The notes under the pieces are model-generated. The model was not told the origin of the DNA. It worked only from the letters and a program-made list of their open reading frames with translations, and made no database searches. From IMG/VR virus record IMGVR_UViG_3300031576_000029, positions 1 through 64,000 of that record: 64,000 nucleotides of DNA; one strand, written 5' to 3'. The DNA is from a virus. Its lineage: Duplodnaviria; Heunggongvirae; Uroviricota; Caudoviricetes. Shown here piece by piece: positions 1 through 64,000 of the stretch. Every line of letters begins with the position of its first letter. Within the stretch, counting starts at the first letter, position 1. The translations under genes were made by a program, and so were the position numbers.

Positions 1-403
1 AAGTATGGAATCAAGTAATGAATCAAGTATGGAATCAAGTAAGGGATCAAGTATGGAATCAAGTAAGGGATCAAGTAGGGAATCAAGTAGGGGATCAAGT
101 AGGGAATCAAATAGTGGATCAAGTAAGGCATCAAGTAGTGTATCAAGTAGGGGATCAAGTAGGGGATCAAGTAGGGGATCAAGTAGGGGATCAAGTAGGG
201 GATCAAGTAGGGGATCAAGTAGGGAATCAAGTATGGGATCAAGTATGGGATCAAGTATGGGATCAAATAGGGGATCAAGTATGGGATCAAGTAGGGAATC
301 AAGTATGGGATCAAGTATGGGATCAAGTATGGGATCAAATAGGGGATCAAGTATGGGATCAAGTAAGGAATCAAGTATGGGATCAAGTAGTGGAGAATAT
401 TAA
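1..403. repeat. Tandem array of about 33 copies of a 12-bp unit, consensus aagtaNNgNatc; truncated by the window start
   Basis: Head-to-tail 12-mers can be read directly. Only three positions in the unit vary. Every frame stays open across the array. Confidence 0.95.
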
Positions 404-446
404 TAGGGAGTCAAATGTCAAAAAGAAAAATAAATGCAAGTCCTAA
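3..446 (+). CDS. Tetrapeptide-repeat protein with (D/N)QV(W/R/G) repeats; C-terminal part, N-terminus lies upstream of the window
   Basis: The open frame runs from the window edge (18..446 in the ORF track). It uses the same repeat register as the complete paralogue at 791..1207. A 12-bp period equals four codons. The alternative frame 5..403, with SS(K/M/R)G repeats, cannot be excluded. Confidence 0.3.
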   Translation, partial: VWNQVMNQVWNQVRDQVWNQVRDQVGNQVGDQVGNQIVDQVRHQVVYQVGDQVGDQVGDQVGDQVGDQVGDQVGNQVWDQVWDQVWDQIGDQVWDQVGNQVWDQVWDQVWDQIGDQVWDQVRNQVWDQVVENINRESNVKKKNKCKS

Positions 447-621
447 AATAGTTAAACCTTGGAAACATAATATTATGAAAATACGAAGAGAAGAAGCAGA
501 AAAACGTAATTCTGCTTATAACAAATTAACTATTCAACAGAAACTCGCTAAACTGGATATGAATGGGTATGCGGCAACTAAACAAAGATTTAAACTAAAT
601 AGTCAAATAAAAAAACCTTAA
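415..621 (+). CDS. Small basic hypothetical protein
   Basis: 68-aa ORF with a GGGAG ribosome-binding site 6 nt upstream. It starts right after the array ends. Confidence 0.5.
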   Translation: MSKRKINASPKIVKPWKHNIMKIRREEAEKRNSAYNKLTIQQKLAKLDMNGYAATKQRFKLNSQIKKP

Positions 622-790
622 GACGGAGAATATATGAATCATGAAGAAATTAGAAAAGAATGAAGACAAACTCTATATCAAATTCTAGGAATGCTAGGAT
701 ATTTAACACATGAAGATCCTTCTTATGATGAATTATTTAGACATTTAAATACAGAACTTGACTCTTTAGAAGATATAATGCTTAATAAAG

Positions 791-1207
791 ATGAAATATC
801 TTATGAATAAAAAAATCAAGATTCTCAAACCAGAATTATCAATAGAGGATCAGGATCAAGTAAGGTATCAAGTATGGAATCAAGTAAGGGATCAAGTAAG
901 TGATAAAGTAAATGATCAAGTAGGGAATCAAGTAAGGAATCAAGTGTGGAATCAAGTAAGGAATCAAGTAGGGAATCAAGTAAGGAATCAAGTGTGGAAT
1001 CAAGTAGAGGATCAAATATGGAATCAAGTAGGGAATCAAGTAAGGAATCAAGTGTGGAATCAAGTAAGTGATCAAGTAGGGAATCAAGTAAGGAATCAAG
1101 TAGGGAATCAAGTAGAGGATCAAGTAGGGGATCAAGTAAGGAATCAAATAGTGGATCAAATATGGAATCAAGTGAGGGATCAAGTAAAACAACAATTAGG
1201 AGAATAA
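791..1207 (+). CDS. Tetrapeptide-repeat protein: non-repeat N-terminal leader followed by about 28 xQVx repeats
   Basis: The ORF has a 25-aa unique leader. It ends one nt before the AGGAG ribosome-binding site and start of the next gene. The repeat period is 4 codons. Confidence 0.35.
   Translation: MKYLMNKKIKILKPELSIEDQDQVRYQVWNQVRDQVSDKVNDQVGNQVRNQVWNQVRNQVGNQVRNQVWNQVEDQIWNQVGNQVRNQVWNQVSDQVGNQVRNQVGNQVEDQVGDQVRNQIVDQIWNQVRDQVKQQLGE
846..1190. repeat. Second tandem array of about 29 copies of the same 12-bp unit
   Basis: Direct reading shows the same consensus as array 1. Confidence 0.95.
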
Positions 1208-1208
1208 A

Positions 1209-1457
1209 ATGAAAAAAACAGAGAATGGAACAATAGTAGTAACTGAAAAAGTAAATGCTACTCTTACAGTTGATAGCGAACATAAATTGTATAGTATTTA
1301 TGATGTAAAATTAAGTGATTTGGAAGAACTATTAAAACAAGCTAAAAAAATGAAAAAATATTGGACTAGTGAAAATCGTACGGTGCCTAAAAAAATTAAA
1401 GCTTCTTTTGTTCATTTAAATCCTAGATTAACATTTTATGTGCATTTTGATGGGTAA
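1209..1457 (+). CDS. Hypothetical protein
   Basis: 82-aa ORF with an AGGAG ribosome-binding site. Confidence 0.5.
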   Translation: MKKTENGTIVVTEKVNATLTVDSEHKLYSIYDVKLSDLEELLKQAKKMKKYWTSENRTVPKKIKASFVHLNPRLTFYVHFDG

Positions 1458-1557
1458 AATATGATTAAAAAAATTATAACAGATGAAACACATAAGCCTA
1501 TTAAAATTTGGACAGATGATGTAGAAGTTGAAGTAGAATATTTAGAACTTATTAAAG

Positions 1558-2307
1558 ATGAATATGCTGACAAATAAACAATATTATATATTACTAGCAT
1601 TCTTAATTATAATGTATCTACTTTGTATATCAGTAAATATTGCTATCAGCGAAGAAAGAAATATAGCATTAGTAGAAAATAGAATACAGATTGCTCTTTT
1701 AGATACAGGAATATCAATACAAGATTATAAAATAAAACCATTCCTTTGCAATAAGGTTTATGATATGACAAATTCTTCAGTAGAAGATTGGCATGGTCAT
1801 GGAACACATCTTGCTCACATTTTAGCTTCTTTTATTGATTCGAAAAAACACTGTATTTTGATTATAAAAGTATTTAACAGACGTCATGAATACGGAGTTG
1901 GTGGAGTTGACAGTATTCTTAAAGGGATTAGAAACTCTATTGACAATCATGTTAGATATATTAATTTAAGTTTTGGAGGAACTGAGAAATCTATAGATGA
2001 AGAAAAATTAATAAGGGAAGCATTGGATAAAAATATTAGGGTAAGTGTAGCAGCGGGAAATGAAGGACGAGATTTTAATAAGCTTTCATGTAATTATTAT
2101 CCAGCTTGTTATAATATTAAATCTAATAATTTTTATGTAGTTGGTTCCATAGATTCAAATGGAAAAGTTACATCGTTTTCTAATTATCATGGTCCTATCG
2201 ATGCGTATGAAAAAGGAGAGATCGAAATTGATGGTATATCTGGAAGAGGAACAAGTATATCTACAATTATTTGGACTGGTAAATTACTACGAAAGGAAAA
2301 TCCTTAA
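1558..2307 (+). CDS. Subtilisin-like (S8) serine protease with N-terminal signal/membrane anchor
   Basis: Catalytic-triad motifs appear in the canonical order: LLDTGIS (Asp), HGHGTHLAHI (His) and GTSISTI (Ser). The N-terminus is hydrophobic. Confidence 0.6.
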   Translation: MNMLTNKQYYILLAFLIIMYLLCISVNIAISEERNIALVENRIQIALLDTGISIQDYKIKPFLCNKVYDMTNSSVEDWHGHGTHLAHILASFIDSKKHCILIIKVFNRRHEYGVGGVDSILKGIRNSIDNHVRYINLSFGGTEKSIDEEKLIREALDKNIRVSVAAGNEGRDFNKLSCNYYPACYNIKSNNFYVVGSIDSNGKVTSFSNYHGPIDAYEKGEIEIDGISGRGTSISTIIWTGKLLRKENP

Positions 2308-2308
2308 A

Positions 2309-2599
2309 ATGAAAATTAAATCTTTAACATTTGGATTTAGTAATCATATAACCAAAGAAGAATTAGAAAAAGCATATTCTGAAGGTATGATTAAAAAGTC
2401 TAATTTAGTTAACGAAGCACACTATTTAGGTACTTGTAGAAATTCTTATGTAGCTAAATGGATCAGCAAAGATAATTGTTTCTACTATATGAGAACTAAA
2501 TTTGGAGATACTTTTATAGAATCAATAAAACATCCAGAGGATGATGATAGATTTGATTTTTTTATTCCTATGGAAAAGATTGAAGATATATATGAATAG
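2309..2599 (+). CDS. Hypothetical protein; start trimmed from ORF 2159..2599
   Basis: The ATG at 2309 directly follows the stop codon of the previous gene. Confidence 0.4.
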   Translation: MKIKSLTFGFSNHITKEELEKAYSEGMIKKSNLVNEAHYLGTCRNSYVAKWISKDNCFYYMRTKFGDTFIESIKHPEDDDRFDFFIPMEKIEDIYE

Positions 2600-2725
2600 A
2601 TATAATATAATGGGAACTTACGATGGTTAAAAAAAGTATGAAAAGACTAAAAAGATTTAAACAATATGAATATGCTGTAGTTATTTTTACTATTGCTCTC
2701 ATATTACTTGTAATGAAAGTCGTAG

Positions 2726-2995
2726 ATGTTTTCAGAAGCGGAAATTAAAGAAGCTGTGATGTGGTATGTGATTCATAATCAACATCATTTAAAAGAAGAA
2801 TTAAAAGATTTAATACAACAGAGAAATGATCTTATTAAAAAAGAAGATGAAGTATTTCATGATGATATTACAACTCAATTCGAGAAAATGGCAAAAAGTA
2901 TTATTTGTGAAAAAATAGGAAAAGACTTGGCTTTATCTCCCGAATCTGTTATTATAATTTTAGATGATTTAAACATGGACGAACTTATTGCTTGA
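2726..2995 (+). CDS. Hypothetical protein
   Basis: 89-aa ORF. Confidence 0.4.
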   Translation: MFSEAEIKEAVMWYVIHNQHHLKEELKDLIQQRNDLIKKEDEVFHDDITTQFEKMAKSIICEKIGKDLALSPESVIIILDDLNMDELIA

Positions 2996-3020
2996 CAAAG
3001 GATTTGGAATTTGATAAACT
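2992..3020 (+). promoter_or_regulatory. Sigma70-like promoter for the Ro60 gene: TTGACA, 17-nt spacer, TGnTAAACT
   Basis: Consensus -35 box, an extended TG, and a 4/6 match at -10, about 125 nt upstream of the Ro60 ATG. Confidence 0.45.
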
Positions 3021-3078
3021 AAGAGTAGTACAATAGCCGAATGGCTGTACTCTTTCATTGTAACACTGAGGGTCGAAG

Positions 3079-3110
3079 ATAATCGATTATTGGATTATAT
3101 CATCGATTAT
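3079..3110 (+). promoter_or_regulatory. Pair of ATCGAT-centred palindromes (ATAATCGATTAT, ATCATCGATTAT) in the Ro60 5' leader; candidate operator
   Basis: One perfect 12-bp palindrome and a near-copy 20 bp downstream. Confidence 0.35.
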
Positions 3111-3146
3111 CAATTCCTTATCCTCCTTCTTTCTTAGGAGAACAGT

Positions 3147-4736
3147 ATGAATTATTCAAATTTCTTATCCAAGAAGACAACTCCTCAAACACAACCTATT
3201 TTTGGTCGCAATGATCAAAAACTTAATAATGCCGGAGGATATGTATTTGATGTTCCAGATCAAGCATTACTCGAAAGATTTCTTACGATTGGTACAGAAA
3301 ATGGTACTTATTATGTAAGTGAACAAAAGCTCACTGTTGATAATGCTAAACGCATGATTGAGATTATTAAAAAAGATGGAAAGAATGTTGTTCAAACTCT
3401 CCTTAATTTTACAGAAAACAACAGAGCACTTAAACAAGATCCATCTATTTTTGTGTTAGCTTTAGCTTGCACTTATGGAGATGCCGATACAAAGAAATTT
3501 GCTTATAATGCCATTCATAAAGTATGTAGAACATCTACTCATTTATTTACTTTCTGTCAAAATGTTCAAGATTTAAGAGGATGGAGTAGAGGATTAAGAA
3601 CCGGAGTATCTCAGTTTTATTTATCTAAAAGTCCAAAAGATGTTGCTTATCAACTTGTTAAATATCGTCAACGAAATGGATGGACACATAGAGATGTTCT
3701 AAGACTAGCTCATACTAATCCTAGACTATCTACTGGATATTTGTATTTATTTCACTATGCAGTAAATGGTTCTTTAAAAATGAGCATGGATGTTCCTGAT
3801 ATTATTCATGCATTTGAAAATGCTCAAGATACCGATGATGTTAAAGAATTGGTAGATTTAATTAAAAGATACAATTTAACTTGGGAAATGGTTCCAACAG
3901 AAAAATTAAATAATAAAGAAGTTTTAGCTGCTCTTCTTGAAAATATGCCTATGACAGCTCTACTCAGAAATTTAAACAGATTTGCTATTTCAGGTCTGAC
4001 AAATGGACGTAGAGAATATCATACAAATTTTATTGTTGAAAGACTTAATGATTTGAATCTTCTTAAGAAATCTCATGTACATCCAATTACTCTTTTAAAT
4101 ACAATGAAAATCTATAATTCAGGTCATGGAATGAAGGGTAAACAAACTTGGACTCCCAATCAAGAAATTGTTGATGCTCTTAATAGTTCATTTGAACTAT
4201 CTTTTCAAGCTGTCGAACCTACAAATAAGTCTATTCTTATTGCGGCAGATGTCAGTGGTAGCATGTCTCATTCTAATGTTGGTGGAATGGCTTTAAGTCC
4301 TATCGAAATAGCAGCTGCTTTGCTTCTAACTACTTATAAAACTGAACCAAATGCAGAAGCTGTTTTGTTTGATACTGTTGTGTACCCAACAAAATTTGGC
4401 ACAAGAACAAGTTATGATGCAGTTCTCCAAACTGTTAAAAATATTTGTGGAGGAGGAACTGATTGTTCACTTCCATTCAAACATGCATTGAGCACTAGAA
4501 CTAAATATGATGCTATTATGACTTTAACAGATAGTGAAACATGGGCTGGAAGTCAACATCCTATTCAAGCATATGCAACGTACAAACAAACTGTTAATGT
4601 AAATACTAAAGGAATTGTTGTTGGAATGGTAGCTAATGAATGTACATTATTTCCTGCTGAAGATTTAGATGCTCTCAATATTGCTGGTATGGATAGTTCA
4701 ATACCCGAATTAATTCGTAATTTTATTAAGGATTGA
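3147..4736 (+). CDS. rsr: Ro60 (Rsr) orthologue: TROVE domain plus C-terminal vWA domain
   Basis: The N-terminal GGYVFDVPDQALLERFLTIGTENGTYYVSEQKL matches the TROVE signature. The C-terminal half has a vWA MIDAS motif, IAADVSGSMS. Length is 529 aa. Confidence 0.8.
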   Translation: MNYSNFLSKKTTPQTQPIFGRNDQKLNNAGGYVFDVPDQALLERFLTIGTENGTYYVSEQKLTVDNAKRMIEIIKKDGKNVVQTLLNFTENNRALKQDPSIFVLALACTYGDADTKKFAYNAIHKVCRTSTHLFTFCQNVQDLRGWSRGLRTGVSQFYLSKSPKDVAYQLVKYRQRNGWTHRDVLRLAHTNPRLSTGYLYLFHYAVNGSLKMSMDVPDIIHAFENAQDTDDVKELVDLIKRYNLTWEMVPTEKLNNKEVLAALLENMPMTALLRNLNRFAISGLTNGRREYHTNFIVERLNDLNLLKKSHVHPITLLNTMKIYNSGHGMKGKQTWTPNQEIVDALNSSFELSFQAVEPTNKSILIAADVSGSMSHSNVGGMALSPIEIAAALLLTTYKTEPNAEAVLFDTVVYPTKFGTRTSYDAVLQTVKNICGGGTDCSLPFKHALSTRTKYDAIMTLTDSETWAGSQHPIQAYATYKQTVNVNTKGIVVGMVANECTLFPAEDLDALNIAGMDSSIPELIRNFIKD

Positions 4737-4799
4737 ACGAGTCGAATGAGAATCGGTTATTTTCAAGCTATATCCGATTTTCGATAACTTATTCGTTCA
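4734..4799 (+). ncRNA. Candidate Y-RNA-like module 1, directly 3' of rsr
   Basis: Terminal 7-bp stem TGAACGA/TCGTTCA encloses an internal aatcgg/ccgatt hairpin. It shares a GAGTCGAATGA box with module 2. Confidence 0.3.
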
Positions 4800-4845
4800 T
4801 TAATTTGGAATGTAGTGAATCATAGATATTTTTATCAATTTATTT

Positions 4846-4937
4846 TTAGCGAGTCGAATGAATTGATTAGAGTTCGAATCTCATCTTGAAGCGATAGCTT
4901 CTTGTAGGAACCCGATTTCTAAATCTTCATTCGCTAA
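4846..4937 (+). ncRNA. Candidate Y-RNA-like module 2 with a tRNA-like T-arm mimic
   Basis: The terminal stem TTAGCGA..GAATGAA / TTCATTCGCTAA carries a 5-nt bulge. Inside it are GAG-TTCGAAT-CTC (a T-loop consensus) and the GAAGC-gata-GCTTC hairpin. A U-rich tract follows. Confidence 0.35.
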
Positions 4938-4976
4938 TAACAAATTTTATTTTCTATTTGCGAATAGGAGGATTTT

Positions 4977-6245
4977 GTGAAAGTTAAGAAGATAGATGCC
5001 AAAGGGAGAAAATACTATACTTTAGTATATAATCCTAAATCGAAGAAAACTATCTTTATTCAAGAATTTCCTCAAACTCTTCATATTAGAGAATCAAATA
5101 CCGATAACGGTAAACCTAGACATCAAACACGTTTTATTATTTCTTTTAAGAGAAATCAAGTTAATCTATATCAAAAAGGTACAGGTAATAGAATAGTAAA
5201 TGTTACTACTACTCCTGAAGCCTTTGATAAGTATATTAATAATAGTTTGGCTTTTGCAAAAACAGATAAAACTAATAAATTTTTCTTGTTAGGTAAAAGA
5301 TCGGCATTAAACAAATTAATCTTACAAAAAGCTAAACAATGTAAAATACGAACATTAATTAAATTAAATGCCACTAGATTTTATTCGGGAAGTTTAGTTT
5401 ATATTTTAGCCTTTCCTTTGACCTCTGAATTTATAATAAGTAGATTCCCTAAAGAAATAGTTCATTTGGCCGGATCTAGAAAAAATCCTATTTCAAGATT
5501 CTTAAGAAAATTTTCTATTAGAGAAGCAGTAGAAAGTGGATTAAAAACTAAATCAAAAAAGCTTATAAAATTAATAACTGAAAGTAATAATCTATACAGA
5601 ACATTTTTATTTGTCTATACCCTAAGAAAATTGATACCTTTAGATTACATATTTGAAATAATTCTTAATAATACTAGTCAAAGTTTAGGTTTCATCAATG
5701 AACAACAAGTTAGAATAACAAGAAAATTACTAAAAAATTATGGTAAAGAACGCATTAAGATTTTGATGTCTAAGACTTTTAATGATTTTGAATTAATAGA
5801 TTCAGCAAAACAATGGAATGATTTTAAAAATCAAATAACTTTACCAGATAAACCAGATTCTATTAAAACATTACATGATTATATTTCAAAAGAATATAGA
5901 AAAGTAAAAACCCAGAATCATAAATTAAATATGATTAAAACGTTTAAAATTTTAGATGGTTTTCAAATTAAAAATTATAGATTCCATTTACCAAAAAACA
6001 CACATGAGTTAATTGAATGGGGTCAAAAATTGAATAATTGTATAGCAAGCTATTCAGATAGCGCAATGAGACAAGATATTCAATTAGTTGGAGTATTAAA
6101 AGATGATCAACTTACTTATGCTTTAGAATTATCTAAACAGGGTAAGATAATCCAATTTAGAGGAAAAAATAATTCTTCACCTGATCTTTCGGATTATAAA
6201 TTAATTACACATACTATCACTAACTTATTGACCATTTATCCATAA
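4977..6245 (+). CDS. PcfJ-like domain protein
   Basis: The C-terminal block ELIEWGQKLNNCIASY...IIQFRGKNNSSP resembles the PcfJ-like signature. It has a GTG start with an AGGAGG ribosome-binding site. Confidence 0.45.
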   Translation: MKVKKIDAKGRKYYTLVYNPKSKKTIFIQEFPQTLHIRESNTDNGKPRHQTRFIISFKRNQVNLYQKGTGNRIVNVTTTPEAFDKYINNSLAFAKTDKTNKFFLLGKRSALNKLILQKAKQCKIRTLIKLNATRFYSGSLVYILAFPLTSEFIISRFPKEIVHLAGSRKNPISRFLRKFSIREAVESGLKTKSKKLIKLITESNNLYRTFLFVYTLRKLIPLDYIFEIILNNTSQSLGFINEQQVRITRKLLKNYGKERIKILMSKTFNDFELIDSAKQWNDFKNQITLPDKPDSIKTLHDYISKEYRKVKTQNHKLNMIKTFKILDGFQIKNYRFHLPKNTHELIEWGQKLNNCIASYSDSAMRQDIQLVGVLKDDQLTYALELSKQGKIIQFRGKNNSSPDLSDYKLITHTITNLLTIYP

Positions 6246-6262
6246 AAGGGTATAATATTTAC

Positions 6263-6607
6263 ATGACTATTCAAGAAGCAATCGAAACTACCAAACCTTT
6301 TAGACTTCCTAAATGGAGCAATAATTGGATAACTGTAGATTTAAACGCCAACTTATTTAAGTTATCTGGTCCTGATAGTCCTGATCTATGGAAATTATTT
6401 CCAAATGATTTTTTATCTCTTGATTGGGAAGTAAAATTGTGTAACACGCACAATACAATCGCTATTAATCAACTACATCTTCTCTGTGCAACTTGTCTAG
6501 GAGAAGCTGTAACAAACATAGTTCCGCCAGAAATAAAACTTGTTCCTAAATGTTCATGTGATTTAAGATTAATTCTTTCTAAAGGATGTCAATGTGGAGG
6601 AATATAA
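6263..6607 (+). CDS. Cysteine-rich hypothetical protein
   Basis: 114-aa ORF with C..C and CSC...CQC clusters. Confidence 0.4.
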   Translation: MTIQEAIETTKPFRLPKWSNNWITVDLNANLFKLSGPDSPDLWKLFPNDFLSLDWEVKLCNTHNTIAINQLHLLCATCLGEAVTNIVPPEIKLVPKCSCDLRLILSKGCQCGGI

Positions 6608-6790
6608 TAAAAGAATTCAGGAACCTGATGCATTGCTATGGTTTAAAGTAGGCTCACAAGGAGCTGATAGAGTAATTTATTATTCGTGCCTGATTTGCTG
6701 TCACCTGCATTGTGGTGAGATTGGCTAAGCAACTATTCCAGGGCCAGCATGCTGAGTGCCTAGAAAGCTGGTAAAATTTTGGAGTTGTTA
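6608..6790 (+). other. ORF-free, GC-enriched intergenic island; candidate small structured RNA
   Basis: No ORF on either strand. Local G+C is well above the flanks. Contains TCACC/GGTGA and CCAGC/GCTGG hairpins and an AGCATGCT palindrome. Confidence 0.2.
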
Positions 6791-7095
6791 TGAAAGCCAA
6801 GAATATAAGTAGACTTGATGAGCTTTGCAATGAAATGTTTCAGCTTTATCAAAAAGGCGGTGAAGAAGATTCATTGATTCAAGGCATTCATATTGCTCTG
6901 TCGATGGCTGAGATCGGATTGAAACTAGCTAAAAGTATTAAAATTCTCGAAAAAGCCCTATATAATATTATGTACAGTGCTTTATCACAAGGAATTGATG
7001 GAGATAAAAGTACAGTTGAAGATCATAAACAATATTCACTAGATCAAGCATCTGAAGCACTTCATGAAATGGAAAAAATATTAAATGAACCTTAA
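6790..7095 (+). CDS. Hypothetical protein
   Basis: 101-aa ORF. Confidence 0.4.
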   Translation: MKAKNISRLDELCNEMFQLYQKGGEEDSLIQGIHIALSMAEIGLKLAKSIKILEKALYNIMYSALSQGIDGDKSTVEDHKQYSLDQASEALHEMEKILNEP

Positions 7096-7300
7096 AAATA
7101 GAGCAATTAATATTCAAATAATTCGTACCAAAAAGGACCCCAAAATATATATGACATTAACTCATTTAATTAGTGGACTATCTGTTTCAAGTAAAGGCAT
7201 TTCTGAATCTAAATTAAGAAAAAAGTTATTAAAAGAATTACAACGAAAAATTATATCTTATGTTAAAGACTATATTGCTAATCATCCTATTAAAAAATGA
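7085..7300 (+). CDS. Hypothetical protein
   Basis: 71-aa ORF, translationally coupled to its neighbours. Confidence 0.35.
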   Translation: MNLKNRAINIQIIRTKKDPKIYMTLTHLISGLSVSSKGISESKLRKKLLKELQRKIISYVKDYIANHPIKK

Positions 7301-9153
7301 ATCCATCTAATAGACTTCTTAGTGAAATAGTGGCATTTCGTACATATGCTAAATATCTACCACATTTAGGTAGAAGAGAATCATTTGAGGAAACAATTAA
7401 TAGATGTCTCACTATGCATCTGGATAGATTTCCTAAACTATCCAGAGACATTATTAAAGCTTTTCAAAAAGTACATGAAAAAAAAGTAATGCCTTCGATG
7501 CGTTCTTTGCAATTTGCGGGTGAAGCTATATTAAAAAATAATATAAGACAATATAATTGTGGATTTGTGCATATAAATAATCCAAGAGCTTTTGGAGAAG
7601 CTTTATTCCTATTATTATCAGGAACAGGAGTAGGTTATTCAGTACAAAAAAGACATGTTAATGAATTACCAATTATTAAACTTCCTCGGGAAGAAGGCAT
7701 TTTTATTATTCATGATTCAATTCAAGGTTGGGCACAAAGTTTAGATATTTTACTAGAAGCCTATTTTTTTAATCGTATACGGCCTATATTTGATTTTTCT
7801 AAGATTAGACCTAAAGGATCATATTTAGTAACTAGCGGAGCTAAGGCACCAGGTCCAGAGCCTTTAAAATCAATGCTATTACAAGTAGAGAATAAACTTA
7901 AGCAAGCTATAGGAAGAACTTTAAAATCAATAGAAATACACGATATTATTTGTATTTCAGCAGATTGTGTATTGAGTGGTGGTATTAGAAGAGCAGCACT
8001 CATAAGTTTATTTGATAAAGACGACAATGAAATGCTCGAAGCCAAACATGGTAATTGGCAAGAAAAATATCCACATAGGGCTAGAGCAAATAATAGTGCA
8101 GTTCTTTTAAGAGATAAAAGTTCTAAAGAAGAATTTAATTATATATTTCAAAAGTGTATAGATTCTAATTGTGGTGAGCCTGGATTTGATTTTACTTCTG
8201 ATTTAGATTGGGGAGCGAATCCATGTCATGAAATATCTTTACATTCTAATCAATTATGTAATCTTACTACAATAAATCAAAGTGGTATTAAAGATAAAAA
8301 AGATTTTTTAAGCAGAGTTTATTCTGCAACATTGATTGGTACTTTACAAGCTTCTTATACTAATTTTCCATATATTAGACCAGCATGGCAATTAATAACG
8401 GAACAAGAAGCATTACTTGGAGTATCATTTACTGGAATAGCTGATAATGGTAATAAAATTCCTAAAGCTTGGTTAAAAGAAGCAGCAAGATTAGCTAAAA
8501 AAGTAAATGAACAATACTCTAAAATAATCGGAATCAATCTCTCTGCTAGAATTACAACCGTGAAACCGGAGGGTACATCTAGTTGTGTATTTAGTTCGAG
8601 TAGTGGAATACATGCCAGACATTCTGAGTATTATTTGCGTCGAATTAGAATGAACAAAAATGATGCTTTGGCGAATTATTTATCTAAAAACATTCCTGAA
8701 TTAATGGAAGATGATTTCTTTAGTCCTAATGGAGTTGTATTCACCATTCCTCAAGAATCTCCGAGTCATGCAATTTTACGTATAAATGAAAGTTCTCTTG
8801 ACTTATTTCAAAGGGCATTATATTATCATGACAACTGGATAAAGCCTGGCCATAGAATGGGCATAAACACACATAATGTTTCTTTAACTATTTCATATAA
8901 ATCGGAAGAAATAAACGAATTAAGAGAAGCAATGTGGAATAATAGAAATAAATATAATGCAATTTCATTGCTTCCATTTGATGGTGGAATATATCAACAA
9001 GCCCCATTTGAAACATGTAATAAAGAAACCTTTGATAAATATAATCAAATGATTAAAGAAATTGATTTGCGTAAAATTAAAGAAGAAGAAGATAATACTG
9101 AACGTATTAATATGCTTGCATGTATTGGCGGAGTATGTGAGTTAGAATTATGA
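7297..9153 (+). CDS. Ribonucleotide reductase catalytic subunit, probably class II (B12-dependent) type
   Basis: RNR motifs are present: NCGFV for the first active-site Cys, NPCHEISL for the Cys/Glu, and the TTVKPEGTSS loop. A C-terminal Cys pair CIGGVC is present. No R2 subunit gene is nearby. Confidence 0.6.
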   Translation: MNPSNRLLSEIVAFRTYAKYLPHLGRRESFEETINRCLTMHLDRFPKLSRDIIKAFQKVHEKKVMPSMRSLQFAGEAILKNNIRQYNCGFVHINNPRAFGEALFLLLSGTGVGYSVQKRHVNELPIIKLPREEGIFIIHDSIQGWAQSLDILLEAYFFNRIRPIFDFSKIRPKGSYLVTSGAKAPGPEPLKSMLLQVENKLKQAIGRTLKSIEIHDIICISADCVLSGGIRRAALISLFDKDDNEMLEAKHGNWQEKYPHRARANNSAVLLRDKSSKEEFNYIFQKCIDSNCGEPGFDFTSDLDWGANPCHEISLHSNQLCNLTTINQSGIKDKKDFLSRVYSATLIGTLQASYTNFPYIRPAWQLITEQEALLGVSFTGIADNGNKIPKAWLKEAARLAKKVNEQYSKIIGINLSARITTVKPEGTSSCVFSSSSGIHARHSEYYLRRIRMNKNDALANYLSKNIPELMEDDFFSPNGVVFTIPQESPSHAILRINESSLDLFQRALYYHDNWIKPGHRMGINTHNVSLTISYKSEEINELREAMWNNRNKYNAISLLPFDGGIYQQAPFETCNKETFDKYNQMIKEIDLRKIKEEEDNTERINMLACIGGVCELEL

Positions 9154-9401
9154 ATAAAGAAGATGCAAAAAAAGTTATTAAACTATTACTAACAGTAGAT
9201 GGCGGGTGTAAGTATTGCGTTAATGATGTTTTAAAAGAATTTCAAGATACATTTCCTGAAATAGATATATCTAAAATTATGAAAACTTCATTTAAAGAAT
9301 TTCAAAGCGAATGTGAACATGAATATATTAGCAAAGATAAAATATATAGATGTTCTTTATGTGGGTTTGAAGCATGCATTCTTTATAATGGTTTAAAATG
9401 A
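9150..9401 (+). CDS. Small Cys-rich (zinc-ribbon-like) protein
   Basis: CKYC...CSLCGFEAC. Confidence 0.35.
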   Translation: MNKEDAKKVIKLLLTVDGGCKYCVNDVLKEFQDTFPEIDISKIMKTSFKEFQSECEHEYISKDKIYRCSLCGFEACILYNGLK

Positions 9402-9432
9402 ATCAAATAAGGGATAAAGTAGAGAATCAAGT

Positions 9433-10530
9433 ATGGAATCAAATAGCAACATAAAAAATAAGCTTTCTCATAGTCAATGTAGTAAATATCAAGATTGTCC
9501 GCAAGCTTGGTATTATCATTACAAAGAAAAGTTACGTCATAAGTATCATTCGGCTGCATTGCTATTTGGTTCCGCTTTGGATCATGCTTTAACCTCTATA
9601 TTAAAAGATAAAGATAAGAATCCAAATGATATATTTGCTTTTTTTTGGAGATTTCAACAATTAAACGATCAAGATGTATATCTTACTAATTGTATAGATA
9701 TAGTCTATGCTAACTCGGATTTTGATTTTGAGTTGTTACAAGATGTAGATTTACAAAATATTAAAGAAAAATATAAAATAGAAGATATAGGAACAACAAT
9801 AAAACAACTTTATGAAGAAAAGGATCTTAAAGGATTTAATGGATTAAGTAAAGATAAAAAAGAGCTTTTAAATGTTTTTAATTGGTATAGTCTATATAGA
9901 AAAGGCTTACTAATGATTAAACAATTTCAGAAAGATATTCTTCCTAATATTGAGAAAGTTCTAGCAGTTCAAGTTTATGTTACACTAAAGAATGAAGATG
10001 ATGATGTAATTATAGGTTATGCAGATTTAGTATGTAAATATAAAAATCATGGAACTGTTATCTTAGATTTTAAAACCGCCAGTAAAGAATATGATGAAGA
10101 AAATAGTGTACTTACATCTCCACAGTTAACTCTTTATGTTCATTCTTTAGAAGAAGAATTTAAGACTAGAAAAGCTGGATATATAGTATTTAATAAACAT
10201 GTACGAAAAAATAAAACTAAGGCTTGTTCCCGTTGTAATAAAGACGGAACGGGACAAGGACATAGAACTTGTGATAATACCATTGAGGGAAAAAGATGTC
10301 ATGGTGCATGGATTGTAAAAATTAATCCTGAAGTAACAATTCAAACAATTATAAATGAAATACCTACTCAAACAGAAGATATTGTATTACAAAACTATGA
10401 TTATATTAATCAATCAATTAAGAATGGGATAGTTTATAGAAATTTTCAAAGTTGTATAAAGCCTTGGGGTCATTGTCCATTCTTTAAAAAATGTTATAAC
10501 AATTCAGATGAAGACTTAATAAAATGTTAA
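9433..10530 (+). CDS. PD-(D/E)XK nuclease, Cas4/RecB-like, with C-terminal Cys cluster
   Basis: N-terminal QCSKYQDCPQAWYYHY, core GYADLV...ILDFKT, and C-terminal CxxC...C...C. Confidence 0.55.
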   Translation: MESNSNIKNKLSHSQCSKYQDCPQAWYYHYKEKLRHKYHSAALLFGSALDHALTSILKDKDKNPNDIFAFFWRFQQLNDQDVYLTNCIDIVYANSDFDFELLQDVDLQNIKEKYKIEDIGTTIKQLYEEKDLKGFNGLSKDKKELLNVFNWYSLYRKGLLMIKQFQKDILPNIEKVLAVQVYVTLKNEDDDVIIGYADLVCKYKNHGTVILDFKTASKEYDEENSVLTSPQLTLYVHSLEEEFKTRKAGYIVFNKHVRKNKTKACSRCNKDGTGQGHRTCDNTIEGKRCHGAWIVKINPEVTIQTIINEIPTQTEDIVLQNYDYINQSIKNGIVYRNFQSCIKPWGHCPFFKKCYNNSDEDLIKC

Positions 10531-10688
10531 ATAGATTAGAAAAAAATCAATATCATAGAGAATATTATTCTAGAAATAAATAAAATACTTCATGAAATGA
10601 TGACTAATTCTTCTTATAATAAAGAAATTGTTACTATAAATTCATTTTTAGATACAAAATTTGTTCTTACTATTGAGAAAGGAAAAGT

Positions 10689-10922
10689 ATGAGGAATAAT
10701 AAAATGAAATTATTAACAATAATTCCTAATACTCGTGATGCAATATTATACAGTGATACTTTATTTAAAGCCTTCGAAGATTCTAATATAGGATATGAAG
10801 GTGATATCGAAATATTCTATAATGATCAAGAATCTGTGATTAATGTTTCTGTACCAGAAGAGGAATTTGAGGAAGCTTTTAATATTATGCAAGAAGTTAT
10901 CAGAGAAGGTCCACCAAAATGA
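10689..10922 (+). CDS. Hypothetical protein
   Basis: 77-aa ORF. Confidence 0.35.
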   Translation: MRNNKMKLLTIIPNTRDAILYSDTLFKAFEDSNIGYEGDIEIFYNDQESVINVSVPEEEFEEAFNIMQEVIREGPPK

Positions 10923-11545
10923 ATGTTAGATTAATTCACATAACACCTAATTCTGAACGTTTAATTGCTTATTGTGCCAGAGTATCTAGTCCTAATCAAG
11001 ATAATTCTGAATATGAGAAACTTATTAATTATTGTATTAAACATAAACATTGGTCTATTTTTGAAATGGCTAATCTTTGTATTGAAATTAAAACATCGAG
11101 AGCAATAGCTCAACAAATTCTCAGACATAAGTCATTTTCTTTTCAAGAATTTAGTCAACGATTTTCCGATAATCTTGATTTTGAATTTTATGAAGCACGT
11201 AAACAAGATACAAAAAATAGACAAGGAGGAACAAAATCAGTTAATGATGAAACTGATAAATGGTTTTTAGAAGCACAAGAAAGAGTTGTACATCAATCGA
11301 TAAATTTGTATCATCAAGCTATAGAAAAAGGTATAGCTCGTGAATGTGCACGATTTCTTCTTCCTCTTTCCACAATAACAAAGATTTATATGAACGGAAG
11401 CGTACGAAGTTGGGTGCATTATATTTTGTTAAGAACTGAAGAAAATACTCAAAAAGAACATCGAAATATAGCAAATGATTGTAAAAGAATATTTGTGGAA
11501 CAACTTCCGACGATTTCAAAAGCTTTAGGCTGGATTAATCCTTGA
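10919..11545 (+). CDS. thyX: Flavin-dependent thymidylate synthase ThyX
   Basis: ThyX motif RHKSFSFQEFSQRF (RHR-X7-S), and an N-terminal block consistent with the ThyX fold. Confidence 0.8.
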   Translation: MNVRLIHITPNSERLIAYCARVSSPNQDNSEYEKLINYCIKHKHWSIFEMANLCIEIKTSRAIAQQILRHKSFSFQEFSQRFSDNLDFEFYEARKQDTKNRQGGTKSVNDETDKWFLEAQERVVHQSINLYHQAIEKGIARECARFLLPLSTITKIYMNGSVRSWVHYILLRTEENTQKEHRNIANDCKRIFVEQLPTISKALGWINP

Positions 11546-11560
11546 CTTTGGATTTGGAAA

Positions 11561-11860
11561 ATGATATTATTGAAACAATTGAAAGGAATATTTATGAATC
11601 GTAAAGAAACCCAAACAGTATTAAAATCTGTGCCTGATGTAGGAACAGATGAAATTCCCGAAATAAAACGTGTTTCTAATTTTACAAATAAAGCATATAG
11701 TATTTGTAGAGATGCTGAAGGTTGGTCTTTTGTGGAAATAGATTACAATCCTTTAACTGGTGAGACTGGTAATCTTAAAATGAGAAATGTTGGACCATAT
11801 AAAGATTTCGCAATTGAAGAATTTAGAATTCAAGTTAGTAAACATTTATTCATGAGTTAA
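11561..11860 (+). CDS. Hypothetical protein
   Basis: 99-aa ORF. Confidence 0.4.
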   Translation: MILLKQLKGIFMNRKETQTVLKSVPDVGTDEIPEIKRVSNFTNKAYSICRDAEGWSFVEIDYNPLTGETGNLKMRNVGPYKDFAIEEFRIQVSKHLFMS

Positions 11861-11862
11861 AT

Positions 11863-12048
11863 ATGCTTAAGAAGTTTACAGAATATTTCTTTGGAGTTGT
11901 TGGTTTAGTTATCTTACTAGGATTTATAGTTCCACCATTAGTAAGTGCTAAACAAACTGAACTAGTAGTTGTGGGAATTAGTTTACTATTGGGCACACTA
12001 TATGGTATAGTGGTCTTTTTTATTAAACAAAAGGAGAAAAAAAAATGA
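11863..12048 (+). CDS. Small two-TM membrane protein, possibly an NfeD-like partner of the SPFH protein
   Basis: Two hydrophobic helices. Overlaps the start of the SPFH gene. Confidence 0.35.
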   Translation: MLKKFTEYFFGVVGLVILLGFIVPPLVSAKQTELVVVGISLLLGTLYGIVVFFIKQKEKKK

Positions 12049-12902
12049 AGAACCTGATTCTAGGAATCGTAAGTCTACTGTTGCTTAATGCATGTTCACG
12101 AGTACCTGCTGGATTTGTTGGTATTAAAGTATATCTATTAGGAACATCAAAGGGCGTGGATACTGAAGTTCTAAATGTGGGAAGATATTATATTGGTATT
12201 AATGAAGAACTATATCTATTTCCAACTTTCCAACAAAATTATGTTTGGACTAAAGATGTTACTGAAGGAAGCCCAAGAGATGAAAGTTTAACATTCCAAA
12301 CTAAAGAAGGAATGGGAGTTAATGTTGATGTTGGTATTTCTTATCATCTAAATGCAGATAAAATTCCTTCTATCTTTCAAAAATATCGTAGAGGTATCGA
12401 AGAGATTACTGATGTGTTTCTACGTAATAGTGTTCGTGATGCTATTAATGATGTTGGTTCTTCAATGTCAGTTGAAGAAGTTTATGGTTCTAAAAAGAAT
12501 CATCTCTTTGAATTGATTCAAGAGAAAGTAATAGCAGAAGTGGGACCCCAAGGCATTCTCATTGATAAGCTTTATCTTGTTGGAAGTATGAGACTTCCAA
12601 ACAATGTAGTTGCGGCTTTAAATTCTAAAATTGAAGCTACTCAGCGTGCTCAACAAAGAGAGAATGAAGTACAAGAAGCTAAGGCACAGGCAGCAAAAGA
12701 AGTTGCTACAGCTGAAGGATCTGCTAAAGCTGCTCTCATGAAGGCCAAGGCAGAAGCAGAAGCTAACCAATTAAAACTAAGAACATTAACTCCAGAACTT
12801 ATAAGATATGAAGCTATTCAAAGATGGAATGGCGTTCTTCCTCAAGTATCTGGTGGAGTTGTTCCATTTCTTAATCTAGATAATATGAAAGGAACCAAAT
12901 AA
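12045..12902 (+). CDS. SPFH/band-7 (HflK/C-like) lipoprotein
   Basis: Lipobox LLLNAC. C-terminal Ala/Glu-rich coiled segment, AKAQAAKEVATAEGSAKAALMKAKAEAEA, typical of the SPFH family. Confidence 0.45.
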   Translation: MKNLILGIVSLLLLNACSRVPAGFVGIKVYLLGTSKGVDTEVLNVGRYYIGINEELYLFPTFQQNYVWTKDVTEGSPRDESLTFQTKEGMGVNVDVGISYHLNADKIPSIFQKYRRGIEEITDVFLRNSVRDAINDVGSSMSVEEVYGSKKNHLFELIQEKVIAEVGPQGILIDKLYLVGSMRLPNNVVAALNSKIEATQRAQQRENEVQEAKAQAAKEVATAEGSAKAALMKAKAEAEANQLKLRTLTPELIRYEAIQRWNGVLPQVSGGVVPFLNLDNMKGTK

Positions 12903-13468
12903 TGAATACAGTAAAAACAGAAAAAGGAACAGTACTTCCATTGACAAATCTAAAAGGCAAAGATTATCTAATGGTTGCATATAGACTTCAATGGTTTAAT
13001 GAAAAAGTTGATAACTTTGAAATCGAAACCCAGTTTCTTCATCTTGATGATACACAAACTGTTGCCAGAGCTACAGTAACTGTAATGGATAAAGATGGAA
13101 AAGTTGTTAAGAAAGCTACAGCTACTAAAAGAGAAACTAAATCAGATTTTACTGATCATACCGAAAAGGCCGAAACTTCAGCAATAGGTAGAGCTGTTGC
13201 GTTGCTTGGATATGGTACTCAGTTCGCACTCGCTGATCTGGATGAGGGAGAACGTCTAGCAGACAGTCCATTAACAAATACCAAAGCAGCAACATCAAAG
13301 CCAGCTCCTACTCCATCAACTACAACAGTAGCTAATTCGACATCAACCACAGTTCCAGAGAGGAAATCCTCTTTTAGAAAAACCAAAATCTCTGATAATG
13401 GTAATAATCATGATGTTCCTAAAACTGAAACAGAAAAGACAAAATCTTCTTCAGATGGTTGGGAATAA
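12902..13468 (+). CDS. Rad52-like single-strand annealing protein (Sak/Erf-like)
   Basis: Block EKAETSAIGRAVALLGYG resembles the Rad52 signature helix. Lies close to the nuclease gene. Confidence 0.4.
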   Translation: MNTVKTEKGTVLPLTNLKGKDYLMVAYRLQWFNEKVDNFEIETQFLHLDDTQTVARATVTVMDKDGKVVKKATATKRETKSDFTDHTEKAETSAIGRAVALLGYGTQFALADLDEGERLADSPLTNTKAATSKPAPTPSTTTVANSTSTTVPERKSSFRKTKISDNGNNHDVPKTETEKTKSSSDGWE

Positions 13469-13626
13469 TGGATTTAATACAAATCTATGCTGTAGGAATG
13501 TTATCACTTCATTTAGCAATGACAGGTATAACTCTATCTATAGTTGATTCAAAAGCTTTCTTACAAGTTTTAACTAATTTAAGTTTAGCTATACCGATGT
13601 ATGGACGTATTTTTGGTTGGTGGTAA
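13468..13626 (+). CDS. Small membrane protein of 52 aa (hand-translated; below the ORF-track cutoff)
   Basis: TAATG coupling upstream, and its stop abuts the ATG of the next gene. Hydrophobic. Confidence 0.4.
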   Translation: MDLIQIYAVGMLSLHLAMTGITLSIVDSKAFLQVLTNLSLAIPMYGRIFGWW

Positions 13627-14034
13627 ATGAGTGTAATAGAAGAAAAATTAAATAATTTACATGAAGAAACTAAAAAAGAATCATTACCACCACCTCAACC
13701 AACAGATCCAGTTGAAGCTGCATCTTTAATATTCGGAATGTATTATCCTAAGTTTCTTCAACTTATACTTGGACTTTCTAATAAGTCATTGAAGAGATTA
13801 ATAAGAGCATTAATAGGAATTCCCTTAGAAGAAGCAATGCCTAATTTTAAAAATGAAAAAGAACGTGCTGCATTTGCTATAGGTGAAAGATTACTTGAAG
13901 CAAAAACATTGATTATTATTCATACAATGTATCAAAAACAAAAAGATTTAGAAAAATTTCAATTGGATTCTCAAACAGAGAATAAAGAAACTGAAACAAA
14001 TGATAACGATAATAAGGAGATAAAAAATGGCTAA
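13627..14034 (+). CDS. Hypothetical protein
   Basis: 135-aa ORF. Confidence 0.45.
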   Translation: MSVIEEKLNNLHEETKKESLPPPQPTDPVEAASLIFGMYYPKFLQLILGLSNKSLKRLIRALIGIPLEEAMPNFKNEKERAAFAIGERLLEAKTLIIIHTMYQKQKDLEKFQLDSQTENKETETNDNDNKEIKNG

Positions 14035-14326
14035 ATTACAAAGAACAGTTGTTGGTTCTATTTATAGAGCTAAAGATAAAACAAAATCAGATTATATTCA
14101 TTTTCGCGGAGACACCAAAATCAAAAATACATTTCTAGAAGCTCTTAATAAAATGGATGAAAAAAAGGGTCTTAGTTTGATTTTAGAAAGTAAGACCGCC
14201 CAACTTACAAGTCTTGATAGTGCATTAGCTGAAGGGAAGCTTTCTGAAGATATAGCTGGAAAGATTCGTGAACGAATCAACAAGATCCCTGACTATGTTC
14301 GTTTTGAGATTATTTTGCTCAGCTAG
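14027..14326 (+). CDS. Hypothetical protein
   Basis: 99-aa ORF. Confidence 0.4.
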   Translation: MAKLQRTVVGSIYRAKDKTKSDYIHFRGDTKIKNTFLEALNKMDEKKGLSLILESKTAQLTSLDSALAEGKLSEDIAGKIRERINKIPDYVRFEIILLS

Positions 14327-14345
14327 TAACACACTGTAAGTCGTA

Positions 14346-14415
14346 AAAGGGACTGAGTACCCACAACAGTGGGCATCATCTTTCCTCCTAACTCGGTCCC
14401 TTTGATTTCTGTTTT
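14346..14415 (+). terminator. Long bulged hairpin followed by a U-tract: intrinsic terminator or RNase III-type processing site
   Basis: 13-bp stem AAAGGGACTGAGT / ACTCGGTCCCTTT with one G-U pair. It has a nested CCCAC-aaca-GTGGG hairpin, then TTTGATTTCTGTTTT. Confidence 0.5.
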
Positions 14416-14418
14416 AAG

Positions 14419-16431
14419 ATGGATATGTTATATCAAAATTTCAGGAAGGGTCTACGTAGCTTTCCAAAATTAATTCTCTATAAACCAGAAACAAATGGTA
14501 TATATCTCAAAGATAAAGAAGCAGATTACTATGTCAGTCTTTATCAATATACAGAAGAACATAAAAAAATTATTGAAGAAAAGAAAACTGTTTCTGGAAT
14601 CACTGATACAAGCACAGATAAGTTATATTTTGATTTTGATAGTAAAGATAATTTAGAATTAGCAAAACAAGACGCAATAACTTTAGCCCATCGACTAATA
14701 GATGATATGAGAATCGAGCAAGAATCTATTAGATTTTATTTTAGTGGAAATAAAGGATTTACTGTAGAATTATGGATTGATAAACGATTATCTCCTAAAG
14801 AATTTAAAGATATAATTTATCGTTTAGGAAGTGATTTACAAACTTGCGACCTAACAGTTTCTGATCCTAATAGAATTGTTAGAGTTTCTAATACTAAGCA
14901 TCAAACTAGTGGTCTATATAAAATTCCTTTAAAGGTAGAAGAGCTAGATGAATGGAGTATTGAACAGATAAAAGAAATCGCTAAAAAACCACGTGATTTA
15001 AAACTTAATAGAATAAAAGCTAAGTTAAATGTAGATTTACTTCCTGAAGCTAAGGTTAAAGAACGTAAAATAACACATACGAATAATCTGGAATTAAACT
15101 GGGATGAAAAACCAAAGAATTGGAGAAATTGTAAATGGGCTTTATCACAAGGACTTTTTGATGAAGGTGAAAGAGATACGGCTCTTATGATATTGGCAGC
15201 TACATATAGAGCATTAGGATTAGATAAAGATGCTACATATAATGCTTGTGATGCAGCTGTTGAGAAACAAGCAGAAAGAACAGGTGGAGAAAAATATTCT
15301 AAAGAAGAATTATGGCGTCATGTTATTGAAGGTTCTGTTTTTAAAGATACATGGCAAGGTGGACAATATAGTTGTAAAAAAGATATTTGGTTGAAGAAAT
15401 ATTGTGCTTCTCTTAGTGAACATCAATGTTCTCAAGATGAACAAGAAGAAGATCACTTGGATTGTATTTCATTAAATCAAATGACAAATGAATTTATTCA
15501 ATATGCTAAAGAATTTCAATTCAATATAATTAAAACTGGTTTAAAAGAATTAGATGATAATGTACATTTAATGGTAAGTAGTTTAGTGGGTTTACTTGGT
15601 CAACCAGGTTGTGGTAAGACTTCATTATCGTTGAATTATTTGATACATACTTCATTAAATAATATTCCTTCTCTCATGTTAAGTCTCGATATGAGTTTGC
15701 CATTAATCTATGGAAAATTAATTCAAAAATTATCTAGATATACATTTGCCAACGCAATGGAATTATTCAAAAATCCTATAAAAGAAAAAGAGCGCGATAA
15801 ATTAATACAATTGATTCATGAAAATTATTCCAATATTGGATTTAATTTTAAACCAGGACTTACAATACCAGAGATTAAAAAAGTAGTAATGAAAAGAGAA
15901 CAGAATACGGGTAAAAAAGTTAAACTTTTAGTAGTAGATTATTTAGAATGCGTGGCTGGTTTACATCATGATCCAATGCTTAACGCTGGAATGATTTCAA
16001 CACAACTAATGAATTTAGCCAAAGAAATGTCATTGTGTGTTTTATTACTTCTTCAAACTCAAAAACATGCTACTCCAGATATTTCAGATCCATTACTTTC
16101 TTTGCGTCAAATTAAAGGTAGCTCCTTAATAGAACAAAATTGTTCTGTAATTCTTACTCTATGGAGAGAAGGTTATAATCCTTCAACAATAGAAGATGAT
16201 AATTATGCTTCAATTGCTGTTGTAAAAAATAGGTTCGGCCCATTATGGCGCGGGGATTTTAAATGGACCGGCATTACTGGAAATATTGATAGTTTAAATG
16301 ACCAAGAAAAATTAGAATTTGAAGAATTAAAAGAAAAAAAACGAGAAGAACGTTTAAGAAAGTTACAATTATTAGAAGTCGATAGTAAAATTAAAAAAGC
16401 TTCCATAAATAAAGCAGAATGGGAAACTTGA
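14419..16431 (+). CDS. Primase-helicase: AEP-type prim-pol N-domain fused to a DnaB/gp4-like helicase
   Basis: N-terminal YFDFD and SGNKGFTVELWI primase-like motifs. C-terminal Walker A GQPGCGKTS, Walker B LLVVDY, and RecA-fold helicase blocks. Confidence 0.7.
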   Translation: MDMLYQNFRKGLRSFPKLILYKPETNGIYLKDKEADYYVSLYQYTEEHKKIIEEKKTVSGITDTSTDKLYFDFDSKDNLELAKQDAITLAHRLIDDMRIEQESIRFYFSGNKGFTVELWIDKRLSPKEFKDIIYRLGSDLQTCDLTVSDPNRIVRVSNTKHQTSGLYKIPLKVEELDEWSIEQIKEIAKKPRDLKLNRIKAKLNVDLLPEAKVKERKITHTNNLELNWDEKPKNWRNCKWALSQGLFDEGERDTALMILAATYRALGLDKDATYNACDAAVEKQAERTGGEKYSKEELWRHVIEGSVFKDTWQGGQYSCKKDIWLKKYCASLSEHQCSQDEQEEDHLDCISLNQMTNEFIQYAKEFQFNIIKTGLKELDDNVHLMVSSLVGLLGQPGCGKTSLSLNYLIHTSLNNIPSLMLSLDMSLPLIYGKLIQKLSRYTFANAMELFKNPIKEKERDKLIQLIHENYSNIGFNFKPGLTIPEIKKVVMKREQNTGKKVKLLVVDYLECVAGLHHDPMLNAGMISTQLMNLAKEMSLCVLLLLQTQKHATPDISDPLLSLRQIKGSSLIEQNCSVILTLWREGYNPSTIEDDNYASIAVVKNRFGPLWRGDFKWTGITGNIDSLNDQEKLEFEELKEKKREERLRKLQLLEVDSKIKKASINKAEWET

Positions 16432-18566
16432 AATACAATCCATTAATTTATGGTAAAAATCAAATTGAGAATATTGTATCCATTGAACTTCAAGATGGAT
16501 GTGCTGAGATATTTTTAGAAGATTCTAAGGGTATAAAAACAGAAGTTATACCTACTAAATATAATTGGATACTTTCTTATAAACCACTTGATTCGTCATG
16601 GATAAAACTTAAAGGAGATCTCCATTATTGTTGGGGCAAACAATATGAATCCAAAAGAGAATTTTTAACAGACAGAAGTCGATATAAGAATCAAGATATT
16701 TTTTCGATTTATAACGAAAAAGAAGCCTTTATGATTAATAAAGGTGTAACGTATTTTAAGGGAATGAAATATACTGATGTATCTGTACTCGCTTTTGATA
16801 TTGAAGCAACAACACTTGAACATGACGACAAAGCCAAAGTTCTTCTTATTGCAAATACATTCTGTAAAAATGGAAAAATAGAAAGAAAATTATTTGCTTA
16901 TGATCAATATAAAAACGATGCGAAATTTTTTGATGCTTGGTGTTCATGGGTTAGAGAAATTAATCCCTCGGTTATAACTGGGCATAACATTGTTATATAT
17001 GATTTGCCCTATTTATATTTTTGTGCTAGTAAAGCAGGTACAACATTGGATTTAGGTAGAGATGGTTCATCTATTCGTTTTAATATCTATGATTCGAAAT
17101 TAAGAAAAGACGGAAGTCAATTTTATACATATAGAAAATGTCATATTTATGGAAGAGAAATAATTGATACATTTTTTTTAGCTTTGAAATATGATGTAGC
17201 CAGAAATTATGAGAGTTATAGTTTAAAACAAATTATTAAACAAGAAAATATGGAAGTAAAAGATCGACAATTTTATGATGCATTCCAAATAAGGAATAAT
17301 TATAAAATATTCTCAGAATGGAATAAAATCAAAAAATACGCAGAACATGATGGAGATGATGCTCTTGCTTTATATAATCTAATGATTCCGAGTTTTTTTT
17401 ATTTAACACAGCATATTCCTAAACCTTTTCAATTAATGATCGAAAGTGCAGCCGGTAGTCAAATTAATGCTTTTTTAATAAGAAGTTATTTACAAGACAG
17501 TCATTCTATTCCCAAATCTACTCCTACATATAAATTTGAAGGAGCAATTAGTTTGGGTAATCCTGGAATATATCATCATGCAATGAAAGTGGATATCAGT
17601 TCTCTCTATCCAAATATTATTCTTACATATGATTTATATGATGTAAAAAAAGATCCTAATCAAAATTTTTTAAAAGCAGCTCAATATTTCACTGAAGAGC
17701 GATTAAAAAATAAAAAGCTAGCCAATGAAACAAATGAAAGATATTATAGAGATATAGAACAATCCCAAAAAATTGTTATTAATTCATTTTATGGATTTAT
17801 GGCAGCAGATGGATTAAATTTTAATAGTCCATCAAATGCTGAATTTATTACAAAGAAGGGTAGAGAAATTTTACAAAAAACCATAGATTGGGTGAATAAT
17901 AATAAATATACATTGATTAATGCTGATACTGATTCTGTTACTATATGTAATGGTGGGGGGTTAGATGAATTACAACAACAAGAAATTCTTAATAATATTA
18001 ATTCTTTATTTCCTAAGTCTATTCGATTCACACATGATGGTTATTTTCAACATGTTCTTGTTGTAAAGGCGAAAAATTATGTTCTTGATACTGGAGATAA
18101 ATTAAAAATAAAAGGTAGCGCTCTTAAAGCTACACATAAAGAAAAAGCTATACAAGATTTTATTAAAGAATTTATACAAGCTTTATTGAGCAATAAAACA
18201 GAAGAACTCATTTCTATATATCATAACTATATAAAAGAATGCACAAATATTACTGATATAAAAAGATGGACATCTAAAAAAACAATTACTTCAAAAGTAT
18301 TAAATCCACATAGGACCAATGAAGCAAAAATTCTTGCTGCTATTGAAGAAGATGGAGATACACATCAAGAAGGAGATAAAATCAAAGTATATTTTGATGT
18401 TAATGGTAATTTACGACAAGAAGAATTTTGGAATAACAATCATGATCCATATAGATTAATGGAAAAATTATTTAAAACTGTCAAAATATTTGAAAATGTT
18501 TTAGATAAAAGTTTGTTTATAAATTATTCTCTCAAAACAAAGAGAACGTTGTTAACACAAATATGA
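16419..18566 (+). CDS. Family B DNA polymerase
   Basis: Exo I FDIEAT, motif A DISSLYPNII, motif C NADTDSV. Confidence 0.9.
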   Translation: MGNLKYNPLIYGKNQIENIVSIELQDGCAEIFLEDSKGIKTEVIPTKYNWILSYKPLDSSWIKLKGDLHYCWGKQYESKREFLTDRSRYKNQDIFSIYNEKEAFMINKGVTYFKGMKYTDVSVLAFDIEATTLEHDDKAKVLLIANTFCKNGKIERKLFAYDQYKNDAKFFDAWCSWVREINPSVITGHNIVIYDLPYLYFCASKAGTTLDLGRDGSSIRFNIYDSKLRKDGSQFYTYRKCHIYGREIIDTFFLALKYDVARNYESYSLKQIIKQENMEVKDRQFYDAFQIRNNYKIFSEWNKIKKYAEHDGDDALALYNLMIPSFFYLTQHIPKPFQLMIESAAGSQINAFLIRSYLQDSHSIPKSTPTYKFEGAISLGNPGIYHHAMKVDISSLYPNIILTYDLYDVKKDPNQNFLKAAQYFTEERLKNKKLANETNERYYRDIEQSQKIVINSFYGFMAADGLNFNSPSNAEFITKKGREILQKTIDWVNNNKYTLINADTDSVTICNGGGLDELQQQEILNNINSLFPKSIRFTHDGYFQHVLVVKAKNYVLDTGDKLKIKGSALKATHKEKAIQDFIKEFIQALLSNKTEELISIYHNYIKECTNITDIKRWTSKKTITSKVLNPHRTNEAKILAAIEEDGDTHQEGDKIKVYFDVNGNLRQEEFWNNNHDPYRLMEKLFKTVKIFENVLDKSLFINYSLKTKRTLLTQI

Positions 18567-19177
18567 ATTTCAGAAGAGGACATGAGATTTTAAATATAGC
18601 TAAGAAGATATCATATAATATACTTCCGAATGAAAATGATGTATTTGAAGCACTAGATTTTTTTCCTCCAAAAGACACAAAAATTATCATTATAGGACAA
18701 GATCCTTATCCTAATAAAGATGATGCAATGGGATTAGCATTTTCTATTCGCCATAATAAAATTCCTCCATCGTTAAAAAATATATTTAAAGAATTACAAA
18801 ATGACTTGGGTTATGGCTATCCAAATACAGGCGATTTAACTTCATGGGCTGCACAAGGAATACTTCTTTTAAATAGTATCCTCACAGTAGAAGAAGGACA
18901 ATCTCTTTCTCATGTTAATATTGGATGGGAAGGATATACTAATGAATTAATTCAGAAAGTTATTGATTATAATAAGCCTTTAGTGATTATCTGTTGGGGT
19001 AATTACGCAAAAGAAAAGTTGAAAAATCTCCGAATTCATGATAATATATTAGTATTAACTGGTGGTCATCCGAGTCCGTTGAATCGAACAGGAAGTTTTT
19101 TTGGGAAAAAATATTTCTCTAAAGCAAACAAATGGTTAATAGAACATAACATTAAACCTATAGATTGGAAATTATGA
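18563..19177 (+). CDS. ung: Uracil-DNA glycosylase (family 1)
   Basis: IIIIGQDPYP water-activating loop and the HPSPLN motif. Confidence 0.85.
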   Translation: MNFRRGHEILNIAKKISYNILPNENDVFEALDFFPPKDTKIIIIGQDPYPNKDDAMGLAFSIRHNKIPPSLKNIFKELQNDLGYGYPNTGDLTSWAAQGILLLNSILTVEEGQSLSHVNIGWEGYTNELIQKVIDYNKPLVIICWGNYAKEKLKNLRIHDNILVLTGGHPSPLNRTGSFFGKKYFSKANKWLIEHNIKPIDWKL

Positions 19178-19455
19178 AAGATTTGTTTAAATCCGAAGAT
19201 TTTAAAGATTTAATTATTACCGCTTGTTATCAAAATAAAGAAGAATATCTTGAAACAATGAGAGTTGCTGCGGTATTAGCAAATCAGGTTTTTAACAAAT
19301 GGTTAGAAAAAGCTAAAACTGTATATAATACAGATCCAGATGAAGGGTGTTGGCAAGAAGGATGGGCATCTACTTCTACTGATGGATTACCTTCTGCTAA
19401 GTTAGTTTGTATTGAAGATAATGAGCAAGGTCCTAACACGAACTTGCAAGATTAA
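19165..19455 (+). CDS. Hypothetical protein
   Basis: 96-aa ORF. Confidence 0.4.
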   Translation: MEIMKDLFKSEDFKDLIITACYQNKEEYLETMRVAAVLANQVFNKWLEKAKTVYNTDPDEGCWQEGWASTSTDGLPSAKLVCIEDNEQGPNTNLQD

Positions 19456-19456
19456 T

Positions 19457-19813
19457 ATGAATAGAATTATACAATTAGCTAAAAAACTCAGTTATAAATC
19501 AGATCATAGAGCACACAAGCTTGGTTGTGTAATTGTTAACAAAAATAAAATTATATCATTGGGATGGAATAGAATTAAAACACATCCCAAATCTCCTCAT
19601 AAATTTAAATCAATTCATGCCGAATTTCATGCTATCTTAGGTGTAGATGAACGAGAATTAAATGGAGCGACTGTTTATATTTATAGAGAACAAAAGAATG
19701 GTAAACTAGGTAAAGCTCGTCCTTGTTCTAGTTGTTGGAAAATGTTAGAAAATGTAGGAATTTCTGAAATAATATATTCAGATTATGATGGAATGAAAAG
19801 AGAAAGGATATGA
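19457..19813 (+). CDS. dCMP deaminase, zinc-dependent
   Basis: HAEFHAI and PCSSCWKML zinc motifs. Start moved to the ATG at 19457, just after the stop of the previous gene. Confidence 0.8.
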   Translation: MNRIIQLAKKLSYKSDHRAHKLGCVIVNKNKIISLGWNRIKTHPKSPHKFKSIHAEFHAILGVDERELNGATVYIYREQKNGKLGKARPCSSCWKMLENVGISEIIYSDYDGMKRERI

Positions 19814-20595
19814 GCATTCCTAAAGATATTACTTCTAAACATTTAACAATTGATGCCTGGGCGATATTAAGTGGTTACAGAGGAAGTATAGCTCACGGAA
19901 TGTATGTTCCAAAAGATAATCCAAATAGTATTGATGATAAAGATGTTATGACAGTATTTCTAGCTCCATTTGATTATTATACTACATTAGAAACTCATGG
20001 GTTATCTCGCGGAACGAAAGAAATTTTGGAAGGTGAATGGGATGTTGTTTGTTACGAATTTAAAAAATTTATTAGTTTATTAATTAAAGGTAATCCAAAT
20101 GTTATTTCTTTATTATGGCTAGAACCTAATTATTATATTAAGGTAACTGATATAGGACAATCTTTATTGATTAATAGAGATGTATTTTCATCAAAGCAAA
20201 TTTATCATTCCTTTTCTGGATATGCTTATTCGCAATTAAAAAAAATGACAAGCTTTTCTTTTGAAGGATATATGGGAGAAAAACGAAAAAAATTAGTAGA
20301 AAAATTTGGATATGACTGTAAAAATGCAGCTCATTTAATTCGTCTTTTACGTATGGCTATAGAATTTTTGCATGAAGGGGTATTTTTTGTTCAAAGACCA
20401 GATGCTACTCAATTGCTAGATATTAAATTAGGAATGTGGTCACTAGATCAAGTTAAAAAAGAAGCTGAAAATTTATTTAAAAGGACAGAAGAAGCTTATG
20501 ATAAATCTAAGCTACCTAATCAAGTTGATTTGAAAAAAATAAATGAATTAATGGTTGATTGTTTTAAAGAACATTTTTATGGAGAATTCATATGA
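19810..20595 (+). CDS. Pol-beta-superfamily nucleotidyltransferase
   Basis: GS...(15 aa)...DDKDV pattern near the N-terminus, 261 aa. Immediately upstream of the RNA ligase. Confidence 0.45.
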   Translation: MSIPKDITSKHLTIDAWAILSGYRGSIAHGMYVPKDNPNSIDDKDVMTVFLAPFDYYTTLETHGLSRGTKEILEGEWDVVCYEFKKFISLLIKGNPNVISLLWLEPNYYIKVTDIGQSLLINRDVFSSKQIYHSFSGYAYSQLKKMTSFSFEGYMGEKRKKLVEKFGYDCKNAAHLIRLLRMAIEFLHEGVFFVQRPDATQLLDIKLGMWSLDQVKKEAENLFKRTEEAYDKSKLPNQVDLKKINELMVDCFKEHFYGEFI

Positions 20596-21683
20596 GCGAC
20601 TTTCGGGTAGAAATTACTGATATCAAAGCAGTAAGACATCATCCCAATGCTGATAGATTAGATATTGTAAATATATTTGGTTGGGAAGTTGTAACATCTA
20701 AAGATACTTATAAAGTTGGTGATAAAGTATGTTATTTTCCTGTTGATTGTATTATAAGTGAAGATTTGGAAAAAATATTGTTTCCTCCTGATTCTAAAAT
20801 TAAATTAACTAATAGACGTATTAAAAGTATAAAATTGCGCGGACAAATAAGTCAAGGAATGATTGCTAATCCTAAACTTATAGGAGTGGATCATTTTAAT
20901 ATCGATAAAAATGTAGCTGAGTATTTAAAATGTATTAAATATGAACCACCAGAAATATCTAAACCAAGAGGAATGCAGGTTAGATCCAAAAAACAAGTCA
21001 ATCCTAATTTTCGTAAATATACTGATATTCAAAATTATAAATATTATAATGAAGTATTTCAACAAGGGGAACTTGTTGTTATTACTGAAAAATGTCACGG
21101 CACCTCGTGGCGTGGAGGTTGGGTGAAAAACGATGCTAATACTTTGTGGAAGAAAATAAGAAAATTATTTGGTCGGCTTCCTGAATGGGAATTTGTTTGG
21201 GGAAGTCATAATGTTCAAATTCAAAATAAATTATTTCATAAGGGCTTTTATGATGTAGATGTATATTCGAAAATGGTTAAACAATATGATTTAAAAAATC
21301 TTATTCCAAAAGGTTATGTTCTTTATGGAGAAATAGTTGGTTATAATATTCAAAAGAATTTCCATTATGATTGTGTTCCAGGGGAACATAAACTCTTTTT
21401 ATTTGATGTAAAATTTAATGACAAATGGTTAGATTATGAAGATTTTAAAATTACAGTAGATGCTTTAAAATTATCTAGAGTTCCTGAATTATTTACTGGT
21501 CCATATGATCCGGCTATTGTTGATAAACTTAGAAGCGGAACTAGTATATTAGATGAAAATACCATTAAAGAAGGTATTGTAATTAAAACAATTAAAGAAA
21601 CAGAATGTTCACTTGGAAGAAAAATATTAAAATTTATAAATGATGAATATTATTTATTAAAAGACGGAACGGATTATCATTAG
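20592..21683 (+). CDS. Rnl2-family RNA ligase fused to an N-terminal Myf/EMAP-type tRNA-binding domain
   Basis: N-terminal HPNADRLDIVNI matches the tRNA-binding-domain signature. Ligase motif I EKCHGTS (KxHG as in Rnl2), motif IV LFLFDV, motif V KEGIVIK. Confidence 0.6.
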   Translation: MSDFRVEITDIKAVRHHPNADRLDIVNIFGWEVVTSKDTYKVGDKVCYFPVDCIISEDLEKILFPPDSKIKLTNRRIKSIKLRGQISQGMIANPKLIGVDHFNIDKNVAEYLKCIKYEPPEISKPRGMQVRSKKQVNPNFRKYTDIQNYKYYNEVFQQGELVVITEKCHGTSWRGGWVKNDANTLWKKIRKLFGRLPEWEFVWGSHNVQIQNKLFHKGFYDVDVYSKMVKQYDLKNLIPKGYVLYGEIVGYNIQKNFHYDCVPGEHKLFLFDVKFNDKWLDYEDFKITVDALKLSRVPELFTGPYDPAIVDKLRSGTSILDENTIKEGIVIKTIKETECSLGRKILKFINDEYYLLKDGTDYH

Positions 21684-21874
21684 TGGAAAAAACAGAACAA
21701 AAATTTCATAAAATATATGGTGTATGGCCGCATTTAGGTTGGGGAGTTATGATCGTATTATATACTCCAACCGAATGTGAATATGTTCATTTTACATTCG
21801 AAGATACAAATGAAAAACAAATAATCAATCAAAAACTTTGGGATGAATATAATTCAAATGAACGAATAAAATAA
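21683..21874 (+). CDS. Hypothetical protein
   Basis: 63-aa ORF. Confidence 0.35.
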   Translation: MEKTEQKFHKIYGVWPHLGWGVMIVLYTPTECEYVHFTFEDTNEKQIINQKLWDEYNSNERIK

Positions 21875-22866
21875 TGGGATTTTTCAAAGTTAAAAGTAAA
21901 AAGAAATTAATTGATCTTAAAGAAGGCGAACAAATTCCTGAAAGTGATTTTGCCTCAATTTGTCCAGATGGAACGTTTATTCAATTTGAATATACCGAAG
22001 AAGAATATAAATCTCAACCTTACGAAGTTAAACCTGGAATTTGGACTATACAAAAGACAAATCGTGGCTTAAAACTAGAACCAACATCTTTTGTCACTGA
22101 AAATATTTTAGAAAGTTTTATAAATACTAAAGAACTCATGAATAAGATTGGTTGTTTCTTTAGAAATTTTGATAAGTATAAGAAATACGGAATTGAAATA
22201 CCTAAAAGAGCAGCTTTATTATATGGTCCCGCAGGTGCAGGAAAATCTACTTCACTTATTAAAGTCTGTCAACACTATGCAAAAGATGGAACAACTACTA
22301 TTGTTATATGGCCTACAGATAAATTAGATCCTTATGAAGTCAAAGATTTTTTTAAAACATTCACTTATACTGATGTTCATAAAGTAATTATGATAGCTGA
22401 AGATATAGGTGGAGCTGAAGCAGAACATGTTAAAATAAAAAGTGTGAGCAGTTTATTATCTTTGTTAGATAATAAAGAAAAAATTTTTACTAAGCCTACA
22501 TTTATTATAGCTACAACAAATTTTCCGGAAAATTTCTTAGGTAATATAACTAATCGGCCCGGAAGATTTGATGATAAATTAGAAATGACATATCCTAATT
22601 CTGAAGCAAGATATGAACTTCTCAAATTTTTTGGACAAGGTGAGATTCCAGAAAATGTTTTACTTCAAATTAAACAAAAGAAATATTCTGAATTATCTGC
22701 AGCTCATATACACGAAGTGATTATTCGCTCTGCAATTCATGAAATTTCTATAGAAGATGCATTAGATGGCGTACAAAAAGAGATTGAAATATATAAAAAG
22801 AGTTTCGATAAGAAAAAATTAAGTAAGATTGGAATTACCAATTCTGTATATGAGGACGATGATTAA
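21874..22866 (+). CDS. Classic AAA-family ATPase
   Basis: Walker A LYGPAGAGKST, Walker B MIAEDIGG, and ATTNFPE...TNRPGRFDDKL in the sensor/second region of homology. Confidence 0.65.
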   Translation: MGFFKVKSKKKLIDLKEGEQIPESDFASICPDGTFIQFEYTEEEYKSQPYEVKPGIWTIQKTNRGLKLEPTSFVTENILESFINTKELMNKIGCFFRNFDKYKKYGIEIPKRAALLYGPAGAGKSTSLIKVCQHYAKDGTTTIVIWPTDKLDPYEVKDFFKTFTYTDVHKVIMIAEDIGGAEAEHVKIKSVSSLLSLLDNKEKIFTKPTFIIATTNFPENFLGNITNRPGRFDDKLEMTYPNSEARYELLKFFGQGEIPENVLLQIKQKKYSELSAAHIHEVIIRSAIHEISIEDALDGVQKEIEIYKKSFDKKKLSKIGITNSVYEDDD

Positions 22867-23120
22867 TGGTATTTAATTTACAAACTTATAAAAAAACAAA
22901 AATTGTTTCAAAAGATTTAGAAGAGATTTTAAAACACATTTTGATAATCAAAAAACTTCTAGCTAAATATACAAAATATACACCTGTAAAAGATCTATAT
23001 ACAAATATTCTACATAATGAAGCATTGTTGTATGGTTATCTTAAAAAATGTAGAGAAATAGTCAAAAACAAAGGATCTATGGATGAAATAAAAAACCCCA
23101 AAACGCAAAATATTATATAA
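22866..23120 (+). CDS. Hypothetical protein
   Basis: 84-aa ORF. Confidence 0.35.
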   Translation: MVFNLQTYKKTKIVSKDLEEILKHILIIKKLLAKYTKYTPVKDLYTNILHNEALLYGYLKKCREIVKNKGSMDEIKNPKTQNII

Positions 23121-23167
23121 ATATATTAACTTTTAATAAAATATGATATAGTGTAACTGGAGACAAA

Positions 23168-23887
23168 ATGAAACCGAAAATTTTATTATATGATATAGAG
23201 ACAGCTCCTAATCTGGCCTACGTGTGGGGTAAATATGAACAAGATGTTATTGCTTATAAACAAGAATGGAACATGCTTTCATTTGCCTATAAATGGCTTG
23301 GTGAATCAGAAATAAAATGTGTTACTTTACAGGATTTTTCAGATAAAACCGATAAACATTTAGTAACAAAACTTCATAAACTTTTTAATGAAGCTGATGT
23401 AATTGTTGCACATAACGGTGATGAATTTGATCAAAAGAAAGCTAAGGCTCGATTTATTTATCATGGACTAAAGCCTACTAGAATTGTGCCCAGTATTGAT
23501 ACAAAGAAAGTCGCAAAAAAATATTTTAACTTCAATAGTAATAGTCTAAATGATCTTGGAGAACACCTTGGCCTAGGAACCAAAGTAAAACATTCTGGTT
23601 TTGATTTATGGCTTGGGTGTATGAACGGAGATCAGAAAAGTTGGAAGTTAATGGCGCGTTATAATAAGCAAGATGTTGTTCTTCTAGAAAAGATTTACAA
23701 TAAATTTCTTCCTTGGATGTATACTCATCCTAATATGTCATTGATTCGAAAACAAATTAAAGGATGTCCTAAATGTGGTTCACAGAATACTAAAAAAGAT
23801 GGAGTTAGAGCTAACTCACAAACATTACAACAACAACATCAATGTAAAGAGTGTGGAGGATATTTTCTTACTAGGTTATCAAAATGA
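23168..23887 (+). CDS. DEDD-type 3'-5' exonuclease with C-terminal zinc ribbon
   Basis: ILLYDIETAPN (Exo I), HNGDEFD (Exo II-like), and CPKCG...CKECGG. Confidence 0.5.
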   Translation: MKPKILLYDIETAPNLAYVWGKYEQDVIAYKQEWNMLSFAYKWLGESEIKCVTLQDFSDKTDKHLVTKLHKLFNEADVIVAHNGDEFDQKKAKARFIYHGLKPTRIVPSIDTKKVAKKYFNFNSNSLNDLGEHLGLGTKVKHSGFDLWLGCMNGDQKSWKLMARYNKQDVVLLEKIYNKFLPWMYTHPNMSLIRKQIKGCPKCGSQNTKKDGVRANSQTLQQQHQCKECGGYFLTRLSK

Positions 23888-24081
23888 TTAGTAAAGAACA
23901 TCAAATAGTAATAATAGCGTATTTAGAAGCAAAACTTGGTCTTGAAGAAGAATGGTATATTACACCACAAGATGTATTCTTTAATAGAACACCAAATGAA
24001 ATTGTTATGGTAGGTGAGGGAGATCAAGTAATAATGTTTTTAGAAGTAAGACTAGGATTAAGACCAGGAATTGCTTTTTGA
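23884..24081 (+). CDS. Hypothetical protein
   Basis: 65-aa ORF. Confidence 0.35.
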   Translation: MISKEHQIVIIAYLEAKLGLEEEWYITPQDVFFNRTPNEIVMVGEGDQVIMFLEVRLGLRPGIAF

Positions 24082-24238
24082 CATTTCTAATAAATATGCT
24101 AGTTGTTTGTGCTCTTTATTTTGATGGGCCAATTATTAAAGGCAAAATTGTTGCGCAAAATAAAGAATTCTTATTTGTTAAAACAGGTGCGGGAGACATT
24201 TATATGGTAAGTCCAATGCTTTGTGGTATATTGAAATA

Positions 24239-24450
24239 AACTGAGGCGGTGTAGGGCTGTGGTTGACAAGCCTATGTCAAGTAATTCCGAAGTCTGCGAA
24301 GGGACGGTGAGCCATTAGGACACACAGTAGGATGTTTCGTCTGGCCCAGGAAGCGATTCGCTACGAAAAAGTAAGTACTGCGAACATTAGATCTATATTC
24401 GTAGCTACAGATCTTAAAAAAGCCAGATGCCGGGGTCGCGTCCGGCCCTC
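24239..24450 (+). other. About 210-nt GC-rich, ORF-free island; candidate structured ncRNA containing the palindromic box TTGACAAGCCTATGTCAA
   Basis: It sits in the largest intergenic gap of the window. G+C is far above the genome background. The 5' end TGAGGCGG can pair with the 3' end CCGGCCCTCA. Internal hairpins include GCCGG-ggtcgcgt-CCGGC and GCTACG..CGTAGC. Confidence 0.3.
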
Positions 24451-24464
24451 AGTTAATTAAATAT

Positions 24465-24492
24465 ATTGACAAATGTTGTAATTAATGTATAA
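24465..24492 (+). promoter_or_regulatory. Near-consensus sigma70 promoter: TTGACA, 16-nt spacer, TATAAT
   Basis: Perfect -35 and -10 hexamers. An AAGGAG ribosome-binding site and an ATG at 24513 follow. Confidence 0.6.
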
Positions 24493-24512
24493 TAAAACAA
24501 TAAGGAGATCAA

Positions 24513-24713
24513 ATGAAACTATATGAATATGTTGTATTCTTCAATCCGAAAAATACTGATAAGAAAAAGCATGAAGAAGCTAAAATTCTAGTTGGTCCTA
24601 AAACAGTACTAACTAATGATGAAAAGACTGCTATGTTAATAGCTGGTAGAGAAATTCCTGAGAGTTTCTTAAATAGGCTAGATCAAGTAGAGGTAGCTGT
24701 ACGTTCTTTTTAA
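24513..24713 (+). CDS. Hypothetical protein
   Basis: 66-aa ORF with a strong promoter and ribosome-binding site. Confidence 0.5.
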   Translation: MKLYEYVVFFNPKNTDKKKHEEAKILVGPKTVLTNDEKTAMLIAGREIPESFLNRLDQVEVAVRSF

Positions 24714-24878
24714 GAGGGAGAAAAGTCGAGGAACAGCCTTCTTCTCCATCGTATCAATTTAGAAATGATTTGTTCCAACCAACATATACAATATCAACAA
24801 GTGCTACAGAATATTCACTACCAACAACTGTATATGCTTCCGCTAATAGTTTAAATCTTAACCAAAAGGAGCTAATCA

Positions 24879-25130
24879 ATGTCAAATGAACAAGTAAAAA
24901 AAGATAATTTTAAATTTGTTGTAGGAGATAATTTTTTGAATCCTCTCATGGATTATCTTGTGAAAAGACCTTATTCTGAAGTATATCAACTTATGGATTA
25001 CATCAGAAGTCTACAACCAGTTAACAAAACACCAGTAAAAGAGAATACTGCAGAATCTAATAATGGTTCTGCAGAAGAAAAAACTCCTGTGACTGTAACC
25101 GAAGAAGAAACACCTATTGTTAATGCGTAA
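24879..25130 (+). CDS. Hypothetical protein
   Basis: 83-aa ORF with an AGGAG ribosome-binding site. Confidence 0.45.
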   Translation: MSNEQVKKDNFKFVVGDNFLNPLMDYLVKRPYSEVYQLMDYIRSLQPVNKTPVKENTAESNNGSAEEKTPVTVTEEETPIVNA

Positions 25131-25135
25131 TTTCA

Positions 25136-25510
25136 ATGTCTGGAGTAAAACATGACCAAGGTAAACCACGTTGCTCGCTTTTACCTTCCATTGCTTTATT
25201 AAAGATAGCTGAAATTCTTACATTTGGTGAAAAGAAATATAAAACTCATAACTGGAGAAAAGGCATGGCATGGAGTAGAATACTCGATGCTACTTATAGA
25301 CATTTACTTAAATACAACAATAATATAGCAACTCGTAAAGATAAAGAAACCAGAATTAGCCATCTTGCTCATGCTGCTACTAATTTATTATTTCTTATTG
25401 AATATGAGGAGTATAATATAGGTGAAGATGATTTATGGAAAGGACATGGAAATCATGAATTACCGAGAAGAAGTCCTCAAAACGGTAAACGTAAAACTAA
25501 ACCAACTTGA
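25136..25510 (+). CDS. dATP/dGTP diphosphohydrolase N-terminal-type domain protein; MazG-associated module
   Basis: HDQGKPR...YG..KY...NWRKG...RH pattern typical of the domain usually fused to MazG. Confidence 0.45.
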   Translation: MSGVKHDQGKPRCSLLPSIALLKIAEILTFGEKKYKTHNWRKGMAWSRILDATYRHLLKYNNNIATRKDKETRISHLAHAATNLLFLIEYEEYNIGEDDLWKGHGNHELPRRSPQNGKRKTKPT

Positions 25511-25772
25511 ACTTCTTATTAATGCCACATTAGGTTTAGCCGGTGAAGCTGGTGAAGTTTCAGATGTTGTTAAAAAGTATATATTTCATAAACATGTTCT
25601 TAATAAAGATGAATTAATTAAAGAATTAGGAGATTGTTTATGGTATATAGAAGTAATTTCCCATATTTTAGAAATCTCTACAGAAGAGGTGAAAAAACGT
25701 AATATAGAAAAACTTCGTAAGCGTTATCCAAATGGATTTACCGAAGAGGCTTCTATAAATCGAAATGAGTAA
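25422..25772 (+). CDS. mazG: MazG-like nucleotide pyrophosphohydrolase
   Basis: LGLAGEAGEV...KELGDCLWY EEXX(E/D) motifs. Overlaps the preceding ORF in the +1 frame. Confidence 0.6.
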   Translation: MKMIYGKDMEIMNYREEVLKTVNVKLNQLELLINATLGLAGEAGEVSDVVKKYIFHKHVLNKDELIKELGDCLWYIEVISHILEISTEEVKKRNIEKLRKRYPNGFTEEASINRNE

Positions 25773-26088
25773 AAAATATAATAGAGAAATTGATGAGAAG
25801 TATAGATTAGAAAATCTTGTTAGAGAACAAAAATCTATTATAAGACAATTAAATAAGAAACTTAGAAGAATTTCTAGAGGTTATAGAAGTTATTTAGATA
25901 AAGATATATTTGAAGAAGTAGAGTCAATAACTACTTCTAAAGAAATAGAAAAAGTTTGTTTTGAATGTGAAAAGGGAATTTTGGAATTAAAAATTCTCCT
26001 CAATAGAAGATGGCGTGAATGTAATATATGTTCCTATAGAACTAAAGTTAAAATCCAACAATCTGATGGATCATGGAAAAAAATGTAA
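25765..26088 (+). CDS. Hypothetical protein with CxxC pairs
   Basis: 107-aa ORF with CFECEKG...CNICSY. Confidence 0.4.
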   Translation: MSKKYNREIDEKYRLENLVREQKSIIRQLNKKLRRISRGYRSYLDKDIFEEVESITTSKEIEKVCFECEKGILELKILLNRRWRECNICSYRTKVKIQQSDGSWKKM

Positions 26089-26480
26089 AGAAATTTAAGT
26101 TACCTAAGTTAGAATCATGGCTTCGTACTAAATTACGTAGAATTTCAATTCAATGGCCTGCTAAAAATGAAGCTCTAAAACGTGCTCGTGCAGAACGAGG
26201 TAAATATCAATGTGCCGAATGTAATAAATTATTTCCTCATAAAAAAGTTCACGTGGATCATCTAAAATCTGTTATTAATATTAAAACCGGTTTTACTGAT
26301 TGGAATGAATTTATTTCTAGATTATTTGTAGATATCGATGGCCTGCAAATTTTATGTTTAAGATGTCATGACAACAAAACTTTTCTAGAAGATGGAATGA
26401 GAATGTATTATAAAAACAAGAAGAAAAAGAGTAAACATGAAAGGCTTTCGCCAATACCTACAGTCCCTCTTAAAATCTGA
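26073..26480 (+). CDS. HNH endonuclease
   Basis: CAECN...HVDH...N...CLRCHDNK. Confidence 0.65.
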   Translation: MEKNVKKFKLPKLESWLRTKLRRISIQWPAKNEALKRARAERGKYQCAECNKLFPHKKVHVDHLKSVINIKTGFTDWNEFISRLFVDIDGLQILCLRCHDNKTFLEDGMRMYYKNKKKKSKHERLSPIPTVPLKI

Positions 26481-26646
26481 AGATGAAGAAAAGGTAAAAC
26501 TAGTTACTGTAATTCTGGAATTAGAAGATGCTATTCAAGATTCGTTGGATTGGATGCCAAATGAGGGAGAAAATCTAACTGTGAAAGAATTTCTTGCAGA
26601 TAAATTAAAAGAATGTTATAATATATTAGAAATAGACAATGAATAA
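26437..26646 (+). CDS. Hypothetical protein
   Basis: 69-aa ORF. Confidence 0.35.
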   Translation: MKGFRQYLQSLLKSEDEEKVKLVTVILELEDAIQDSLDWMPNEGENLTVKEFLADKLKECYNILEIDNE

Positions 26647-26971
26647 ATATCGTAAAAAACCCATAATAATTGAAGCGACTCAATGGTTTAAGAATGGAGA
26701 CCATCCAGAAGATGGAGATAACAGGTATAGGGGAGATGATGGAATGCTTCACCAGGGGGAGGGCAAAATAGTTAGATACTTTCGAAATCCAGGAATTGAT
26801 GGCACTAATGTCTGTGCGAAATGTCACACAATTGTACATTTACATGGTTGGATTGATACTTTAGAAGGAGGACATACAGTTTGTCCTGGAGATTTTATCA
26901 TTACTGGAATTAAGGGTGAATATTATCCTTGTAAGCCTGATATTTTTGTATCACTTTATGACAAAGTATAG
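26639..26971 (+). CDS. Hypothetical protein
   Basis: 110-aa ORF. Confidence 0.4.
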   Translation: MNKYRKKPIIIEATQWFKNGDHPEDGDNRYRGDDGMLHQGEGKIVRYFRNPGIDGTNVCAKCHTIVHLHGWIDTLEGGHTVCPGDFIITGIKGEYYPCKPDIFVSLYDKV

Positions 26972-26979
26972 GCATTTAT

Positions 26980-27249
26980 TTGCAAATTATTATGAAGGAG
27001 AATAAAATGAAATTAGACTTATTATGGGTGAAAGATCCAAGTACTGATAAGGCATCAGTATCTTTAACTAATTTTGTTATTTCAGTAACATTTTTATTAA
27101 TTGCCGGAATCTTACATATGACAGGTAAAGTGGAAAGCACAAGTCTTGCAGTAGAGTACTTTGGTATATCAGCAGCTTTATATTTTTCGCGTCGTTTGAA
27201 CATTGCTGGGAAATCATTTTCTTCTGATGATTCTAAGGAAGAAAAGTAG
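26980..27249 (+). CDS. Hypothetical membrane protein
   Basis: Chosen over the antisense ORF 26976..27203 because the flanking genes are co-directional. Confidence 0.35.
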   Translation: MQIIMKENKMKLDLLWVKDPSTDKASVSLTNFVISVTFLLIAGILHMTGKVESTSLAVEYFGISAALYFSRRLNIAGKSFSSDDSKEEK

Positions 27250-27450
27250 ATGAAACAATATAATCCTCATAAACATGGTGCTTATGATGTCAGGGTTGAT
27301 GATTGTGAAATTTGTGGTTGGGGTCAATTATACCAGCGATGTAGAGGTAAAAATTGTAAAAACTTTGCGTGCGATGGCTATTGTATGTTAGACGGTCCAC
27401 GTTGTTGTCAATGTTGGAAGCCAGAGGATAATAGAAAAGATATTACATGA
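27250..27450 (+). CDS. Cys-rich small protein
   Basis: 66 aa with 10 Cys. Confidence 0.4.
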   Translation: MKQYNPHKHGAYDVRVDDCEICGWGQLYQRCRGKNCKNFACDGYCMLDGPRCCQCWKPEDNRKDIT

Positions 27451-27749
27451 AATTTAAAGCAGAAGATTTTACTGGTCCTTTTAAAGACGGATCAACTGGA
27501 CTTTGTGGCTGGGTAAATGAAAGACATGCTTTTGGACATGCTTTTGAACCTCTATTTACGGCGGAAATGTGCGCACATAATGCTAATTTACTATTACAAA
27601 AATGGTTGGATTCTGCTCAAGAAGTCTATGGAAGAGAAGAAGGACCATTTTTTACATTCGAAGGGTTACCTGCTCCCTTTCATAAAGGAGTTGACAAACT
27701 TGTCACTCATAAAGCTAAACTAGTTTGTGTAGAAAAATTAAAGGGTTAA
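27447..27749 (+). CDS. Hypothetical protein
   Basis: ATGA overlap with the upstream gene. Confidence 0.4.
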   Translation: MKFKAEDFTGPFKDGSTGLCGWVNERHAFGHAFEPLFTAEMCAHNANLLLQKWLDSAQEVYGREEGPFFTFEGLPAPFHKGVDKLVTHKAKLVCVEKLKG

Positions 27750-28010
27750 ATGGAATATCTAGTTGGAATTATTATCGCATTACTAGGCGCTTTCTTTTAT
27801 GTGAACACTAAGCGTAAAAGTTCTGAAGCTCTTTTAGAAAACAATGAAGTAAATAAAAAGCTAAATGAACAAGATAAAGAAATCGCAAAAGATAGTGGAC
27901 TTCTTGAAGCTGAAGCTATTAAACGTAAACAACTTGAAGAAGAAATGAAGAAAAAGGGAACAAATGTTACTGCGGATGAATTAAATAGATTATTAAAAAA
28001 TGACCAATAA
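27750..28010 (+). CDS. Small protein with one N-terminal TM segment (holin-like)
   Basis: N-terminal hydrophobic helix followed by a charged tail. Confidence 0.35.
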   Translation: MEYLVGIIIALLGAFFYVNTKRKSSEALLENNEVNKKLNEQDKEIAKDSGLLEAEAIKRKQLEEEMKKKGTNVTADELNRLLKNDQ

Positions 28011-28173
28011 AAATTTATGAGGATCTTATGGCAACGAAATAGTTCCTATAAAACAAGATGAACCTGCTAAATTTGATGGGTTTCTTATTGATCAAGACCA
28101 TGCCAATCGAATTAAACAAATTGGTCAAGAACGTGATGGCTATAAACTCATTAATGAATCTTTAGGTAACAGT

Positions 28174-28365
28174 TTGAAATTACAAGAAAATATCATTAAA
28201 TCACATGAAAATAAAGTAAATCTGTTAGTAGAACAAAATGACAAACTTGCCAAGTCACTTTATTCGGAACGTACTATGACAACATGGGAACGAGTAGGAT
28301 GGTTCGTCTTAGGAATAACAGCAACTGGTATCGGAGCTTATGCCCTTAAAAATCTTGCCAAATAG
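28174..28365 (+). CDS. Small protein with C-terminal TM
   Basis: 63-aa ORF. Confidence 0.3.
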   Translation: MKLQENIIKSHENKVNLLVEQNDKLAKSLYSERTMTTWERVGWFVLGITATGIGAYALKNLAK

Positions 28366-29059
28366 CCTCACAGATCAACAGTTATTAAATGAGCTAGAGA
28401 AAGCCCCAGAAAAGCTACAAGAACTCTACATAAGCCAATTTAACGATGATGTGGTGGGTTTCTGTACCCATTTTGATATCCAATCAGGCACTTTTACTGT
28501 TCGACAGACCTTATTATATAAACTGTACAAACTTTGGTCATTTGAGCCTGTTTCTAGAGAAACATTTGGACGCAGAATAAATCAATATATTTTACCTCAC
28601 CAGAAAGGTAGATATTGGTATTATTTGTTAGATATCAATGCTTTAAAGATATCAATAGAAGCATACAAAATACTACAAAAGCAGATAAGAGATAAAACTA
28701 AGTCTCCACATTATAAAAGACATTTTGAGAATTTCATTAAACATTATGATATAAAATCAGGTACTTATTGGATTGAATCATTTATGCTTTACTATTTATA
28801 TGATAAATGGATATATAAAATACATAAACATAATCCAATGGGAGAATTTCAATTTTTTAATTTTTGTAAGATATATTTCGATTACAAAAGAAAAACTTCA
28901 AATAGAGTAATGTGGTTTAAAGTAAATAAAGCTATAAGCAATTACTTTACAAAGGAGGAATATGAAGAAATAAGAAAAGGTAGAGAAAAATATAATCATG
29001 ATTATCAAAGAGAAAAAGTTAAGAAAGAAACAACAAAAAATAATAAAAAAGAAGATTAA
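28340..29059 (+). CDS. Hypothetical protein
   Basis: 239-aa ORF. Confidence 0.45.
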   Translation: MPLKILPNSLTDQQLLNELEKAPEKLQELYISQFNDDVVGFCTHFDIQSGTFTVRQTLLYKLYKLWSFEPVSRETFGRRINQYILPHQKGRYWYYLLDINALKISIEAYKILQKQIRDKTKSPHYKRHFENFIKHYDIKSGTYWIESFMLYYLYDKWIYKIHKHNPMGEFQFFNFCKIYFDYKRKTSNRVMWFKVNKAISNYFTKEEYEEIRKGREKYNHDYQREKVKKETTKNNKKED

Positions 29060-29456
29060 TAGAAGAAACCAAGAGAAATATTCGGCCTTGAAACCCAGAT
29101 TTAATTTACGCACCAGATTTCATGAATTAGATTATGATTATGTAGATGAACTTTCTAAGAAAGATAAAGCATGGCTTAATACATTTACAGAAGCTTATAT
29201 ACATGCTAGTATTACAAAGAAGGGTAAGAAATTATTTAGGACAAAAGAATCTAGAAAAGAAATTTATGATAGGAATAATGCAAGAAATAGATGTATATTG
29301 TCTAGAGCAAAGGCTTGTGGCAAAGCTATTCCATTAGAAGAAATTGGATATGATATTATTGATAAAAATAATGAAGATGAAATGATTGAAAAGTTGGATA
29401 AGAAACTAGAAAAGATTAAAGAACTTAGCAAGTCCTCCAGCAACACTAAGAAATAG
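28998..29456 (+). CDS. Lys-rich hypothetical protein
   Basis: 152 aa. Overlaps the neighbouring ORFs. Confidence 0.3.
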   Translation: MIIKEKKLRKKQQKIIKKKINRRNQEKYSALKPRFNLRTRFHELDYDYVDELSKKDKAWLNTFTEAYIHASITKKGKKLFRTKESRKEIYDRNNARNRCILSRAKACGKAIPLEEIGYDIIDKNNEDEMIEKLDKKLEKIKELSKSSSNTKK

Positions 29457-29681
29457 AGCTATGATACCAAAGAATTTTATAATTCCTTCTACCATTGCTG
29501 TATGTTTTTTCATTGGTTCGATTTCTGTTTCTATTTTTTCTGTTTGTTTCTGTAGTAAATCTGTGCGTTGAATGTGATATTTTATAGATTCTTCTTGCCT
29601 AACTAGAGTTTTATCAATATTGTCGATTTTATTATCAAGTTTATCGAACTTGTCTAATATTAAATTTTTAAACTCTTCCAT
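29406..29681 (-). CDS. Small protein with C-terminal TM; last gene of the late block
   Basis: 91 aa with a hydrophobic C-terminus. Confidence 0.4.
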   Translation of the reverse strand: MEEFKNLILDKFDKLDNKIDNIDKTLVRQEESIKYHIQRTDLLQKQTEKIETEIEPMKKHTAMVEGIIKFFGIIALFLSVAGGLAKFFNLF

Positions 29682-31663
29682 TATCGTTCTTCTATTTTAC
29701 GTGCTTCTATTTCTTCTTCACCACGTAGTTCAGGGAGATCTTCTGCTGAAATTAAAAGTCTTGCTTTAGGATTTTGCATTATAGTAAATAAAGCAGCATT
29801 TTTAGCTGCAGCATTCTTTTCACTTAATCCTTTCATTAAAGAAGCTCCTAGTTTTTGTGTTCCTGGCATTTTCATTAATACATTCGCAATTGTTCCCAAG
29901 GTATTTTCAGATGCTTGGTATAGTTTCTTAGCCATAGGAGCTAATTTTTTTTCTACAACACCTATAGTTTGCGCTGCTCCATAAGCTCTACCTAATGCAA
30001 ATGGAGAAAATCCGGTAACTGTACGTTCTAATATTTCAGATGGACTAAGCGATCTCAGTCCAATTGTCCTAGGTTGATAACCAAGAATATGTCTTTGTAT
30101 AGAAAATTTATCAGAAATATCTTCAATATCCTTTTTTAATGTTTCAGGATCTAATTTAAACTTTTTAAGAATTGTTTCAGGAGCATTTTCTTTAAAACCC
30201 AGTTCTTTTAATTTTCCAATAATTTCAGGATCTTTTTTGAATGCTTCTAGATTTTTTAAAAGATTTGCAAATGTAGCAGCTTCATCTCTTTTTTCTGCAC
30301 CAGGACTACGTAATCTATCTAAAATACCTTCTATATTATCATATAGATTCTTTTCTGCTTTTCTTAAATCACCATACCAAACATCAACAAGCTCAGGATC
30401 TCTTCCTCGTGCTATAATTGTTTCACTGCCAGATCTACGTAGTTTATTAAATACTTTAGAAAGAACTCCTAATGGAGGTAAATCTTTTTCTAGATTGTCT
30501 TTTATTCCACGTTGAAACTTATTAGCTATATTAATTATTTGAGAACTTTTACCATCTTGAGCAATAGTTAAAACTATTTGTCTTAGATCAAATAATGCTC
30601 TTGGAGATAATTTGGCTGTAGGTAATTTATATAATTCTTGAATTAAATTAGTTGCATCTTGTCTGCCTCTAAGAATAGGATTATCTTGTATAGCTTTTCC
30701 TAATTCTTTAGCTGTGTTTATAACCTCATTACTTATATCAATTTTCACACCTTTCGCGGTTGAATTATCGAGTACGTCACCAATCATTTTTCCAAATGTG
30801 TCTTCTGCATCAGTAAAACGTTTAGTCATATTAGTGACAGTTTCTGTACGTTTAAGTCCCATTTCTCTTATTGCTTCAGGAGCTTCAGAAATAACTTCTC
30901 CACCTCTAGCCATTTGTTTAGCTGTTAAAAATTGTTTTAATTTAGGAGATTCTTCTATATAATTCTTTAACTTTTGTTTAATTCCTGGAGTAACTTTCAT
31001 AGCAGTACCAGCTATTACTCCACCAAATACTCCACCAGTTGCAGCTCCACCTATAACATCAGCAGCAAATCTTTCTCTTTGTGCCTCTTCTGCACCTAAT
31101 AATTCAGCTTTTGACACACCAGCAGCTTGAACGGCTCCTAATTGTGCACCTGTGAGAGCAGCTTTTCCTGCTTCTCTTAGTAATGCTCTTCGTCCTAATG
31201 CAGCTGCTCCTCTAGCGCCTGTTACAGTTAATCCTGCGCCAGCTGTTGTTAAGGCAGGAAGAACAGTACCTGCAATTTCTCCAGCCCCAAAAGCATAAGG
31301 ACTTCTTTCTCTCGCTTCTTCTAAAGCTTTTTCTGCAGCTCTTTGTTTTTCTCTGTAAGTTTCTAACCAAGCTCTACCTTTTTCACCTCTTAAGAAACTT
31401 TCTATCTTTTCACCAGTCGCACCAGCTGCACCAGCAATTTCTCCTGCAAATCCTAAAGTGGCACCTTCTGCTAATCCTTTAGCTATATCTTCAGTAGTTT
31501 CTAAAGTAGAAGTACCTATTTCTTCTACAGGAACACCTAGTTTTTCTTTTAGAACTTCAGGAACTGTTATAGGTACAGGAGGAATTTGTTCTGCTGCACC
31601 AAATTGATCACGTCTTTTACGAAGGTCTTCGAGACGTCTTTTTTGTTCAGGAGTCAAAGGCAT
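29681..31663 (-). CDS. Ala/Gly-rich virion protein (internal/ejection or tape-measure-like)
   Basis: 660 aa of low-complexity A/G/E/K-rich sequence. Confidence 0.35.
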   Translation of the reverse strand: MPLTPEQKRRLEDLRKRRDQFGAAEQIPPVPITVPEVLKEKLGVPVEEIGTSTLETTEDIAKGLAEGATLGFAGEIAGAAGATGEKIESFLRGEKGRAWLETYREKQRAAEKALEEARERSPYAFGAGEIAGTVLPALTTAGAGLTVTGARGAAALGRRALLREAGKAALTGAQLGAVQAAGVSKAELLGAEEAQRERFAADVIGGAATGGVFGGVIAGTAMKVTPGIKQKLKNYIEESPKLKQFLTAKQMARGGEVISEAPEAIREMGLKRTETVTNMTKRFTDAEDTFGKMIGDVLDNSTAKGVKIDISNEVINTAKELGKAIQDNPILRGRQDATNLIQELYKLPTAKLSPRALFDLRQIVLTIAQDGKSSQIINIANKFQRGIKDNLEKDLPPLGVLSKVFNKLRRSGSETIIARGRDPELVDVWYGDLRKAEKNLYDNIEGILDRLRSPGAEKRDEAATFANLLKNLEAFKKDPEIIGKLKELGFKENAPETILKKFKLDPETLKKDIEDISDKFSIQRHILGYQPRTIGLRSLSPSEILERTVTGFSPFALGRAYGAAQTIGVVEKKLAPMAKKLYQASENTLGTIANVLMKMPGTQKLGASLMKGLSEKNAAAKNAALFTIMQNPKARLLISAEDLPELRGEEEIEARKIEER

Positions 31664-31664
31664 A

Positions 31665-32945
31665 TTATTTAGTTTTTTCTAAAGCTTCAAGAGCTTCTAA
31701 TTCTTTTTGTTCTTGTCTACTTAAAGGACCTGAAGTCAAAGCACCAACTTCAGTCCATCTTTCTTCCCAGTTATCTTTAAATCTACGTTTAGCTTGATTT
31801 TGAAAAGGTTGAGCAAGTAAATTGTATTCTGATTCTCCAACTTCAGTTAATTGTTTAATAGTATTTTTAATATCTCTTACTGTTTTATCATCTAATAAAC
31901 GAGGATTAGAACTTACCTTTGATAATTTAAGCATAATTGTATCCCAGAATCCTATTGCTCTTTGTGCCAATGCTATTTCACCTTCTCTTACTACGGAACC
32001 AGGATCTAAGGCACGGATTAAATTATATAAATGTGTAATATCATTAACAGCAGTTGGTGATTTAGGATAAATTTTTTCTGCAAAATTTCTTGCTCCGCGA
32101 ACCTTAGATAATTCAGTTGCTTGTTTAGATTTTGCTAAAAGTGCTGAAGTTTTCGCAATCCATTTATCATCATCTTTTTCTTTATCTAATTCAGCTTCCC
32201 TTTTATTTGCCGCTTGTTTTGCTAAAGCAGCTTCAACTTTTAATTCTTTTGTTGCACGCAATCTTTCTTTTTGTAATTCTTGTCTAGCTTTACGTTCTTC
32301 TTCAGCCTCAAAATGTCTTACAGCAAATGGCATTAATTTTTCTGCATCAGAGGCACTTATACTTTTATCGAATTGTACACCAAATTTATTTAAGAAAATT
32401 CTAAAATTTTTAGATGTTTGACTTGTTGGGTCAAATTTTTCCATTTGAATTCGTTCTTTTAAATTTTGTACAATTTGATCTGCTTCTTGAGCTTGTTTTT
32501 CAAATAACTCTTGTGCAACAGGTTTAGTTCCAGCTATAGCAGTACCAATTAATTCACTAGCTTGGCCTAATCTGGCAGTTAATCTAGCTAATGAACTAGC
32601 TTTTTGTGCTTCTCTTAATTGATCTAATATACTAGGTCCTTCTTCAATGGGAATTTCTTCTGAAGAAGGAGGTATTTCAGTAGGTAATTTTGGAGAAGGC
32701 GGAACAGCCGAAGGTTGTCTCGTAAGAGTAGATGCTGCTTTTTCATCCTCTTCAGTCTTTAATATATCCATCATTTCCTGAAACTTTTGGAAATCACTTT
32801 CTCTCTTAGGTTGAGTCATTCTTGGTAAACCTTCGACTATACCTCTTTCCATAATATCTCTAAGACCTTGACGACTAGGAATAATTTGTTCTTCTGGAGA
32901 ATATTGTCTTTTTTCTAAAAATTTATCAAGAAAACTTCTTGGCAT
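31665..32945 (-). CDS. Glu/Ala/Lys-rich virion protein
   Basis: 426 aa, with coiled-coil-like composition. Confidence 0.35.
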   Translation of the reverse strand: MPRSFLDKFLEKRQYSPEEQIIPSRQGLRDIMERGIVEGLPRMTQPKRESDFQKFQEMMDILKTEEDEKAASTLTRQPSAVPPSPKLPTEIPPSSEEIPIEEGPSILDQLREAQKASSLARLTARLGQASELIGTAIAGTKPVAQELFEKQAQEADQIVQNLKERIQMEKFDPTSQTSKNFRIFLNKFGVQFDKSISASDAEKLMPFAVRHFEAEEERKARQELQKERLRATKELKVEAALAKQAANKREAELDKEKDDDKWIAKTSALLAKSKQATELSKVRGARNFAEKIYPKSPTAVNDITHLYNLIRALDPGSVVREGEIALAQRAIGFWDTIMLKLSKVSSNPRLLDDKTVRDIKNTIKQLTEVGESEYNLLAQPFQNQAKRRFKDNWEERWTEVGALTSGPLSRQEQKELEALEALEKTK

Positions 32946-32948
32946 GTT

Positions 32949-33977
32949 TTATTCCAATTCAGGTTCTTGTGGATATGCGGTAGATAAATATTTCTTAAAC
33001 CTTTGTTGTTTGCCTAACTCGCTAGCTAAAGCACCAGCTCCTGCGCCCACACCACCACCTATTCCAGACCACATTTGAGCAGTTTGACCAGCTTTTCCTC
33101 CGTAAAATTCAGCTTGTTTACCTCGTGTGCCAGCTCTTAATTGTGCTTTTCCTAATTGTAATCCATATACTTCAGCTTCTGCGGCTCTTTGTCTTTCTTT
33201 TTCAGCTCTTCGCGCCGCAATATTGGCTTCTTGGATTCTCTGAGCTTCTCTTAAATTAGCAAGTTGTGCTTCATTTAAACGTCCGACATTTCTTAGTTGT
33301 CTACCGATAGCTTGTTCAACATTAAAGCGTTCAATAGCTTCTTCAGCTCCTTTTCGTACACGTTCTCTTTCAAATTCTTCTCCAGCTATTCTACCAGCCA
33401 TTGCACCACCACGTGTCATTGATTCTAAAGCACGTTCAGATGCAAGACCAGCTTCTCTTTCTAATGCTTGTGATTCTGCTTCTGTTCCTGCTTGTGCTGC
33501 TTGTAATTGTAAAGCTAATTCTTGTCCACCACCAGCTATACCTCTAGCTTGCATGGATTGGACAATTTGCTGTCTTTTAGCTTCTAAATCTTTTTGTGCT
33601 TCATTTCTTACTTGACGAATTTGAGCACGTTCCATTGGAGTAAGACCAACACGTCCTCTTTCTCTAAGGAGTTCTAATGATTCTCTCTGTGCTCGGCGTA
33701 ATTCTGGATCTTCAGGAATTTGTGCTATTTTTGAAATTCCTAAATTGATTTCTTTTTCAACTTCAGGAGTATATAATCCTGCTTGTGTAATATTTTCAAC
33801 TAATATTTCTCTAGCTAAATCAGGAGGAGCACCAATGGCTTCAATCTCAGCCAGGGCTTTTTTCATTGCTTCTTCAGCAAGTTCTCGATCACCAGCAGAA
33901 GCCATTGAACCAATCACACCACCAGCTATTGGAGCAATTACAGCCGCACCTAATGCTATACTAGTTAACGCTGCCAT
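32949..33977 (-). CDS. Ala/Gly/Arg-rich virion protein
   Basis: 342 aa. Confidence 0.35.
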   Translation of the reverse strand: MAALTSIALGAAVIAPIAGGVIGSMASAGDRELAEEAMKKALAEIEAIGAPPDLAREILVENITQAGLYTPEVEKEINLGISKIAQIPEDPELRRAQRESLELLRERGRVGLTPMERAQIRQVRNEAQKDLEAKRQQIVQSMQARGIAGGGQELALQLQAAQAGTEAESQALEREAGLASERALESMTRGGAMAGRIAGEEFERERVRKGAEEAIERFNVEQAIGRQLRNVGRLNEAQLANLREAQRIQEANIAARRAEKERQRAAEAEVYGLQLGKAQLRAGTRGKQAEFYGGKAGQTAQMWSGIGGGVGAGAGALASELGKQQRFKKYLSTAYPQEPELE

Positions 33978-33978
33978 A

Positions 33979-34353
33979 TTATAATACCTTTATAAAGTTA
34001 GTCATATTTGTATCAGTTTGTAAAAACCCATGTTTATTATAACGTTCAATAAGTTTTGGATGCTGTATTGAAGAAAATACTCTAGTATAACCCATTTCTT
34101 GTGCTGTAGATAATAAAACATTAATTAATTCATCTAAACAACCGGAACGTTTTTCTTTATCACTATTTGGATTTGCTATAATAAATTCAAGTAATGCAAC
34201 TTTACTATCAGTTTGATATAAAAATCCGGCACAATATCCATCTATAATAAAACCTATTTTTGGTAACATATCATAGGCAGGAGGTGTCCAATTATGCATT
34301 TTCCACCATTCAATTAATTTAGGATAATCATCTTTTGTAAATAATGTAATCAT
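33979..34353 (-). CDS. Hypothetical protein, possibly GNAT-like
   Basis: 124 aa. Weak resemblance only. Confidence 0.25.
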   Translation of the reverse strand: MITLFTKDDYPKLIEWWKMHNWTPPAYDMLPKIGFIIDGYCAGFLYQTDSKVALLEFIIANPNSDKEKRSGCLDELINVLLSTAQEMGYTRVFSSIQHPKLIERYNKHGFLQTDTNMTNFIKVL

Positions 34354-35399
34354 TATATTGTTCTAATACCAGAATATTCTTCTTTAATTTTAGGTGTTAA
34401 ATATGTTGGTTTCTCTTTCATTACAATTGGAGTAACATTTCGAATAATATCTTCTATTCTTTGTTGTTCAATTTCTTCCGGTCTATATGTTCCAAATTCT
34501 TCCGGTTTAAAACCGGTCAATTCTTGTCCAGACAATCTTGCAAGAGCTAACATTTGTGCATATTCCGGGGCTGTTGCTACAGAACTAAAAGTTGGAGCAG
34601 TTAAATATTTCTCAGCATATTTCTCAGGTGAAACACCAACTTCTTGAAATCTTTTTTTAAGATATTCTAAAGCATTTCTATAATTTGTTGCTGCTATGTC
34701 ATATCTTTTTTCTAGCGGAGTTCTAATTTCTCCAATTCTTCTAGTTAATTCTTTTGCTTTTTCAGCTCCAAAAGTTTCAGCTTGTCTCCTTAATTCTGCC
34801 GCTTGACTTCTTGCAAGTTCTTCCTGTGGTCTTATTAATTCTCTTCCTAATCCTGTTGCTTTCCTCCTAAGTTCCCCAGTACCAGCACCTCCACCAAATA
34901 ATAAAACATCTAATTCTTGTTTACCTCTTGCATATCTCGGACCACCGACTGCCCTTCTTAATAAACCAAATTTACCTAATCGACCAGCTTCAACTCCTAA
35001 TTCTTCTAGTTCGCCAACTCTTCCTTTTATAGCTTCTAATCCAGGAAGTTCTTGCAATCCTCTATAAGTATATTCTGGCGCTTTTTCAAATTTTCCCGCT
35101 TCTTCTGCTGTTAAACCACTTTCAATCTGTTTTAACCTTTCCCCAAATGTTTTTCTTTTTGCTTCAAGTTCCGTTTGCTCGGGTTTTAATTTTTCTTGGA
35201 ATTGTCTTTGAGATTCTTGAACTCCAGAACGTACTACAGCTGCTTCTCTAGCTATATCTCCTCCAACAGCTTCACCTAATCGACCACCAGCGCCAATATT
35301 AGCTTGTATAATTCGTTGTAAAGGTGTAAAAGCAGTAGCACGTCTTCGTGGTAAAGGGACAGTAGGAGTAACAATTTTTTGTGGTAGTCCATTAGGCAT
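34353..35399 (-). CDS. Arg/Glu-rich virion protein
   Basis: 348 aa. Confidence 0.35.
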   Translation of the reverse strand: MPNGLPQKIVTPTVPLPRRRATAFTPLQRIIQANIGAGGRLGEAVGGDIAREAAVVRSGVQESQRQFQEKLKPEQTELEAKRKTFGERLKQIESGLTAEEAGKFEKAPEYTYRGLQELPGLEAIKGRVGELEELGVEAGRLGKFGLLRRAVGGPRYARGKQELDVLLFGGGAGTGELRRKATGLGRELIRPQEELARSQAAELRRQAETFGAEKAKELTRRIGEIRTPLEKRYDIAATNYRNALEYLKKRFQEVGVSPEKYAEKYLTAPTFSSVATAPEYAQMLALARLSGQELTGFKPEEFGTYRPEEIEQQRIEDIIRNVTPIVMKEKPTYLTPKIKEEYSGIRTI

Positions 35400-35418
35400 A
35401 TAAATACTCTATTCTATT

Positions 35419-35429
35419 ATAGTTGTTAA
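35419..35429 (-). promoter_or_regulatory. Late motif TTAACAACTAT (given in minus-strand orientation), copy 1
   Basis: Lies 20 nt upstream of the ATG of gene 34353..35399. Confidence 0.35.
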
Positions 35430-35431
35430 TC

Positions 35432-35839
35432 TTATCCAAAAACAATAATCCTCAAAGTATATGAGTTATCTGTTTGTAACCCTGTAATATGATTAATTTT
35501 TATAGCACTTCCTGTTTTTGTAAAACTTATAAAAATGCCAGAAGAAGGAAAAGTTGATGCCAGTGTATTATTTGTAGCAGAAATAACCACTAAGCCTTCC
35601 ACTGTAGAAACAGTTACGTTAAAACTTATATCTGAAATTGGAACTCCAGATGAATTAACTGTGATTGTAACATCTTTCACATCACATTGAATATTATCTC
35701 GAAGAGATATTTGCTTATTAAGTGAAGTGTATAATAACTCTATGCCAATATTTATACTGGAAGCTAAAGTATCAACTAATTGTTGAAATTCTTCTGAATA
35801 ATCAGTTTTTAAAATTCTTCTAAAAGATGGGAGTTTCAT
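35432..35839 (-). CDS. Hypothetical virion protein
   Basis: 135 aa. Confidence 0.4.
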   Translation of the reverse strand: MKLPSFRRILKTDYSEEFQQLVDTLASSINIGIELLYTSLNKQISLRDNIQCDVKDVTITVNSSGVPISDISFNVTVSTVEGLVVISATNNTLASTFPSSGIFISFTKTGSAIKINHITGLQTDNSYTLRIIVFG

Positions 35840-35841
35840 AT

Positions 35842-38800
35842 TTATTTATAAGCACGCGTGCTTAATCCAATTTCACCAGTAATCGTATGACCTAATACAG
35901 CATATTGTTCTCTAGCTATGCAATGTTCGAATTTAACAAATAAATATCGGCATCTTTGATAATTTCTAGGAATATAAGTTCTAAATGGTATTGAATTGCC
36001 TAGTCCACCAAAAAAACCACTTCCAAATGAAACATGACCAAATATTCCTTTTCCAGAACCATTAATAGTTACTGATTTAAAACTAGGAACCAGATCAGAT
36101 GCGAAACTTAATATGGCTTTTGTAAATGTTACATCTTCAAATAATATAGTAGCTTCTCTCAAATGTTTATAGCCCAACGGATCACCCATTGTATTTGCTG
36201 TATAAACAAAATTTGTTGGTATGCATCGATACATAGTGAGGCTGCCTAATACAAATGGTAATTGAAGGTCTAAAGTGATCTTTTTTGTTGCTGTATTTAT
36301 AGCTGTAATAACAGCTTCTTGAATACTAACAGTGTCATTTTCACTATAATTTGAAAAGGCAACTCCTGAATCTGCGTTTAATTTAGAAATAATTTTATTA
36401 TAACATGCTTGTATATCCCTAAAATCTCCATTAACACTAGCATATGTTCCCAAAGTTCCAGGAATAGTGACTGTCACTGGAATGGAAAATGTTGCATCAT
36501 CTATAACTGTTACTATATGTGTTCCATTAATAGATGGAGTTGAATTACTTCCTGTAATTGTTATTACTCTTCCAGTTAACAATTCATGTGATAATTTTAT
36601 TGTATGGGTGCCAGCGCCTGTAGATGTAATATCCACAGCAGATCCACCTAAAGTTAATGACACCTGAAAAGTATTAGCTGTAGCATTGATAATAAAATAT
36701 GTTGTAGCTGCAACAAGTCCACTTGGTAAAGTTCCAGTAGAAGTAAATGTAACCTTTTGTCCATTTGTATATCCGTGACCTACTATTGTGATAGTATCTG
36801 TTCCTGTATTTACATCTGCTGTACCAAAAGTATTACTTTTAATACTAATAACAGTTATTGCTACGGATGTATTACTAACTATTGTACCTGTTTTGTCCTC
36901 TATATGTCTTAAATAATCAGTATCACTAACTCCCGTATCAGCATCTAATTTTGCTGCTAATCCTAAAGAAGGACTAGAATCCGCCAACTTAAGCCGTAAA
37001 TCAGATCCACCAATGGCTTGTAAGAGAGAAAAATAATTAGTATCAATTACTCCCCCAGCACCACCATCAGTATCTAATTTTTTTAATAAGGTATTAAATT
37101 CAAAAATTGTTAATCGTTGTTCTTGTACAACTGCATCACCAATTTCCACATCAGGAAGAGTAGCAAATTGTAAAACAGATCCACTTTCTAAATAATTGCC
37201 GCTAGTTAATGTTGTTGTTATTTCTCGATCAGTATGATCCGTTCTAGCAAAATCTTTTCTTTCCTGTTCAATGACATTTAAATCACCAGCACCTAAATAT
37301 AATTTATCATCCTTTGGATTTACAACTCCACATGTTGGTGATTTTATTACTCTAGTCCATGAATTTGTAAGATTTCCATATCTATAACCTATTGTTGCAA
37401 TTGTGTCACTTACTTTTTGTACTGTATAAACAGTATAAGAATTATCAGAATCATAACCAACACCCCACGTTGCTGTTTTAAAATTTGTAAACTGCGCAGT
37501 GGCTAATTTTAATATTTCAACATCTATAGAACGACTTATAATATTTGCTCCAGCTTCACTAACCGTCATAATACCTTGAGTGGTCCATAAATAAATATTA
37601 TTATTCGCAACATCAACAGAATCTCCAGCAACTATTTTTGTGGAAGTATCAAATAATGCTAAAGAAAAAGGAGATGTTTCTCCCGATATTCGAAATAAGC
37701 CTTCTGATTTAAAAACAAATAAACTATCTCTTAATGGAAAAATTCTTACTATTGAATCTGTTTCAGAACCAACATCAAAAAAATTCAAAAGCGGAACAGC
37801 TTCTGGTTGTTGTAATTTTGAAAAGAATATTCTGTTTGGCTTTGCATCATTTGAAGAAAACTCTGTTGTATTAATATTCCTAAGAGAACCAGTAGTTCCA
37901 GCTATAGTTACATTAACAGGAATAGAAAATTTATTAGCAGGATCAGTTTGATCTAAAGTAACTGTATATATTCCATCTGCACTAGGTGTAGAATTACTTC
38001 CAGCTATAACAACTGTATCTCCATTTACTAAACCATGTGCTGCTGCTGTAATTACAGTTGGATTTGCTAATGATATAGCTGTAATAGTTTTATCTGGTGA
38101 AATATCCGGATTAAAAGAGGCGCCAGTAGTTGTATTATTTGCCATCATTACAAATGGAAATGGATTTAATGTTCTTGCTTCTAAACTAAATTTACCCGGA
38201 GTGTCTGTTGCTCCCGATAAATAAAATCCGAATGTTGCTTCTGAAGAATTTTTATTAATAATTCTTACTAAACTTCTTGCTGTTTCATCAATTGCTTCTG
38301 CTACTGAAGCATTTGTTGATAAAAGAATTTCTTTGGTAGAAGCTCTTTCGCCTTTTCCTTGTGTAATAGATAAAGAAGTATGACCGGATGTTTCTGCCGT
38401 GGCATCTGTAGTATATCCAACTTGAGTATTTGTAATAGTAAAAGTCGTTCCAGAACTTGATGTATCAAAATCTACATTTATTCTAGCTACTACATCTCTT
38501 GTTTTACTTTCTGTGATTGTAGTAGTATCTGCTGTTAAAAGATCAACACGAATTCCTGTAAATCCAGAAAATTCATCCGCTCCAGTTCCATCAAATGTTT
38601 TAAGCCATCTTCCTTGTATAGTCCCTGTTCCAGCTCCTGTAACAGCTGGTGAAACACTAATAGTGAATGTTGTTGATAGCGGTACTGTTAAAATGGTGTA
38701 TGTCAGATTAGAAGAAGTATTATCTATACTAGGAGTAGATGTACTTGCAAAAATTTTTATTTTATCACCAACTGCTAAATTGTGATCATGATGTGTTGTT

Positions 38801-40773
38801 ATTGTAATTGTTGATCCTGTTCCAATAGCAGAAAATCCTGTATTATAATAAACATAATATTTTCTTTTATCTTCAGCTGAAAAAAATTTGAAATGATCAC
38901 CATTAAGAACAGAAGAAGCATTTGCAACAGTAAATGAAAATGATTCTTTAACTCCTCTTGTAAAATCATAAGTATTATGTATAGTTGCATTACTGGTCAT
39001 TAATTTAGAAGTTCCTGATACTAAATTGGTAACTCCTAATAAAGCTAAAGATTTTCGATGTCGTGTTCTAGTATTAGCATAAAATGTAACATTTTTAAAT
39101 TTGTTAATATCAATAGCAAAAGGAGGAGGTTCATTTGAATTTAAAATTCCTTCCCCACTAATTTCATTTGTATATAAATTAGCATTTCCTGCTCTAAAAT
39201 CATCCGGAACAATATCAGTTACAATGATTTGTTTCGCAGCTAATTCTGCTGTTGTTGGAAAAGCTTCATATACTAGACGCATTTCATCACTAGGAACTAA
39301 ATCATCTATAGAAGTTGTTCCTGTTGCTATTGATTGAGACGATCTATAAATCTGTAAAAAATAATTACTATTAATATCTGGAGGAATAGTAATTTCTAAT
39401 GTAACAGTCGAAGTCTTTGTAAGATCTAATGAAGAAATAAAAGCTGAAGCTAAATATTTTGGAATAACTTTTATAGGTTCATTTTGTAGTCTATCAATAA
39501 TTCCATTTAATTGTGTAGATATATCTCTTTGTAAAGTTCTTTGAAGACGACGCAATTGATCATTAGTTGGTGGAGAACTTATAGTAGGCAAATCTGTTAC
39601 TAAAGATGCTCCTATAGTTCTATATTCACCACTTTCAATTATTCCTACAGCTGAAGATAATTCCGCTGCAATAGATACAGTTGTTGGATTTATAAAACTA
39701 ATTGATGTTGGGTCTACTGCAGTTAAAGTTTGTGGTCCATTTATTTCTTCTCCAGCAGTTGATAAAATAAAGTTTATGAGAACAATTTTATTCCCAGTTA
39801 AAGCAAAATCCTGGGGATTGCCAGAAGAAAAATGAATAGTAACTTTGTTCCCCGCTGTTACTGTAATAGCATCTCCTATTGGACTTGTATCAACTACTAA
39901 CGGTCCGTTGGCTGGCGTAGTTAAATCTGCATATACTATATCTTTATCTATTTTCATTGTTAAAGAAGTAGATGCAGTAGATGTTCCTGAAATAAATTTT
40001 AATTTATTAAATAAATCCGAAGCTGTTGCAGTTATAGCTAGTTTGTGAGTAGATACGTAATTTGCATCATCAATAAGAGAAAACCCATCAGTAGGAGCAG
40101 TCGTACCTTTCGCATGTGCTAAATCATCTAAAGCTCCAAGAATTCTCATATAATCTTGAAGCATTAATGTTAAAAGCGGATTGGCTATTTCTAATCTTTG
40201 ACTTGGAGTTCCTAGAATAAGATTATTATTAACATCTGTTATTCCCCAAATATGTCTATAAGCCACAACACTATCTTGATCAAAAAAAGAAGATTGATCT
40301 CCTAGAGTAGTAGTTAATCGACCCGTCATATCTAGAGCCTTAACACCACCTGCACTTGTAATAAAGCCTGAGTTTGTTGTTAATTGAGAAGCAGCAGAAG
40401 CTGATATTTTTTTAATACCATCATCTGAAGTGAAATAAAAATTCCCATTAGATTGAACACTTTTAATACGTGTTCCTGTTGTTACTTCAGAAAATGTTCC
40501 ACTAAAATCAGAAAAATTCCCATTACCATCATCAAATTGTAATTTATTTGAATAATGTCTTAAAATTCTATCGCGATAGACAAATAATTGTTTTGCTCTA
40601 TCGGAAGAGGACGGAAAACTTGTACCGTAGACTTTAAATCCGCGTCTAGGCTCAATAACATTATCTCTATCAATAATAACATCATTGGCTTCAAGCAGGC
40701 TTCCTTCTGGTACATCTAGAGGATTGGCAGAAAGATTCAATCCTAAAGCTTTTATAAGAACAGAAGATGGCAT
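35842..40773 (-). CDS. Very large (1643 aa) beta-rich tail/baseplate structural protein
   Basis: Single uninterrupted ORF with Thr/Ser/Asn-rich repetitive beta-type sequence. Confidence 0.5.
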   Translation of the reverse strand: MPSSVLIKALGLNLSANPLDVPEGSLLEANDVIIDRDNVIEPRRGFKVYGTSFPSSSDRAKQLFVYRDRILRHYSNKLQFDDGNGNFSDFSGTFSEVTTGTRIKSVQSNGNFYFTSDDGIKKISASAASQLTTNSGFITSAGGVKALDMTGRLTTTLGDQSSFFDQDSVVAYRHIWGITDVNNNLILGTPSQRLEIANPLLTLMLQDYMRILGALDDLAHAKGTTAPTDGFSLIDDANYVSTHKLAITATASDLFNKLKFISGTSTASTSLTMKIDKDIVYADLTTPANGPLVVDTSPIGDAITVTAGNKVTIHFSSGNPQDFALTGNKIVLINFILSTAGEEINGPQTLTAVDPTSISFINPTTVSIAAELSSAVGIIESGEYRTIGASLVTDLPTISSPPTNDQLRRLQRTLQRDISTQLNGIIDRLQNEPIKVIPKYLASAFISSLDLTKTSTVTLEITIPPDINSNYFLQIYRSSQSIATGTTSIDDLVPSDEMRLVYEAFPTTAELAAKQIIVTDIVPDDFRAGNANLYTNEISGEGILNSNEPPPFAIDINKFKNVTFYANTRTRHRKSLALLGVTNLVSGTSKLMTSNATIHNTYDFTRGVKESFSFTVANASSVLNGDHFKFFSAEDKRKYYVYYNTGFSAIGTGSTITITTHHDHNLAVGDKIKIFASTSTPSIDNTSSNLTYTILTVPLSTTFTISVSPAVTGAGTGTIQGRWLKTFDGTGADEFSGFTGIRVDLLTADTTTITESKTRDVVARINVDFDTSSSGTTFTITNTQVGYTTDATAETSGHTSLSITQGKGERASTKEILLSTNASVAEAIDETARSLVRIINKNSSEATFGFYLSGATDTPGKFSLEARTLNPFPFVMMANNTTTGASFNPDISPDKTITAISLANPTVITAAAHGLVNGDTVVIAGSNSTPSADGIYTVTLDQTDPANKFSIPVNVTIAGTTGSLRNINTTEFSSNDAKPNRIFFSKLQQPEAVPLLNFFDVGSETDSIVRIFPLRDSLFVFKSEGLFRISGETSPFSLALFDTSTKIVAGDSVDVANNNIYLWTTQGIMTVSEAGANIISRSIDVEILKLATAQFTNFKTATWGVGYDSDNSYTVYTVQKVSDTIATIGYRYGNLTNSWTRVIKSPTCGVVNPKDDKLYLGAGDLNVIEQERKDFARTDHTDREITTTLTSGNYLESGSVLQFATLPDVEIGDAVVQEQRLTIFEFNTLLKKLDTDGGAGGVIDTNYFSLLQAIGGSDLRLKLADSSPSLGLAAKLDADTGVSDTDYLRHIEDKTGTIVSNTSVAITVISIKSNTFGTADVNTGTDTITIVGHGYTNGQKVTFTSTGTLPSGLVAATTYFIINATANTFQVSLTLGGSAVDITSTGAGTHTIKLSHELLTGRVITITGSNSTPSINGTHIVTVIDDATFSIPVTVTIPGTLGTYASVNGDFRDIQACYNKIISKLNADSGVAFSNYSENDTVSIQEAVITAINTATKKITLDLQLPFVLGSLTMYRCIPTNFVYTANTMGDPLGYKHLREATILFEDVTFTKAILSFASDLVPSFKSVTINGSGKGIFGHVSFGSGFFGGLGNSIPFRTYIPRNYQRCRYLFVKFEHCIAREQYAVLGHTITGEIGLSTRAYK

Positions 40774-40776
40774 TAA

Positions 40777-41991
40777 TTAGAGTCTCCTTCTAAATCCCAT
40801 TCTTACATATTTCAATAATGAATGTCTTCCAGTAACTTTTATAGGACTTCCTTCCACTCTACTATCTAATAATTGGCCCTGTGCTTGATTTAATTCTTGT
40901 AATTTTGCAGAAATAGTTTGTAATCCTGATTGATCACCCAAAGCGGCTAAGATTCTCCATGCTGTTCTTTCGGCTAAGCCATTATGTAAATCTGGAGGTA
41001 AATAAGGAATTATTGATTCATGTTCTAAACAAATATAATCACCAACAATCAATTCGGTTGGAATATCTGCCTCAGTAAAAGTAATTGTTGTACTTGATAT
41101 ACCTGTTGAAGGTATAGTTTTTGATAAACCAAGAGTACGATGACCTGGCTTGGTTTGGAGAAAATCTATAATAGAACCATTTACGATATTAGAAGGAATA
41201 CTAGAAAAATTAATTTTTAAAGAAGAAATAGTTAAATTAGTTGAATCACTACTGGAAATACTCAAATTGCGATTTGAAAATACTAAAGTAACCACTGCCG
41301 CTGAAGAACTTGCAGATGAAATTATTCCACTTGCATTTATTGTTGTTGCTAAATTAGAAGCAGTTGCAGTGGGAGTTCCGCCAATTAGAAATTGATTTCC
41401 TGTTGGACCAACACTTACCGCAGTAAATACAGTACTATTAATGATGACAGTACTTCCAGCGGTTACTGTTCCTACTGTTATTGTTTTGCCAAATGATGCT
41501 ATAATAGCAGCCCTATCATTTTTGACAAGGAGATTTGGGCGTAAGAAAAAACTAAATACTAAACTACCAGTTGGAGTGGAAGTTAGAGACGGAGTAAGAA
41601 CAACTTCATTTCCTTCTACAAAATATTTATGAATAGATTGATTAGAACCAATATTTCTTTGATAAAAAGCTTTATCATCAGCACTTACTTTTGTCATGTC
41701 AGAAAGATTACCTTCTTGATCTGACCAAAATAAATCTCTCAAACGCATACCAATAGCTCGATCGGGAATTGGATATCGTGTTTTATTAATTTCTAAGGTT
41801 ACTGAAGATGAGGTAACAAAGTATTCTTCATGATACTGTAGAACAGAAGGAACTTGCGTGCTGAATAATTCTTCATTTGCTAAAGCAAGAATTTCTTCAT
41901 CAGTAAATGTACTTTGACTGACCGGAAAAGATATTCTACGTTTAACTGATTCTAATAGATCATTGGAAGTGAGCCAGGGCGTTGAAGCCAT
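40777..41991 (-). CDS. Tail structural protein
   Basis: 404 aa. Lies adjacent to the giant tail gene. Confidence 0.4.
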   Translation of the reverse strand: MASTPWLTSNDLLESVKRRISFPVSQSTFTDEEILALANEELFSTQVPSVLQYHEEYFVTSSSVTLEINKTRYPIPDRAIGMRLRDLFWSDQEGNLSDMTKVSADDKAFYQRNIGSNQSIHKYFVEGNEVVLTPSLTSTPTGSLVFSFFLRPNLLVKNDRAAIIASFGKTITVGTVTAGSTVIINSTVFTAVSVGPTGNQFLIGGTPTATASNLATTINASGIISSASSSAAVVTLVFSNRNLSISSSDSTNLTISSLKINFSSIPSNIVNGSIIDFLQTKPGHRTLGLSKTIPSTGISSTTITFTEADIPTELIVGDYICLEHESIIPYLPPDLHNGLAERTAWRILAALGDQSGLQTISAKLQELNQAQGQLLDSRVEGSPIKVTGRHSLLKYVRMGFRRRL

Positions 41992-42027
41992 ATTCTACTC
42001 TATTTTCTTTAAGATTCTATTAAAATC

Positions 42028-42444
42028 TTAATATTCAGATTCTTTTGACTCTGAGTTTTCTTCGTTTTTTTCTCTTCCAGCTAAAATATTTTTTATATAT
42101 TCAATTGTTTCTTTTAGATCATCAGAAGACATTTTTTGATAACCTTCCCATTCTACTTCTCTGGAGCCTTCCTCTTCGCCTTCAGCCATTGGTTCTGCCA
42201 TAGCTTCAGGTGATTCCACTATTTCTTCTGCTTTCTCTAATCCAGCTTTTAGACCTTCAGAACTAGGAGAAGCAACAGTAACTTTTTTAAGGCCCTTTAT
42301 TCCTCTTCCTAATTCATCTGAAGCATCTTTTTTAAGATGCTTAAGAACACTCATTTTGGCTTCTTTTTCAAGATCAGACATCTCAGAGGATGCGCCCTTC
42401 TTTTTAGCCATCATTCTAGCCATTTTCTCCAACATGTCTTTCAT
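42028..42444 (-). CDS. Acidic hypothetical protein
   Basis: 138 aa. Confidence 0.35.
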   Translation of the reverse strand: MKDMLEKMARMMAKKKGASSEMSDLEKEAKMSVLKHLKKDASDELGRGIKGLKKVTVASPSSEGLKAGLEKAEEIVESPEAMAEPMAEGEEEGSREVEWEGYQKMSSDDLKETIEYIKNILAGREKNEENSESKESEY

Positions 42445-42465
42445 GTTATATTTCTCCTTTAAAAT

Positions 42466-42687
42466 TTATACTATACCTTCAGAAGATTTAATTGTAGTCG
42501 CCACATTTTGTAATGCGGTTTTTAAAGCAGCCGTATCTCCTGCAGAAAATGTGTGACTATAAGATTTTTCTTTACATAAATCAGTATCAGTACTTTCTTT
42601 AGATACTGCACTTATAGACTGTGAAAAAGTAAGCCCACCATCATCGCTATATAATGCCACAATCATACGACCTAAATTTTTTGCCAT
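42466..42687 (-). CDS. Hypothetical protein
   Basis: 73 aa. Confidence 0.3.
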   Translation of the reverse strand: MAKNLGRMIVALYSDDGGLTFSQSISAVSKESTDTDLCKEKSYSHTFSAGDTAALKTALQNVATTIKSSEGIV

Positions 42688-42751
42688 TGCTTATCTCCTT
42701 TGTTATAATAAAAATATTTAATGCGCGTCATATTATCAATCACAAATCATA

Positions 42752-44338
42752 TTATATCGAAGTAATTGCTTCCCAAGCAGTTCCACTATAAACATTTAAT
42801 TTACTCGTTGTCGTGTTAAAAATAAGAAGTCCCGCAGCAGGCGTTCCAATTGCATCGCGCTGAGCGATAGTCATTCTTGGTGGTAAAAATCCTTGTGTAG
42901 TTGAATCTGCTTGAATGATAGCGCTGGCATTATTTGCTGCTCCAACAGCAACTCCTAATGAACTTTTAATATAAACATTATTTGGTCTACTATTTGTTGG
43001 CTTTCCAATATTTCCAGTTTCATCGATCCAATGTAAATCTTTAGCTCCAAAAATTCTAAGATCAGACTGTTCAATATCAATAGTTCCACCAGAAGATGCA
43101 TTTATAGTAAATCTTCTAGTGCCACTTGTATGAAACTTCCAGTTATGTGTATTCTTCTCCACTTGTAGAAAATCACTAAATGTACCTGGTGCACTAAATT
43201 CTATCTCACCTACACTGTTGCCATTAATTGCAAGTGTATTTCTAAAAAGTGTATTATTTCCTATAACTAATACTTTTACATTTGAAAGATCTTGATTTCC
43301 CCAGTTTATGGCAGCAGTAGGACTATTTCCACCATCTGTCCTTAATCGAAGAGCAATTTGAGCATCTTGAGCTGAATTTTGAAAATCTACATAAGTTTTA
43401 TCTGCTTTTAATGAAATAGTAGCATCTTGACTTGCGTTTTGTGAATCAACATAAGTTTTATCTGCTTTTAATGCATCTTGAGAATCTACATAGGTTTTAT
43501 ATGCTTTTAAAGCTATTTCTGCATCTTGTAAAGAATTTTGTGAATCTACATAAGTTTTATCGGCTTTTAGAGCTATTGTTGAATCTTGTGCTGAATTTTG
43601 TGAATCTACGTAAGTTTTATCGGCTTTTGATGCAATAGTAATATCTTGACTGGCATTTTGTGAATCTACGTAAGTTTTATCAGCTTTTAAATCTAATTGT
43701 GATTTATTAACAGCATCACCAGCAACAAGACCATTACCCAAATTAAGTAAACGAAATCCTGCCCATGAAATATCAGTTATTGGAGGATTTGTATTATTTT
43801 TGCGAATAGCATTTGGATCTGCTGCCATAGAAACACTAGCAATGGCAGTATCTAATTGTCCCTTATTAACAGCATCTGAAGCGAGAGTAGCATTTGCTAA
43901 ATCTATTAATTTAAAATTATTCCAACTAATATTAGTACTAGGAGGTTGAGAATTATCTCTATGAATAGCTACAATATCAGAAGCGCCTTGAAGAATATTA
44001 TCCCATGTATTGGATTCAGATCTAAATGCAAAAATTTTATCTCTATGAATTGTTCCTTCACGAATGTATAAAATTTCCCCATCTGATGGATCACCGTGAG
44101 CTTCTTGTTTAACAGCATCATATCCATCTCGTTCTAATACCCAATTAACACTAACTCCGATATTATTAGGTTTATATATTCTATTATTCTTTAGAGGATC
44201 TGATAGACTTGTAAAAAGAATTCTGTCAAGATTTTGTACAACTACACTATCAACAACAACTGAACTTGCCCCAGAAGGAAGAACTGTTGATGCTGAATCC
44301 ATCATTCTAGCTGGATTACGCCATGCTAATTGCGACAT
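42752..44338 (-). CDS. Tail fibre protein with 20-aa tandem repeats
   Basis: 5.5 copies of KADKTYVDSQNxxQDxxIxL. The C-terminal NRPNNVYVKSS module is shared with the next fibre gene. Confidence 0.55.
   Translation of the reverse strand: MSQLAWRNPARMMDSASTVLPSGASSVVVDSVVVQNLDRILFTSLSDPLKNNRIYKPNNIGVSVNWVLERDGYDAVKQEAHGDPSDGEILYIREGTIHRDKIFAFRSESNTWDNILQGASDIVAIHRDNSQPPSTNISWNNFKLIDLANATLASDAVNKGQLDTAIASVSMAADPNAIRKNNTNPPITDISWAGFRLLNLGNGLVAGDAVNKSQLDLKADKTYVDSQNASQDITIASKADKTYVDSQNSAQDSTIALKADKTYVDSQNSLQDAEIALKAYKTYVDSQDALKADKTYVDSQNASQDATISLKADKTYVDFQNSAQDAQIALRLRTDGGNSPTAAINWGNQDLSNVKVLVIGNNTLFRNTLAINGNSVGEIEFSAPGTFSDFLQVEKNTHNWKFHTSGTRRFTINASSGGTIDIEQSDLRIFGAKDLHWIDETGNIGKPTNSRPNNVYIKSSLGVAVGAANNASAIIQADSTTQGFLPPRMTIAQRDAIGTPAAGLLIFNTTTSKLNVYSGTAWEAITSI
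43375..43705. repeat. About 5.5 tandem copies of a 60-bp unit inside the fibre gene
   Basis: Repeated ...taagttttatcNgcttttaaNgc... blocks are visible in the nucleotide sequence and in the translation. Confidence 0.7.
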
Positions 44339-44377
44339 TAATTATCTCCTTAATTATATAAAAAATTCAATCTATAC

Positions 44378-44388
44378 ATAGTTGTTAA
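44378..44388 (-). promoter_or_regulatory. Late motif copy 2
   Basis: Upstream of fibre gene 42752..44338. Extended match TTAACAACTATGTA. Confidence 0.35.
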
Positions 44389-44465
44389 ATTGTATATTAT
44401 AGAATATTTTTGAACTTTTGTGTTGATTTCCCAAAGAATTCTAATAAGTTACTAAAATACCCTTT

Positions 44466-47351
44466 TTATGCAGGTTCAACTAACATCCAGGTAATAATAC
44501 CATCATCTGTGGCAGCAGAAGAAGTAATAGTAAAAGATACTCCAGCACTAAGTGTATATGATAAATGCCCTGCTAATGTTCCTAAAGTTCTTCGTGATAA
44601 GAAAATTCTAGTAGTCGCAGTCACAGAAGTATTAGCTACTGTTACTGTTCCTGCTACTAGAGTTGCTTCTCCCATTCGAGCATTAACACCTTCTTTAATT
44701 CTAAGCCCTTTGCCCGCAACTTCAGTTCTAAGATCTCCGCTTGCTTTAACATCATTTCCAGTTGAAAGATTTGTTTTTACGAAAACATTATTTGGACGAT
44801 TTGTAGCAGTATTACCAATATCACCATCTTCACCGGGCCATTTTAAATTAAATGCTTCTCGTATTCTTAAATCTCCGTTTCGAATATCAACAGCATTTGC
44901 TCCAGAATCTAATGCTAATCTTTTTGTACCATTTACGTACATACTGATAACATGAGAACCGCTATCACCTTCAAGAAAATCTGTATCTAATGCAGATCCA
45001 AAATCTAATTTTGCAGTAGCAGATGCATGTATTTGAATACGTGATGCAGAAGTTCCATCACCAACTCTGAGCTTAGTTTTAATATAAGCATTGGCAGGAC
45101 GAAGGAAAGTAGATCCTCCATCAGCACTACCAAGGTCAAAACTACCATCAGTACCAGCAAGAAAATGACCAGCAGAATTGATTTTCCAACGAAGATTTGC
45201 TCCATCAGTATTAAAGAAAAGTCCATTTGCGGTTGCTGCCTGAAGAGTTACAGCACCTGATCCAGATAGTGTATCAGTAGTAAGAGTTGTCGAACTACCA
45301 ACTATAACTGATGTACCAAAATATCCTGTACGCGGTCTTGTTGCACCAGATGCTCCAATATCTTTTACATTATCTGTTGAAAATAATAAATGACTACTAT
45401 CAATAAATACATCACCATCTGAAGCATTAGATGTACCTCTAAGAATTAAATCATCACCAGCTCCCGATCCGCCGCGTAAATTTTGACCTCCGGAACGACC
45501 TGCTAAAAACGCATATTGAGTATGTACATCTCCTGTAGAAAGATTGGCAAGAGTATTATGATCAACATTTGGTTCATCTACTCCAATACCAGCAGCTGTT
45601 CTTACAATACCAGTGTCAACTTTTACTTGAAGTGAACCTGTACTGAATTCCAATCCAGGAGTGGCTGAAAGAGAAACAGCAACACTATCAGCAAGAACCG
45701 AGATACCATCACCAGCTCCAACATCAAGAGTATTGCCTGTTTTAGTTAAACCAGCACCAGCAGTAATTTGACCAGCGCCTGAGAATTGTACAAATGAAAG
45801 TCCAGTTGTATCTACTGTAATTGGATCATTTGTAGTTAATACCCAACCACTATCAGAATTTACTGTACCTCTTTCAACAAAAGTGAACATTCCTGCTGTA
45901 ACTTCGGCATTTTGATCAACATCAGTAGAACGAGTTAATACATAAGGTGCAATTCCAGAACCTGTAGCAGTAACATCATAAATACCATTATTAGCACTAG
46001 ATACTTCATCTTTTACTAAAATTCTATCATTGACAACAACAGCAATACTATCTACCGATAATGCACCATTAGCATTGGCCGTTAAAGTTTTACCTACACC
46101 TGAACCAGCTGCGGTATTTGCAGAAAGAGCAGCAGCAGTTGCCATATCTACTGACTTTTTAATATCTAATCCACTTGCAGTAGCATCTACATATGCTTTA
46201 GTAGCCGCATCTTGAGCACTTACTGGATCAGCAAGACCAGTAATGCTTCCAGAACCCATAGTAATAGTTGATCCTGTAATAGTAATTGTACTACCAACTA
46301 CAACAGAAGTTTTTACATAAACATTATTAGGACGATTTGCAGCAACATCCCCAATATCTCCATTTTCACTAGGCCAGTGTAAATCAAATCCCTCAACTAT
46401 TCGTAAGGGAGAATTTCTAATATCAACAGAACCATTTCCATTATCTAATGCTAATCGTCTGGTGCCATTAATATAAATATTCATATTATGAGCACCATGA
46501 TCAACTTCAATAAAATCAGTATCTACTGCACTTCCAAATTCTACTTTACCAGTAACCGCCCCATGAACTCGAATACGTGAACCTGAAGTTCCATCTCCAA
46601 CTTTTAAAAGTGTTTTAATAAAGGCATTAAGAGGACGTAATAAAGTTGTACCCCCATCTGAACTACCAATATCAAAGCTACCATCCGTCCCTGCTAAAAA
46701 ATGGCCAGAAGAATCGATTTTCCAACGAAGATTTGCTCCAGCTGTGTTAAATCGAAGCTCACTAGCTGCAGCTGACTGAAATATAAGATGCCCAGAACTA
46801 GATAATGTATCTGTAGTAAGAGTAGTAGAGCTACCAACTATAACTGAAGTACCAAAGTAACCTGTTTTAAATCTATTTGTTGCTGTAATACCAAGATCAT
46901 ATGTATTATCAGCAAAAGGAACTATATGACCAGAAGCATTTATACGAAAACGTTCAACACCTCCAGTAGTAAATCCAAGTGCATCTGTTGTGGCTCTAAA
47001 TATTCCTGTATTAGAGTCAATAAAAAAAGTAAGTGAGGGGGCTGCTGCTGTACCAACACTGGCTCTAAGTACACCAGTCATAAAGTTGGTGCCATCTGTT
47101 CTTAAATATGTAGAATCACCTGAACTGGTATTTAAAAGTTTAAGCCAATTTGTGGTTGCCCCACTGTCTTGTTTAATATAAGCTTCACCAGAAACTGTGG
47201 CATCTAGTAACAATAATGAACTTATAGGTGCATCAGTTGGTGTTACAGTAGGATCTACTGTTTCAGGAAGTATATACGCTTTATCTGATAAATTAAGTCT
47301 TTGTTTTAACGATTTGGCAAAATTTCCAGCCCATAAAAACGGTCCAGCCAT
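44466..47351 (-). CDS. Tail fibre protein with an internal duplication of about 300 aa
   Basis: Two copies of a module TGYFGTSVIVGSSTTLTTDTLS...NLRWKI...FLAGTDGSFD...NRPNNV(Y/F)VKT. Confidence 0.55.
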   Translation of the reverse strand: MAGPFLWAGNFAKSLKQRLNLSDKAYILPETVDPTVTPTDAPISSLLLLDATVSGEAYIKQDSGATTNWLKLLNTSSGDSTYLRTDGTNFMTGVLRASVGTAAAPSLTFFIDSNTGIFRATTDALGFTTGGVERFRINASGHIVPFADNTYDLGITATNRFKTGYFGTSVIVGSSTTLTTDTLSSSGHLIFQSAAASELRFNTAGANLRWKIDSSGHFLAGTDGSFDIGSSDGGTTLLRPLNAFIKTLLKVGDGTSGSRIRVHGAVTGKVEFGSAVDTDFIEVDHGAHNMNIYINGTRRLALDNGNGSVDIRNSPLRIVEGFDLHWPSENGDIGDVAANRPNNVYVKTSVVVGSTITITGSTITMGSGSITGLADPVSAQDAATKAYVDATASGLDIKKSVDMATAAALSANTAAGSGVGKTLTANANGALSVDSIAVVVNDRILVKDEVSSANNGIYDVTATGSGIAPYVLTRSTDVDQNAEVTAGMFTFVERGTVNSDSGWVLTTNDPITVDTTGLSFVQFSGAGQITAGAGLTKTGNTLDVGAGDGISVLADSVAVSLSATPGLEFSTGSLQVKVDTGIVRTAAGIGVDEPNVDHNTLANLSTGDVHTQYAFLAGRSGGQNLRGGSGAGDDLILRGTSNASDGDVFIDSSHLLFSTDNVKDIGASGATRPRTGYFGTSVIVGSSTTLTTDTLSGSGAVTLQAATANGLFFNTDGANLRWKINSAGHFLAGTDGSFDLGSADGGSTFLRPANAYIKTKLRVGDGTSASRIQIHASATAKLDFGSALDTDFLEGDSGSHVISMYVNGTKRLALDSGANAVDIRNGDLRIREAFNLKWPGEDGDIGNTATNRPNNVFVKTNLSTGNDVKASGDLRTEVAGKGLRIKEGVNARMGEATLVAGTVTVANTSVTATTRIFLSRRTLGTLAGHLSYTLSAGVSFTITSSAATDDGIITWMLVEPA

Positions 47352-47410
47352 TGTTTACTCCAATTAAGTATTCATTCTAAAATGAATAGTGTATAGTAAT
47401 ATACAGTTAA

Positions 47411-48076
47411 TTAAACTCCATAATAGTTTATACTTGACTCGCCTACAGTTGCATTTGCAGAAACTGCTCTAATACTTATTCGTATTCCAGAGGCAATGAA
47501 GACCGGAACTCTTCCATTTCCTCCTGGAAATACCAAAATTTTTCTAACTTCGGAAGCAGCTGCGCCAGTTCCTAATTCTAATGTTTGACCTGAACTATCA
47601 AATATTTCAATTTCATGAATATCAGCAGATGTAGATGCTACTAATTGAGTCCAAGCAGCAGTAGTAACATTAACAGATGAATAATCGTTTCTTGTTGTAG
47701 TAACAACACTTCTGCCACTTTGAGTCACAGAAATATTCGATTGATCTGAAGCAATTACAACGGGTACAGATGTAGACATTGGTTTTTGTCCCAATGAATT
47801 TAATTTTCCATCTATTGATGATAAAGAAGTATTGCCTGTAGTTTGTAATACTGATGTAGATGCACCAGTTGGTAAAGGTTGAGAGTTTTGAGTAACAACT
47901 ACTGCATTATCAATTCCATCCGATTTAACTTTTGCTCTAGTATCAGAACCTCCATCCTTGATTTCAACGGCACCAATTTCAACATCACTAGTTAAAGCAA
48001 CATTAAGAGAATTACTAGCTTCATCAAAAGCCCTTTGTAATATTTGATTCTGATCTAAATTTGTGCCACTAGGCAT
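47411..48076 (-). CDS. Hypothetical virion protein
   Basis: 221 aa. Confidence 0.4.
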   Translation of the reverse strand: MPSGTNLDQNQILQRAFDEASNSLNVALTSDVEIGAVEIKDGGSDTRAKVKSDGIDNAVVVTQNSQPLPTGASTSVLQTTGNTSLSSIDGKLNSLGQKPMSTSVPVVIASDQSNISVTQSGRSVVTTTRNDYSSVNVTTAAWTQLVASTSADIHEIEIFDSSGQTLELGTGAAASEVRKILVFPGGNGRVPVFIASGIRISIRAVSANATVGESSINYYGV

Positions 48077-48085
48077 AATACACCT

Positions 48086-48550
48086 CTATATAAATAATTT
48101 CACCAATAAGCTAATAAGTAAAACGCTTTCACATAATACAGTTGTTATTAACCATGTGGAAATAGGATTGTAAATTCGATCTGTTCTTTCTATTGAAATA
48201 GGTAAATCTTTGTAAATGATTTTTTCTACTATTTTTTCTACTTCTTTTATTTCAATTTCTTTAATAATTTTAGGTACTTCTATAACTGTTATTTTTTCTT
48301 GTATAATTATGACAGGTTTTTCTATTTCTTTTATTTCTAACTCTTTAATAATAACGGATTTTTCTATTTCTTTGATTTCAACTTTAGGAAATAAATCAAA
48401 TAGATTAGGCTGTTTTTCTCCTACACTATTTAATAAAGAACTAGAATTATTGTTTACAATAACAACACGTTGTGCATCAACAGATTCATCAAATACACGT
48501 TTGTGGATTTGATCAGTATCTAATAATGTTAAGTGTTGATTTTTATTCAC
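48086..48550 (-). CDS. Membrane-anchored protein with KEIEIKE(V/I)EK repeats
   Basis: C-terminal TM. Direct KEIE repeats. GTG start. Confidence 0.35.
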
Positions 48551-48722
48551 TTTTCATTGCTTTTTTAATACGATTAAAGCGAGGTTTAGGAATATCTGCT
48601 CCAGATTTACGTGCTCGTGATAAAGCTGCAGCTACGGCTTGCTTTTGTGGATATCCTTCTTCCATCATTTTGCGAATATTGGAACTGATTGTTTCTTTTG
48701 AAGTTCCCTTTTTAAGCGGCAT
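48543..48722 (-). CDS. Small basic protein of 59 aa (hand-translated; below the ORF-track cutoff)
   Basis: ATG start and 59 codons. Overlaps the next gene by 8 nt. Confidence 0.3.
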
Positions 48723-48741
48723 TTATTTTTTCCTCTTTATA

Positions 48742-51330
48742 TTAATTTCCAATTCTTTCAATTGAAACATAATTATATATAACCGATGTCTCAATAGTAA
48801 CATCTACTCCACTTACATCTAAACGAATATCTATATAATCTCCAGCAACTAAATTAATTAAATCGGTTCCATTAACTCCTGGATCTAAATCTGCACTCGG
48901 ACTAGCAAACGCAACATAATGATTAAGAATACTTACTACAAATCCGTTTTTATAAAGCTTAAGTTCTGCAATATCTCCAGTATCCCAGTTAGCCGGAGCA
49001 AGTAATCTTAATGTGGAAGAAACTCTATACTTTCCAGAAATAGGAGCTGTGAATTTCCATGCCGCACCCGTAGTAACAGAACCATGTGAATCAAATGATT
49101 TGTCATCAAAATCAATGATTACATCACCAGCAGCAGCTGTTATGGATTGACCAGAATTTGTTTCATATCTTGCAGATACAGTTTCAGAAGGAACAATAAA
49201 TGAATTACCAGATACTTTTTCAAATCCAAATATACTATCACTTGAACTAACTGATGCTCCAGAGTTTCCATATAATTCTACATAATCACTAGCATTTAAT
49301 TGGTATACACGATCAAAAGAGCCAATTGTAATATTTGAGGAATTCAAAGTTGATGCAAATAAGACTATATCAACTACTCCGTTTTTCTTAAAATATCCTT
49401 GAACATTAGTAGTTCCTATTGGATATTTTATAGTTCCAAATACTCTATAAAATCCAGAAATTGGTGCAACAAGTCTCTCATTTGTATCATCAAATACTAA
49501 ATGAGTATCTACTACTTTATCACTTGAAGTAAACGTAATTTTAGTTTCACCATTAACTGTTTGTGAAGAAGTTTTTTGATATTCAGCAACAATAACTCTA
49601 TTATCTTGATCTGCTGATAATTGTACGGGAGTAGACCAACCTAATATTGGAACACATGCACGAAATGCATATACAATATTAGAATTAGATAAAGCAAAAC
49701 TAACAGAAGAAACATTACTTAACAAAGGAGAATCATCACTTACTAATTTTAGTCTTGTTGAATCAAAAGGAATTACATGGGCAAGTCTACTTGTCGTTAA
49801 TTGTCCATCACTAGTATCAGAAACATTACCAAATCCGACTTCTGATTCTGCTGAAGTACCAGATAGATGAATTTTTGATGTATCAATAGAATATCCAGAT
49901 GGTAAAGGAAATAAATAAGTACCAGTGCCAGCAGTTCCTGCTGTAGATTGTTCAAATTCAAAAGAAATTTCCATTGAGTCGCCAACTCTACGCCATCTAG
50001 CATTATTTCTAATAATAGTTCCTGTTGTCGGATTTGCACTAACAGCTTGGATAGCTAAAGTATAACTTATCCAATCAGTTACAGGTACACCTTCAATTAT
50101 TTCTTGAGGACCAACACTAACATTATCAAATTTTAACGTCCATGGATCAACTTCTGTTCTAGCACTATGAAATATTAATCTATATGATTGACTATTAGCA
50201 TTAGTTTGAAAAGTAGAAGCAAATTTACCTTGAAAATCAGCACCAGTTAATAATTTAAACGGAGTGGGTTCAATTGTGATTCCATTAATAACATCATAAA
50301 TATATGCGATTACCGAAGAATCTTGTGTATCACTACCAGCCACCCAACCACTTCCACTTGGTTCATAATCAAATTCTATTGCCAATACTTTAGATTTATC
50401 AGCGCGATCAATAGTAAAAGGAAAACTAATTCCTTGGCCTTGAGCATTACCCACGGGCTTACTCATTAAGAAAGATTGAGTTCCTCTTAATGGACTTGAA
50501 GAAGTTGCTGTTATAGAAATTGTACCAGGTGTGCTAGGATCACCATCGGTTGGTCTAGAACTTACTGGATCTCCATAATCATCCCAACCACCAGTAATTC
50601 CACTTTCTGCATCAGCATTAGCACTTATATAATTAATTCCACCTATACCTGCATTAACTTGTGTTTCGGCTCCTGAGTCATTTTTAAAATATAATTTACC
50701 ATCAGATTTAAAATAGAGTCGTCCAAATCCACTATCCGGAGTTGCTGGAGTTGCTGGAATAACAACTTCAGCCGTTTGAATAAAATCAGTAAATGTTTTA
50801 TTTGAAAGAGATTGAGTATCAGTTTCTCCAACAACGGCTCCGGTTGGAACACTTTTTGTTTGAATAGGAACTCCAGCTCCATCTCTAGTAAAAAATTTAT
50901 TAGGAAATCCAGCGTCTGTTTTTATTGATGTTAGAGCTAAATCTTGAACAGTATTATTATCACCGTCTATTGTTTTATTTGTAAGTATTTGAGTATCAGT
51001 AGTTCCTACTACATCTCCAGTAGGAACTGCTTTATTGACGACAACAATACCTGATCCGTCTCTTTGAATAAATTTATTAGCATTAGGTGCATCAGTTTTT
51101 AAAGTTGTTAGAGCTAAATCTTGAACAGTATTATTATCACCGTCTATTGTTTTATTAGTTAAAATAGCCGATTGAGCTTCTGTTACTAGACTTTGGATAC
51201 TACCATCTGCACGTATTTTAAGTTTCTTATCTGTTGATATAAATTCTAAATCTCCGTCTGTATCACCAGTAGCAGAAGATTTAGGAACTAATTGAAGACC
51301 TTCAAAAATTCTTTTAAAAAAAGAAGCCAT
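48742..51330 (-). CDS. Large fibre/appendage protein (862 aa) with a duplicated N-terminal module
   Basis: QILTNKTIDGDNNTVQDLALT(T/S) appears twice near the N-terminus. The rest is beta-rich. Confidence 0.45.
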   Translation of the reverse strand: MASFFKRIFEGLQLVPKSSATGDTDGDLEFISTDKKLKIRADGSIQSLVTEAQSAILTNKTIDGDNNTVQDLALTTLKTDAPNANKFIQRDGSGIVVVNKAVPTGDVVGTTDTQILTNKTIDGDNNTVQDLALTSIKTDAGFPNKFFTRDGAGVPIQTKSVPTGAVVGETDTQSLSNKTFTDFIQTAEVVIPATPATPDSGFGRLYFKSDGKLYFKNDSGAETQVNAGIGGINYISANADAESGITGGWDDYGDPVSSRPTDGDPSTPGTISITATSSSPLRGTQSFLMSKPVGNAQGQGISFPFTIDRADKSKVLAIEFDYEPSGSGWVAGSDTQDSSVIAYIYDVINGITIEPTPFKLLTGADFQGKFASTFQTNANSQSYRLIFHSARTEVDPWTLKFDNVSVGPQEIIEGVPVTDWISYTLAIQAVSANPTTGTIIRNNARWRRVGDSMEISFEFEQSTAGTAGTGTYLFPLPSGYSIDTSKIHLSGTSAESEVGFGNVSDTSDGQLTTSRLAHVIPFDSTRLKLVSDDSPLLSNVSSVSFALSNSNIVYAFRACVPILGWSTPVQLSADQDNRVIVAEYQKTSSQTVNGETKITFTSSDKVVDTHLVFDDTNERLVAPISGFYRVFGTIKYPIGTTNVQGYFKKNGVVDIVLFASTLNSSNITIGSFDRVYQLNASDYVELYGNSGASVSSSDSIFGFEKVSGNSFIVPSETVSARYETNSGQSITAAAGDVIIDFDDKSFDSHGSVTTGAAWKFTAPISGKYRVSSTLRLLAPANWDTGDIAELKLYKNGFVVSILNHYVAFASPSADLDPGVNGTDLINLVAGDYIDIRLDVSGVDVTIETSVIYNYVSIERIGN

Positions 51331-51801
51331 TTAAACCTGTTGTAAAGCCGTTGCGGCAAATGTTATTTTGCCTGTATGTCCTGTTCCAGCTAATGTTGTT
51401 GTAGTAAATTTAACTTGACCATTGCTATCTATTGTAAAGGTTATTTTACCATCCCCAACTGCTTCCCTGTCAAATTCCCAAGATGTTCCATTAAAAATGG
51501 TTTTAATTAATCCTGCCTCAAAAGCTGAAGTTGAATTAGTAGTTCTTGCTACTGTATATCGTATAAAAGCTCCGCGTACTAAACTATTAGGAAATTGAAG
51601 ATTTGATATTGTTACATTAGTACCGGGATTAAAGCTATCTATTGTAAATGATTGGGGAGCTATATCATTAGGACCAGCGGCAGTTGTTAAAGCAGTTTCA
51701 ACAGCTTGAGCAAACTCAACTATTGCAGCAGCCCAATTTGGAGATTCTCCAGATGTTGGAAACTCCAAGGAAGTCCCCTGTATGGTAATGGTTACAGACA
51801 T
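51331..51801 (-). CDS. Hypothetical virion protein
   Basis: 156 aa. Confidence 0.4.
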   Translation of the reverse strand: MSVTITIQGTSLEFPTSGESPNWAAAIVEFAQAVETALTTAAGPNDIAPQSFTIDSFNPGTNVTISNLQFPNSLVRGAFIRYTVARTTNSTSAFEAGLIKTIFNGTSWEFDREAVGDGKITFTIDSNGQVKFTTTTLAGTGHTGKITFAATALQQV

Positions 51802-52502
51802 TCGATTTTACATCCCTTTTTCCAATTATCTTTATCCCATAAGGGTTGTAAATTGGTATAATGACAGAGTTTGTAAATTTCTTCATCTGTTTTTGCTGAA
51901 GATAAAGGAATTATATGGTCAATATGCCATTTTCCTATATTATCCCAAGACATACCATTATGAAATTTTTGTTCTAAGTATTGTTTTAAAAATTGGGGTG
52001 TACAATATGTATATTCATCAAATTTATATATTTTTTTATTGTGCAAAAAACAACGTATTCTATTACGTAATTTTTTCTTCAAATTAAATAATATATCTTC
52101 ATGATATTTTTTATTTTCGTAATATCGAATTTTAGATCTGTATTTTTTTCGATATTCCTTTTTTCTAAGTCGAATTATATCATGATGACGATAATAAAAA
52201 GATCTACTAATAAGTTTTCTCTTTGTCCTATTATTCTCAGTCCATTTTTTATTATTTAATTTAATTTTCTCTATATAGAAAGGATTATGCTTATTTTTCA
52301 AGTACCATAAGTGTTTTTGTAATTTAATCTTCGTTAGATTTTTAAAGGTATACTGTTTTGTGCTTTTTTTACAACACTCCCGACAATAACCGCTTAATCC
52401 ATCTGCCTTGGACTTATCTATATAGTAATAAGACGCATTTAAGGCGTATTTGCATTTAGAACACGTTTTTATATAAGTAAAGTCTTGAATAGAAACAGAC
52501 AT
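51792..52502 (-). CDS. Free-standing HNH homing endonuclease with N-terminal Cys cluster
   Basis: GKWHIDHIIPLS...N.QPL...N. Inserted between structural genes. Confidence 0.6.
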   Translation of the reverse strand: MSVSIQDFTYIKTCSKCKYALNASYYYIDKSKADGLSGYCRECCKKSTKQYTFKNLTKIKLQKHLWYLKNKHNPFYIEKIKLNNKKWTENNRTKRKLISRSFYYRHHDIIRLRKKEYRKKYRSKIRYYENKKYHEDILFNLKKKLRNRIRCFLHNKKIYKFDEYTYCTPQFLKQYLEQKFHNGMSWDNIGKWHIDHIIPLSSAKTDEEIYKLCHYTNLQPLWDKDNWKKGCKIECL

Positions 52503-52516
52503 AGGTATACCTGTTA

Positions 52517-52527
52517 ATAGTTGTTAA
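52517..52527 (-). promoter_or_regulatory. Late motif copy 3
   Basis: 15 nt upstream of the ATG of the HNH gene. Confidence 0.35.
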
Positions 52528-52608
52528 ATGTCTGATATTAAGAAAATAAGGAAAAAAAGATAAAAAAATAGAGGAGCCAGAAACCTAACTCCTCTATTTA
52601 ATTAGCAA

Positions 52609-53832
52609 TTATGCTGAATTTACGATATCTTTAATTAACGTATTTTTTCCAGGTGCCATGCAGAATAGAGCTTGATCGCTATAAAGTCTCAATTCATATG
52701 CAGCGGAATTCTCCACATCTCGGAAGAATTCTTCACCTTGGCCAGGACGCTTAAAGGTCATATCAGATGAACCGACACGATACCAGTCTTCTAGTGATAG
52801 AAGATATGCATACCCTTCTTTTACGTAAATACTTGGGATGATTTCAATAGGTCCATTTTGTGAATGGAAAAGAAGTGATTCAGACCCAGTTTCTGCTACA
52901 GACGATTTATAACTAGAATCATATTGTCGAAGAGCAGCTTGATCTGATAACATATTAGCCCATGCTCTAGGATTACAGAAAGCAAGAACTCTGCCATCTA
53001 AACCCTTTTCAACGGCTCTTGAAGAAGCTAGATTAAGTTTAGTAAAACTCAGTGCAGCTGAACTCGCAGAGAACTCATTGCCTTTGAATAGGTTATATGT
53101 AGCAGTATCAATATTAAATAGCGTACCAGTTGAAGTGAGGATTTTATGAACTCCAGGGAATTCATTTCCAAACGCACCAGAATGCCAAATAACATCAGTT
53201 GCTATTGTTCCAGGAACTGCCGTTTGTAATTTGACAACTCGTGTATCCATATTAACAGACTTAACTACCGAAGTACCACGAGAAGTAGTACCAGCAGTAT
53301 CACGAATTTCAACAGGCATTCCTTCGGCTCCTGCCCAAATTCCAGGTCCCCATTCCGCAGTAGTAATGGTAAGATCTGCACCAGAAACAGAAGCAACTAC
53401 GCCATAACCCATTTGACCATAGAACATCTCAATCTCAAGCTTTTTAGCCATTGATCGGAGCATATTAGCTACTAAAAATTTAGTAGCATCCATAAAGGCT
53501 TTTGAACCACCAAGAGCAGCTCGACTGGCTGATGTATAGCCTAGAAGGGATCTCATAACCACTGGATTACCTTTTACTTGTGCATCCTTAATGACACCAG
53601 CTACTGGCGGATTAAGATTAAATGCGTCTTCATCTGAAGAAGCAAAAGTAACACCATGTTCCATACCAAGAATAACAGGCTGATGATAAAGATTACCAGG
53701 CTGTCTTTCTTTAGACATAAATTTAATTCTATTTAATAGTTTAACTCCATCGGGAATCAATTCAGCAAGCTTTTCAGCATAAGCTTCCTTGAAAAACCCA
53801 TTAAGAGTTTGTATTGAATTTGCAGTACTCAT
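52609..53832 (-). CDS. Putative major capsid protein
   Basis: 407 aa, downstream of a scaffold-like acidic protein. Assigned by position and size only. Confidence 0.4.
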   Translation of the reverse strand: MSTANSIQTLNGFFKEAYAEKLAELIPDGVKLLNRIKFMSKERQPGNLYHQPVILGMEHGVTFASSDEDAFNLNPPVAGVIKDAQVKGNPVVMRSLLGYTSASRAALGGSKAFMDATKFLVANMLRSMAKKLEIEMFYGQMGYGVVASVSGADLTITTAEWGPGIWAGAEGMPVEIRDTAGTTSRGTSVVKSVNMDTRVVKLQTAVPGTIATDVIWHSGAFGNEFPGVHKILTSTGTLFNIDTATYNLFKGNEFSASSAALSFTKLNLASSRAVEKGLDGRVLAFCNPRAWANMLSDQAALRQYDSSYKSSVAETGSESLLFHSQNGPIEIIPSIYVKEGYAYLLSLEDWYRVGSSDMTFKRPGQGEEFFRDVENSAAYELRLYSDQALFCMAPGKNTLIKDIVNSA

Positions 53833-53844
53833 ATTTATCTCCTA

Positions 53845-54309
53845 TTAACTCTGCTCATCCACTACATAGTGAACTTCAAGAGCTGCTCGATAATCGCCAG
53901 CAGAAAGATCTACTGCACTATCAATATCAAGAACAATCTTGTCACTATTAGCAGAAAGCCCTGTAGTATTAGCTAATGTACAGCCAATAACTTCAGGTGA
54001 ATCTTGTCGCACTGCTTTTGCAGACACAATTCGTTTAACTTTTTCACCAACTTTGATTAAAGCAGAATACTTGCCAGCCGCATTACTTGGGGCGACAGTC
54101 GTTGGAGATGCTTCACCTGAATCAAGCGCACCAGTTGAAGATGAAATATCATTAACTCCTTCTGTTTTTAGAAAGAGAACTGAAGGATCATCTGGTCTAT
54201 GTAGGACGTTTGCAGGAGTTGCATTGCCATCAATAAAGAAATGACAATAAAGGGATTGTACTTTAAGTTGTACGCCCTTTGGTTGTTCATTTTTTGCTTC
54301 GTAAGGCAT
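53845..54309 (-). CDS. Hypothetical head protein
   Basis: 154 aa. Confidence 0.35.
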   Translation of the reverse strand: MPYEAKNEQPKGVQLKVQSLYCHFFIDGNATPANVLHRPDDPSVLFLKTEGVNDISSSTGALDSGEASPTTVAPSNAAGKYSALIKVGEKVKRIVSAKAVRQDSPEVIGCTLANTTGLSANSDKIVLDIDSAVDLSAGDYRAALEVHYVVDEQS

Positions 54310-54457
54310 TGTGAATATCCTTTTAAATAATGTTATGTAAAAGCACTATGCTTCTACTTTGTGTTTGCATTATTTATTTCTATTACGATATCCACGCCCT
54401 TTAGGAGGTAACGCAGAGTCTATTGGTAGAACGTTAAATGCTAAAACTTTTCTATAA

Positions 54458-54468
54458 ATAGTTGTTAA
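54458..54468 (-). promoter_or_regulatory. Late motif copy 4
   Basis: Lies in the 212-nt gap upstream of 53845..54309. Confidence 0.35.
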
Positions 54469-54521
54469 TTTTACAGTATTTCATTTTCAACTATTTGTAA
54501 ACTATTGAAATTTATAATAAA

Positions 54522-55523
54522 TTACACTCCGAAAAAATCTTTAAATGTCTGTTTTGATTTACCATCAACTTTTTGCTCTGTCTTTTTTCCAGTATCCACC
54601 AAAGCTTTATTTACTGGAGTTGGTGGAGTACCTTTTTCTTTAGCCTTTGCTACATTCTTTTTTCTCATTCTTGTAAGAATATCTTTCCCGATAATTTGTT
54701 CAATAACTTCATCTGGCATAAGACCAAACATTTCTTTTAAATCTTTATGCATTTCTTCTTTAACTAGAGGAATGATATCTTGCGGTTCAACATTTAATCC
54801 TTGTTGTAAGCCAAGAAGCATATAATCAGCAATCTTTTTTACAGTATAAGGAGTTTTAGGAAGATCTGATTTAGAAAGAGCATCACTAATCAGAACATCG
54901 TAACGTTCATATTCTTGATCTTGTAAACGAGCAAATTCTCTTTTCTCATATTCTGATTTCTCACGTTCTCGTTCTTCTTTTTCAGCCTTTAATTCTGCTT
55001 GTAATTTTTCTTTTTCTAATTGTTCCGGACTTTTTTGACTATCAACAATATCCTTTTCAATTACTTTTGCTGCTAGTTTTTTTAAGTCAATTCCTAGAGA
55101 AGGATCTGATAATATAGATTCAGGATCAGCTTTAAGTTGTTTTATAAAATCAGAAACTTCTTTTTCTAAATCTTTATATTGCTGCGCTCTTGTTTGACCC
55201 ATCTTCGAAAGTTGTAAATGACGAGTTAGGTAATCTACAACTTGTGGGTCATCTGGAATATCAAAAGGAAGTTCTTCTTCATATTCTTTTTGATCAATTT
55301 TTAATTTTAATTTATTGAGAAATTTAATTTCTTCAACATCTTCTTTAGTAAGATCTTCTGGATCTTTACTAGTAAGTTCTTCTAACTTTTCATCTACAGC
55401 TTCAGCTGAAGAAGTTTCTGCAGATGTATCTATAGAAGCATCTACTGCTTCAGTAGTTTCAACTGTTTCAGTTGGAGAGGTTGAAGTTGGTTGTGATTGA
55501 GATGAGACGGGATTCGTTGACAT
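54522..55523 (-). CDS. Acidic coiled-coil protein, scaffold-like
   Basis: 333 aa, rich in E/D/K. Confidence 0.4.
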   Translation of the reverse strand: MSTNPVSSQSQPTSTSPTETVETTEAVDASIDTSAETSSAEAVDEKLEELTSKDPEDLTKEDVEEIKFLNKLKLKIDQKEYEEELPFDIPDDPQVVDYLTRHLQLSKMGQTRAQQYKDLEKEVSDFIKQLKADPESILSDPSLGIDLKKLAAKVIEKDIVDSQKSPEQLEKEKLQAELKAEKEEREREKSEYEKREFARLQDQEYERYDVLISDALSKSDLPKTPYTVKKIADYMLLGLQQGLNVEPQDIIPLVKEEMHKDLKEMFGLMPDEVIEQIIGKDILTRMRKKNVAKAKEKGTPPTPVNKALVDTGKKTEQKVDGKSKQTFKDFFGV

Positions 55524-55596
55524 ATTTACTCCTTTAAATTAGTCCTTTCGGATATAATTAAAGCGATCCGTCACAATGATAGGATCGTTTGAATTA

Positions 55597-55773
55597 TTAT
55601 TTACTTTCTTTTTTTCCCTTAACTGATAATTGAGTCATCTTTTTTGTACCATATTTTTTGCGCCCAATCCAAGCAGCTAAAGCAGCAGGAGATCTAGCAC
55701 CACGTTTTGCAAGCTTTTCTTGTAATGCTTTGAAACGTTCACCAGATCCAAGTTTTGGTTTGTTGTCTGCCAT
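55597..55773 (-). CDS. Small basic protein of 58 aa (hand-translated): MADNKPKLGSGERFKALQEKLAKRGARSPAALAAWIGRKKYGTKKMTQLSVKGKKESK
   Basis: Clean ATG-to-TAA ORF, with the late motif 80 nt upstream. Confidence 0.35.
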   Translation of the reverse strand: MADNKPKLGSGERFKALQEKLAKRGARSPAALAAWIGRKKYGTKKMTQLSVKGKKESK

Positions 55774-55852
55774 ATATTAGTTCCTAATGGAATGTAATTT
55801 ATTTAAACCGTCCACAATGGATAGGTTTATTTTACTAGCTATTTCACCAATA

Positions 55853-55863
55853 ATAGTTGTTAA
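55853..55863 (-). promoter_or_regulatory. Late motif copy 5
   Basis: 80 nt upstream of the 58-aa ORF. Confidence 0.35.
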
Positions 55864-56016
55864 ATAAGAATTAAACTATTTTTCCTTTAGTACTTTATGT
55901 CTAAATAACTTTTTTATCCGTTTCCAATATTTAGAATCAGTAGGAGATATTAAATTTTTAGCATAAGTTTCTTTAAATAATGGTTTTAAAGAAGCATATA
56001 TATTAGCTACAGCCAA

Positions 56017-56310
56017 TTATATACCCCTTGGACGCTTTCTAAATCTTTCTAAAAGTTCTAATTCTTCTGGAGTAGGTTCATAACTTTTTGATATTCCTTC
56101 ACTTATTGGTTCTTCATAAACTCTAGGAATTGGAGCTACATATGTTTCACCTAAGCGACCACCAGGAACTGGAGTCACAAATGGAGCATATCCTTCAGGT
56201 GCAGGAATGTCTAAAGTTTCTTCTGGCCCAATTGTATATCCTTCCGGAACATCTGGAACTGGTTTTGCTGGCATTCCCACTAACTCTTTTAATTTACGAA
56301 ATTTTGGCAT
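56017..56310 (-). CDS. Pro-rich hypothetical protein
   Basis: 97 aa. Confidence 0.35.
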   Translation of the reverse strand: MPKFRKLKELVGMPAKPVPDVPEGYTIGPEETLDIPAPEGYAPFVTPVPGGRLGETYVAPIPRVYEEPISEGISKSYEPTPEELELLERFRKRPRGI

Positions 56311-56312
56311 AA

Positions 56313-56678
56313 TTATTGTTTCCTATATCTTTGAAAATATTGTGGAATAAACTCACCAATAGGTATCTCAGCTTCTTGAGCTTGTTTTGCTATTTCTGAA
56401 GCCAATCCTTCTGCTCCTGGCTGTTGTAAAGCTAATTCATATTTACCTATTTCTATTAAATCACGAATTAATTTTCGTTGATCCATTATCATTAATGGAT
56501 CTTTCGCATCAACTTGACTTCCGAAACGAATAGAAGGAATTGTTTCAGCAGGCAAAGGTCCTTGGCCTAAACCTGGATTTAAACGTTTTATTTTATTCTC
56601 AGTGCTTATTTTGGCTATTTTTCTTTTTGACACGATGTTAGATTCTTCTAAGGCTTTTTTTGCATCCCATTTCGACAT
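56313..56678 (-). CDS. Hypothetical protein
   Basis: 121 aa. Confidence 0.4.
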   Translation of the reverse strand: MSKWDAKKALEESNIVSKRKIAKISTENKIKRLNPGLGQGPLPAETIPSIRFGSQVDAKDPLMIMDQRKLIRDLIEIGKYELALQQPGAEGLASEIAKQAQEAEIPIGEFIPQYFQRYRKQ

Positions 56679-56688
56679 ATTTTTCTCC

Positions 56689-57333
56689 TTAATAAATACT
56701 TAAAAATTCTTTAATATCTTTTAATGGAACAAAAAATCCATAATTAGTTCGTGTATCAACAGCACGACTTAATCCTACTATATCACCAAAATCATTTACC
56801 GCAGGACTTCCAGAACTTCCTGGAAATACAAAAATATTTGATATATATTCATCTATCTCATCTTCTTTTATAAGAGAAAGAAATTCACCCACTGTAGTAT
56901 TTTGTGGACCAAGATAGGGATATCCAATTACTGTATAAACTTTATTTAAATTAACACTATTTGCAAGATTTAATCCTGATCTATCATTAAGAGCTTCTAC
57001 TAAACATAAATCAGTAACTTCGGAAAGTTCAATAATATGTCTTTTTATATATCTTTTTGATGCATATTCTATCAAAACTGAATTATCATCCTGTGCTACA
57101 TATTCACAAACATGAGAATTTGTTAAAATATATGTATTTCCGGAAGGAGAATTAATATAAACTCCAGTTCCGCCGCCGCTTTTTGCTGGATTAAAAATTC
57201 GTACGGTTTTGGAACCTACTTTATTATGAAGATAAATATATTGCCAATCAGGAACTTTGTAAGATAAAAATAGCATTATTGTTATTAAAGTTAAGATTCG
57301 TAGAATTTTTTTCAAAACAGTTTTAAACCACAT
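56689..57333 (-). CDS. Membrane-anchored trypsin-like (S1) serine protease
   Basis: N-terminal TM; TNSHVC (His), DLCLVEA (Asp), PGSSGSPAVN (Ser). Confidence 0.6.
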   Translation of the reverse strand: MWFKTVLKKILRILTLITIMLFLSYKVPDWQYIYLHNKVGSKTVRIFNPAKSGGGTGVYINSPSGNTYILTNSHVCEYVAQDDNSVLIEYASKRYIKRHIIELSEVTDLCLVEALNDRSGLNLANSVNLNKVYTVIGYPYLGPQNTTVGEFLSLIKEDEIDEYISNIFVFPGSSGSPAVNDFGDIVGLSRAVDTRTNYGFFVPLKDIKEFLSIY

Positions 57334-57334
57334 A

Positions 57335-57520
57335 CTAGTATTTTTTCTCTTGTTGTTGAGATTGCAATAAAGTAATTCTCTCTAAAGCAGCTTCTTTTGC
57401 TTTTCTTCTCATTTCTTCTTCTGCAGCTAAACGAGCTTGTTCCTGTTCCGTACCAAAAAATTGCATTTGTTGAATCTCTTCCTCGGATTTTTTAGAACCA
57501 TTTTGTCGGATTAAGGGCAT
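57335..57520 (-). CDS. Small hypothetical protein
   Basis: 61 aa. Confidence 0.3.
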   Translation of the reverse strand: MPLIRQNGSKKSEEEIQQMQFFGTEQEQARLAAEEEMRRKAKEAALERITLLQSQQQEKKY

Positions 57521-57634
57521 ATAACATCCTCATAATGGTTAAAAGTAAACATATATTCAAGATCATACTCATTCTAAATAGCCAAATTTGATTACGTAAT
57601 GGCTTATATCTTTCTTGATTTTTGAACGTTACTT

Positions 57635-57877
57635 TCATTCTTCTTTTGCTTTTCTTGGCTTTTTAGCTACCATAGATATCGGATTACCAATTGGTTTTAT
57701 TACAAAAGAATCCGGTTTTTTTTCTACTTCAGCTTTAATTTCTTCTACAATTCCATTAAACCAAGCACAAGCTTGAGAAAAAGCTAAAGCTTCCATCCCA
57801 TCTAATTCGTATTTACCACGTTTGATTATTTTAATTAAATTTTCTGCTCTAAGAAGATCACTTTTTGTGTATTTCAT
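57635..57877 (-). CDS. Hypothetical protein
   Basis: 80 aa. Confidence 0.35.
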   Translation of the reverse strand: MKYTKSDLLRAENLIKIIKRGKYELDGMEALAFSQACAWFNGIVEEIKAEVEKKPDSFVIKPIGNPISMVAKKPRKAKEE

Positions 57878-57879
57878 AG

Positions 57880-58736
57880 TTATTTTGTTCCTAAACTAGT
57901 TGTTATTATTGGGCCTTTGATGGCTGTTTCATATCCTAATTGAATTCCATTAGCTATTTTTTCAGAATCAAAATCTAATGTATCATGCATAATATATGAT
58001 GGAGCATATACAGCTAATTCTATGAATTTTTTATCTTTTTCTTTGTTACATTCCAAACAAGTTTGAATATCATTAATGAATATTTCATGAGTTAAAATAT
58101 CAATCGTGCGTAATGCATTAGATATCCAATTACCAACTTTTCTTTCAGATTGCTCATATTCTAAAGGATTACATAAAATCACTATCATTTTATCAGTTCC
58201 ATCTAAAATAGCCTGTTTTAAAGGAGTTTGTTCTCTTACACCACCATCTACCCATTCATCATCGATAGGAGCCATAATACCAGGAATAGTAGCAGAAGCC
58301 TCGACAGAACTAATGAAGTCAATTTCACTATCATGCCCATATTTAATTTTCCCCGTAATAAGACTAACTTTACAAACATATATATCACATGTAGGAGATC
58401 CTACTATATTTTTTTCTAATATTTTTCTCAAAGGTTTTGTATTATAAAGACCCTTAGATTTAAGAATAAGACTTAACCAATTAAATGAAATAATATTTGT
58501 TTTTCCTTTAATATTTCTCCATACTTTTTCTAAACCAGATATTCCTTGATAAGCATATCCAACAGCATTTAATGCTCCAACGGAAGTTCCATAAATAGCA
58601 TCAGGATGAAAGCCAAATTCAGACAGATATTTCATAACACCAAATTGAAAAGAACCTTTAGCACCTAACCGCCCCCGGAAAGAACCAGAGCGGTCTTATC
58701 CAGGGGCAACTCCTTTAGTCTTTTTTTATTTTCCAT
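57880..58736 (-). pseudogene. Patatin-like phospholipase split by a 1-nt frameshift at the C5/G5 run near 58672
   Basis: The downstream frame carries GTSVGALNA (GxSxG) and WVDGGV (the Asp dyad). The true N-terminus MENKKRLKELPLDKTALVLSGGG (oxyanion GGG) sits in another frame, starts at 58736, and stops after GGG. Confidence 0.6.
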
Positions 58737-59392
58737 ATAAAACCTCTGCACTTATTAGTATTTGTAAAACAAATACAATTTCTTATAGATGTATAGGTAA
58801 CACCAACGGATTTAGCTGCTTCTTTATAACTTGGATAATCTTTAATAAATTTTTCATCTAAAGTGTATTTAGATATAGCAACTCGATTAAACGGAATTTG
58901 ACCACATTTAAATTCTGTTTTAGGACTTAATCTTTGATTATTTTTAATTTCAGTTGCCGAACTTCTATGTTCACCTTTAACAAAAGAACCTTTATTTCTT
59001 TTTGAAACACCTTTTAATCCCTTATTCCAAGGGATAGTTCCTTTTGGAACTCCTTCTCCTCCAGGAGTTAGATTTAATAAAGTTATTTTATTATTATAAA
59101 ATTTTATTAAAGATTTCTCAACAAATTCCCAATTATTTTTTGAAGTTACTTCTAATATTTTAATATTAGGTTTTAATCCTTTATCTAAAAGACTTTTTAA
59201 CCATGCTCTTTTATGTGTTTTAGTATTATTTTTAACTTGACATAAATGTTGAGTAAGTCTTTTTAATGGGTTCATACTCTTTCCAATATAACGAATCTCA
59301 TTAGATATAGGATCAATCAATGCATAAATAAAAATTGGATGAGTTTCCATTTTTATAGTATCTTCACCTGATAATATTAAAGCTATTTTCAT
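58715..59392 (-). CDS. GIY-YIG homing endonuclease
   Basis: IYALIDPISNEIRYIGKS. Confidence 0.6.
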   Translation of the reverse strand: MKIALILSGEDTIKMETHPIFIYALIDPISNEIRYIGKSMNPLKRLTQHLCQVKNNTKTHKRAWLKSLLDKGLKPNIKILEVTSKNNWEFVEKSLIKFYNNKITLLNLTPGGEGVPKGTIPWNKGLKGVSKRNKGSFVKGEHRSSATEIKNNQRLSPKTEFKCGQIPFNRVAISKYTLDEKFIKDYPSYKEAAKSVGVTYTSIRNCICFTNTNKCRGFIWKIKKD

Positions 59393-59393
59393 A

Positions 59394-59822
59394 TTATCTG
59401 TTTATTAAAAATGTATAAAGATTTATACATACATCCGCATCAAGTATCGCTGAACTAGATGATGTATAATGTATTCGCAAATACAATTTTGAAGGAATAT
59501 CTACAATAAAATCATTTTCTATATTATTAAGTTGAGTTTTCATTATATAAAATTTTGAAATATATTCTGATACAATAGTATTAATAGGATAATAAATTCC
59601 ATCTTTATCGACAATTTCAATCTTAATATAATCACCAAAAGTACTAGTTTCACTAAATAAATTTCCTGTTCTTAATCCCACAGTTTTATCAGAATTCAGC
59701 ATAAAATCATGTATAGTAGTTATTTGCTTTGTTGCTATAAATTTATATCCTTGTATATTTAAAGTATAAGCATCTATAGATGTTTTAGATCTATACATAT
59801 TAACTATCCTTTGTATGCACAA
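59394..59822 (-). CDS. Hypothetical virion protein
   Basis: 142 aa. Confidence 0.35.
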   Translation of the reverse strand: MCIQRIVNMYRSKTSIDAYTLNIQGYKFIATKQITTIHDFMLNSDKTVGLRTGNLFSETSTFGDYIKIEIVDKDGIYYPINTIVSEYISKFYIMKTQLNNIENDFIVDIPSKLYLRIHYTSSSSAILDADVCINLYTFLINR

Positions 59823-60381
59823 TTAAACCGGCATTAAAGAGTTTATTACCAGTTCCTACTTCTCTTCTAACAAAAAGTTGTATCTTTGAAGTAAATCTAG
59901 TAGGATGATAAGTTGGAGAACTTGCAAAGAAAAAAGATGCGTTAGTGCCAATATTTAAGCCAGTAGTAATAACATTTTGTGTTCCAACTGCTAAACCATA
60001 GAAATTATCAACATCATCCGTTAATAATCCATTAGAACCAAAAATTTCTTCAGTTGAATCTAATACTAAACGTATATTCCATTTTGAATTAGCAGTAGCA
60101 ATTCCTAATGATATTCCAGTGAATAATCCAGAACCAATATATTCATATAATTTAATCCAATTATTATCAGCTATTATAGTAGTTCCTCTAGCAACTCCTC
60201 CTGTAGAAGCATTCATGTCATTATATCTTAATTTAGCAGAAAATGCAGCTACTCCTGAAGCAGATGTAGAAGTTATTTGAGCATCAACTTTTAATCTATC
60301 TACAACATTTCCAATTAAAGTATCATCCGTATTGCCTCTAATTTTGATTAAAGAAACAAACTTTTGTATAATGTATGACAT
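59800..60381 (-). CDS. Hypothetical virion protein
   Basis: 193 aa. Confidence 0.4.
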   Translation of the reverse strand: MSYIIQKFVSLIKIRGNTDDTLIGNVVDRLKVDAQITSTSASGVAAFSAKLRYNDMNASTGGVARGTTIIADNNWIKLYEYIGSGLFTGISLGIATANSKWNIRLVLDSTEEIFGSNGLLTDDVDNFYGLAVGTQNVITTGLNIGTNASFFFASSPTYHPTRFTSKIQLFVRREVGTGNKLFNAGLIVHTKDS

Positions 60382-60692
60382 TAACCAGCTTCTTGAACTA
60401 CAACAGTAGAACTACCACTATCGGTTATTAAAAAAACTCCAATATTTTCACCAAAAGAAAAAGTAGCAACTTCTTCCACCTCTATAACTACTCCAGTTAA
60501 AGATGTTACTCCTGATGGTCCTGCGAATATTTTTTTAGTACCTTTATTATAAACCATCAATGATTCTCTTCCTATAAGTCTATTAGCTCCTACTTTTGCC
60601 TCAATAGCTGTAGTAGTAACAGTTATAGAACTAGTAATGTAACTATCATTAAGTACATCACTATATTCAGGGCTTTCTGATAAAGTACTCAT
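60381..60692 (-). CDS. Hypothetical virion protein
   Basis: 103 aa. Confidence 0.4.
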   Translation of the reverse strand: MSTLSESPEYSDVLNDSYITSSITVTTTAIEAKVGANRLIGRESLMVYNKGTKKIFAGPSGVTSLTGVVIEVEEVATFSFGENIGVFLITDSGSSTVVVQEAG

Positions 60693-60718
60693 AAAAAAGG
60701 GAGAAATTGCCTTCTCCC
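60693..60718 (-). terminator. Hairpin GGGAGAA-ggcaat-TTCTCCC followed by T6, immediately upstream of the next ATG
   Basis: Perfect 7-bp stem plus a U-tract on the minus strand. Confidence 0.4.
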
Positions 60719-60730
60719 TGATGTGATTAA

Positions 60731-61657
60731 TTATCCAAGTTCTAATACACGAACATCTTGACCAGCCGAAGATGAAATTGCAAAGATGTTAACATCAGGA
60801 CCGGCTTCAATTGTTAGAGTGGCACCAGCTGCAATTCGAAAACCATTAGCTGTAGTTAATTCATCTGTGGTAACTACATGATTACCGATGAAGATAGCTT
60901 TACTTCCTAAGTTTTGAATATGCATAAGAATTCTGCTATCAATTGAAACAGCTGCTAAATTAGCAGCGGTTGTACCAATTGTCACTGCTGATCTTTTAAT
61001 ACCAACGTTTGCGCTATTATTAACTCTCGTACGTCTATATTTATCTGAAATTAGATTTGCTCGATCTCCTGATGTTGAAATTGCAGGTATAGCAGCACCA
61101 AATTGTGTTTTAGAACCAACTTTTACTGGAAATTCAGTATCTGCAGCATCATCATCAACTGTACCAACAGGAGAAGTCCATAATGCACCTCTATCGCTTA
61201 CTTTGAAAGAGATATAATCTCCATCAGCAGCGTCAGCAGTTAAAGTATCATCTCTAACAGCTAATACATATGAACCAATATCTCCTGATACATGAACACT
61301 ATCTTCTGCTTTTTCAAATGAACTAGTCAGATCTAAATCCGCTTGTACTTTCAATCGACCAACACTATCAACTTGCAATGGAGCATAATCTCCATCCGCA
61401 CTTACTAGACTTGTATTAGCGTCATTTCTAACTCCCAATACAAATTGTCCCCTATCGCCAGAGAGATGAGCAGAATCTTCTACGAAAACTCCACTATCTC
61501 CATCAGCAGTAGGATGAACATCCAATGCCTCATTACCTAATAAAGTGGTATGTGTTATTAATGTTCCAGATGAAGAACGCACATACGCACCTACGTTATC
61601 ACTTTCAGTTAAATTGGCCGTATCAAGAATCAATTTATCTTTAGTTAATGCACCCAT
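60731..61657 (-). CDS. Hypothetical virion protein
   Basis: 308 aa. Confidence 0.45.
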   Translation of the reverse strand: MGALTKDKLILDTANLTESDNVGAYVRSSSGTLITHTTLLGNEALDVHPTADGDSGVFVEDSAHLSGDRGQFVLGVRNDANTSLVSADGDYAPLQVDSVGRLKVQADLDLTSSFEKAEDSVHVSGDIGSYVLAVRDDTLTADAADGDYISFKVSDRGALWTSPVGTVDDDAADTEFPVKVGSKTQFGAAIPAISTSGDRANLISDKYRRTRVNNSANVGIKRSAVTIGTTAANLAAVSIDSRILMHIQNLGSKAIFIGNHVVTTDELTTANGFRIAAGATLTIEAGPDVNIFAISSSAGQDVRVLELG

Positions 61658-61702
61658 AGGTTATTGTTTCCTTTCATTGTATAATATGTAATGATTCATT
61701 CA

Positions 61703-62212
61703 TTACACCTTTTTCCAGACAAGAATTTCGGCAGTCGTAGCTGCTTGTGTTGATTGAAAAAATATATTTAAAGTTCCACTTGGTAAAATTTGTGTTGTCG
61801 CATAACTAGCACCTCTATTAATTTCTACATAGTTCGTACTAGATTCTCCTGATGTAAATGCTAATTTTAAAAGTCCTTTAGTATCTCTTGCTCTTATTAA
61901 AAATTGTTTCGTTCCAGTTGGAAGAGCTTGAGAATATTCAGTATTTGCCAATGCCATTACCACATTAATAATTTGTGGTGTATTTGGAAGTAACGGATTA
62001 ACATCTAATGCAACATCACTTCCATCAACTGTTGCGGTTGTTAAATTTGTACCGTCCCCAAGTCTTACAGAATCTTCTGTATGGGTGATATCAACTTCCA
62101 TATCACCACCCACAACAGTTGTTGTAGATGTAGTCCTTATTCTACCAGTAGATTCTTCAAACGCGTGCTGCAGTACTTGGCTACCATCTAATAAAGTTGC
62201 TGGAGGAGGCAT
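61703..62212 (-). CDS. Hypothetical virion protein
   Basis: 169 aa. Confidence 0.4.
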   Translation of the reverse strand: MPPPATLLDGSQVLQHAFEESTGRIRTTSTTTVVGGDMEVDITHTEDSVRLGDGTNLTTATVDGSDVALDVNPLLPNTPQIINVVMALANTEYSQALPTGTKQFLIRARDTKGLLKLAFTSGESSTNYVEINRGASYATTQILPSGTLNIFFQSTQAATTAEILVWKKV

Positions 62213-62224
62213 ACACTACCATAC

Positions 62225-62235
62225 ATAGTTGTTAA
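62225..62235 (-). promoter_or_regulatory. Late motif copy 6
   Basis: Lies between the intein-containing gene and 61703..62212. Extended match TTAACAACTATGTA. Confidence 0.35.
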
Positions 62236-64000
62236 GTTGGACCTAATTGTTGAGCTAATACGGGCAAATTCTCGAAAGGTTCCGGTGGAGTAGGAACTTG
62301 TGGAACCGCAACATTTTGAACAGCTTCTCCACCAGTCATTTCTTCTCCAGGAGGTATTAAACCAGCTTCAGCTTCCATTAATCCCTCCATAGGACTGCCT
62401 TCTAAAGCGCCTTGAGAAGGTTGTCCTTGTGGAGGCTGTTGAATGGGTTGTTGACCAATTATTTGCAATAAAGAAGGATCTGTATTCTTAAGTAGGTCTA
62501 TGTGTTCTTGAATATGTGCTAAAGTATTTTCTACCAAAGTTGTATCTTTTCTTAGATCAGGATCAGCAAGTACAGTTTTGTGTTCATTAATATGTAAAGT
62601 GTGATTATCTAATGCAATTGCTTGAACTTGTTCACCTTCTAATAGTCTTTCATTTTCTGACTTAATTAGAAGCAATTCACTCATTTCGCCTTCAAATGTC
62701 ATATCAAGTCTACCTGTATTAATAACCTGAAAATATTGTTGAGGAGATTTTAATAATTTCATTTGTAATAATTGTTCAGCCATTTGAACCCTACCTGCAA
62801 CTGTATTATGTGTTACGGTAAAATCGCCTAAAAGAAAATGAGGTTCTTCTTGCAAGGTGAAACCGTAATATGTGCCAAAACCTTTACATTCAACATTAAT
62901 TCCATAATTCAATGGATTTCTTGCCTTAATTTTTTCATGACATTGTTTTCTTGGTATTTTTACGGGAATGTTTGATGTATTACCACCAATAGATATTTTA
63001 AAACAATCAGAATCTAAATCACCAACCAACTTACTTGAGTTAGATTTAAATTTTTTAACCGTCACACGAAATCCTAAAGACTTAGTTAAATAAACAACAT
63101 CTTTTACTAATCTTTCATTTTTTTGTGTAAATATAAATGTTTCGTCAATTCTATGTCCATCAGTATCAAGTAATCCTGCTAATAAATTTAATCTATCTTC
63201 ACGACTAGAAGTTAAATAGAAAAACGGAATGTGTTTATTATTAATTAACTCCATAGACCGTAATGCGTTTATAAATGGATTACGATCGGGAGCACCATAA
63301 GCCTCACCAGATGTAATATGATAATTTTTAGACTTATTAGGCTGACGATTATCTTCAATTCTAACTTTCATTCCAATATCATTAGCAAAATTAATCCAAA
63401 TATCTGACAATTCTTTATCCATGGTAGTTAAACATGTATTTTTACTAGTTCCATCACCGAGCCATGCGCCTAAAATATAGGGAGGAATTTCTAGAGATTT
63501 CTTCTCAAATTCTACCCCTGTTGTAAATCCCTGTAATAGTCTTCGATGTCTCATGGATAAATTGAGATAATCTTTAACAGTTATATCTATAATATCACCT
63601 TGTTTTATATCATATCGAAAATCATCTGAACAATATCGAAGTGTTAAAATATGACTTTCATTACATCCATATTTAATATTTCTGTGTGGATCTTTTGATG
63701 TAATTTCATACATCATTTCTTGTCCACTATTCACATTTTTAACAGTTCTTGGTCCCGAATCTGGTCCCATAACTAAATCATTAATTTTAATCTCTTGGAC
63801 CATTTTAATGGTTCCATCATACATTAAAACAGGTGTATCTTTAGCCAAACAACGTGATAATGGATTCCCGACATCTACAACTACACGATTTATTGCATTA
63901 ATATCCTCACCAACAAATTCTTTTAATAATGGTCTATTATTTCTTCCCACCAATGCTATAACTTTTGGAGTAGTAGCAAAATCCTTAAGTATTTGAATTA
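62232..64000 (-). CDS. Packaging or portal-like protein interrupted by an intein; N-terminus beyond the window edge
   Basis: The reading frame stays open to position 64000. Extein sequence lies on both sides of a Hint/LAGLIDADG element. Confidence 0.5.
   Translation of the reverse strand, partial: IQILKDFATTPKVIALVGRNNRPLLKEFVGEDINAINRVVVDVGNPLSRCLAKDTPVLMYDGTIKMVQEIKINDLVMGPDSGPRTVKNVNSGQEMMYEITSKDPHRNIKYGCNESHILTLRYCSDDFRYDIKQGDIIDITVKDYLNLSMRHRRLLQGFTTGVEFEKKSLEIPPYILGAWLGDGTSKNTCLTTMDKELSDIWINFANDIGMKVRIEDNRQPNKSKNYHITSGEAYGAPDRNPFINALRSMELINNKHIPFFYLTSSREDRLNLLAGLLDTDGHRIDETFIFTQKNERLVKDVVYLTKSLGFRVTVKKFKSNSSKLVGDLDSDCFKISIGGNTSNIPVKIPRKQCHEKIKARNPLNYGINVECKGFGTYYGFTLQEEPHFLLGDFTVTHNTVAGRVQMAEQLLQMKLLKSPQQYFQVINTGRLDMTFEGEMSELLLIKSENERLLEGEQVQAIALDNHTLHINEHKTVLADPDLRKDTTLVENTLAHIQEHIDLLKNTDPSLLQIIGQQPIQQPPQGQPSQGALEGSPMEGLMEAEAGLIPPGEEMTGGEAVQNVAVPQVPTPPEPFENLPVLAQQLGPT
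62805..63851 (-). mobile_element. Intein of 349 aa with a LAGLIDADG homing-endonuclease core
   Basis: N-terminal CLAKDTPV; LAGLIDADG boxes ILGAWLGDGTS and LLAGLLDTDG; C-terminal FTVTHN followed by Thr. Confidence 0.7.

What the first reader, a model, noticed from the sequence alone, without database searches (positions are those of the whole stretch)
24210..24512. Orphan GC-rich structured island with a palindromic TTGACA box next to a consensus promoter
The largest ORF-free gap in the window has a G+C content far above the roughly 30 percent background of the genome.

Its ends can pair (TGAGGCGG with CCGGCCCTCA), enclosing several internal hairpins. These include GCCGG-ggtcgcgt-CCGGC and GCTACG...CGTAGC, the latter with two AGATCT palindromes.

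The island contains the 18-bp palindrome TTGACA-AGCCTA-TGTCAA. It is followed by a textbook promoter, TTGACA-16-TATAAT, driving a 66-aa gene.

The composition suggests either a stable structured ncRNA or a horizontally acquired fragment, perhaps an attachment-site or host-derived remnant. The palindrome could be an operator for a phage regulator.
Basis: seen in the sequence. Interest (0 to 1): 0.55.

Follow-up and report, generated by a model that had tools for sequence, protein, structure and literature searches.

The report
Orphan GC-rich insert before phage promoter
A 216-base, 50% G+C non-coding block in a 32% G+C phage genome is real and sharply bounded, but it matches no known RNA family, has no relative anywhere I could search, and is missing from the closest related phage, so it is most likely a foreign insert and not a proven RNA gene.

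Summary
Window 24239-24454 is a 216-bp block at 50% G+C between flanks of 32% and 20%. It has no credible ORF and is bounded by an 8-bp inverted repeat (AACTGAGG/CCTCAGTT). It sits just upstream of the only perfect TTGACA-16-TATAAT promoter in the window.

- Rfam (4227 families, including a permissive scan) and ARAGORN find nothing.
- The + strand folds no better than shuffles (z -0.30). The - strand is modestly better (z -2.41) but has no promoter.
- The 18-bp palindrome is ordinary: 41 such 6-6-6 palindromes occur in the window.
- The closest relative (L092, same sample, 85% identical downstream gene) has the same promoter directly after a different upstream gene, with no island.
- A covariance model of the island finds nothing in 677 kb of related loci.
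- BLAST and k-mer scans of phage, plasmid, viral, metagenome and genome collections give only chance hits.
- An 8-bp direct repeat (TATATTGA) flanks the block.

Best reading (about 0.4): an accessory, horizontally acquired non-coding insert. A novel stand-alone RNA (about 0.3) is not excluded.

In passing: the phage encodes Ro60/Rsr with Y-RNA-like genes beside it.

The parts
24239..24454 (.). GC-rich non-coding core of the island: 216 bp, G+C 0.50, base counts A59 C46 G62 T49.
   Evidence: No Rfam family. No tRNA or tmRNA. No protein homolog for the longest stop-free frame.
24239..24246 (.). Left arm of the terminal inverted repeat, AACTGAGG. It extends to AATAAACTGAGG from 24235.
   Evidence: Empirical p of about 0.009 for an inverted repeat of at least 8 bp at the boundaries.
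24447..24454 (.). Right arm of the terminal inverted repeat, CCTCAGTT. It extends to CCTCAGTTAATT, ending at 24458.
24227..24234 (.). Left copy of the 8-bp direct repeat TATATTGA. It abuts the extended left inverted-repeat arm and lies inside the end of the 47-aa ORF.
   Evidence: Empirical p of about 0.02-0.03.
24462..24469 (.). Right copy of the direct repeat TATATTGA. It supplies the first four bases of the -35 box and lies 3 nt beyond the extended right inverted-repeat arm.
24263..24280 (.). 18-bp palindrome TTGACA-AGCCTA-TGTCAA.
   Evidence: Chance-level frequency, 41 such palindromes in the window.
24338..24429 (+). Predicted 8-bp helix CGTCTGGC/GCCAGATG (24338-45 with 24422-29). It encloses the AT-richer middle domain, which holds the mutually exclusive pairings GCTACGAA/TTCGTAGC (24360-67/24398-405) and AGATCTATA/TACAGATCT (24389-97/24406-14).
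   Evidence: Predicted only, with no covariation data.
24429..24446 (+). Hairpin GCCGG(G)-GTCGCG-(T)CCGGC, directly abutting the 3' strand of the terminal helix. This gives a 5+7 bp stack that looks like a tRNA minihelix, but the loop is not a T-loop. On the - strand the same region forms a hairpin followed by UUUUUU.
   Evidence: The loop comparison is by reading the sequence.
24466..24493 (+). Consensus sigma-70 promoter TTGACA-16-TATAAT for the 66-aa gene. It is conserved as TTGACA-17-TATAAT in relative L092.
24513..24713 (+). 66-aa gene downstream of the promoter. It has one homolog (85% identity) in the related phage contig L092.
24096..24239 (+). 47-aa ORFan whose stop codon lies in the AT-rich extension of the left inverted repeat. 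No homolog exists, so it is uncertain whether it is a real gene.

Best explanation
The island is an accessory, horizontally acquired piece of non-coding DNA. It was inserted as a discrete unit at the 3' edge of a swapped gene cassette (exonuclease, 65-aa gene, 47-aa ORF), immediately upstream of a conserved strong promoter.

Shown:
- It is a compositional outlier with sharp boundaries.
- An inverted repeat coincides with those boundaries, and an 8-bp direct repeat flanks it.
- The nearest relative has the promoter but not the island.
- Nothing related was detected elsewhere.

Inferred:
- It entered by transposition-like insertion or by illegitimate recombination at the TATATTGA sequence of the -35 region.
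- Today it is simply read through on the + strand as the 3' untranslated tail of the upstream genes.
- It has no dedicated role beyond whatever its G+C-rich hairpins do incidentally to transcript 3' stability.
For: - G+C is 0.50 against 0.32 and 0.20 in the flanks, and it is the top G+C peak of the window.
- The terminal inverted repeat sits exactly at the compositional boundaries, p about 0.009.
- The flanking 8-bp direct repeat has p about 0.02-0.03.
- Relative L092 is 66-80% identical in DNA across the replication module and 85% identical in the 66-aa protein. It carries TTGACA-17-TATAAT directly after a different upstream gene, with no island there or elsewhere in its 20 kb.
- The other genes of the cassette have ordinary AT-rich composition, so only the island is foreign-looking.
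- No own promoter or terminator was found on either strand by the scan.
- The + strand folding energy is indistinguishable from shuffles, z -0.30 with 69 of 200 shuffles as good.
- No Rfam, tRNA or tmRNA match.
- No homolog in 677 kb of related loci by covariance model or BLAST.
Against: - No donor and no second copy was found, so neither the source nor the insertion mechanism is shown.
- The direct repeat does not abut both inverted-repeat arms; it is offset by 3 nt on the right.
- The AT-rich stretch between the right arm and the repeat resembles L092's promoter-upstream sequence (19 of 24, by eye). This argues against a clean target-site duplication.
- Phage genomes rarely keep useless DNA, and mutation pressure in a 32% G+C genome should erode a neutral 50% G+C block. 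Sharp boundaries therefore mean either very recent arrival or selection, and selection would favour a functional RNA or DNA element.
- The - strand folds better than shuffles (z -2.41).
Confidence: 0.4

Rival explanations
1. The island is a stand-alone, accessory structured RNA gene of a new class. It would either be cut out of the + strand read-through transcript, for example by RNase P at the minihelix-like stack of terminal helix plus hairpin, or be made from the - strand. It might work with the phage's RNA toolkit (Ro60/Rsr, Y RNAs, RlaP, RNA ligase) or act as a decoy.
For: - In AT-rich genomes, G+C peaks with paired 5' and 3' ends typically mark stable RNA genes (general knowledge).
- The terminal helix lies exactly at the G+C boundaries.
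- A 5-bp hairpin abuts the 7-8 bp terminal helix, like the tRNA T-arm and acceptor stem.
- The - strand has z -2.41 and a better-defined ensemble.
- The phage encodes Rsr, Y-like RNAs, RlaP and an RNA ligase.
- One relative (L001) has a tmRNA right after the same exonuclease gene.
- CGAA occurs 4 times in 216 nt on the + strand.
Against: - No Rfam hit even at E up to 10, and ARAGORN is negative even when relaxed.
- The + strand has z -0.30 and a diffuse ensemble.
- The hairpin loop GGUCGCGU is not a T-loop, whereas the phage's own Y-b RNA has a textbook GAGUUCGAAUCUC.
- No promoter or terminator was detected.
- It is absent from the closest relative and from 88 related loci.
- Only 1 of 88 related loci has any tRNA or tmRNA near the exonuclease gene.
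- No homologs exist, so there is no covariation.
Confidence: 0.3
2. The island is a cis-acting element for the neighbouring transcription units. It could be a 3' stabiliser or insulator for the upstream operon, a regulator-binding region (operator) for the strong promoter, or a replication or packaging site.
For: It lies between the last gene of a cassette and the strongest promoter-like site in the window. It contains several stable hairpins and a TTGACA-containing palindrome. TTGACAA occurs both in the palindrome and in the -35 box.
Against: L092 has the same promoter and downstream gene with no island, so the promoter does not need it. The palindrome is at chance frequency. No + strand terminator was found. 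There are no iterons or repeats beyond 7-8-mers.
Confidence: 0.12
3. The island is the decayed remnant of a protein-coding gene, or of a mobile element's coding region, from an organism with higher G+C.
For: G+C of about 50% with positive G-C skew. One 58-codon stop-free stretch lies on the - strand.
Against: That stretch has no homolog among 1.84 billion representative proteins and no Pfam match. All six frames are interrupted, and a 58-codon open stretch is expected by chance at this composition.
Confidence: 0.07
4. The island is an extra, oversized Y-RNA-like partner of the phage Ro60 (Rsr), binding through its CGAA motifs.
For: Rsr is encoded at 3147-4736. The island has a 5'/3' terminal stem and four CGAA motifs, two of them as CGAAG. 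Ro60 recognition involves CGAA (PMC4201824, PMC12135203).
Against: - It has no full GNCGAAN0-1G motif, while the four motifs around rsr are exact.
- It lies 19.5 kb from rsr, whereas Y RNAs lie within 4 kb (PMC4201824).
- It has no canonical T-arm.
- At about 215 nt it is roughly twice the usual Y RNA size.
Confidence: 0.04

Closest known systems
Phage 'morons' and other accessory inserts with atypical base composition (Hendrix-type morons; from my own knowledge)
   Same: It is a discrete block between two genes. Its composition differs from the rest of the genome. It is present in one phage and absent at the same junction in a relative.
   Different: Classical morons carry a protein gene with its own promoter and terminator. 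This block has no credible ORF, promoter or terminator.
Miniature inverted-repeat transposable elements (MITEs)
   Same: It is small (216-227 bp) and non-coding, with terminal inverted repeats and a flanking 8-bp direct repeat.
   Different: It is a single copy. No other copy turned up in the window, in 677 kb of related loci, or in the k-mer scans. The inverted repeat is short, and the direct repeat does not abut both ends.
tRNA-like RNAs of phages: tRNA, tmRNA and YrlA-type Y RNA
   Same: It is G+C-rich relative to the genome. It has paired termini, and a hairpin stacks on the 3' strand of the terminal helix as a T-arm does. This phage and its relatives do carry such RNAs.
   Different: It has no cloverleaf, no T-loop consensus, no G3-U70 and no CCA. 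It lacks the GNCGAAN0-1G motif. There is no Rfam or ARAGORN hit.
REP-type G+C-rich extragenic palindromes that stabilise upstream mRNA
   Same: It is intergenic, lies 3' of an operon, and is rich in stable hairpins.
   Different: REP elements are 20-40 nt and highly repeated in a genome. This is a single 216-nt unit.

Membership tests
tRNA / tmRNA | Cloverleaf or tRNA-like domain detectable by ARAGORN or by Rfam RF00005, RF00023 and the other tmRNA models. | tested here: not met
   ARAGORN finds 0 genes in the window and none at relaxed thresholds or with introns allowed. Rfam finds none at gathering score or at E up to 10. As a positive control, Rfam finds the tmRNA in L001 at 77.7 bits.
tRNA / tmRNA | Canonical 7-nt T-loop (UUCRANY); for tmRNA also a G3-U70 pair and a 3' CCA context. 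| tested here: not met
   By reading: the loop is GGUCGCGU (8 nt), the terminal helix is A-U, C-G, U-A..., and UAAU follows it.
Any curated Rfam family (4227 models) | Score at or above the family's gathering threshold. | tested here: not met
   (whole window) gave 0 hits. One search (24150-24560, E up to 10) gave only a 14-bit REN-SRE noise hit outside the island.
Bacterial/phage Y RNA (YrlA-like; Chen et al. 2014, PMC4201824) | GNCGAAN0-1G motif near the 5' end. | tested here: not met
   there is no occurrence in 24239-24454 on either strand. Exact motifs sit at 3036, 3072, 4741 and 4853, next to rsr.
Bacterial/phage Y RNA (YrlA-like) | Encoded within about 4 kb of the Ro60 gene, on the same strand. 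| tested here: not met
   rsr is at 3147-4736. The island is on the same strand but 19.5 kb downstream.
Bacterial/phage Y RNA (YrlA-like) | Stem formed by the 5' and 3' ends. | tested here: met
   AACUGAGG/CCUCAGUU.
Bacterial/phage Y RNA (YrlA-like) | Binding to Ro60/Rsr. | not testable with these tools
   Needs a gel-shift or co-purification experiment.
MITE / non-autonomous transposable element | Terminal inverted repeats. | tested here: inconclusive
   8 bp perfect, 11 of 12 when extended, p about 0.009. This is short for a terminal inverted repeat.
MITE / non-autonomous transposable element | Target-site duplication directly abutting both ends. | tested here: inconclusive
   The 8-bp TATATTGA repeat abuts the extended left arm but lies 3 nt from the right arm, p about 0.02-0.03. 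The intervening sequence looks ancestral when compared with L092.
MITE / non-autonomous transposable element | Multiple copies in a genome or in related genomes. | tested here: not met
   No second copy in the window, in 7.8 kb more of the contig, or in 677 kb of related loci. Exact 20-24-mer scans of the viral, metagenome and genome collections gave only chance hits. These scans need exact words, so diverged copies could be missed.
Intrinsic terminator | G+C-rich hairpin followed directly by a U-run, on the strand that is transcribed. | tested here: not met
   The scan finds 0 sites in 23800-24900. On the - strand only, RNAfold pairs GCCGGA.CG...CG.UCUGGC followed by U6, but no - strand transcription unit is apparent.
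Sigma-70 promoter (the adjacent element) | TTGACA, 16-18 nt, TATAAT; conserved position in relatives. | tested here: met
   12/12 at 24466-24493 and unique in the window. L092 has TTGACA-17-TATAAT at the same place. Activity was not tested.
Phage attachment site (attP) | Integrase gene nearby, and a core identical to a host tRNA, tmRNA or other host locus. | tested here: not met
   No integrase among the 42 ORFs scanned; not every ORF was scanned. No host match with two k-mers in 185,579 species genomes.

The most novel reading that the evidence does not exclude
The island is a previously undescribed phage-borne structured RNA of about 215 nt. It would have a closed terminal helix with a minihelix-like hairpin stacked on it, and several CGAA motifs. 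It would be released from the read-through transcript and act with, or as a decoy for, the RNA surveillance and repair machinery that this phage carries (Ro60/Rsr with Y RNAs, RlaP, RNA ligase).
Probability: 0.1. Interest if true: 0.6.

Novelty: new member of a known kind. Interest (0 to 1): 0.27.

Why it matters
As it stands the island matters little. It is a single-copy, unconserved, compositionally foreign block whose function, if any, cannot be inferred.

It is a useful caution that a G+C peak plus hand-drawn hairpins in an AT-rich phage does not establish an RNA gene. Here the + strand folds no better than shuffled sequence, and the palindrome is at chance frequency.

If it did prove to be a discrete RNA, it would add a new RNA to a phage that already carries an unusually complete RNA-handling set (Ro60, Y RNAs, RlaP, RNA ligase). 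It would also be worth testing for Ro60 binding.

The comparison with L092 shows how a conserved promoter marks the edge of a swapped accessory cassette in this uncultivated phage group.

Tried and rejected
- Known RNA families: Rfam at gathering score and at E up to 10 found nothing.
- tRNA, tmRNA, intron-containing tRNA and permuted tmRNA with relaxed ARAGORN found nothing credible.
- tmRNA relic: this was prompted by the tmRNA next to the exonuclease gene in L001. There is no sequence similarity in either orientation and no Rfam tmRNA hit.
- rRNA fragment: I recalled similarity to 23S rRNA. Local alignment to the E. coli rrnH operon scores below the shuffle mean.
- Y RNA: the motif is absent.
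- Conservation by synteny:
  - 80 IMG/VR loci plus 10 assembly loci with the exonuclease gene show no BLAST or covariance-model hit.
  - The gap at the same place in L083 shows no similarity and no structure signal.
- Database homologs:
  - phages, blastn: only the AT-rich promoter matches;
  - plasmids: none;
  - E. coli genomes: none;
  - Viral contigs with 5 patterns (and a protein-based scan in 59): none;
  - Genome contigs with 2 patterns: one exact 20-mer inside a Pyrinomonadaceae coding region, with no extension;
  - Metagenome contigs: one 22-nt match in a 55% G+C contig, with no further similarity.
  - About one chance hit is expected per 20-mer at these database sizes.
- Coding remnant: six-frame translation, Pfam and a 1.84-billion-protein search found nothing.
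- Second copy elsewhere in the contig: none.
- Flanking small proteins in PHROGs and Pfam: no families.
- Pseudoknot between GCTACGAA/TTCGTAGC and AGATCTATA/TACAGATCT: rejected, because the connecting loops would be 0 nt. These are alternative pairings.

Full report
**What is there**

The window is 64 kb of a 78.7-kb uncultivated phage contig (ENA ERZ27247320 k141_1618901) with mean G+C of 0.319. Genes run on the + strand up to about 29.5 kb. They include a DnaB-type helicase, a family-B DNA polymerase, RlaP, an RNA ligase, an AAA ATPase and an RNase-H-fold exonuclease.

Between the 47-aa ORFan 24096-24239 and the 66-aa gene 24513-24713 lies a 273-nt gap. Its core, 24239-24454, has G+C of 0.50, against 0.32 and 0.20 in the adjoining 100 nt. 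This core contains the highest 120-nt G+C peak in the window (0.542). The gap is the largest ORF-free stretch when ORFs of at least 45 aa are counted, and the second largest at a 60-aa threshold. The sequence is identical in an independent Logan assembly of the same sample.

- End pairing. The ends pair as AACTGAGG/CCTCAGTT, or 11 of 12 when extended into the AT-rich flanks. An inverted repeat of at least 8 bp at such boundaries occurs in about 0.9% of random window pairs.
- Hairpins. GCCGG-GGTCGCGT-CCGGC, GCTACGAA/TTCGTAGC and the two AGATCT sites are all present. The pairings GCTACGAA/TTCGTAGC and AGATCTATA/TACAGATCT exclude each other.
- Palindrome. TTGACA-AGCCTA-TGTCAA is real but ordinary. 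The window holds 41 perfect 6-6-6 palindromes, and 195 with loops of 4-8 nt.
- Promoter. TTGACA-16-TATAAT at 24466-24493 is the only 12/12 match in 64 kb.
- Direct repeat. It brackets the island, and its right copy forms part of the -35 box. A repeat of this length in such flanks has an empirical p of about 0.02-0.03.

**Is it a known or a structured RNA?**

- Rfam finds nothing in the window at gathering thresholds. At E up to 10 over 24150-24560 it finds only a 14-bit noise hit outside the island.
- ARAGORN finds no tRNA or tmRNA, even with relaxed thresholds or with introns allowed.
- The + strand, the strand of all neighbouring genes, has MFE -62.5 kcal/mol against -61.0 ± 5.0 for dinucleotide shuffles. 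That gives z -0.30, with 69 of 200 shuffles as good, and the ensemble is diffuse.
- The - strand gives z -2.41, with 6 of 200 shuffles as good, and a better-defined fold. No - strand promoter was detected, and every gene for 5 kb on either side is on the + strand.
- No terminator-like site was found on either strand by the scan. RNAfold does draw a hairpin followed by U6 near the 5' end of the - strand.
- One feature looks like tRNA: a 5-bp hairpin directly abuts the 3' strand of the 7-8 bp terminal helix. Its 8-nt loop, GGUCGCGU, is not a T-loop. The helix also lacks G3-U70 and a CCA context.

**Is it conserved?**

I found no conservation by synteny.
- Eighty IMG/VR loci and ten assembly loci carrying the neighbouring exonuclease gene were checked; the best non-self relatives are 74%, 72% and 70% identical in protein. 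None shows a BLAST match to the island.
- The closest exonuclease relative, L083, has a 307-nt gap in a similar position. That gap shows no similarity to the island and no structure signal.

The decisive comparison is with L092. This is an 84-kb contig from the same sample and carries the only homolog of the 66-aa gene (85% protein identity).
- L092 is 65-80% identical in DNA to the window across the replication module.
- Between the AAA-ATPase/84-aa genes and the 66-aa gene it carries a different cassette: 102-aa, 155-aa and metallophosphatase genes. The window carries the exonuclease, the 65-aa gene, the 47-aa ORF and the island.
- In L092 the promoter TTGACA-17-TATAAT follows the upstream gene directly, and that gene's TGA stop lies inside the -35 box. 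There is no island there or anywhere in the 20 kb held.

A covariance model built from the island and its centroid structure finds only itself in 677 kb of related loci.

**Is there a donor or another copy?**

- blastn against 50,697 phage records matches only the AT-rich promoter part.
- Plasmids and E. coli genomes give nothing.
- Exact-word scans gave no true hit:
  - IMG/VR returned none.
  - The 185,579-species genome set returned one 20-mer inside a Pyrinomonadaceae coding region, with no extension.
  - The JGI metagenome set returned one 22-nt match in an unrelated 55% G+C contig.
  - About one chance hit per 20-mer is expected at these sizes.
- There is no second copy in the window or in 7.8 kb more of the contig.
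- The longest stop-free frame (58 codons, - strand) has no Pfam match and no homolog among 1.84 billion representative proteins.
- A recalled resemblance to 23S rRNA did not survive alignment to an E. coli rrn operon; the score was below the shuffle mean.

**Context found on the way**

- The phage encodes a Ro60/Rsr ortholog at 3147-4736 (TROVE 2.7e-44, Ro60 vWA 1.5e-45).
- Four of the ten + strand matches to the Rsr-binding motif GNCGAAN0-1G (Chen et al. 2014, PMC4201824) lie in the non-coding DNA flanking rsr, at 3036, 3072, 4741 and 4853.
- Two of them head small RNAs with closed terminal stems. The RNA at 4735-4802 has z -3.92, and the one at 4846-4938 has z -2.54. The second carries a textbook T-arm, GAGUUCGAAUCUC. 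These are Y-RNA-like genes, as expected next to rsr.
- The island itself has no such motif and lies 19.5 kb away, so it fails the Y RNA tests.
- A relative, L001, carries a bona fide tmRNA (77.7 bits) directly after its exonuclease gene, plus a tRNA cluster. Only 1 of 88 related loci has any tRNA or tmRNA there, so this is not a general RNA-gene hotspot.

**Interpretation**

The block is a discrete unit. It is compositionally foreign, ends in an inverted repeat, is flanked by a direct repeat, is absent from the nearest relative at the same junction, and is an orphan. The rest of its cassette has ordinary composition.

The simplest account is an accessory insert of foreign non-coding DNA, acquired by a transposition-like event or by illegitimate recombination at the -35 region. 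It would now be read through passively as a 3' tail of the upstream genes. I put this at about 0.4.

Against a clean transposition event, the direct repeat is offset by 3 nt on the right. The intervening AT-rich bases also look ancestral when compared with L092. No second copy exists, so I do not file it as a MITE.

The main rival is a new stand-alone structured RNA, at about 0.3. It is favoured by the general rule that G+C peaks with paired ends in AT-rich genomes are RNA genes. It is also favoured by the expectation that neutral G+C-rich DNA should decay or be deleted in a compact AT-rich phage. It is disfavoured by the null folding statistic on the coding strand, the lack of transcription signals, the non-canonical loop and the lack of any conservation.

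A cis-regulatory role (about 0.12) is weakened because L092 keeps the promoter and gene without the island. A coding remnant (about 0.07) and an oversized Y RNA (about 0.04) have little support.

**Verdict**

The island is real but ordinary in kind: an orphan accessory insert whose RNA nature is unproven. Interest is low to moderate. The Ro60/Y-RNA/RNA-repair set in the same phage is the more informative biology, and it is already a known kind (PMC4201824, PMC12135203).

Noticed in passing
window 3147-4736 (+), with flanking non-coding 2996-3146 and 4737-4976: A Ro60/Rsr ortholog (TROVE plus Ro60 vWA domains) with Y-RNA-like genes beside it. Exact GNCGAAN0-1G motifs sit at 3036, 3072, 4741 and 4853. 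The RNAs at about 4735-4802 (z -3.92) and about 4846-4938 (z -2.54) have closed terminal stems. The second carries a T-arm, GAGUUCGAAUCUC, followed by a stem-loop and a D-like arm, as in YrlA. Rfam does not detect them.
   Followed up: partly
window 19810-20595 and 20592-21683 (+): An RlaP-family nucleotidyltransferase next to an RNA ligase with an OB-fold domain. This is an RNA-repair pair in the same phage as Rsr.
   Followed up: no
L001 4824-5161 (-) and 7926-8701 (+): A relative (IMGVR_UViG_3300008065_000080, 54% identical exonuclease) has a bona fide tmRNA (Rfam 77.7 bits) right after the exonuclease gene, plus 5-7 tRNAs. ARAGORN missed this tmRNA.
   Followed up: partly
window 62232-64000 (-), continuing beyond the window (L095 6298-9426): The portal-like gene (1042 aa in the full contig) carries an intein with Hint and LAGLIDADG homing-endonuclease domains. 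The terminase large subunit lies just beyond the window.
   Followed up: no
window 26073-26480 (+), 58715-59392 (-), 57880-58635 (-): A free-standing HNH endonuclease, a GIY-YIG/NUMOD1 endonuclease and a patatin-like phospholipase. The genome is rich in selfish and accessory genes.
   Followed up: no
window 23121-24452 versus L092 8442-9898: A cassette swap between two related phages of the same sample. The window has exonuclease, 65-aa gene, 47-aa ORF and island; L092 has 102-aa, 155-aa and metallophosphatase genes. The swap is bounded on the right by the conserved TTGACA...TATAAT promoter.
   Followed up: partly
window 24714-24760 and L092 10202-10240: Just after the stop codon of the 66-aa gene, both phages have a hairpin built on GAGGGAGA...TCTCC with a different loop and partly different stem bases. 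It may be a conserved terminator or other structured element (read).
   Followed up: no
L092 9957-9990: In L092 the 5' leader between the promoter and the 66-aa gene holds a hairpin, GGAACTATCTGGAAATTCCGGATAGTTGG, that the window lacks.
   Followed up: no
window 6608-6789: A second non-coding stretch with raised G+C (0.42, peak 0.475). It folds worse than its shuffles (z +2.64) and has no similarity to the island.
   Followed up: partly
window 14327-14418: A long-stem hairpin, AAAGGGACTGAGT...ACTCGGTCCCTTT, followed by a T-rich run. It lies between a 99-aa gene and the helicase gene and is probably a strong intrinsic terminator.
   Followed up: no

What the first reader, a model, noticed from the sequence alone, without database searches (positions are those of the whole stretch)
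57880..58736. Patatin-like phospholipase in the virion module, interrupted by a single-nucleotide frameshift in a homopolymer
The ORF at 57880-58635 has the lipase serine GTSVGALNA and the Asp dyad WVDGGV, but it lacks the N-terminal oxyanion motif.

That motif, MENKKRLKELPLDKTALVLSGGG, is encoded just upstream in a different frame. It starts at 58736 and terminates right after GGG, at the run CCGGGGG/CCCCC (about 58670-58680).

This is either an assembly error in a homopolymer, a genuine pseudogene, or programmed or phase-variable frameshifting.

Its location among virion genes, next to a membrane-anchored S1 protease, suggests an ejected lipid-attacking enzyme used at entry or lysis.
Basis: seen in the sequence. 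Interest (0 to 1): 0.5.

Follow-up and report, generated by a model that had tools for sequence, protein, structure and literature searches.

The report
Homing-endonuclease cassette with 5-nt coding gap
A phage lipase gene is interrupted by five extra bases (not a one-base sequencing slip) that travel with a neighbouring selfish endonuclease gene and a matching RNA hairpin in several unrelated phages, an arrangement that looks like a miniature version of the famous T4 "gene 60" ribosome-bypass element.

Summary
The split patatin-like phospholipase gene is real, but it is not a single-base homopolymer frameshift.

- **The break:** against 26 homologs with an invariant SGGGAKG spacing, the window carries 5 extra bases (TAGGT, 58667-58663) inside the oxyanion-hole codons. 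The sequence reads GGT-TAG-GT: a Gly codon, an in-frame stop, and a second GGT.
- **Recurrence:** the same interruption, at the same codon and always starting with a stop, occurs in four other metagenomic phages (5, 5, 5 and 8 nt). This rules out assembly error.
- **Link to a homing endonuclease:** all four members of one GIY-YIG/NUMOD1 lineage (here 58715-59392) sit directly upstream of an interrupted patatin. About 73 endonuclease-free alleles, and four alleles next to a sister endonuclease clade, are intact.
- **Shared cassette features:** interrupted alleles are polyphyletic among intact ones. They share a new N-terminal extension and a 15-17 bp mRNA hairpin (58708-58670) abutting the take-off codon, with compensatory changes; uninterrupted alleles lack it, bar one distant one.

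Best explanation: a mobile endonuclease cassette whose coding gap probably protects it from self-cleavage. The gap is probably decoded by a short +5 translational hop (GGT to GGT over the stop), which would give the exact consensus enzyme. Decoding is inferred, not shown. One allele, L003, lacks a matched landing codon.

The parts
58715..59392 (-). Free-standing GIY-YIG / NUMOD1 homing endonuclease gene (225 aa). Its last 22 nt overlap the start of the patatin gene.
   Evidence: Pfam GIY-YIG 31.2 bits (cut-off 22.6) and NUMOD1 26.3 bits (cut-off 22.8). PHROG 'homing endonuclease'. Relative to the closest relative L002 it is a clean ~705-nt insertion. All 8 orthologs found sit directly upstream of a patatin gene.
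58665..58736 (-). ORF1: patatin N-terminal fragment MENKKRLKELPLDKTALVLSGGG plus the TAG stop. It comprises a cassette-specific 13-residue N-terminal extension, strand beta1 and the first three Gly of the oxyanion-hole motif.
   Evidence: An extension of 9-13 residues occurs in all 5 interrupted alleles. It is absent from their nearest intact relatives, whose ATG aligns with the GAT/TGC/CAT/AAG/CGT codon here. For the ten codons KTAxVLSGGG among interrupted alleles, pS = 0.71 and pN = 0.16.
58670..58708 (-). Conserved mRNA hairpin (15-17 bp). The 5' arm is the Pro-codon region of the N-terminal extension. The 3' arm is TCC GGG GGC G, ending on the first base of the take-off codon.
   Evidence: - RNAalifold on 5 alleles: 15 pairs, 6 with compensatory changes.
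- 96% of cells paired versus ~50% in slid registers; only 2 of 500 shuffles reach the compensatory count.
- MFE is -20.2 to -24.0 kcal/mol in 5/5 interrupted alleles, versus -6.3 +/- 3.6 in 73 intact alleles and -1.3 to -6.0 in 4 HEG-adjacent intact alleles.
- Dinucleotide-preserving shuffles give z = -4.3 to -5.5.
- G-U pairs make the structure specific to the mRNA strand.
58668..58670 (-). Proposed take-off codon GGT (third Gly of SGGG).
   Evidence: In all 5 interrupted alleles the codon before the stop is GGT or GGC.
58663..58667 (-). 5-nt coding gap TAGGT: in-frame stop TAG (58667-58665) overlapping the proposed landing codon GGT (58665-58663).
   Evidence: Its removal restores the invariant family spacing SGGGAKG. 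TAGGT is identical in WIN, L120 and L121, although synonymous sites between them are 64-71% different. The variants are TGAGC (L003) and an 8-nt insert (GGTTGAAT/TGAATGGA, placement ambiguous; L005).
57880..58662 (-). ORF2: the remainder of the patatin-like phospholipase, from resume codon GCT (AKGSFQFG...) to the stop. It contains the GTSVG nucleophile elbow and the DGG catalytic Asp.
   Evidence: ORF1 + ORF2 give a 283-aa product. PlpD (PDB 5fqu) aligns without gaps across beta1, the Gly loop and GxSxG.

Best explanation
The locus is a mobile homing-endonuclease cassette inserted at the 5' end of a phage virion-module patatin-like phospholipase gene. It has four parts:
1. A free-standing GIY-YIG/NUMOD1 endonuclease gene.
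2. A new 5' end for the patatin gene (a 13-codon N-terminal extension replacing the ancestral ATG).
3. A 5-nt non-coding gap (TAGGT) placed in the codons of the oxyanion-hole motif GGGAKG, 30 nt downstream of the extension.
4. An mRNA hairpin, formed between the extension and the Gly codons, that ends on the take-off codon.

**Shown**
- The gap is real and recurrent.
- It is strictly linked to one endonuclease lineage.
- It spread into, or recurs in, several distinct patatin lineages.
- It is accompanied by a co-varying hairpin.

**Inferred, step 1 (analogy with T4 MobA/gene 60)**
The gap disrupts the endonuclease's target in the most conserved 5' stretch of the gene, so the cassette-bearing genome is immune to its own enzyme.

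**Inferred, step 2 (decoding)**
- Ribosomes translate ORF1 and pause with peptidyl-tRNA-Gly on GGT and the stop TAG in the A site.
- Refolding of the upstream hairpin behind the ribosome favours forward slippage of the mRNA.
- The tRNA re-pairs 5 nt downstream on the second GGT, and translation resumes at GCT.
- The result is a 283-aa enzyme with the exact family-consensus loop SGGGAKG.
- Ribosomes that terminate instead make only a 23-aa peptide. The hop could therefore also keep the level of a membrane-damaging enzyme low.
For: **The gap is a 5-nt insert**
- 26 homologs have invariant spacing.
- Removing 5 nt (5, 5, 5 and 8 nt in the other four alleles) restores SGGGAKGS and a full-length Patatin match.
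- PlpD (5fqu) aligns gap-free across this region.

**It is real**
- Five loci from different samples and assemblers are interrupted after the same Gly codon: ENA ERZ27247320, JGI 3300034152, Logan SRR29324588, NCBI GCA_964601535.1, and ENA ERZ23486232 with Logan SRR2657226.
- Each interruption begins with an in-frame stop, TAG three times and TGA twice.

**Link to the endonuclease (HEG)**
- All 8 HEG orthologs abut a patatin gene.
- HEG clade A: 4/4 interrupted. HEG clade B: 0/4. Of 74 alleles with no clade-A HEG upstream, only L005 is interrupted (its upstream gene is unidentified). Fisher p = 3.5e-6.
- Relative to L002 the HEG is a clean ~705-nt insertion.

**Mobility**
- Interrupted alleles are polyphyletic, each nearest to intact genes at 62-82% identity.
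- The HEGs form one lineage.
- The 5' ends are mosaic in three alleles.

**Selection**
- The ten cassette-internal codons have pS 0.71 versus pN 0.16.
- L005 versus intact L127 downstream of the gap gives dN/dS of about 0.13.
- TAGGT is identical in three lineages with saturated synonymous sites. The chance of this is roughly 1e-4 to 2e-3.
- ORF1 stays open from an ATG or GTG start to the stop in 5/5 alleles.

**Hop-specific evidence**
- Take-off/landing codons are GGT/GGT, GGT/GGT and GGC/GGT, each pair readable by one tRNA. L005 has GGT/GGA.
- The hop is the only decoding route that gives the consensus loop length.
- The hairpin is found in all 5 interrupted alleles; only one distant intact allele (L077, -19.6 kcal/mol) comes close.
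- An upstream hairpin next to the E site, with a stop in the A site, stimulates forward shifting and attenuates -1 shifting on 70S ribosomes (PMC6321510).
- The gene 60 cassette has the same logic: HEG, N-terminal extension, Gly take-off, UAG or UGA, matched landing codon and a 5' stem-loop driver (bioRxiv 10.1101/2022.08.31.505936 and 10.1101/2024.12.09.627546).
- Synthetic +5/+6 stop-hops with matched codons are documented (Weiss 1987, cited in PMC5009743).
Against: - There is no protein, ribosome-profiling or enzymatic evidence. Decoding is inferred from sequence alone.
- L003 has no matched landing codon (GGT ... AGC; 2 of 3 positions could pair). L005's landing codon GGA differs at the wobble position and would normally be read by a different tRNA-Gly.
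- Unstimulated stop-hops are inefficient, about 1% in E. coli. That figure comes from my memory of the Weiss work, not from a tool result.
- The geometry differs from gene 60. The hairpin abuts the take-off codon instead of lying 9 nt upstream. Most of its 3' arm is inside the ribosome at take-off, so a 5-nt slide would let only a few more pairs form.
- No take-off (A-site) stem-loop was predicted.
- Conservation of the beta1 codons could partly reflect repeated recombination with intact target genes rather than translation.
- Each invasion could be recent, which would explain the intact downstream ORFs without any recoding.
- With its flanks, the window's 61-nt segment scores only z = -1.4 against dinucleotide shuffles.
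- Only five instances are known. The fifth (L005) has an unidentified upstream gene.
Confidence: 0.55

Rival explanations
1. The gene is inactivated (pseudogene or scar). The endonuclease cassette invaded the patatin gene, and the 5-8 nt insert is a junction scar or escape mutation that destroys the cleavage site and the gene together. Only a 23-aa peptide, and perhaps an inactive C-terminal fragment, is made. The phage tolerates losing this accessory enzyme.
For: - An in-frame stop sits in the catalytic loop.
- Homing endonucleases are selfish and can be mildly deleterious.
- L003 lacks a matched landing codon.
- The cassette's N-terminus MENKK... resembles the native N-terminus of the subfamily-2 patatins that sit next to the sister HEG clade (L129, L124). 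The 5' end could therefore be donor-derived and the gap an illegitimate junction.
- Downstream ORFs could be intact simply because the invasions are recent.
Against: - A cassette lineage whose HEGs are only 58-64% identical still keeps four things: ORF1 open to exactly the same codon in 5/5 alleles, beta1-GGG amino acids conserved over saturated synonymous sites, the insert sequence TAGGT unchanged in three lineages, and a compensated hairpin built partly from the ORF1 codons.
- None of these is expected for dead sequence.
- All five downstream ORFs (256-267 codons, the window's in a 32% GC genome) retain every catalytic motif.
Confidence: 0.25
2. The gap is decoded by a conventional frameshift at the stop, either -1 (giving SGGG-L-GAKG, two residues longer) or +2 (giving SGGG-GAKG, one residue longer), rather than by a hop.
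For: - ORF2 is in the -1 (equivalently +2) frame in all five alleles.
- A stop codon in the A site plus an adjacent upstream structure is a known shift-prone context.
- The -1 product of the window still contains a GxGxxG pattern.
Against: - There is no X XXY YYZ slippery heptamer.
- After a -1 slip the Gly tRNA would face CGG, TGG or AGG (1 of 3 pairs). After a +2 slip it would face TTA or TTG (no pairs). After +5 it faces GGT (3 of 3 pairs).
- Upstream hairpins attenuate -1 shifting (PMC6321510).
- The products would carry 1-3 extra residues in a loop whose length is invariant in 26 homologs and in PlpD.
- The product sequence would differ between alleles (LG, LS, LNG).
Confidence: 0.1
3. 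The enzyme is made in two pieces. ORF1 terminates and the ribosome re-initiates on an overlapping start codon, so a 19-23 aa beta1 peptide and the C-terminal body assemble non-covalently, like endonuclease-split T4 gp39/gp60 or Aeh1 NrdA.
For: - In L003 and L005 a TTG in the ORF2 frame overlaps the TGA stop (TTGA), a classic coupling arrangement.
- The gene caller used that TTG for P0043.
- Homing endonucleases are known to split genes whose products reassemble.
Against: - The three TAG-type alleles, including the window, have no start codon in the ORF2 frame near the stop (TTA or CTA). The next ATG is about 30 nt downstream, past the Gly loop and the helix start.
- Non-covalent complementation by a roughly 20-residue peptide across an active-site loop is unprecedented for this fold (my own knowledge).
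Confidence: 0.06
4. It is a sequencing or assembly error, or phase-variable slippage, in the G5 homopolymer.
For: A G5 run (58676-58672) lies 5 nt upstream of the stop. Adding one G there would formally fuse the frames.
Against: - That fusion would give SGGRLGAKG, not the family sequence.
- The same 251-aa ORF is on record from three sources (JGI, Logan, ENA).
- Four other loci from other samples are interrupted at the same codon with different bases. One of them has no homopolymer.
- The interruption co-occurs with the endonuclease and the hairpin.
Confidence: 0.02

Closest known systems
Phage T4 gene 60 / MobA mobile bypass cassette (Huang 1988; Bonocora 2011; Manning & Atkins 2022 preprint)
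   Same: - A homing endonuclease is linked to a short non-coding insert inside highly conserved codons of the adjacent gene.
- The take-off codon is Gly and is immediately followed by UAG (sometimes UGA), with a matched Gly landing codon.
- The cassette supplies a new N-terminal extension.
- An upstream stem-loop is implicated in forward movement.
- The element is found in polyphyletic host genes, so it is mobile.
- The insert is thought to protect the element from its own nuclease.
   Different: - The gap is 5 or 8 nt instead of 50 nt.
- The target is a patatin-like phospholipase, not topoisomerase II.
- The endonuclease is GIY-YIG/NUMOD1. In gene 60 it is MobA, although a few metagenomic gene 60 cassettes have GIY-YIG.
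- The endonuclease sits upstream of the whole gene and does not split it.
- The hairpin abuts the take-off codon rather than lying 9 nt 5' of it.
- No take-off (A-site) stem-loop is seen, and no mini-SD is possible in 5 nt.
- There is no sequence homology with the gene 60 cassette.
- Bypass is demonstrated experimentally for gene 60 and is only inferred here.
Synthetic 'stop-hops' (+5/+6) in E. coli (Weiss, Dunn, Atkins & Gesteland 1987)
   Same: Peptidyl-tRNA leaves a codon that is followed by a stop and re-pairs on a matching codon just beyond it. This includes +5 events that change frame.
   Different: Those were engineered, unstimulated and of low efficiency. According to the 2016 review no natural utilised case is known. 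Here the site is natural, conserved and flanked by a dedicated hairpin.
Magnusiomyces capitatus mitochondrial 'byp' elements
   Same: Short mobile inserts in coding regions are tolerated through translational bypass with matched or near-matched take-off and landing codons and a slow-to-decode A-site codon. Deviations from perfect matching are tolerated.
   Different: - The byps are 27-55 nt.
- They are GC-cluster-like elements without an endonuclease.
- They are mitochondrial and present in dozens of copies per genome.
prfB (RF2) +1 frameshift site and upstream-duplex stimulators
   Same: There is a stop codon in the A site, and a duplex (SD:anti-SD or a hairpin) directly 5' of the shift site pushes the ribosome forward.
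   Different: prfB shifts +1 onto an overlapping codon and is autoregulatory. Here the frame relation requires +5 (or +2 or -1), and the P-site codon cannot re-pair at +1.
Free-standing GIY-YIG homing endonucleases of T-even phages (Seg proteins; I-TevI-like domain architecture)
   Same: - The architecture is a GIY-YIG catalytic domain plus a NUMOD1 DNA-binding module.
- The gene is inserted between genes.
- Closely related phages show presence/absence polymorphism.
- Flanking sequence shows co-conversion-like mosaicism.
   Different: Self-immunity in those systems usually comes from point polymorphisms or from the insertion itself. It does not come from a frameshifting insert inside the neighbouring ORF.

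Membership tests
Patatin-like phospholipase (Pfam PF01734) | Significant full-length match to the family profile | tested here: met
   The joined ORF1+ORF2 product scores 79 bits (cut-off 27.7), covering profile positions 1-191 of 191. There are 230 homologs with E <= 1e-3. The PDB hit is PlpD 5fqu, E = 1.3e-9.
Patatin-like phospholipase (Pfam PF01734) | Oxyanion-hole motif G-G-G-x-[KR]-G after strand beta1 | tested here: inconclusive
   The motif is encoded but split by the 5-nt gap: SGGG* | AKG. It is intact only in the hop product. ORF2 on its own lacks it.
Patatin-like phospholipase (Pfam PF01734) | Ser-Asp catalytic dyad: G-x-S-x-G nucleophile elbow and D-G-[AG] | tested here: met
   GTSVG and DGG are present. 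S52, G50, G54, D164 and G165 are invariant across 27 sequences.
Patatin-like phospholipase (Pfam PF01734) | Lipid acyl-hydrolase activity | not testable with these tools
   This needs expression of the repaired and native genes followed by a lipase assay.
GIY-YIG homing endonuclease | GIY-YIG catalytic domain plus a DNA-binding module, with conserved catalytic residues | tested here: met
   GIY-YIG scores 31.2 bits (cut-off 22.6) and NUMOD1 26.3 bits (cut-off 22.8). Tyr, Arg, His, Glu and Asn positions are invariant in 7 orthologs (Y23, Y35, G37, R45, H49, E92, N107). Assigning these to catalytic roles rests on my knowledge of I-TevI.
GIY-YIG homing endonuclease | Presence/absence polymorphism at one genomic site among related genomes (a signature of mobility) | tested here: met
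   It is a clean ~705-nt insertion relative to L002, which is from the same sample and shows 65% patatin identity. Its host genes are polyphyletic.
GIY-YIG homing endonuclease | Site-specific cleavage of the endonuclease-free allele, with resistance of its own allele | not testable with these tools
   This requires an in vitro cleavage assay on L002-type and window-type sites.
Endonuclease-linked translational bypass cassette (T4 gene 60 type) | Non-coding insert within conserved codons, strictly linked to a homing endonuclease | tested here: met
   HEG clade A is 4/4 interrupted; of 74 alleles with no clade-A HEG upstream only L005 is interrupted; Fisher p = 3.5e-6. Removing the insert restores the consensus.
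Endonuclease-linked translational bypass cassette (T4 gene 60 type) | Stop (or hungry) codon immediately 3' of the take-off codon | tested here: met
   5/5 alleles: TAG three times and TGA twice, directly after GGT or GGC.
Endonuclease-linked translational bypass cassette (T4 gene 60 type) | Matched take-off and landing codons readable by one tRNA | tested here: inconclusive
   Matched in three alleles: WIN GGT/GGT, L120 GGT/GGT, L121 GGC/GGT. L005 has GGT/GGA, a third-position mismatch. L003 has GGT/AGC, not matched.
Endonuclease-linked translational bypass cassette (T4 gene 60 type) | Take-off stem-loop with the take-off codon in its 5' side (A-site stem-loop) | tested here: not met
   RNAalifold on 130 nt finds only the upstream hairpin. 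The take-off codon lies at the 3' foot of that hairpin. The locus is therefore an analogue of the gene 60 cassette, not a member.
Endonuclease-linked translational bypass cassette (T4 gene 60 type) | One polypeptide made from the two ORFs; the gap protects against the endonuclease | not testable with these tools
   This needs mass spectrometry of the junction peptide and nuclease assays.
Canonical -1 programmed frameshift | X XXY YYZ slippery heptamer plus a downstream stimulatory structure | tested here: not met
   There is no heptamer at or before the stop in any of the five alleles. No downstream structure is predicted.

The most novel reading that the evidence does not exclude
This would be the first natural, evolutionarily maintained short 'stop-hop': a +5 (or +8) translational bypass over a stop codon between matched Gly codons, driven by a refolding hairpin that abuts the take-off codon. 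It would have arisen independently of T4 gene 60, as the self-immunity device of a GIY-YIG homing-endonuclease cassette that spreads among patatin genes of phages probably infecting Flavobacteriia.
Probability: 0.45. Interest if true: 0.85.

Novelty: new variant of a known kind. Interest (0 to 1): 0.75.

Why it matters
Programmed translational bypassing is known from essentially one bacterial/phage system (T4 gene 60 and its homologs) and from one yeast mitochondrial lineage. The main recoding review says shorter natural counterparts have 'long been presumed' but never found.

If this cassette is decoded by a hop, it would matter in four ways:
- It would be a second, independently evolved endonuclease-plus-bypass element. 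That would imply that 'insert a coding gap to escape your own nuclease' is a general strategy for homing elements.
- It would be a minimal system of 5 nt plus one hairpin. That would make it much easier than the 50-nt gene 60 gap for dissecting take-off, mRNA sliding and landing.
- It would warn annotators that 'frameshifted pseudogenes' next to homing endonucleases may be functional.
- The comparative signature used here can be searched for in other genes: a stop straight after a codon that recurs a few bases downstream, a cassette-specific hairpin, and an adjacent homing endonuclease.

Even if the gene is dead, the strict linkage of a specific 5-nt insert and hairpin to one endonuclease lineage is an unusual record of how such elements invade and mark their targets.

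Tried and rejected
**Searches that found nothing useful**
- blastn of the 4-kb region against GenBank phages: no match.
- tblastn of the patatin against GenBank phages: only hits of 31% identity or less.
- Single-protein scan of IMG/VR: nothing.
- Degenerate DNA patterns for 5-nt and 8-nt interrupted sites: 0 hits in IMG/VR. In 185k species genomes the only hit was L003's own contig.
- HEG against GenBank phages: only a partial GIY-YIG match, in Flavobacterium phage FPSV-D18.
- Rfam: no family at the junction.
- tRNA scan of the window: none, so there is no phage suppressor or Gly tRNA here.

**False leads**
- P0030/L004 looked N-terminally truncated but is intact. The start was miscalled.
- P0083/L007 is cut by a contig end.

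**L005's upstream partial ORF (86 aa)**
It could not be identified. There was no Pfam hit at E <= 10, no match to a profile of the seven HEGs, and no homolog in the 5.8-billion-protein search. The endonuclease link of the fifth case is therefore unproven.

**Ideas rejected**
- Stop-codon reassignment: the frames differ, and reading TAG as sense reaches a TGA 11 codons later.
- RNA polymerase slippage in G5: L005 has no homopolymer run.
- A backward -4 hop onto GGG: it would give a loop 3 residues too long.
- The hairpin as an intrinsic terminator for the endonuclease gene: it has no U-tract, and it is absent from clade-B endonuclease loci.

**Correction of my own recollection**
The T4 endonuclease of the gene 60 cassette is MobA, not MobE.

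**Statistical cautions**
- My first shuffle test used mononucleotide shuffles. With dinucleotide-preserving shuffles the 61-nt window segment scores only z = -1.4. The exact 41-nt hairpins score z = -4.3 to -5.5.
- dS between most allele pairs is saturated, so gene-wide dN/dS is informative only for L005 versus L127.
Full report
**1. What is in the sequence**

On the minus strand a 23-codon ORF starts at 58736 and reads MENKKRLKELPLDKTALVLSGGG. It stops at TAG 58667-58665. The patatin body continues in the -1 frame (…LGAKGSFQFGVMKYL…) down to 57880. The ATG-delimited ORF 57880-58635 has the GTSVG nucleophile elbow and the DGG aspartate. The joined protein matches Pfam Patatin over the whole profile (79 bits, positions 1-191 of 191).

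It overlaps the patatin start by 22 nt.

**2. It is not a one-base homopolymer frameshift**

A search of 5.8 billion proteins gave 230 homologs. In an alignment of 26 of them the segment LSGG-GAKGS has no length variation at all. The window DNA is TCC GGG GGC GGT TAG GT GCT AAA GGT. Deleting five bases (TAGGT, 58667-58663) gives SGGGAKG, the exact consensus.

The G5 run lies upstream of the stop. A +1 G there would give SGGRLGAKG instead. The closest solved structure, P. aeruginosa PlpD (5fqu), aligns without gaps from beta1 through the Gly loop to GxSxG. The consensus spacing is therefore the structurally validated one.

**3. It is not an artefact: the same interruption recurs**

The window's 251-aa ORF is on record from JGI, Logan and ENA assemblies. 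More importantly, four other loci from other samples are interrupted after the same Gly codon, and the insert always starts with an in-frame stop:

| Locus | Sequence at the junction | Insert |
|---|---|---|
| L120 | GGC GGT TAG GT\|GCA | 5 nt |
| L121 | GGT GGC TAG GT\|GCA | 5 nt |
| L003 | GGA GGT TGA GC\|GCA | 5 nt |
| L005/L006 | GGT GGT TGA AT GGA\|GCT | 8 nt |

For L005 the 8-nt insert is confirmed by nucleotide alignment with its 82%-identical intact relative L127, which reads GGT GGT GGA GCT.

A systematic screen of about 110 loci from a metagenome scan and an IMG/VR scan found no other interrupted allele. Two apparent truncations were a miscalled start and a contig end.

**4. The interruption travels with one homing-endonuclease lineage**

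I searched with the endonuclease itself and looked up the contexts of its orthologs. All eight orthologs (42-64% identity) lie directly upstream of a patatin gene.

- The four closest (58-64% identity: window, L120, L121, L003) all have the interruption.
- The four in the sister clade sit next to uninterrupted patatins of a second subfamily.
- None of the ~100 intact loci has this endonuclease upstream.
- Fisher's exact test for clade-A endonuclease versus interruption gives p = 3.5e-6.

Relative to L002, the closest relative from the same sample, the window is collinear on both sides. The endonuclease plus a 13-codon N-terminal extension form a clean ~705-nt insertion (59402-58698) where L002 has 12 nt.

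All five interrupted alleles have this kind of N-terminal extension (ME[NE]K…P…K). All have lost the ancestral ATG, which aligns with GAT, TGC, CAT, AAG or CGT.

The upstream gene of the fifth allele (L005) is cut by the contig end and could not be identified. It is nonetheless foreign relative to L127.

**5. The cassette is or was mobile**

In a neighbour-joining tree of 99 family members the interrupted genes are polyphyletic, and each is nearest to intact genes:
- the window with P0002 (64%);
- L003 with P0007/P0011 (66%);
- L121 with L014 (62%);
- L005 with P0032 (82%).

The endonucleases, by contrast, form one lineage. Informative-site tests show that the 5' ~35-45 codons after the extension are enriched for 'cassette-like' bases relative to the rest of the gene in the window, L003 and L005 (p about 0.006, 0.03 and 1e-4). 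This is not so in L121. The signal is modest and consistent with old co-conversion tracts.

**6. The cassette-internal sequence is under selection**

- The ten codons KTAxVLSGGG lie between two cassette-specific features, the extension and the gap. Among the five alleles their synonymous sites are saturated (pS 0.71) while amino acids are conserved (pN 0.16).
- ORF1 is open from its start codon to exactly the same position in 5/5 alleles.
- TAGGT is identical in three lineages whose neutral sites are 64-71% different. The chance of this is roughly 1e-4 to 2e-3.
- Downstream, L005 versus intact L127 gives dN/dS of about 0.13.

These patterns are not expected for a dead gene. However, recurrent recombination with intact targets could contribute to them.

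**7. A hairpin specific to interrupted alleles**

RNAalifold on the five junction regions predicts a 15-pair hairpin (window 58708-58670). Its 3' arm is TCC GGG GGC G, ending on the first base of the take-off codon. Its 5' arm is the Pro-codon region of the N-terminal extension. Six pairs show compensatory changes.

- In the named register 96% of cells pair, against about 50% when the partner is slid by 1-3 columns. Only 2 of 500 shuffles reach the compensatory count.
- The 41-nt segment folds at -20.2 to -24.0 kcal/mol in all five interrupted alleles. In 73 distinct intact alleles the mean is -6.3 +/- 3.6 and the minimum -19.6. In the four endonuclease-adjacent but uninterrupted alleles it is -1.3 to -6.0.
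- Dinucleotide-preserving shuffles give z = -4.3 to -5.5, with 0 of 200 folding as well.
- A longer 61-nt window segment with G-rich flanks gives only z = -1.4.
- G-U pairs make the structure specific to the mRNA strand.

The hairpin therefore tracks the interruption, not merely the endonuclease.

**8. How it most likely works**

Only one decoding route yields the consensus enzyme in every allele. That route is to leave the Gly codon that precedes the stop and resume 5 nt (8 nt in L005) downstream.

In three alleles the triplet just before the resume codon is GGT, cognate to the tRNA on the take-off GGT or GGC. In L005 it is GGA. In L003 it is AGC, where 2 of 3 positions could pair.

The alternatives give poorer re-pairing and a loop 1-3 residues too long:
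- -1 shift: the tRNA would face CGG, TGG or AGG.
- +2 shift: the tRNA would face TTA or TTG.

Published work supports this logic:
- Synthetic +5/+6 'stop-hops' between matched codons occur in E. coli (Weiss 1987, via PMC5009743).
- A stable hairpin juxtaposed to the E site, with a stop codon in the A site, stimulates forward shifting and attenuates -1 shifting on 70S ribosomes (PMC6321510).
- In T4 gene 60, pairing of mRNA emerging behind the ribosome is proposed to drive forward bypassing (10.1101/2024.12.09.627546).

By analogy with MobA/gene 60, where the 50-nt insert protects the element's own DNA from nicking, I infer that the 5-nt gap disrupts the endonuclease's target in the most conserved 5' stretch of the patatin gene. 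Both the hop and the immunity role are inferences. Nothing here measures translation or cleavage.

**9. Weak points**

- L003's landing triplet is unmatched.
- L003 and L005 have a TTG overlapping the TGA stop (TTGA), so re-initiation is conceivable for those two. It is not conceivable for the three TAG alleles.
- Most of the hairpin's 3' arm would be inside the ribosome at take-off, so its mechanical contribution to a 5-nt slide is uncertain.
- No A-site stem-loop is predicted.
- Only five instances exist, and no cultured phage carries the cassette.
- A 'selfish scar in a dispensable gene' remains a serious rival. I give it 0.25.

**10. Comparison and novelty**

The closest known system is the T4 gene 60/MobA cassette, described in 2022 as still unique.

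The two share an endonuclease linkage, a Gly take-off codon, a UAG or UGA stop, a matched landing codon, an N-terminal extension and an upstream stem-loop.

They differ in gap length (5-8 nt versus 50 nt), target gene, endonuclease position and family, and hairpin geometry. The present locus has no take-off stem-loop and no sequence homology with gene 60. It is therefore an analogue, not a member: a new variant of a known kind.

**11. Context**

The window is a phage of about 79 kb with 32% GC.
- A replication module lies on the plus strand.
- The structural module on the minus strand includes the portal, this locus, a Trypsin_2 protease, the major head protein at 52609-53832, and tail fibres.

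The 'virion module' placement therefore holds. In L127/L005 the orthologous gene lies among baseplate genes. The contig of L003 is binned with a Flavobacteriaceae MAG, which suggests the host group.

Noticed in passing
window 62232-63953 (-): The ORF syntenic with the P22/SU10-type portal gene of L002 contains Hom_end_hint (E = 2e-20), Hom_end and LAGLIDADG_3 domains. This is an intein with a LAGLIDADG homing endonuclease inside the portal gene. PHROG hits to 'terminase large subunit' families probably reflect inteins in those families.
   Followed up: no
window 51792-52502 (-): A 236-aa ORF directly downstream of the major head protein gene matches PHROG 'endonuclease VII' (E = 2e-19). It may be a third free-standing nuclease or homing element in the structural module.
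   Followed up: no
window 3147-4736 (+): The phage encodes a Ro60/TROVE + vWA protein (E = 1e-45 and 3e-44). An RNA ligase (20592-21683) lies in the same early/replication strand, and a subtilase S8 gene is at 1558-2307. No tRNA or Y-RNA-like gene was looked for beyond the ARAGORN scan, which found none.
   Followed up: no
L122 1607-4060 (and L123): In this locus the clade-B endonuclease lies between two different patatin genes, of 289 aa and 317 aa. The N-termini of the subfamily-2 patatins next to clade-B endonucleases (MENKKIRAICLSGGG in L129, MEKNRKIKRALIVSGGG in L124) resemble the cassette's N-terminal extension. This hints that the extension was carried over from such a gene.
   Followed up: partly
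L003 6605-7513 and 8107-8376: Two further GIY-YIG ORFs lie a few kb downstream of the cassette in the same contig. One is 34-36% identical to the cassette endonuclease.
   Followed up: no
L077, L081, L087 (distant intact patatins, ~26-30% identity): These uninterrupted, endonuclease-free genes also fold the 41 nt ending at the third Gly codon into a fairly strong hairpin (-12.8 to -19.6 kcal/mol). They are the only intact alleles approaching the cassette values. It is not known whether this is a translational control element of that subgroup.
   Followed up: no
L127 1329-7203 and L005 1308-2454: In this phage type the patatin gene sits inside the baseplate module: Phage_base_V, PAAR, SIS-domain protein, patatin, MptE-like protein, gp25-like. 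This supports a virion-associated role. The SIS and MptE-like neighbours are unusual for a baseplate cluster.
   Followed up: no
window 57880-58736: The repaired patatin has no PHROGs v4 family at E <= 1e-3, although at least 230 relatives exist in metagenomes. This phage patatin family appears to be missing from that phage-protein library.
   Followed up: no

What the first reader, a model, noticed from the sequence alone, without database searches (positions are those of the whole stretch)
62232..64000. LAGLIDADG intein in a packaging or portal-like gene at the head of the late operon
The ORF contains a complete Hint domain: a Cys-1 block CLAKDTPVLMYDG, two LAGLIDADG boxes, and a terminal HN followed by Thr. 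It is flanked by extein sequence on both sides.

The N-extein reads open to the window edge (...DFATTPKVIALVGRNNRPLL...). The host protein is therefore larger than the track suggests, and likely a terminase large subunit or portal.

There are also two HNH endonucleases and one GIY-YIG endonuclease elsewhere in the window. The genome is therefore heavily colonised by homing elements.
Basis: partly seen in the sequence, partly recalled or inferred. Interest (0 to 1): 0.5.

Follow-up and report, generated by a model that had tools for sequence, protein, structure and literature searches.

The report
Homing intein inside a phage portal gene
The gene at the right end of the window is a phage portal gene interrupted in frame by a complete, apparently active self-splicing intein with a homing endonuclease. 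It is a real but ordinary kind of selfish element, sitting at a portal site that I did not find described in the papers I read.

Summary
On the minus strand, 62232..>64000 is one open frame that runs off the window. Bases 62805..63851 encode a 349-aa class-1 intein. It has Cys1, block B N64/H67, two LAGLIDADG motifs, block D Lys206 and a terminal His-Asn followed by Thr+1. It matches Pfam Hom_end_hint, Hom_end and LAGLIDADG_3, and PI-SceI at E=3e-21. The AlphaFold model has pLDDT 94.7 and aligns to PI-SceI at TM 0.83.

The host is the portal protein, not the large terminase. The spliced exteins align without a gap across the junction (…VVDVGNPLSR|TVAGRVQMAE…) to over 100 intein-less homologues. 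The closest is a 681-aa gene in an 80-kb viral contig. That gene scores above threshold for Pfam P22_portal and matches the PHROG portal family at 1e-28. It lies directly after a TerL gene and has the same downstream genes as the window.

Sixty-five distinct empty alleles share the site. At least ten other sequences carry a homologous intein (51-78% identical, depending on how each fragment is aligned) at exactly this site. Intein and extein relatedness disagree, and dN/dS is about 0.13-0.25, so the element still looks mobile.

Portal inteins are already known in other phages. This is a new member of a known kind.

The parts
63852..64000 (-). C-terminal 49 aa of the portal N-extein (…IQILKDFATTPKVIALVGRNNRPLLKEFVGEDINAINRVVVDVGNPLSR). 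The frame is open to the window edge. About 440 further N-terminal residues are expected outside the window.
   Evidence: Translation. It is 92% identical to residues 442-490 of the intein-less 681-aa portal in L002 and aligns without gaps to intein-less homologues.
62805..63851 (-). 349-aa class-1 intein, from Cys1 to Asn349. It consists of a Hint splicing domain, a DNA-recognition region and a LAGLIDADG homing endonuclease domain.
   Evidence: Pfam Hom_end_hint, Hom_end and LAGLIDADG_3. PI-SceI at 3e-21. AlphaFold2 pLDDT 94.7, with Foldseek PI-SceI E=1e-30 and TM 0.83-0.85. Boundaries.
63813..63851 (-). Intein block A (CLAKDTPVLMYDG), with the Cys1 nucleophile at 63849-63851.
   Evidence: It aligns to PI-SceI residues 1-13, CFAKGTNVLMADG.
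63639..63668 (-). Intein block B (GCNESHILTL), containing Asn64 and His67.
   Evidence: N64 and H67 are nearly invariant among 48 related inteins.
63444..63479 (-). LAGLIDADG motif 1 (YILGAWLGDGTS). Asp133 is the presumed catalytic acid.
   Evidence: It aligns to PI-SceI YLLGLWIGDGLS. G132, D133 and G134 are nearly invariant.
63213..63239 (-). Block D (NKHIPFFYL), containing Lys206.
   Evidence: It aligns to PI-SceI VKNIPSFL. K206 is nearly invariant.
63150..63185 (-). LAGLIDADG motif 2 (LLAGLLDTDGHR). Asp231 is the presumed catalytic acid.
   Evidence: It aligns to PI-SceI FLAGLIDSDGYV. A225, G226, D229 and G232 are invariant and D231 is nearly invariant.
62805..62870 (-). Intein blocks F and G (YYGFTLQEEPHFLLGD FTVTHN), with the penultimate His348 and terminal Asn349.
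   Evidence: The sequence is conserved in all portal-borne homologues.
62232..62804 (-). Portal C-extein: 190 aa starting with the Thr+1 nucleophile (TVAGRVQMAEQ…), plus the TAA stop at 62232-62234.
   Evidence: Its first 150 aa are 81% identical to the L002 portal. More than 100 metagenomic homologues carry PF16510/PF23899 annotations.
58715..59392 (-). Free-standing GIY-YIG + NUMOD1 homing endonuclease gene in the structural block.
   Evidence: Pfam GIY-YIG 2.7e-7 and NUMOD1 8.6e-6. It is absent from the syntenic 67-bp gap of L002.

Best explanation
The window ends inside the portal gene of an uncultured tailed phage with a genome of roughly 80-90 kb. The portal belongs to the P22-like family, PF16510. 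A 1047-bp selfish element has invaded this gene in frame. The element is a class-1 intein of the PI-SceI (VMA1) type that carries a LAGLIDADG homing endonuclease.

Inferred mechanism. The gene is translated as a precursor of about 1030 aa. The Hint domain then excises itself in four steps: an N-S acyl shift at Cys1, trans-esterification to Thr+1, cyclisation of Asn349, and an O-N shift. This joins …GNPLSR to TVAGRVQ… and yields a normal portal of about 680 aa, which can assemble into the ring. The free intein then acts as a site-specific endonuclease. It cuts intein-less portal alleles at the conserved GNPL[SA][RK]|TxAGRVQMAE coding sequence during co-infection, and recombinational repair copies the intein into them (homing).

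The insertion point is the most conserved peptide of the C-terminal third of the portal. By interpolation on the Pfam model it lies near the wing/crown boundary, about residue 520 of P22 gp1.

Shown here: the element's anatomy, its fold, the host's identity, the existence of empty and filled alleles, and purifying selection. Inferred: actual splicing, actual cleavage, and the structural position.
For: - Anatomy: all splicing and endonuclease blocks and key residues are present.
- Fold: AlphaFold2 pLDDT 94.7 and pTM 0.92. The top Foldseek hits are eleven PI-SceI chains, with E down to 1e-30 and TM 0.76-0.85.
- Extein continuity: the spliced extein hits 122 proteins at up to 63% identity and 100% coverage. 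The junction aligns gap-free.
- Host identity: the L002 orthologue (681 aa) scores 45.1 bits on Pfam P22_portal against a cut-off of 26.1, and matches PHROG_156 'portal protein' at 1e-28. TerL (Terminase_6N) lies directly upstream in L002, and the downstream genes are collinear with the window.
- Full-length filled allele: L082 encodes a 1050-aa precursor, also right after TerL. It matches both P22_portal (44.1 bits) and Hom_end_hint.
- Allele survey: 65 distinct empty alleles share the motif. Filled alleles at the identical site are L082/L083/L085, L084, P0121-P0124, P0138, P0154, P0175 and P0176.
- Mobility: the intein is 72-77% identical to those of L082 and L084, whose C-exteins are only 52-58% identical to the window's. 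The closest extein relative, L002 (81-92%), is empty.
- Selection: all four complete inteins are exactly 349 aa. dN/dS is about 0.13-0.25 in both the splicing and the endonuclease parts.
- Position: P22 gp1 residues 13-625 match model positions 2-594, and L002 residues 83-481 match positions 48-485. P22 domain limits come from PMC12005531.
Against: - No experiment supports splicing or cleavage. Both are inferred from conserved residues.
- About 440 aa of the N-extein are outside the window. The window itself therefore does not show a full portal or the TerL neighbour. The 239-aa spliced fragment alone has no Pfam or PHROG hit.
- The portal assignment is by sequence family only. Neither the L002 portal sequence nor the 27-sequence portal profile matched any solved portal in PDB sequence searches. 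hhalign to P22 gp1 failed.
- The portal-fragment model was poor (pLDDT 57). Its Foldseek hits to the PaP3 and lambda portals were not significant. The wing/crown placement is therefore approximate.
- dS is near saturation (1.0-1.6), so the dN/dS values are rough.
Confidence: 0.9

Rival explanations
1. The intein still splices, but its endonuclease is inactive. On this view it is now a vertically inherited passenger on the way to becoming a mini-intein, not an actively homing element.
For: Filled alleles are a small minority of the portal family. None of the 77 viral loci (60 distinct full-length genes) checked from the portal search carried the intein. The intein's G+C content (30.2%) equals that of the window (31.9%), which suggests long residence.
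Against: Both LAGLIDADG acidic residues and the block D lysine are intact and nearly invariant in the family. The endonuclease segment has dN/dS of 0.14-0.24. All four complete copies keep exactly 349 aa. Intein and extein relatedness disagree, as expected for recent lateral transfer.
Confidence: 0.12
2. The host protein is the large terminase subunit.
For: The PHROG hits of the precursor are labelled 'terminase large subunit'. Terminase inteins are common in phages (PMC3670811; PMC7156551).
Against: Those hits cover only residues 35-318, which is almost entirely intein. The spliced extein has no terminase hit. Full-length orthologues match P22_portal and PHROG portal. A separate Terminase_6N gene lies upstream of them.
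Confidence: 0.01
3. The portal gene is disrupted and non-functional, for example in a defective phage or through an assembly artefact, and the Hint/endonuclease segment never splices out.
For: Only a fragment of the gene is visible. The window's own contig was not found in any collection, so the rest could not be inspected.
Against: The frame is intact over 588 codons. All splicing residues are present. Independent contigs carry the same architecture with a complete 1050-aa ORF. There is strong purifying selection. Exteins flanking the filled sites stay conserved.
Confidence: 0.03

Closest known systems
PI-SceI, the Saccharomyces cerevisiae VMA1 intein (PDB 1VDE, 1DFA, 1LWS, 1EF0)
   Same: Both have the same three-part architecture: Hint splicing domain, DNA-recognition region and LAGLIDADG endonuclease. 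They share Cys1, the block B C-N-x-x-H, LxGxWxGDG and LAGLxDxDG, K-x-IP in block D, and a terminal HN. Sequence E=3e-21. Fold TM 0.83-0.85 on a pLDDT 94.7 model.
   Different: Identity is only 20-23% in the structural alignments. This intein is 349 aa against 454 aa, with a shorter DNA-recognition region. Its +1 residue is Thr, not Cys. Its host is a phage portal, not the V-ATPase A subunit. Its target site is unrelated.
Portal-protein inteins of mycobacteriophages and actinobacteriophages, and of prophage Gp6/MuF-like proteins (Kelley et al. 2016, PMC5050341; bioRxiv 10.1101/2025.01.02.630785; Novikova et al. 2015, PMC4760082)
   Same: These are also inteins interrupting a phage portal or head-morphogenesis gene. 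Six portal inteins were reported in cluster C1 mycobacteriophages. Portal inteins form five separate groups in actinobacteriophages. Fourteen were counted in COG2369.
   Different: They come from different phage lineages and hosts. Their portals are annotated under a different family (InterPro IPR009279 or COG2369), whereas this one is PF16510 P22-like. I could not obtain their sequences or insertion sites for comparison. None of the 120 listed homologues of this intein carried a source name pointing to a cultured phage.
Walker-A (P-loop) inteins of viral and phage NTPases, the nearest non-portal relatives found here
   Same: They are the next-closest intein sequences: 28-44% identity over the full length for most of the list, and 35-44% for the higher-scoring hits. 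They have the same Pfam domains, a similar length (about 330-355 aa), and +1 Ser/Thr after a basic -1 residue. The P-loop is a documented intein hot spot (PMC4760082).
   Different: They sit in GxxGxGK|[ST] of thymidine kinases, helicases, AAA and thymidylate-kinase-like proteins. The portal is not an NTPase. The portal clade is clearly separate: at least 57% identity within it against at most 44% outside it.
Phage P22 gp1 portal (Pfam PF16510; domain map in PMC12005531)
   Same: Full-length orthologues of the host protein pass the PF16510 gathering threshold. They occupy the TerL-to-portal position, as in P22.
   Different: The relationship is very distant. There is no PDB hit by sequence or by profile, and hhalign to gp1 found nothing. 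There is no evidence for a P22-type C-terminal barrel; the tail here is a Pro/Gln-rich low-complexity segment. The SU10_portal model scores below its cut-off (25.2 against 30).

Membership tests
Intein (class 1, Hint superfamily) | An in-frame insertion whose removal restores a contiguous host protein. | tested here: met
   The spliced extein aligns gap-free across …GNPLSR|TVAGRVQ… to intein-less homologues. Sixty-five distinct empty alleles were found.
Intein (class 1, Hint superfamily) | Splicing blocks A, B, F and G, with a Cys/Ser at position 1, a block B His, a terminal (His-)Asn and a Cys/Ser/Thr at +1. | tested here: met
   Cys1, Asn64/His67, His348-Asn349 and Thr+1 are all present. Pfam Hom_end_hint scores 74 bits against a cut-off of 32.1.
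Intein (class 1, Hint superfamily) | The Hint fold. | tested here: met
   The AlphaFold2 model has pLDDT 94.7. Foldseek matches PI-SceI at E=1e-30 and TM 0.83, and also the Prp8 mini-inteins.
Intein (class 1, Hint superfamily) | Protein splicing actually occurs. | not testable with these tools
   This needs expression and detection of the ligated exteins.
LAGLIDADG homing endonuclease (PI-SceI type) | Two LAGLIDADG motifs, each with its catalytic acidic residue, forming a pseudo-dimeric core. | tested here: met
   YILGAWLGDGTS (Asp133) and LLAGLLDTDGHR (Asp231) align to the PI-SceI motifs. Both are conserved in 48 relatives. Pfam Hom_end scores 42.5 bits against 21.1, and LAGLIDADG_3 scores 28.4 against 22.5. 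The I-DmoI fold also matches.
LAGLIDADG homing endonuclease (PI-SceI type) | A sporadic distribution with empty target alleles, and a history that disagrees with the host gene's, as the footprint of homing. | tested here: met
   Both empty and filled alleles occur at the same site. The intein is 72-77% identical between alleles whose exteins are 52-58% identical, and the closest extein relative is empty.
LAGLIDADG homing endonuclease (PI-SceI type) | Site-specific cleavage of the intein-less allele. | not testable with these tools
   This needs an in vitro cleavage assay on the empty-site DNA.
Phage portal protein, P22-like (Pfam PF16510) | A sequence match to the family model above the curated threshold. 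| tested here: met
   The match was obtained for orthologues, not for the window fragment. L002 scores 45.1 bits and L082 scores 44.1 bits, against a cut-off of 26.1. PHROG_156 portal matches at 1e-28. The window fragment alone has no hit.
Phage portal protein, P22-like (Pfam PF16510) | A position in the head module next to the large terminase. | tested here: met
   TerL (Terminase_6N) lies directly upstream in L002 and in L082. The window's downstream genes are collinear with L002. The window's own upstream region is not available.
Phage portal protein, P22-like (Pfam PF16510) | The portal fold (wing, stem, clip, crown) and the dodecameric ring. | tested here: inconclusive
   The fragment model has pLDDT 57. 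The top Foldseek hits are the PaP3 and lambda portals, but at E of 0.2 or worse.
Phage SU10-like portal (Pfam PF23899) | A sequence match above the curated threshold. | tested here: not met
   Scores are 25.2 and 24.0 bits against a cut-off of 30.
Terminase large subunit | ATPase and nuclease domains in the exteins. | tested here: not met
   The exteins have no terminase hit. The PHROG terminase labels map to the intein only. A separate TerL gene exists in the relatives.

The most novel reading that the evidence does not exclude
The portal-borne intein clade may have arisen by an ectopic jump of a Walker-A (GK|T/S) P-loop intein into a look-alike [SA][RK]|T site of a non-enzymatic structural protein. 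It may since have spread by homing among a large family of uncultured ~80-90-kb phages. Because the insertion splits the portal near the wing/crown junction, the unspliced precursor probably cannot join the 12-mer. Splicing could then act as a timing or quality gate on procapsid initiation, as has been speculated for terminase inteins.
Probability: 0.15. Interest if true: 0.5.

Novelty: new member of a known kind. Interest (0 to 1): 0.3.

Why it matters
For annotation, it matters directly. Gene callers and family searches label this ORF 'terminase', 'replicative DNA helicase' or 'hypothetical' because of the intein. The true product is the portal.

It adds a well-defined intein allele with a single, highly conserved insertion site in P22-like portals of an abundant uncultured phage group. 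Matched empty and filled alleles are available for studying homing. It also shows, together with a GIY-YIG gene absent from the nearest relative, that this phage has picked up several mobile endonuclease elements.

The intein is compact (349 aa), its model is of high confidence, and it uses Thr+1. It could be of minor interest as a protein-engineering part. It does not change what is known about inteins.

Tried and rejected
- Pfam and PHROG scans of the spliced 239-aa extein gave no hit. The host was identified only through full-length orthologues.
- The PHROG 'terminase large subunit' hits of the precursor were rejected as intein-to-intein matches.
- Megablast of 56000-64000 against GenBank phages found nothing. 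tblastn found only a 28%-identical Silvanigrella phage record without annotation.
- I tried to extend past base 64000. An exact 41-mer search of viral contigs found nothing. Intein-based scans of viral and metagenome contigs, and a portal-based scan of genome contigs, did not contain the window's own contig.
- PDB sequence and profile searches with full-length portals found no portal. hhalign of the portal profile to P22 gp1 found nothing.
- AlphaFold2 of a 417-aa portal fragment gave pLDDT 57, and its Foldseek hits to portals were non-significant. The insertion site was therefore placed only by interpolating two Pfam alignments.
- I first guessed that the site was the tunnel loop. I rejected this. 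The interpolation puts the tunnel loop about 90 residues upstream (SGVNSVARGNPEASLKSG) and the intein near the wing/crown boundary.
- A second clear Pfam HNH gene was looked for among 39 further ORFs and not found. Only an EndoVII-like PHROG match turned up.
- Rfam and tRNA scans of the window were empty.
Full report
**1. What is in the sequence**

The feature lies on the minus strand. Translating window:62232-63998:- gives 588 sense codons followed by TAA at 62232-62234. The frame is still open at base 64000.

The product has three parts:
- Residues 1-49: …VVVDVGNPLSR, the end of the N-extein.
- Residues 50-398: CLAKDTPVLMYDG … FTVTHN, 349 aa, encoded by window 62805-63851.
- Residues 399-588: TVAGRVQMAEQ… to the stop, the C-extein.

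**2. The insert is a complete intein of the PI-SceI type**

Pfam finds Hom_end_hint (2.3e-20, 74 bits against a cut-off of 32.1), Hom_end (8e-11) and LAGLIDADG_3 (2e-6).

The best solved relative by sequence is PI-SceI, the yeast VMA1 intein, at E=3.1e-21. The alignment matches these elements:
- Cys1 and block A.
- Both LAGLIDADG motifs: YILGAWLGDGTS to YLLGLWIGDGLS, and LLAGLLDTDGHR to FLAGLIDSDGYV.
- The block D K-x-IP.
- The terminal …HN.

In an alignment of 48 related inteins, N64, H67, G132-D133-G134, K206 and D231 are nearly invariant, and A225, G226, D229 and G232 are invariant. From general knowledge of PI-SceI, marked here as knowledge and not as a test, these correspond to Asn76/His79 of block B and to the endonuclease residues Asp218, Lys301 and Asp326.

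An AlphaFold2 model built on that alignment is confident (mean pLDDT 94.7, pTM 0.92). Foldseek returns eleven PI-SceI chains first (E down to 1.2e-30, TM 0.76-0.85). Next come the Thermococcus VMA intein, PI-PfuI, the Prp8 mini-inteins and I-DmoI.

The intein is shorter than PI-SceI (349 against 454 aa) and uses Thr rather than Cys at +1. Its G+C content (30.2%) matches the window (31.9%), so it is not a recent arrival from a compositionally different genome.

**3. The host is the portal protein**

The spliced 239-aa extein has no Pfam or PHROG hit of its own. The PHROG 'terminase large subunit' hits of the precursor cover residues 35-318 only. That is almost entirely intein, so they reflect intein-bearing terminases in those families.

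A search of the large protein collection with the spliced extein found 122 proteins. The best are 60-63% identical over 100% of the query. Many carry P22_portal (PF16510) and/or SU10_portal (PF23899) annotations. In the multiple alignment the junction …VVVDVGNPLSR|TVAGRVQMAEQ… aligns without any gap to intein-less sequences.

The closest relative with context is IMG/VR contig UViG_3300031576_000026 (80 kb, locus L002). It matches at 76% over the whole spliced extein. The 49-aa N-extein is 92% identical, and the first 150 aa of the C-extein are 81% identical.
- It encodes an uninterrupted 681-aa protein.
- That protein scores 45.1 bits on P22_portal against a cut-off of 26.1.
- It matches PHROG_156 'portal protein' at 1e-28.
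- It is directly preceded by a 484-aa Terminase_6N protein.
- It is followed by genes collinear with window 52609-62212.

The intein sits after Arg490 of that protein. The window gene is therefore expected to encode a precursor of about 1030 aa. In this phage group, TerL, not the portal, is the gene immediately upstream.

**4. Empty and filled alleles**

I inspected the portal gene in the viral loci from the portal search.
- Of the 77 viral loci in which the junction motif was found, none has an insertion. Most of these genes are about 680-720 aa, and 60 are distinct full-length genes.
- Sixty-five distinct empty alleles were collected from the viral loci and from four MAG contigs of the genome-contig scan. 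They share the peptide VVDVGNPL[SA][RK]|[TS]xAGRVQMAE.
- This is the most conserved stretch of the C-terminal third of the protein.

Searching with the intein alone found homologous inteins at exactly this site:
- P0121-P0124, P0138, P0154, P0175 and P0176. Depending on how each fragment is aligned, they are 51-78% identical to the window's intein.
- L084, at 77%.
- L082/L083/L085, at 72%.

L082 lies on an 89.9-kb contig. It encodes a complete 1050-aa precursor right after a 495-aa TerL. That precursor matches both P22_portal (44.1 bits) and Hom_end_hint.

**5. Signs of mobility and of selection**

- The window's intein is 72-77% identical to those of L082 and L084, but the corresponding C-exteins are only 52-58% identical.
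- The closest extein relative, L002, has no intein.
- All four complete copies are exactly 349 aa.
- Nei-Gojobori dN/dS is about 0.13-0.25 in both the Hint/DRR part and the endonuclease part. This is rough, because dS is 1.0-1.6 and close to saturation.

Together with the intact catalytic residues, this fits an element that still splices and still, or until recently, homes.

**6. Where in the portal**

Sequence and profile searches against PDB found no portal. hhalign to P22 gp1 failed. The AlphaFold2 model of a 417-aa portal fragment was poor (pLDDT 57). Its best Foldseek matches, the PaP3 and lambda portals, were not significant.

The only placement available is therefore indirect:
- P22 gp1 residues 13-625 align to PF16510 positions 2-594.
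- L002 residues 83-481 align to positions 48-485.
- Residue 490 therefore corresponds to roughly gp1 residue 520.

In P22 the wing comprises residues 6-319 and 417-524, the crown 525-600, and the flexible tunnel loop 422-442 (PMC12005531). The intein thus sits near the wing/crown boundary, at the N-terminal cap of the first C-terminal helix. This agrees with the secondary structure of the low-confidence model, which has a helix starting right after Thr+1. The tunnel loop is more likely the upstream SGVNSVARGNPEASLKSG segment. This placement is an inference.

**7. Relatives of the intein outside portals**

Beyond the portal clade, the next-best hits are 28-44% identical. Where the junctions could be read, they almost all sit in Walker-A P-loops, GxxGxGK|[ST]. 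The hosts are thymidine kinases, ResIII/DEAD helicases, AAA, AAA_24 and thymidylate-kinase-like proteins. The P-loop is a known intein hot spot (PMC4760082).

The portal site, [SA][RK]|T, has the same basic-residue|Thr junction. A jump from a P-loop site into the portal is therefore conceivable, but it was not tested.

**8.

- 58715-59392(-) is a GIY-YIG + NUMOD1 endonuclease. L002 lacks it: the two flanking homologues there are 67 bp apart.
- 26073-26480(+) is an HNH endonuclease. Pfam gives 24.1 bits against a cut-off of 21.4, and several PHROG HNH families match down to 6e-14.
- 51792-52502(-) matches PHROG_1035 'endonuclease VII' at 1.9e-19 but has no Pfam family.
- A Pfam scan of 39 further ORFs found no additional HNH.

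The statement 'colonised by homing elements' is fair. 'Two HNH' is only loosely supported.

**9. Comparison with what is known, and novelty**

Inteins in phage portal or head-morphogenesis genes have been reported before:
- Six in cluster C1 mycobacteriophage portals (PMC5050341).
- Five separate groups in actinobacteriophage portals (bioRxiv 10.1101/2025.01.02.630785).
- Fourteen in prophage Gp6/MuF-like proteins (PMC4760082).

Terminase inteins are common.

What is specific here is the host family and the site. The hosts are distant P22-like portals of uncultured phages with contigs up to about 90 kb. The closest contigs come from environmental metagenomes. A few relatives are binned with Flavobacteriaceae or Bacteroidia MAGs, which is only a weak host hint. 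I found no description of this allele in the papers I read, but I could not compare it with the published portal inteins directly.

Verdict: a real, well-preserved and probably active intein, and a new member of a known kind.

Noticed in passing
window 3147-4736 (+): A phage-encoded Ro60-like protein (TROVE 2.7e-44 plus Ro60 vWA domain 1.5e-45). No Y-RNA or any other Rfam family was detected nearby or anywhere in the window, and there are no tRNAs. RNA-repair-type genes lie further along: RlaP at 19810-20595 and an RNA ligase at 20592-21683.
   Followed up: partly
window 58715-59392 (-); L002 15250-15317: A free-standing GIY-YIG + NUMOD1 endonuclease gene is inserted between two structural-block genes. 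The homologues of those two genes in L002 are only 67 bp apart. It is a second mobile element that distinguishes this phage from its closest relative.
   Followed up: partly
window 51792-52502 (-): A 236-aa ORF lies next to the major head protein gene (52609-53832, PHROG_14242). It matches PHROG 'endonuclease VII' at 1.9e-19 but has no Pfam family. It may be another free-standing homing endonuclease.
   Followed up: no
proteins P0125-P0240: The intein's non-portal relatives are almost all inserted in Walker-A P-loops (GxxGxGK|S/T) of thymidine kinases, helicases, AAA and thymidylate-kinase-like proteins. Some are on very large contigs, up to 1.6 Mb. The portal site has a similar basic-residue|Thr junction.
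   Followed up: partly
window 56689-57333 (-) and 57880-58635 (-): A trypsin-like peptidase (Trypsin_2, 1.7e-12) and a patatin-like phospholipase (4.3e-15) are encoded inside the structural gene block. Both have homologues at the same place in L002. The peptidase may be the prohead protease. The role of the patatin is unknown.
   Followed up: no
window 1-29500 (+): The early/replication arm encodes a subtilase, a PcfJ-like protein, a class II RNR-like protein, a PD-(D/E)XK nuclease, ThyX, a Band 7 protein, a DnaB-type helicase, family B DNA polymerase, UDG, dCMP deaminase, an AAA ATPase, an RNase H-like exonuclease, and MazG/dGTP diphosphohydrolase-type proteins. None of these carries an intein.
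   Followed up: no
loci L086-L092: Seven GTDB genome contigs encode relatives of this portal. Four are binned as Flavobacteriaceae, Flavobacterium, Bacteroidia or Bacteroidetes MAGs. The others are binned as Dolichospermum and Saccharibacteria. This is a weak hint that the phage group infects Bacteroidota, and it could equally be a binning artefact.
   Followed up: no
window 62235-62430 (-), C-terminal ~65 aa of the portal: The portal ends in a Pro/Gln/Gly-rich low-complexity tail with a conserved terminal PPxPFxxxP motif. The tail varies greatly in length between relatives. It is disordered in the model. It replaces what would be the barrel in P22 gp1.
   Followed up: no
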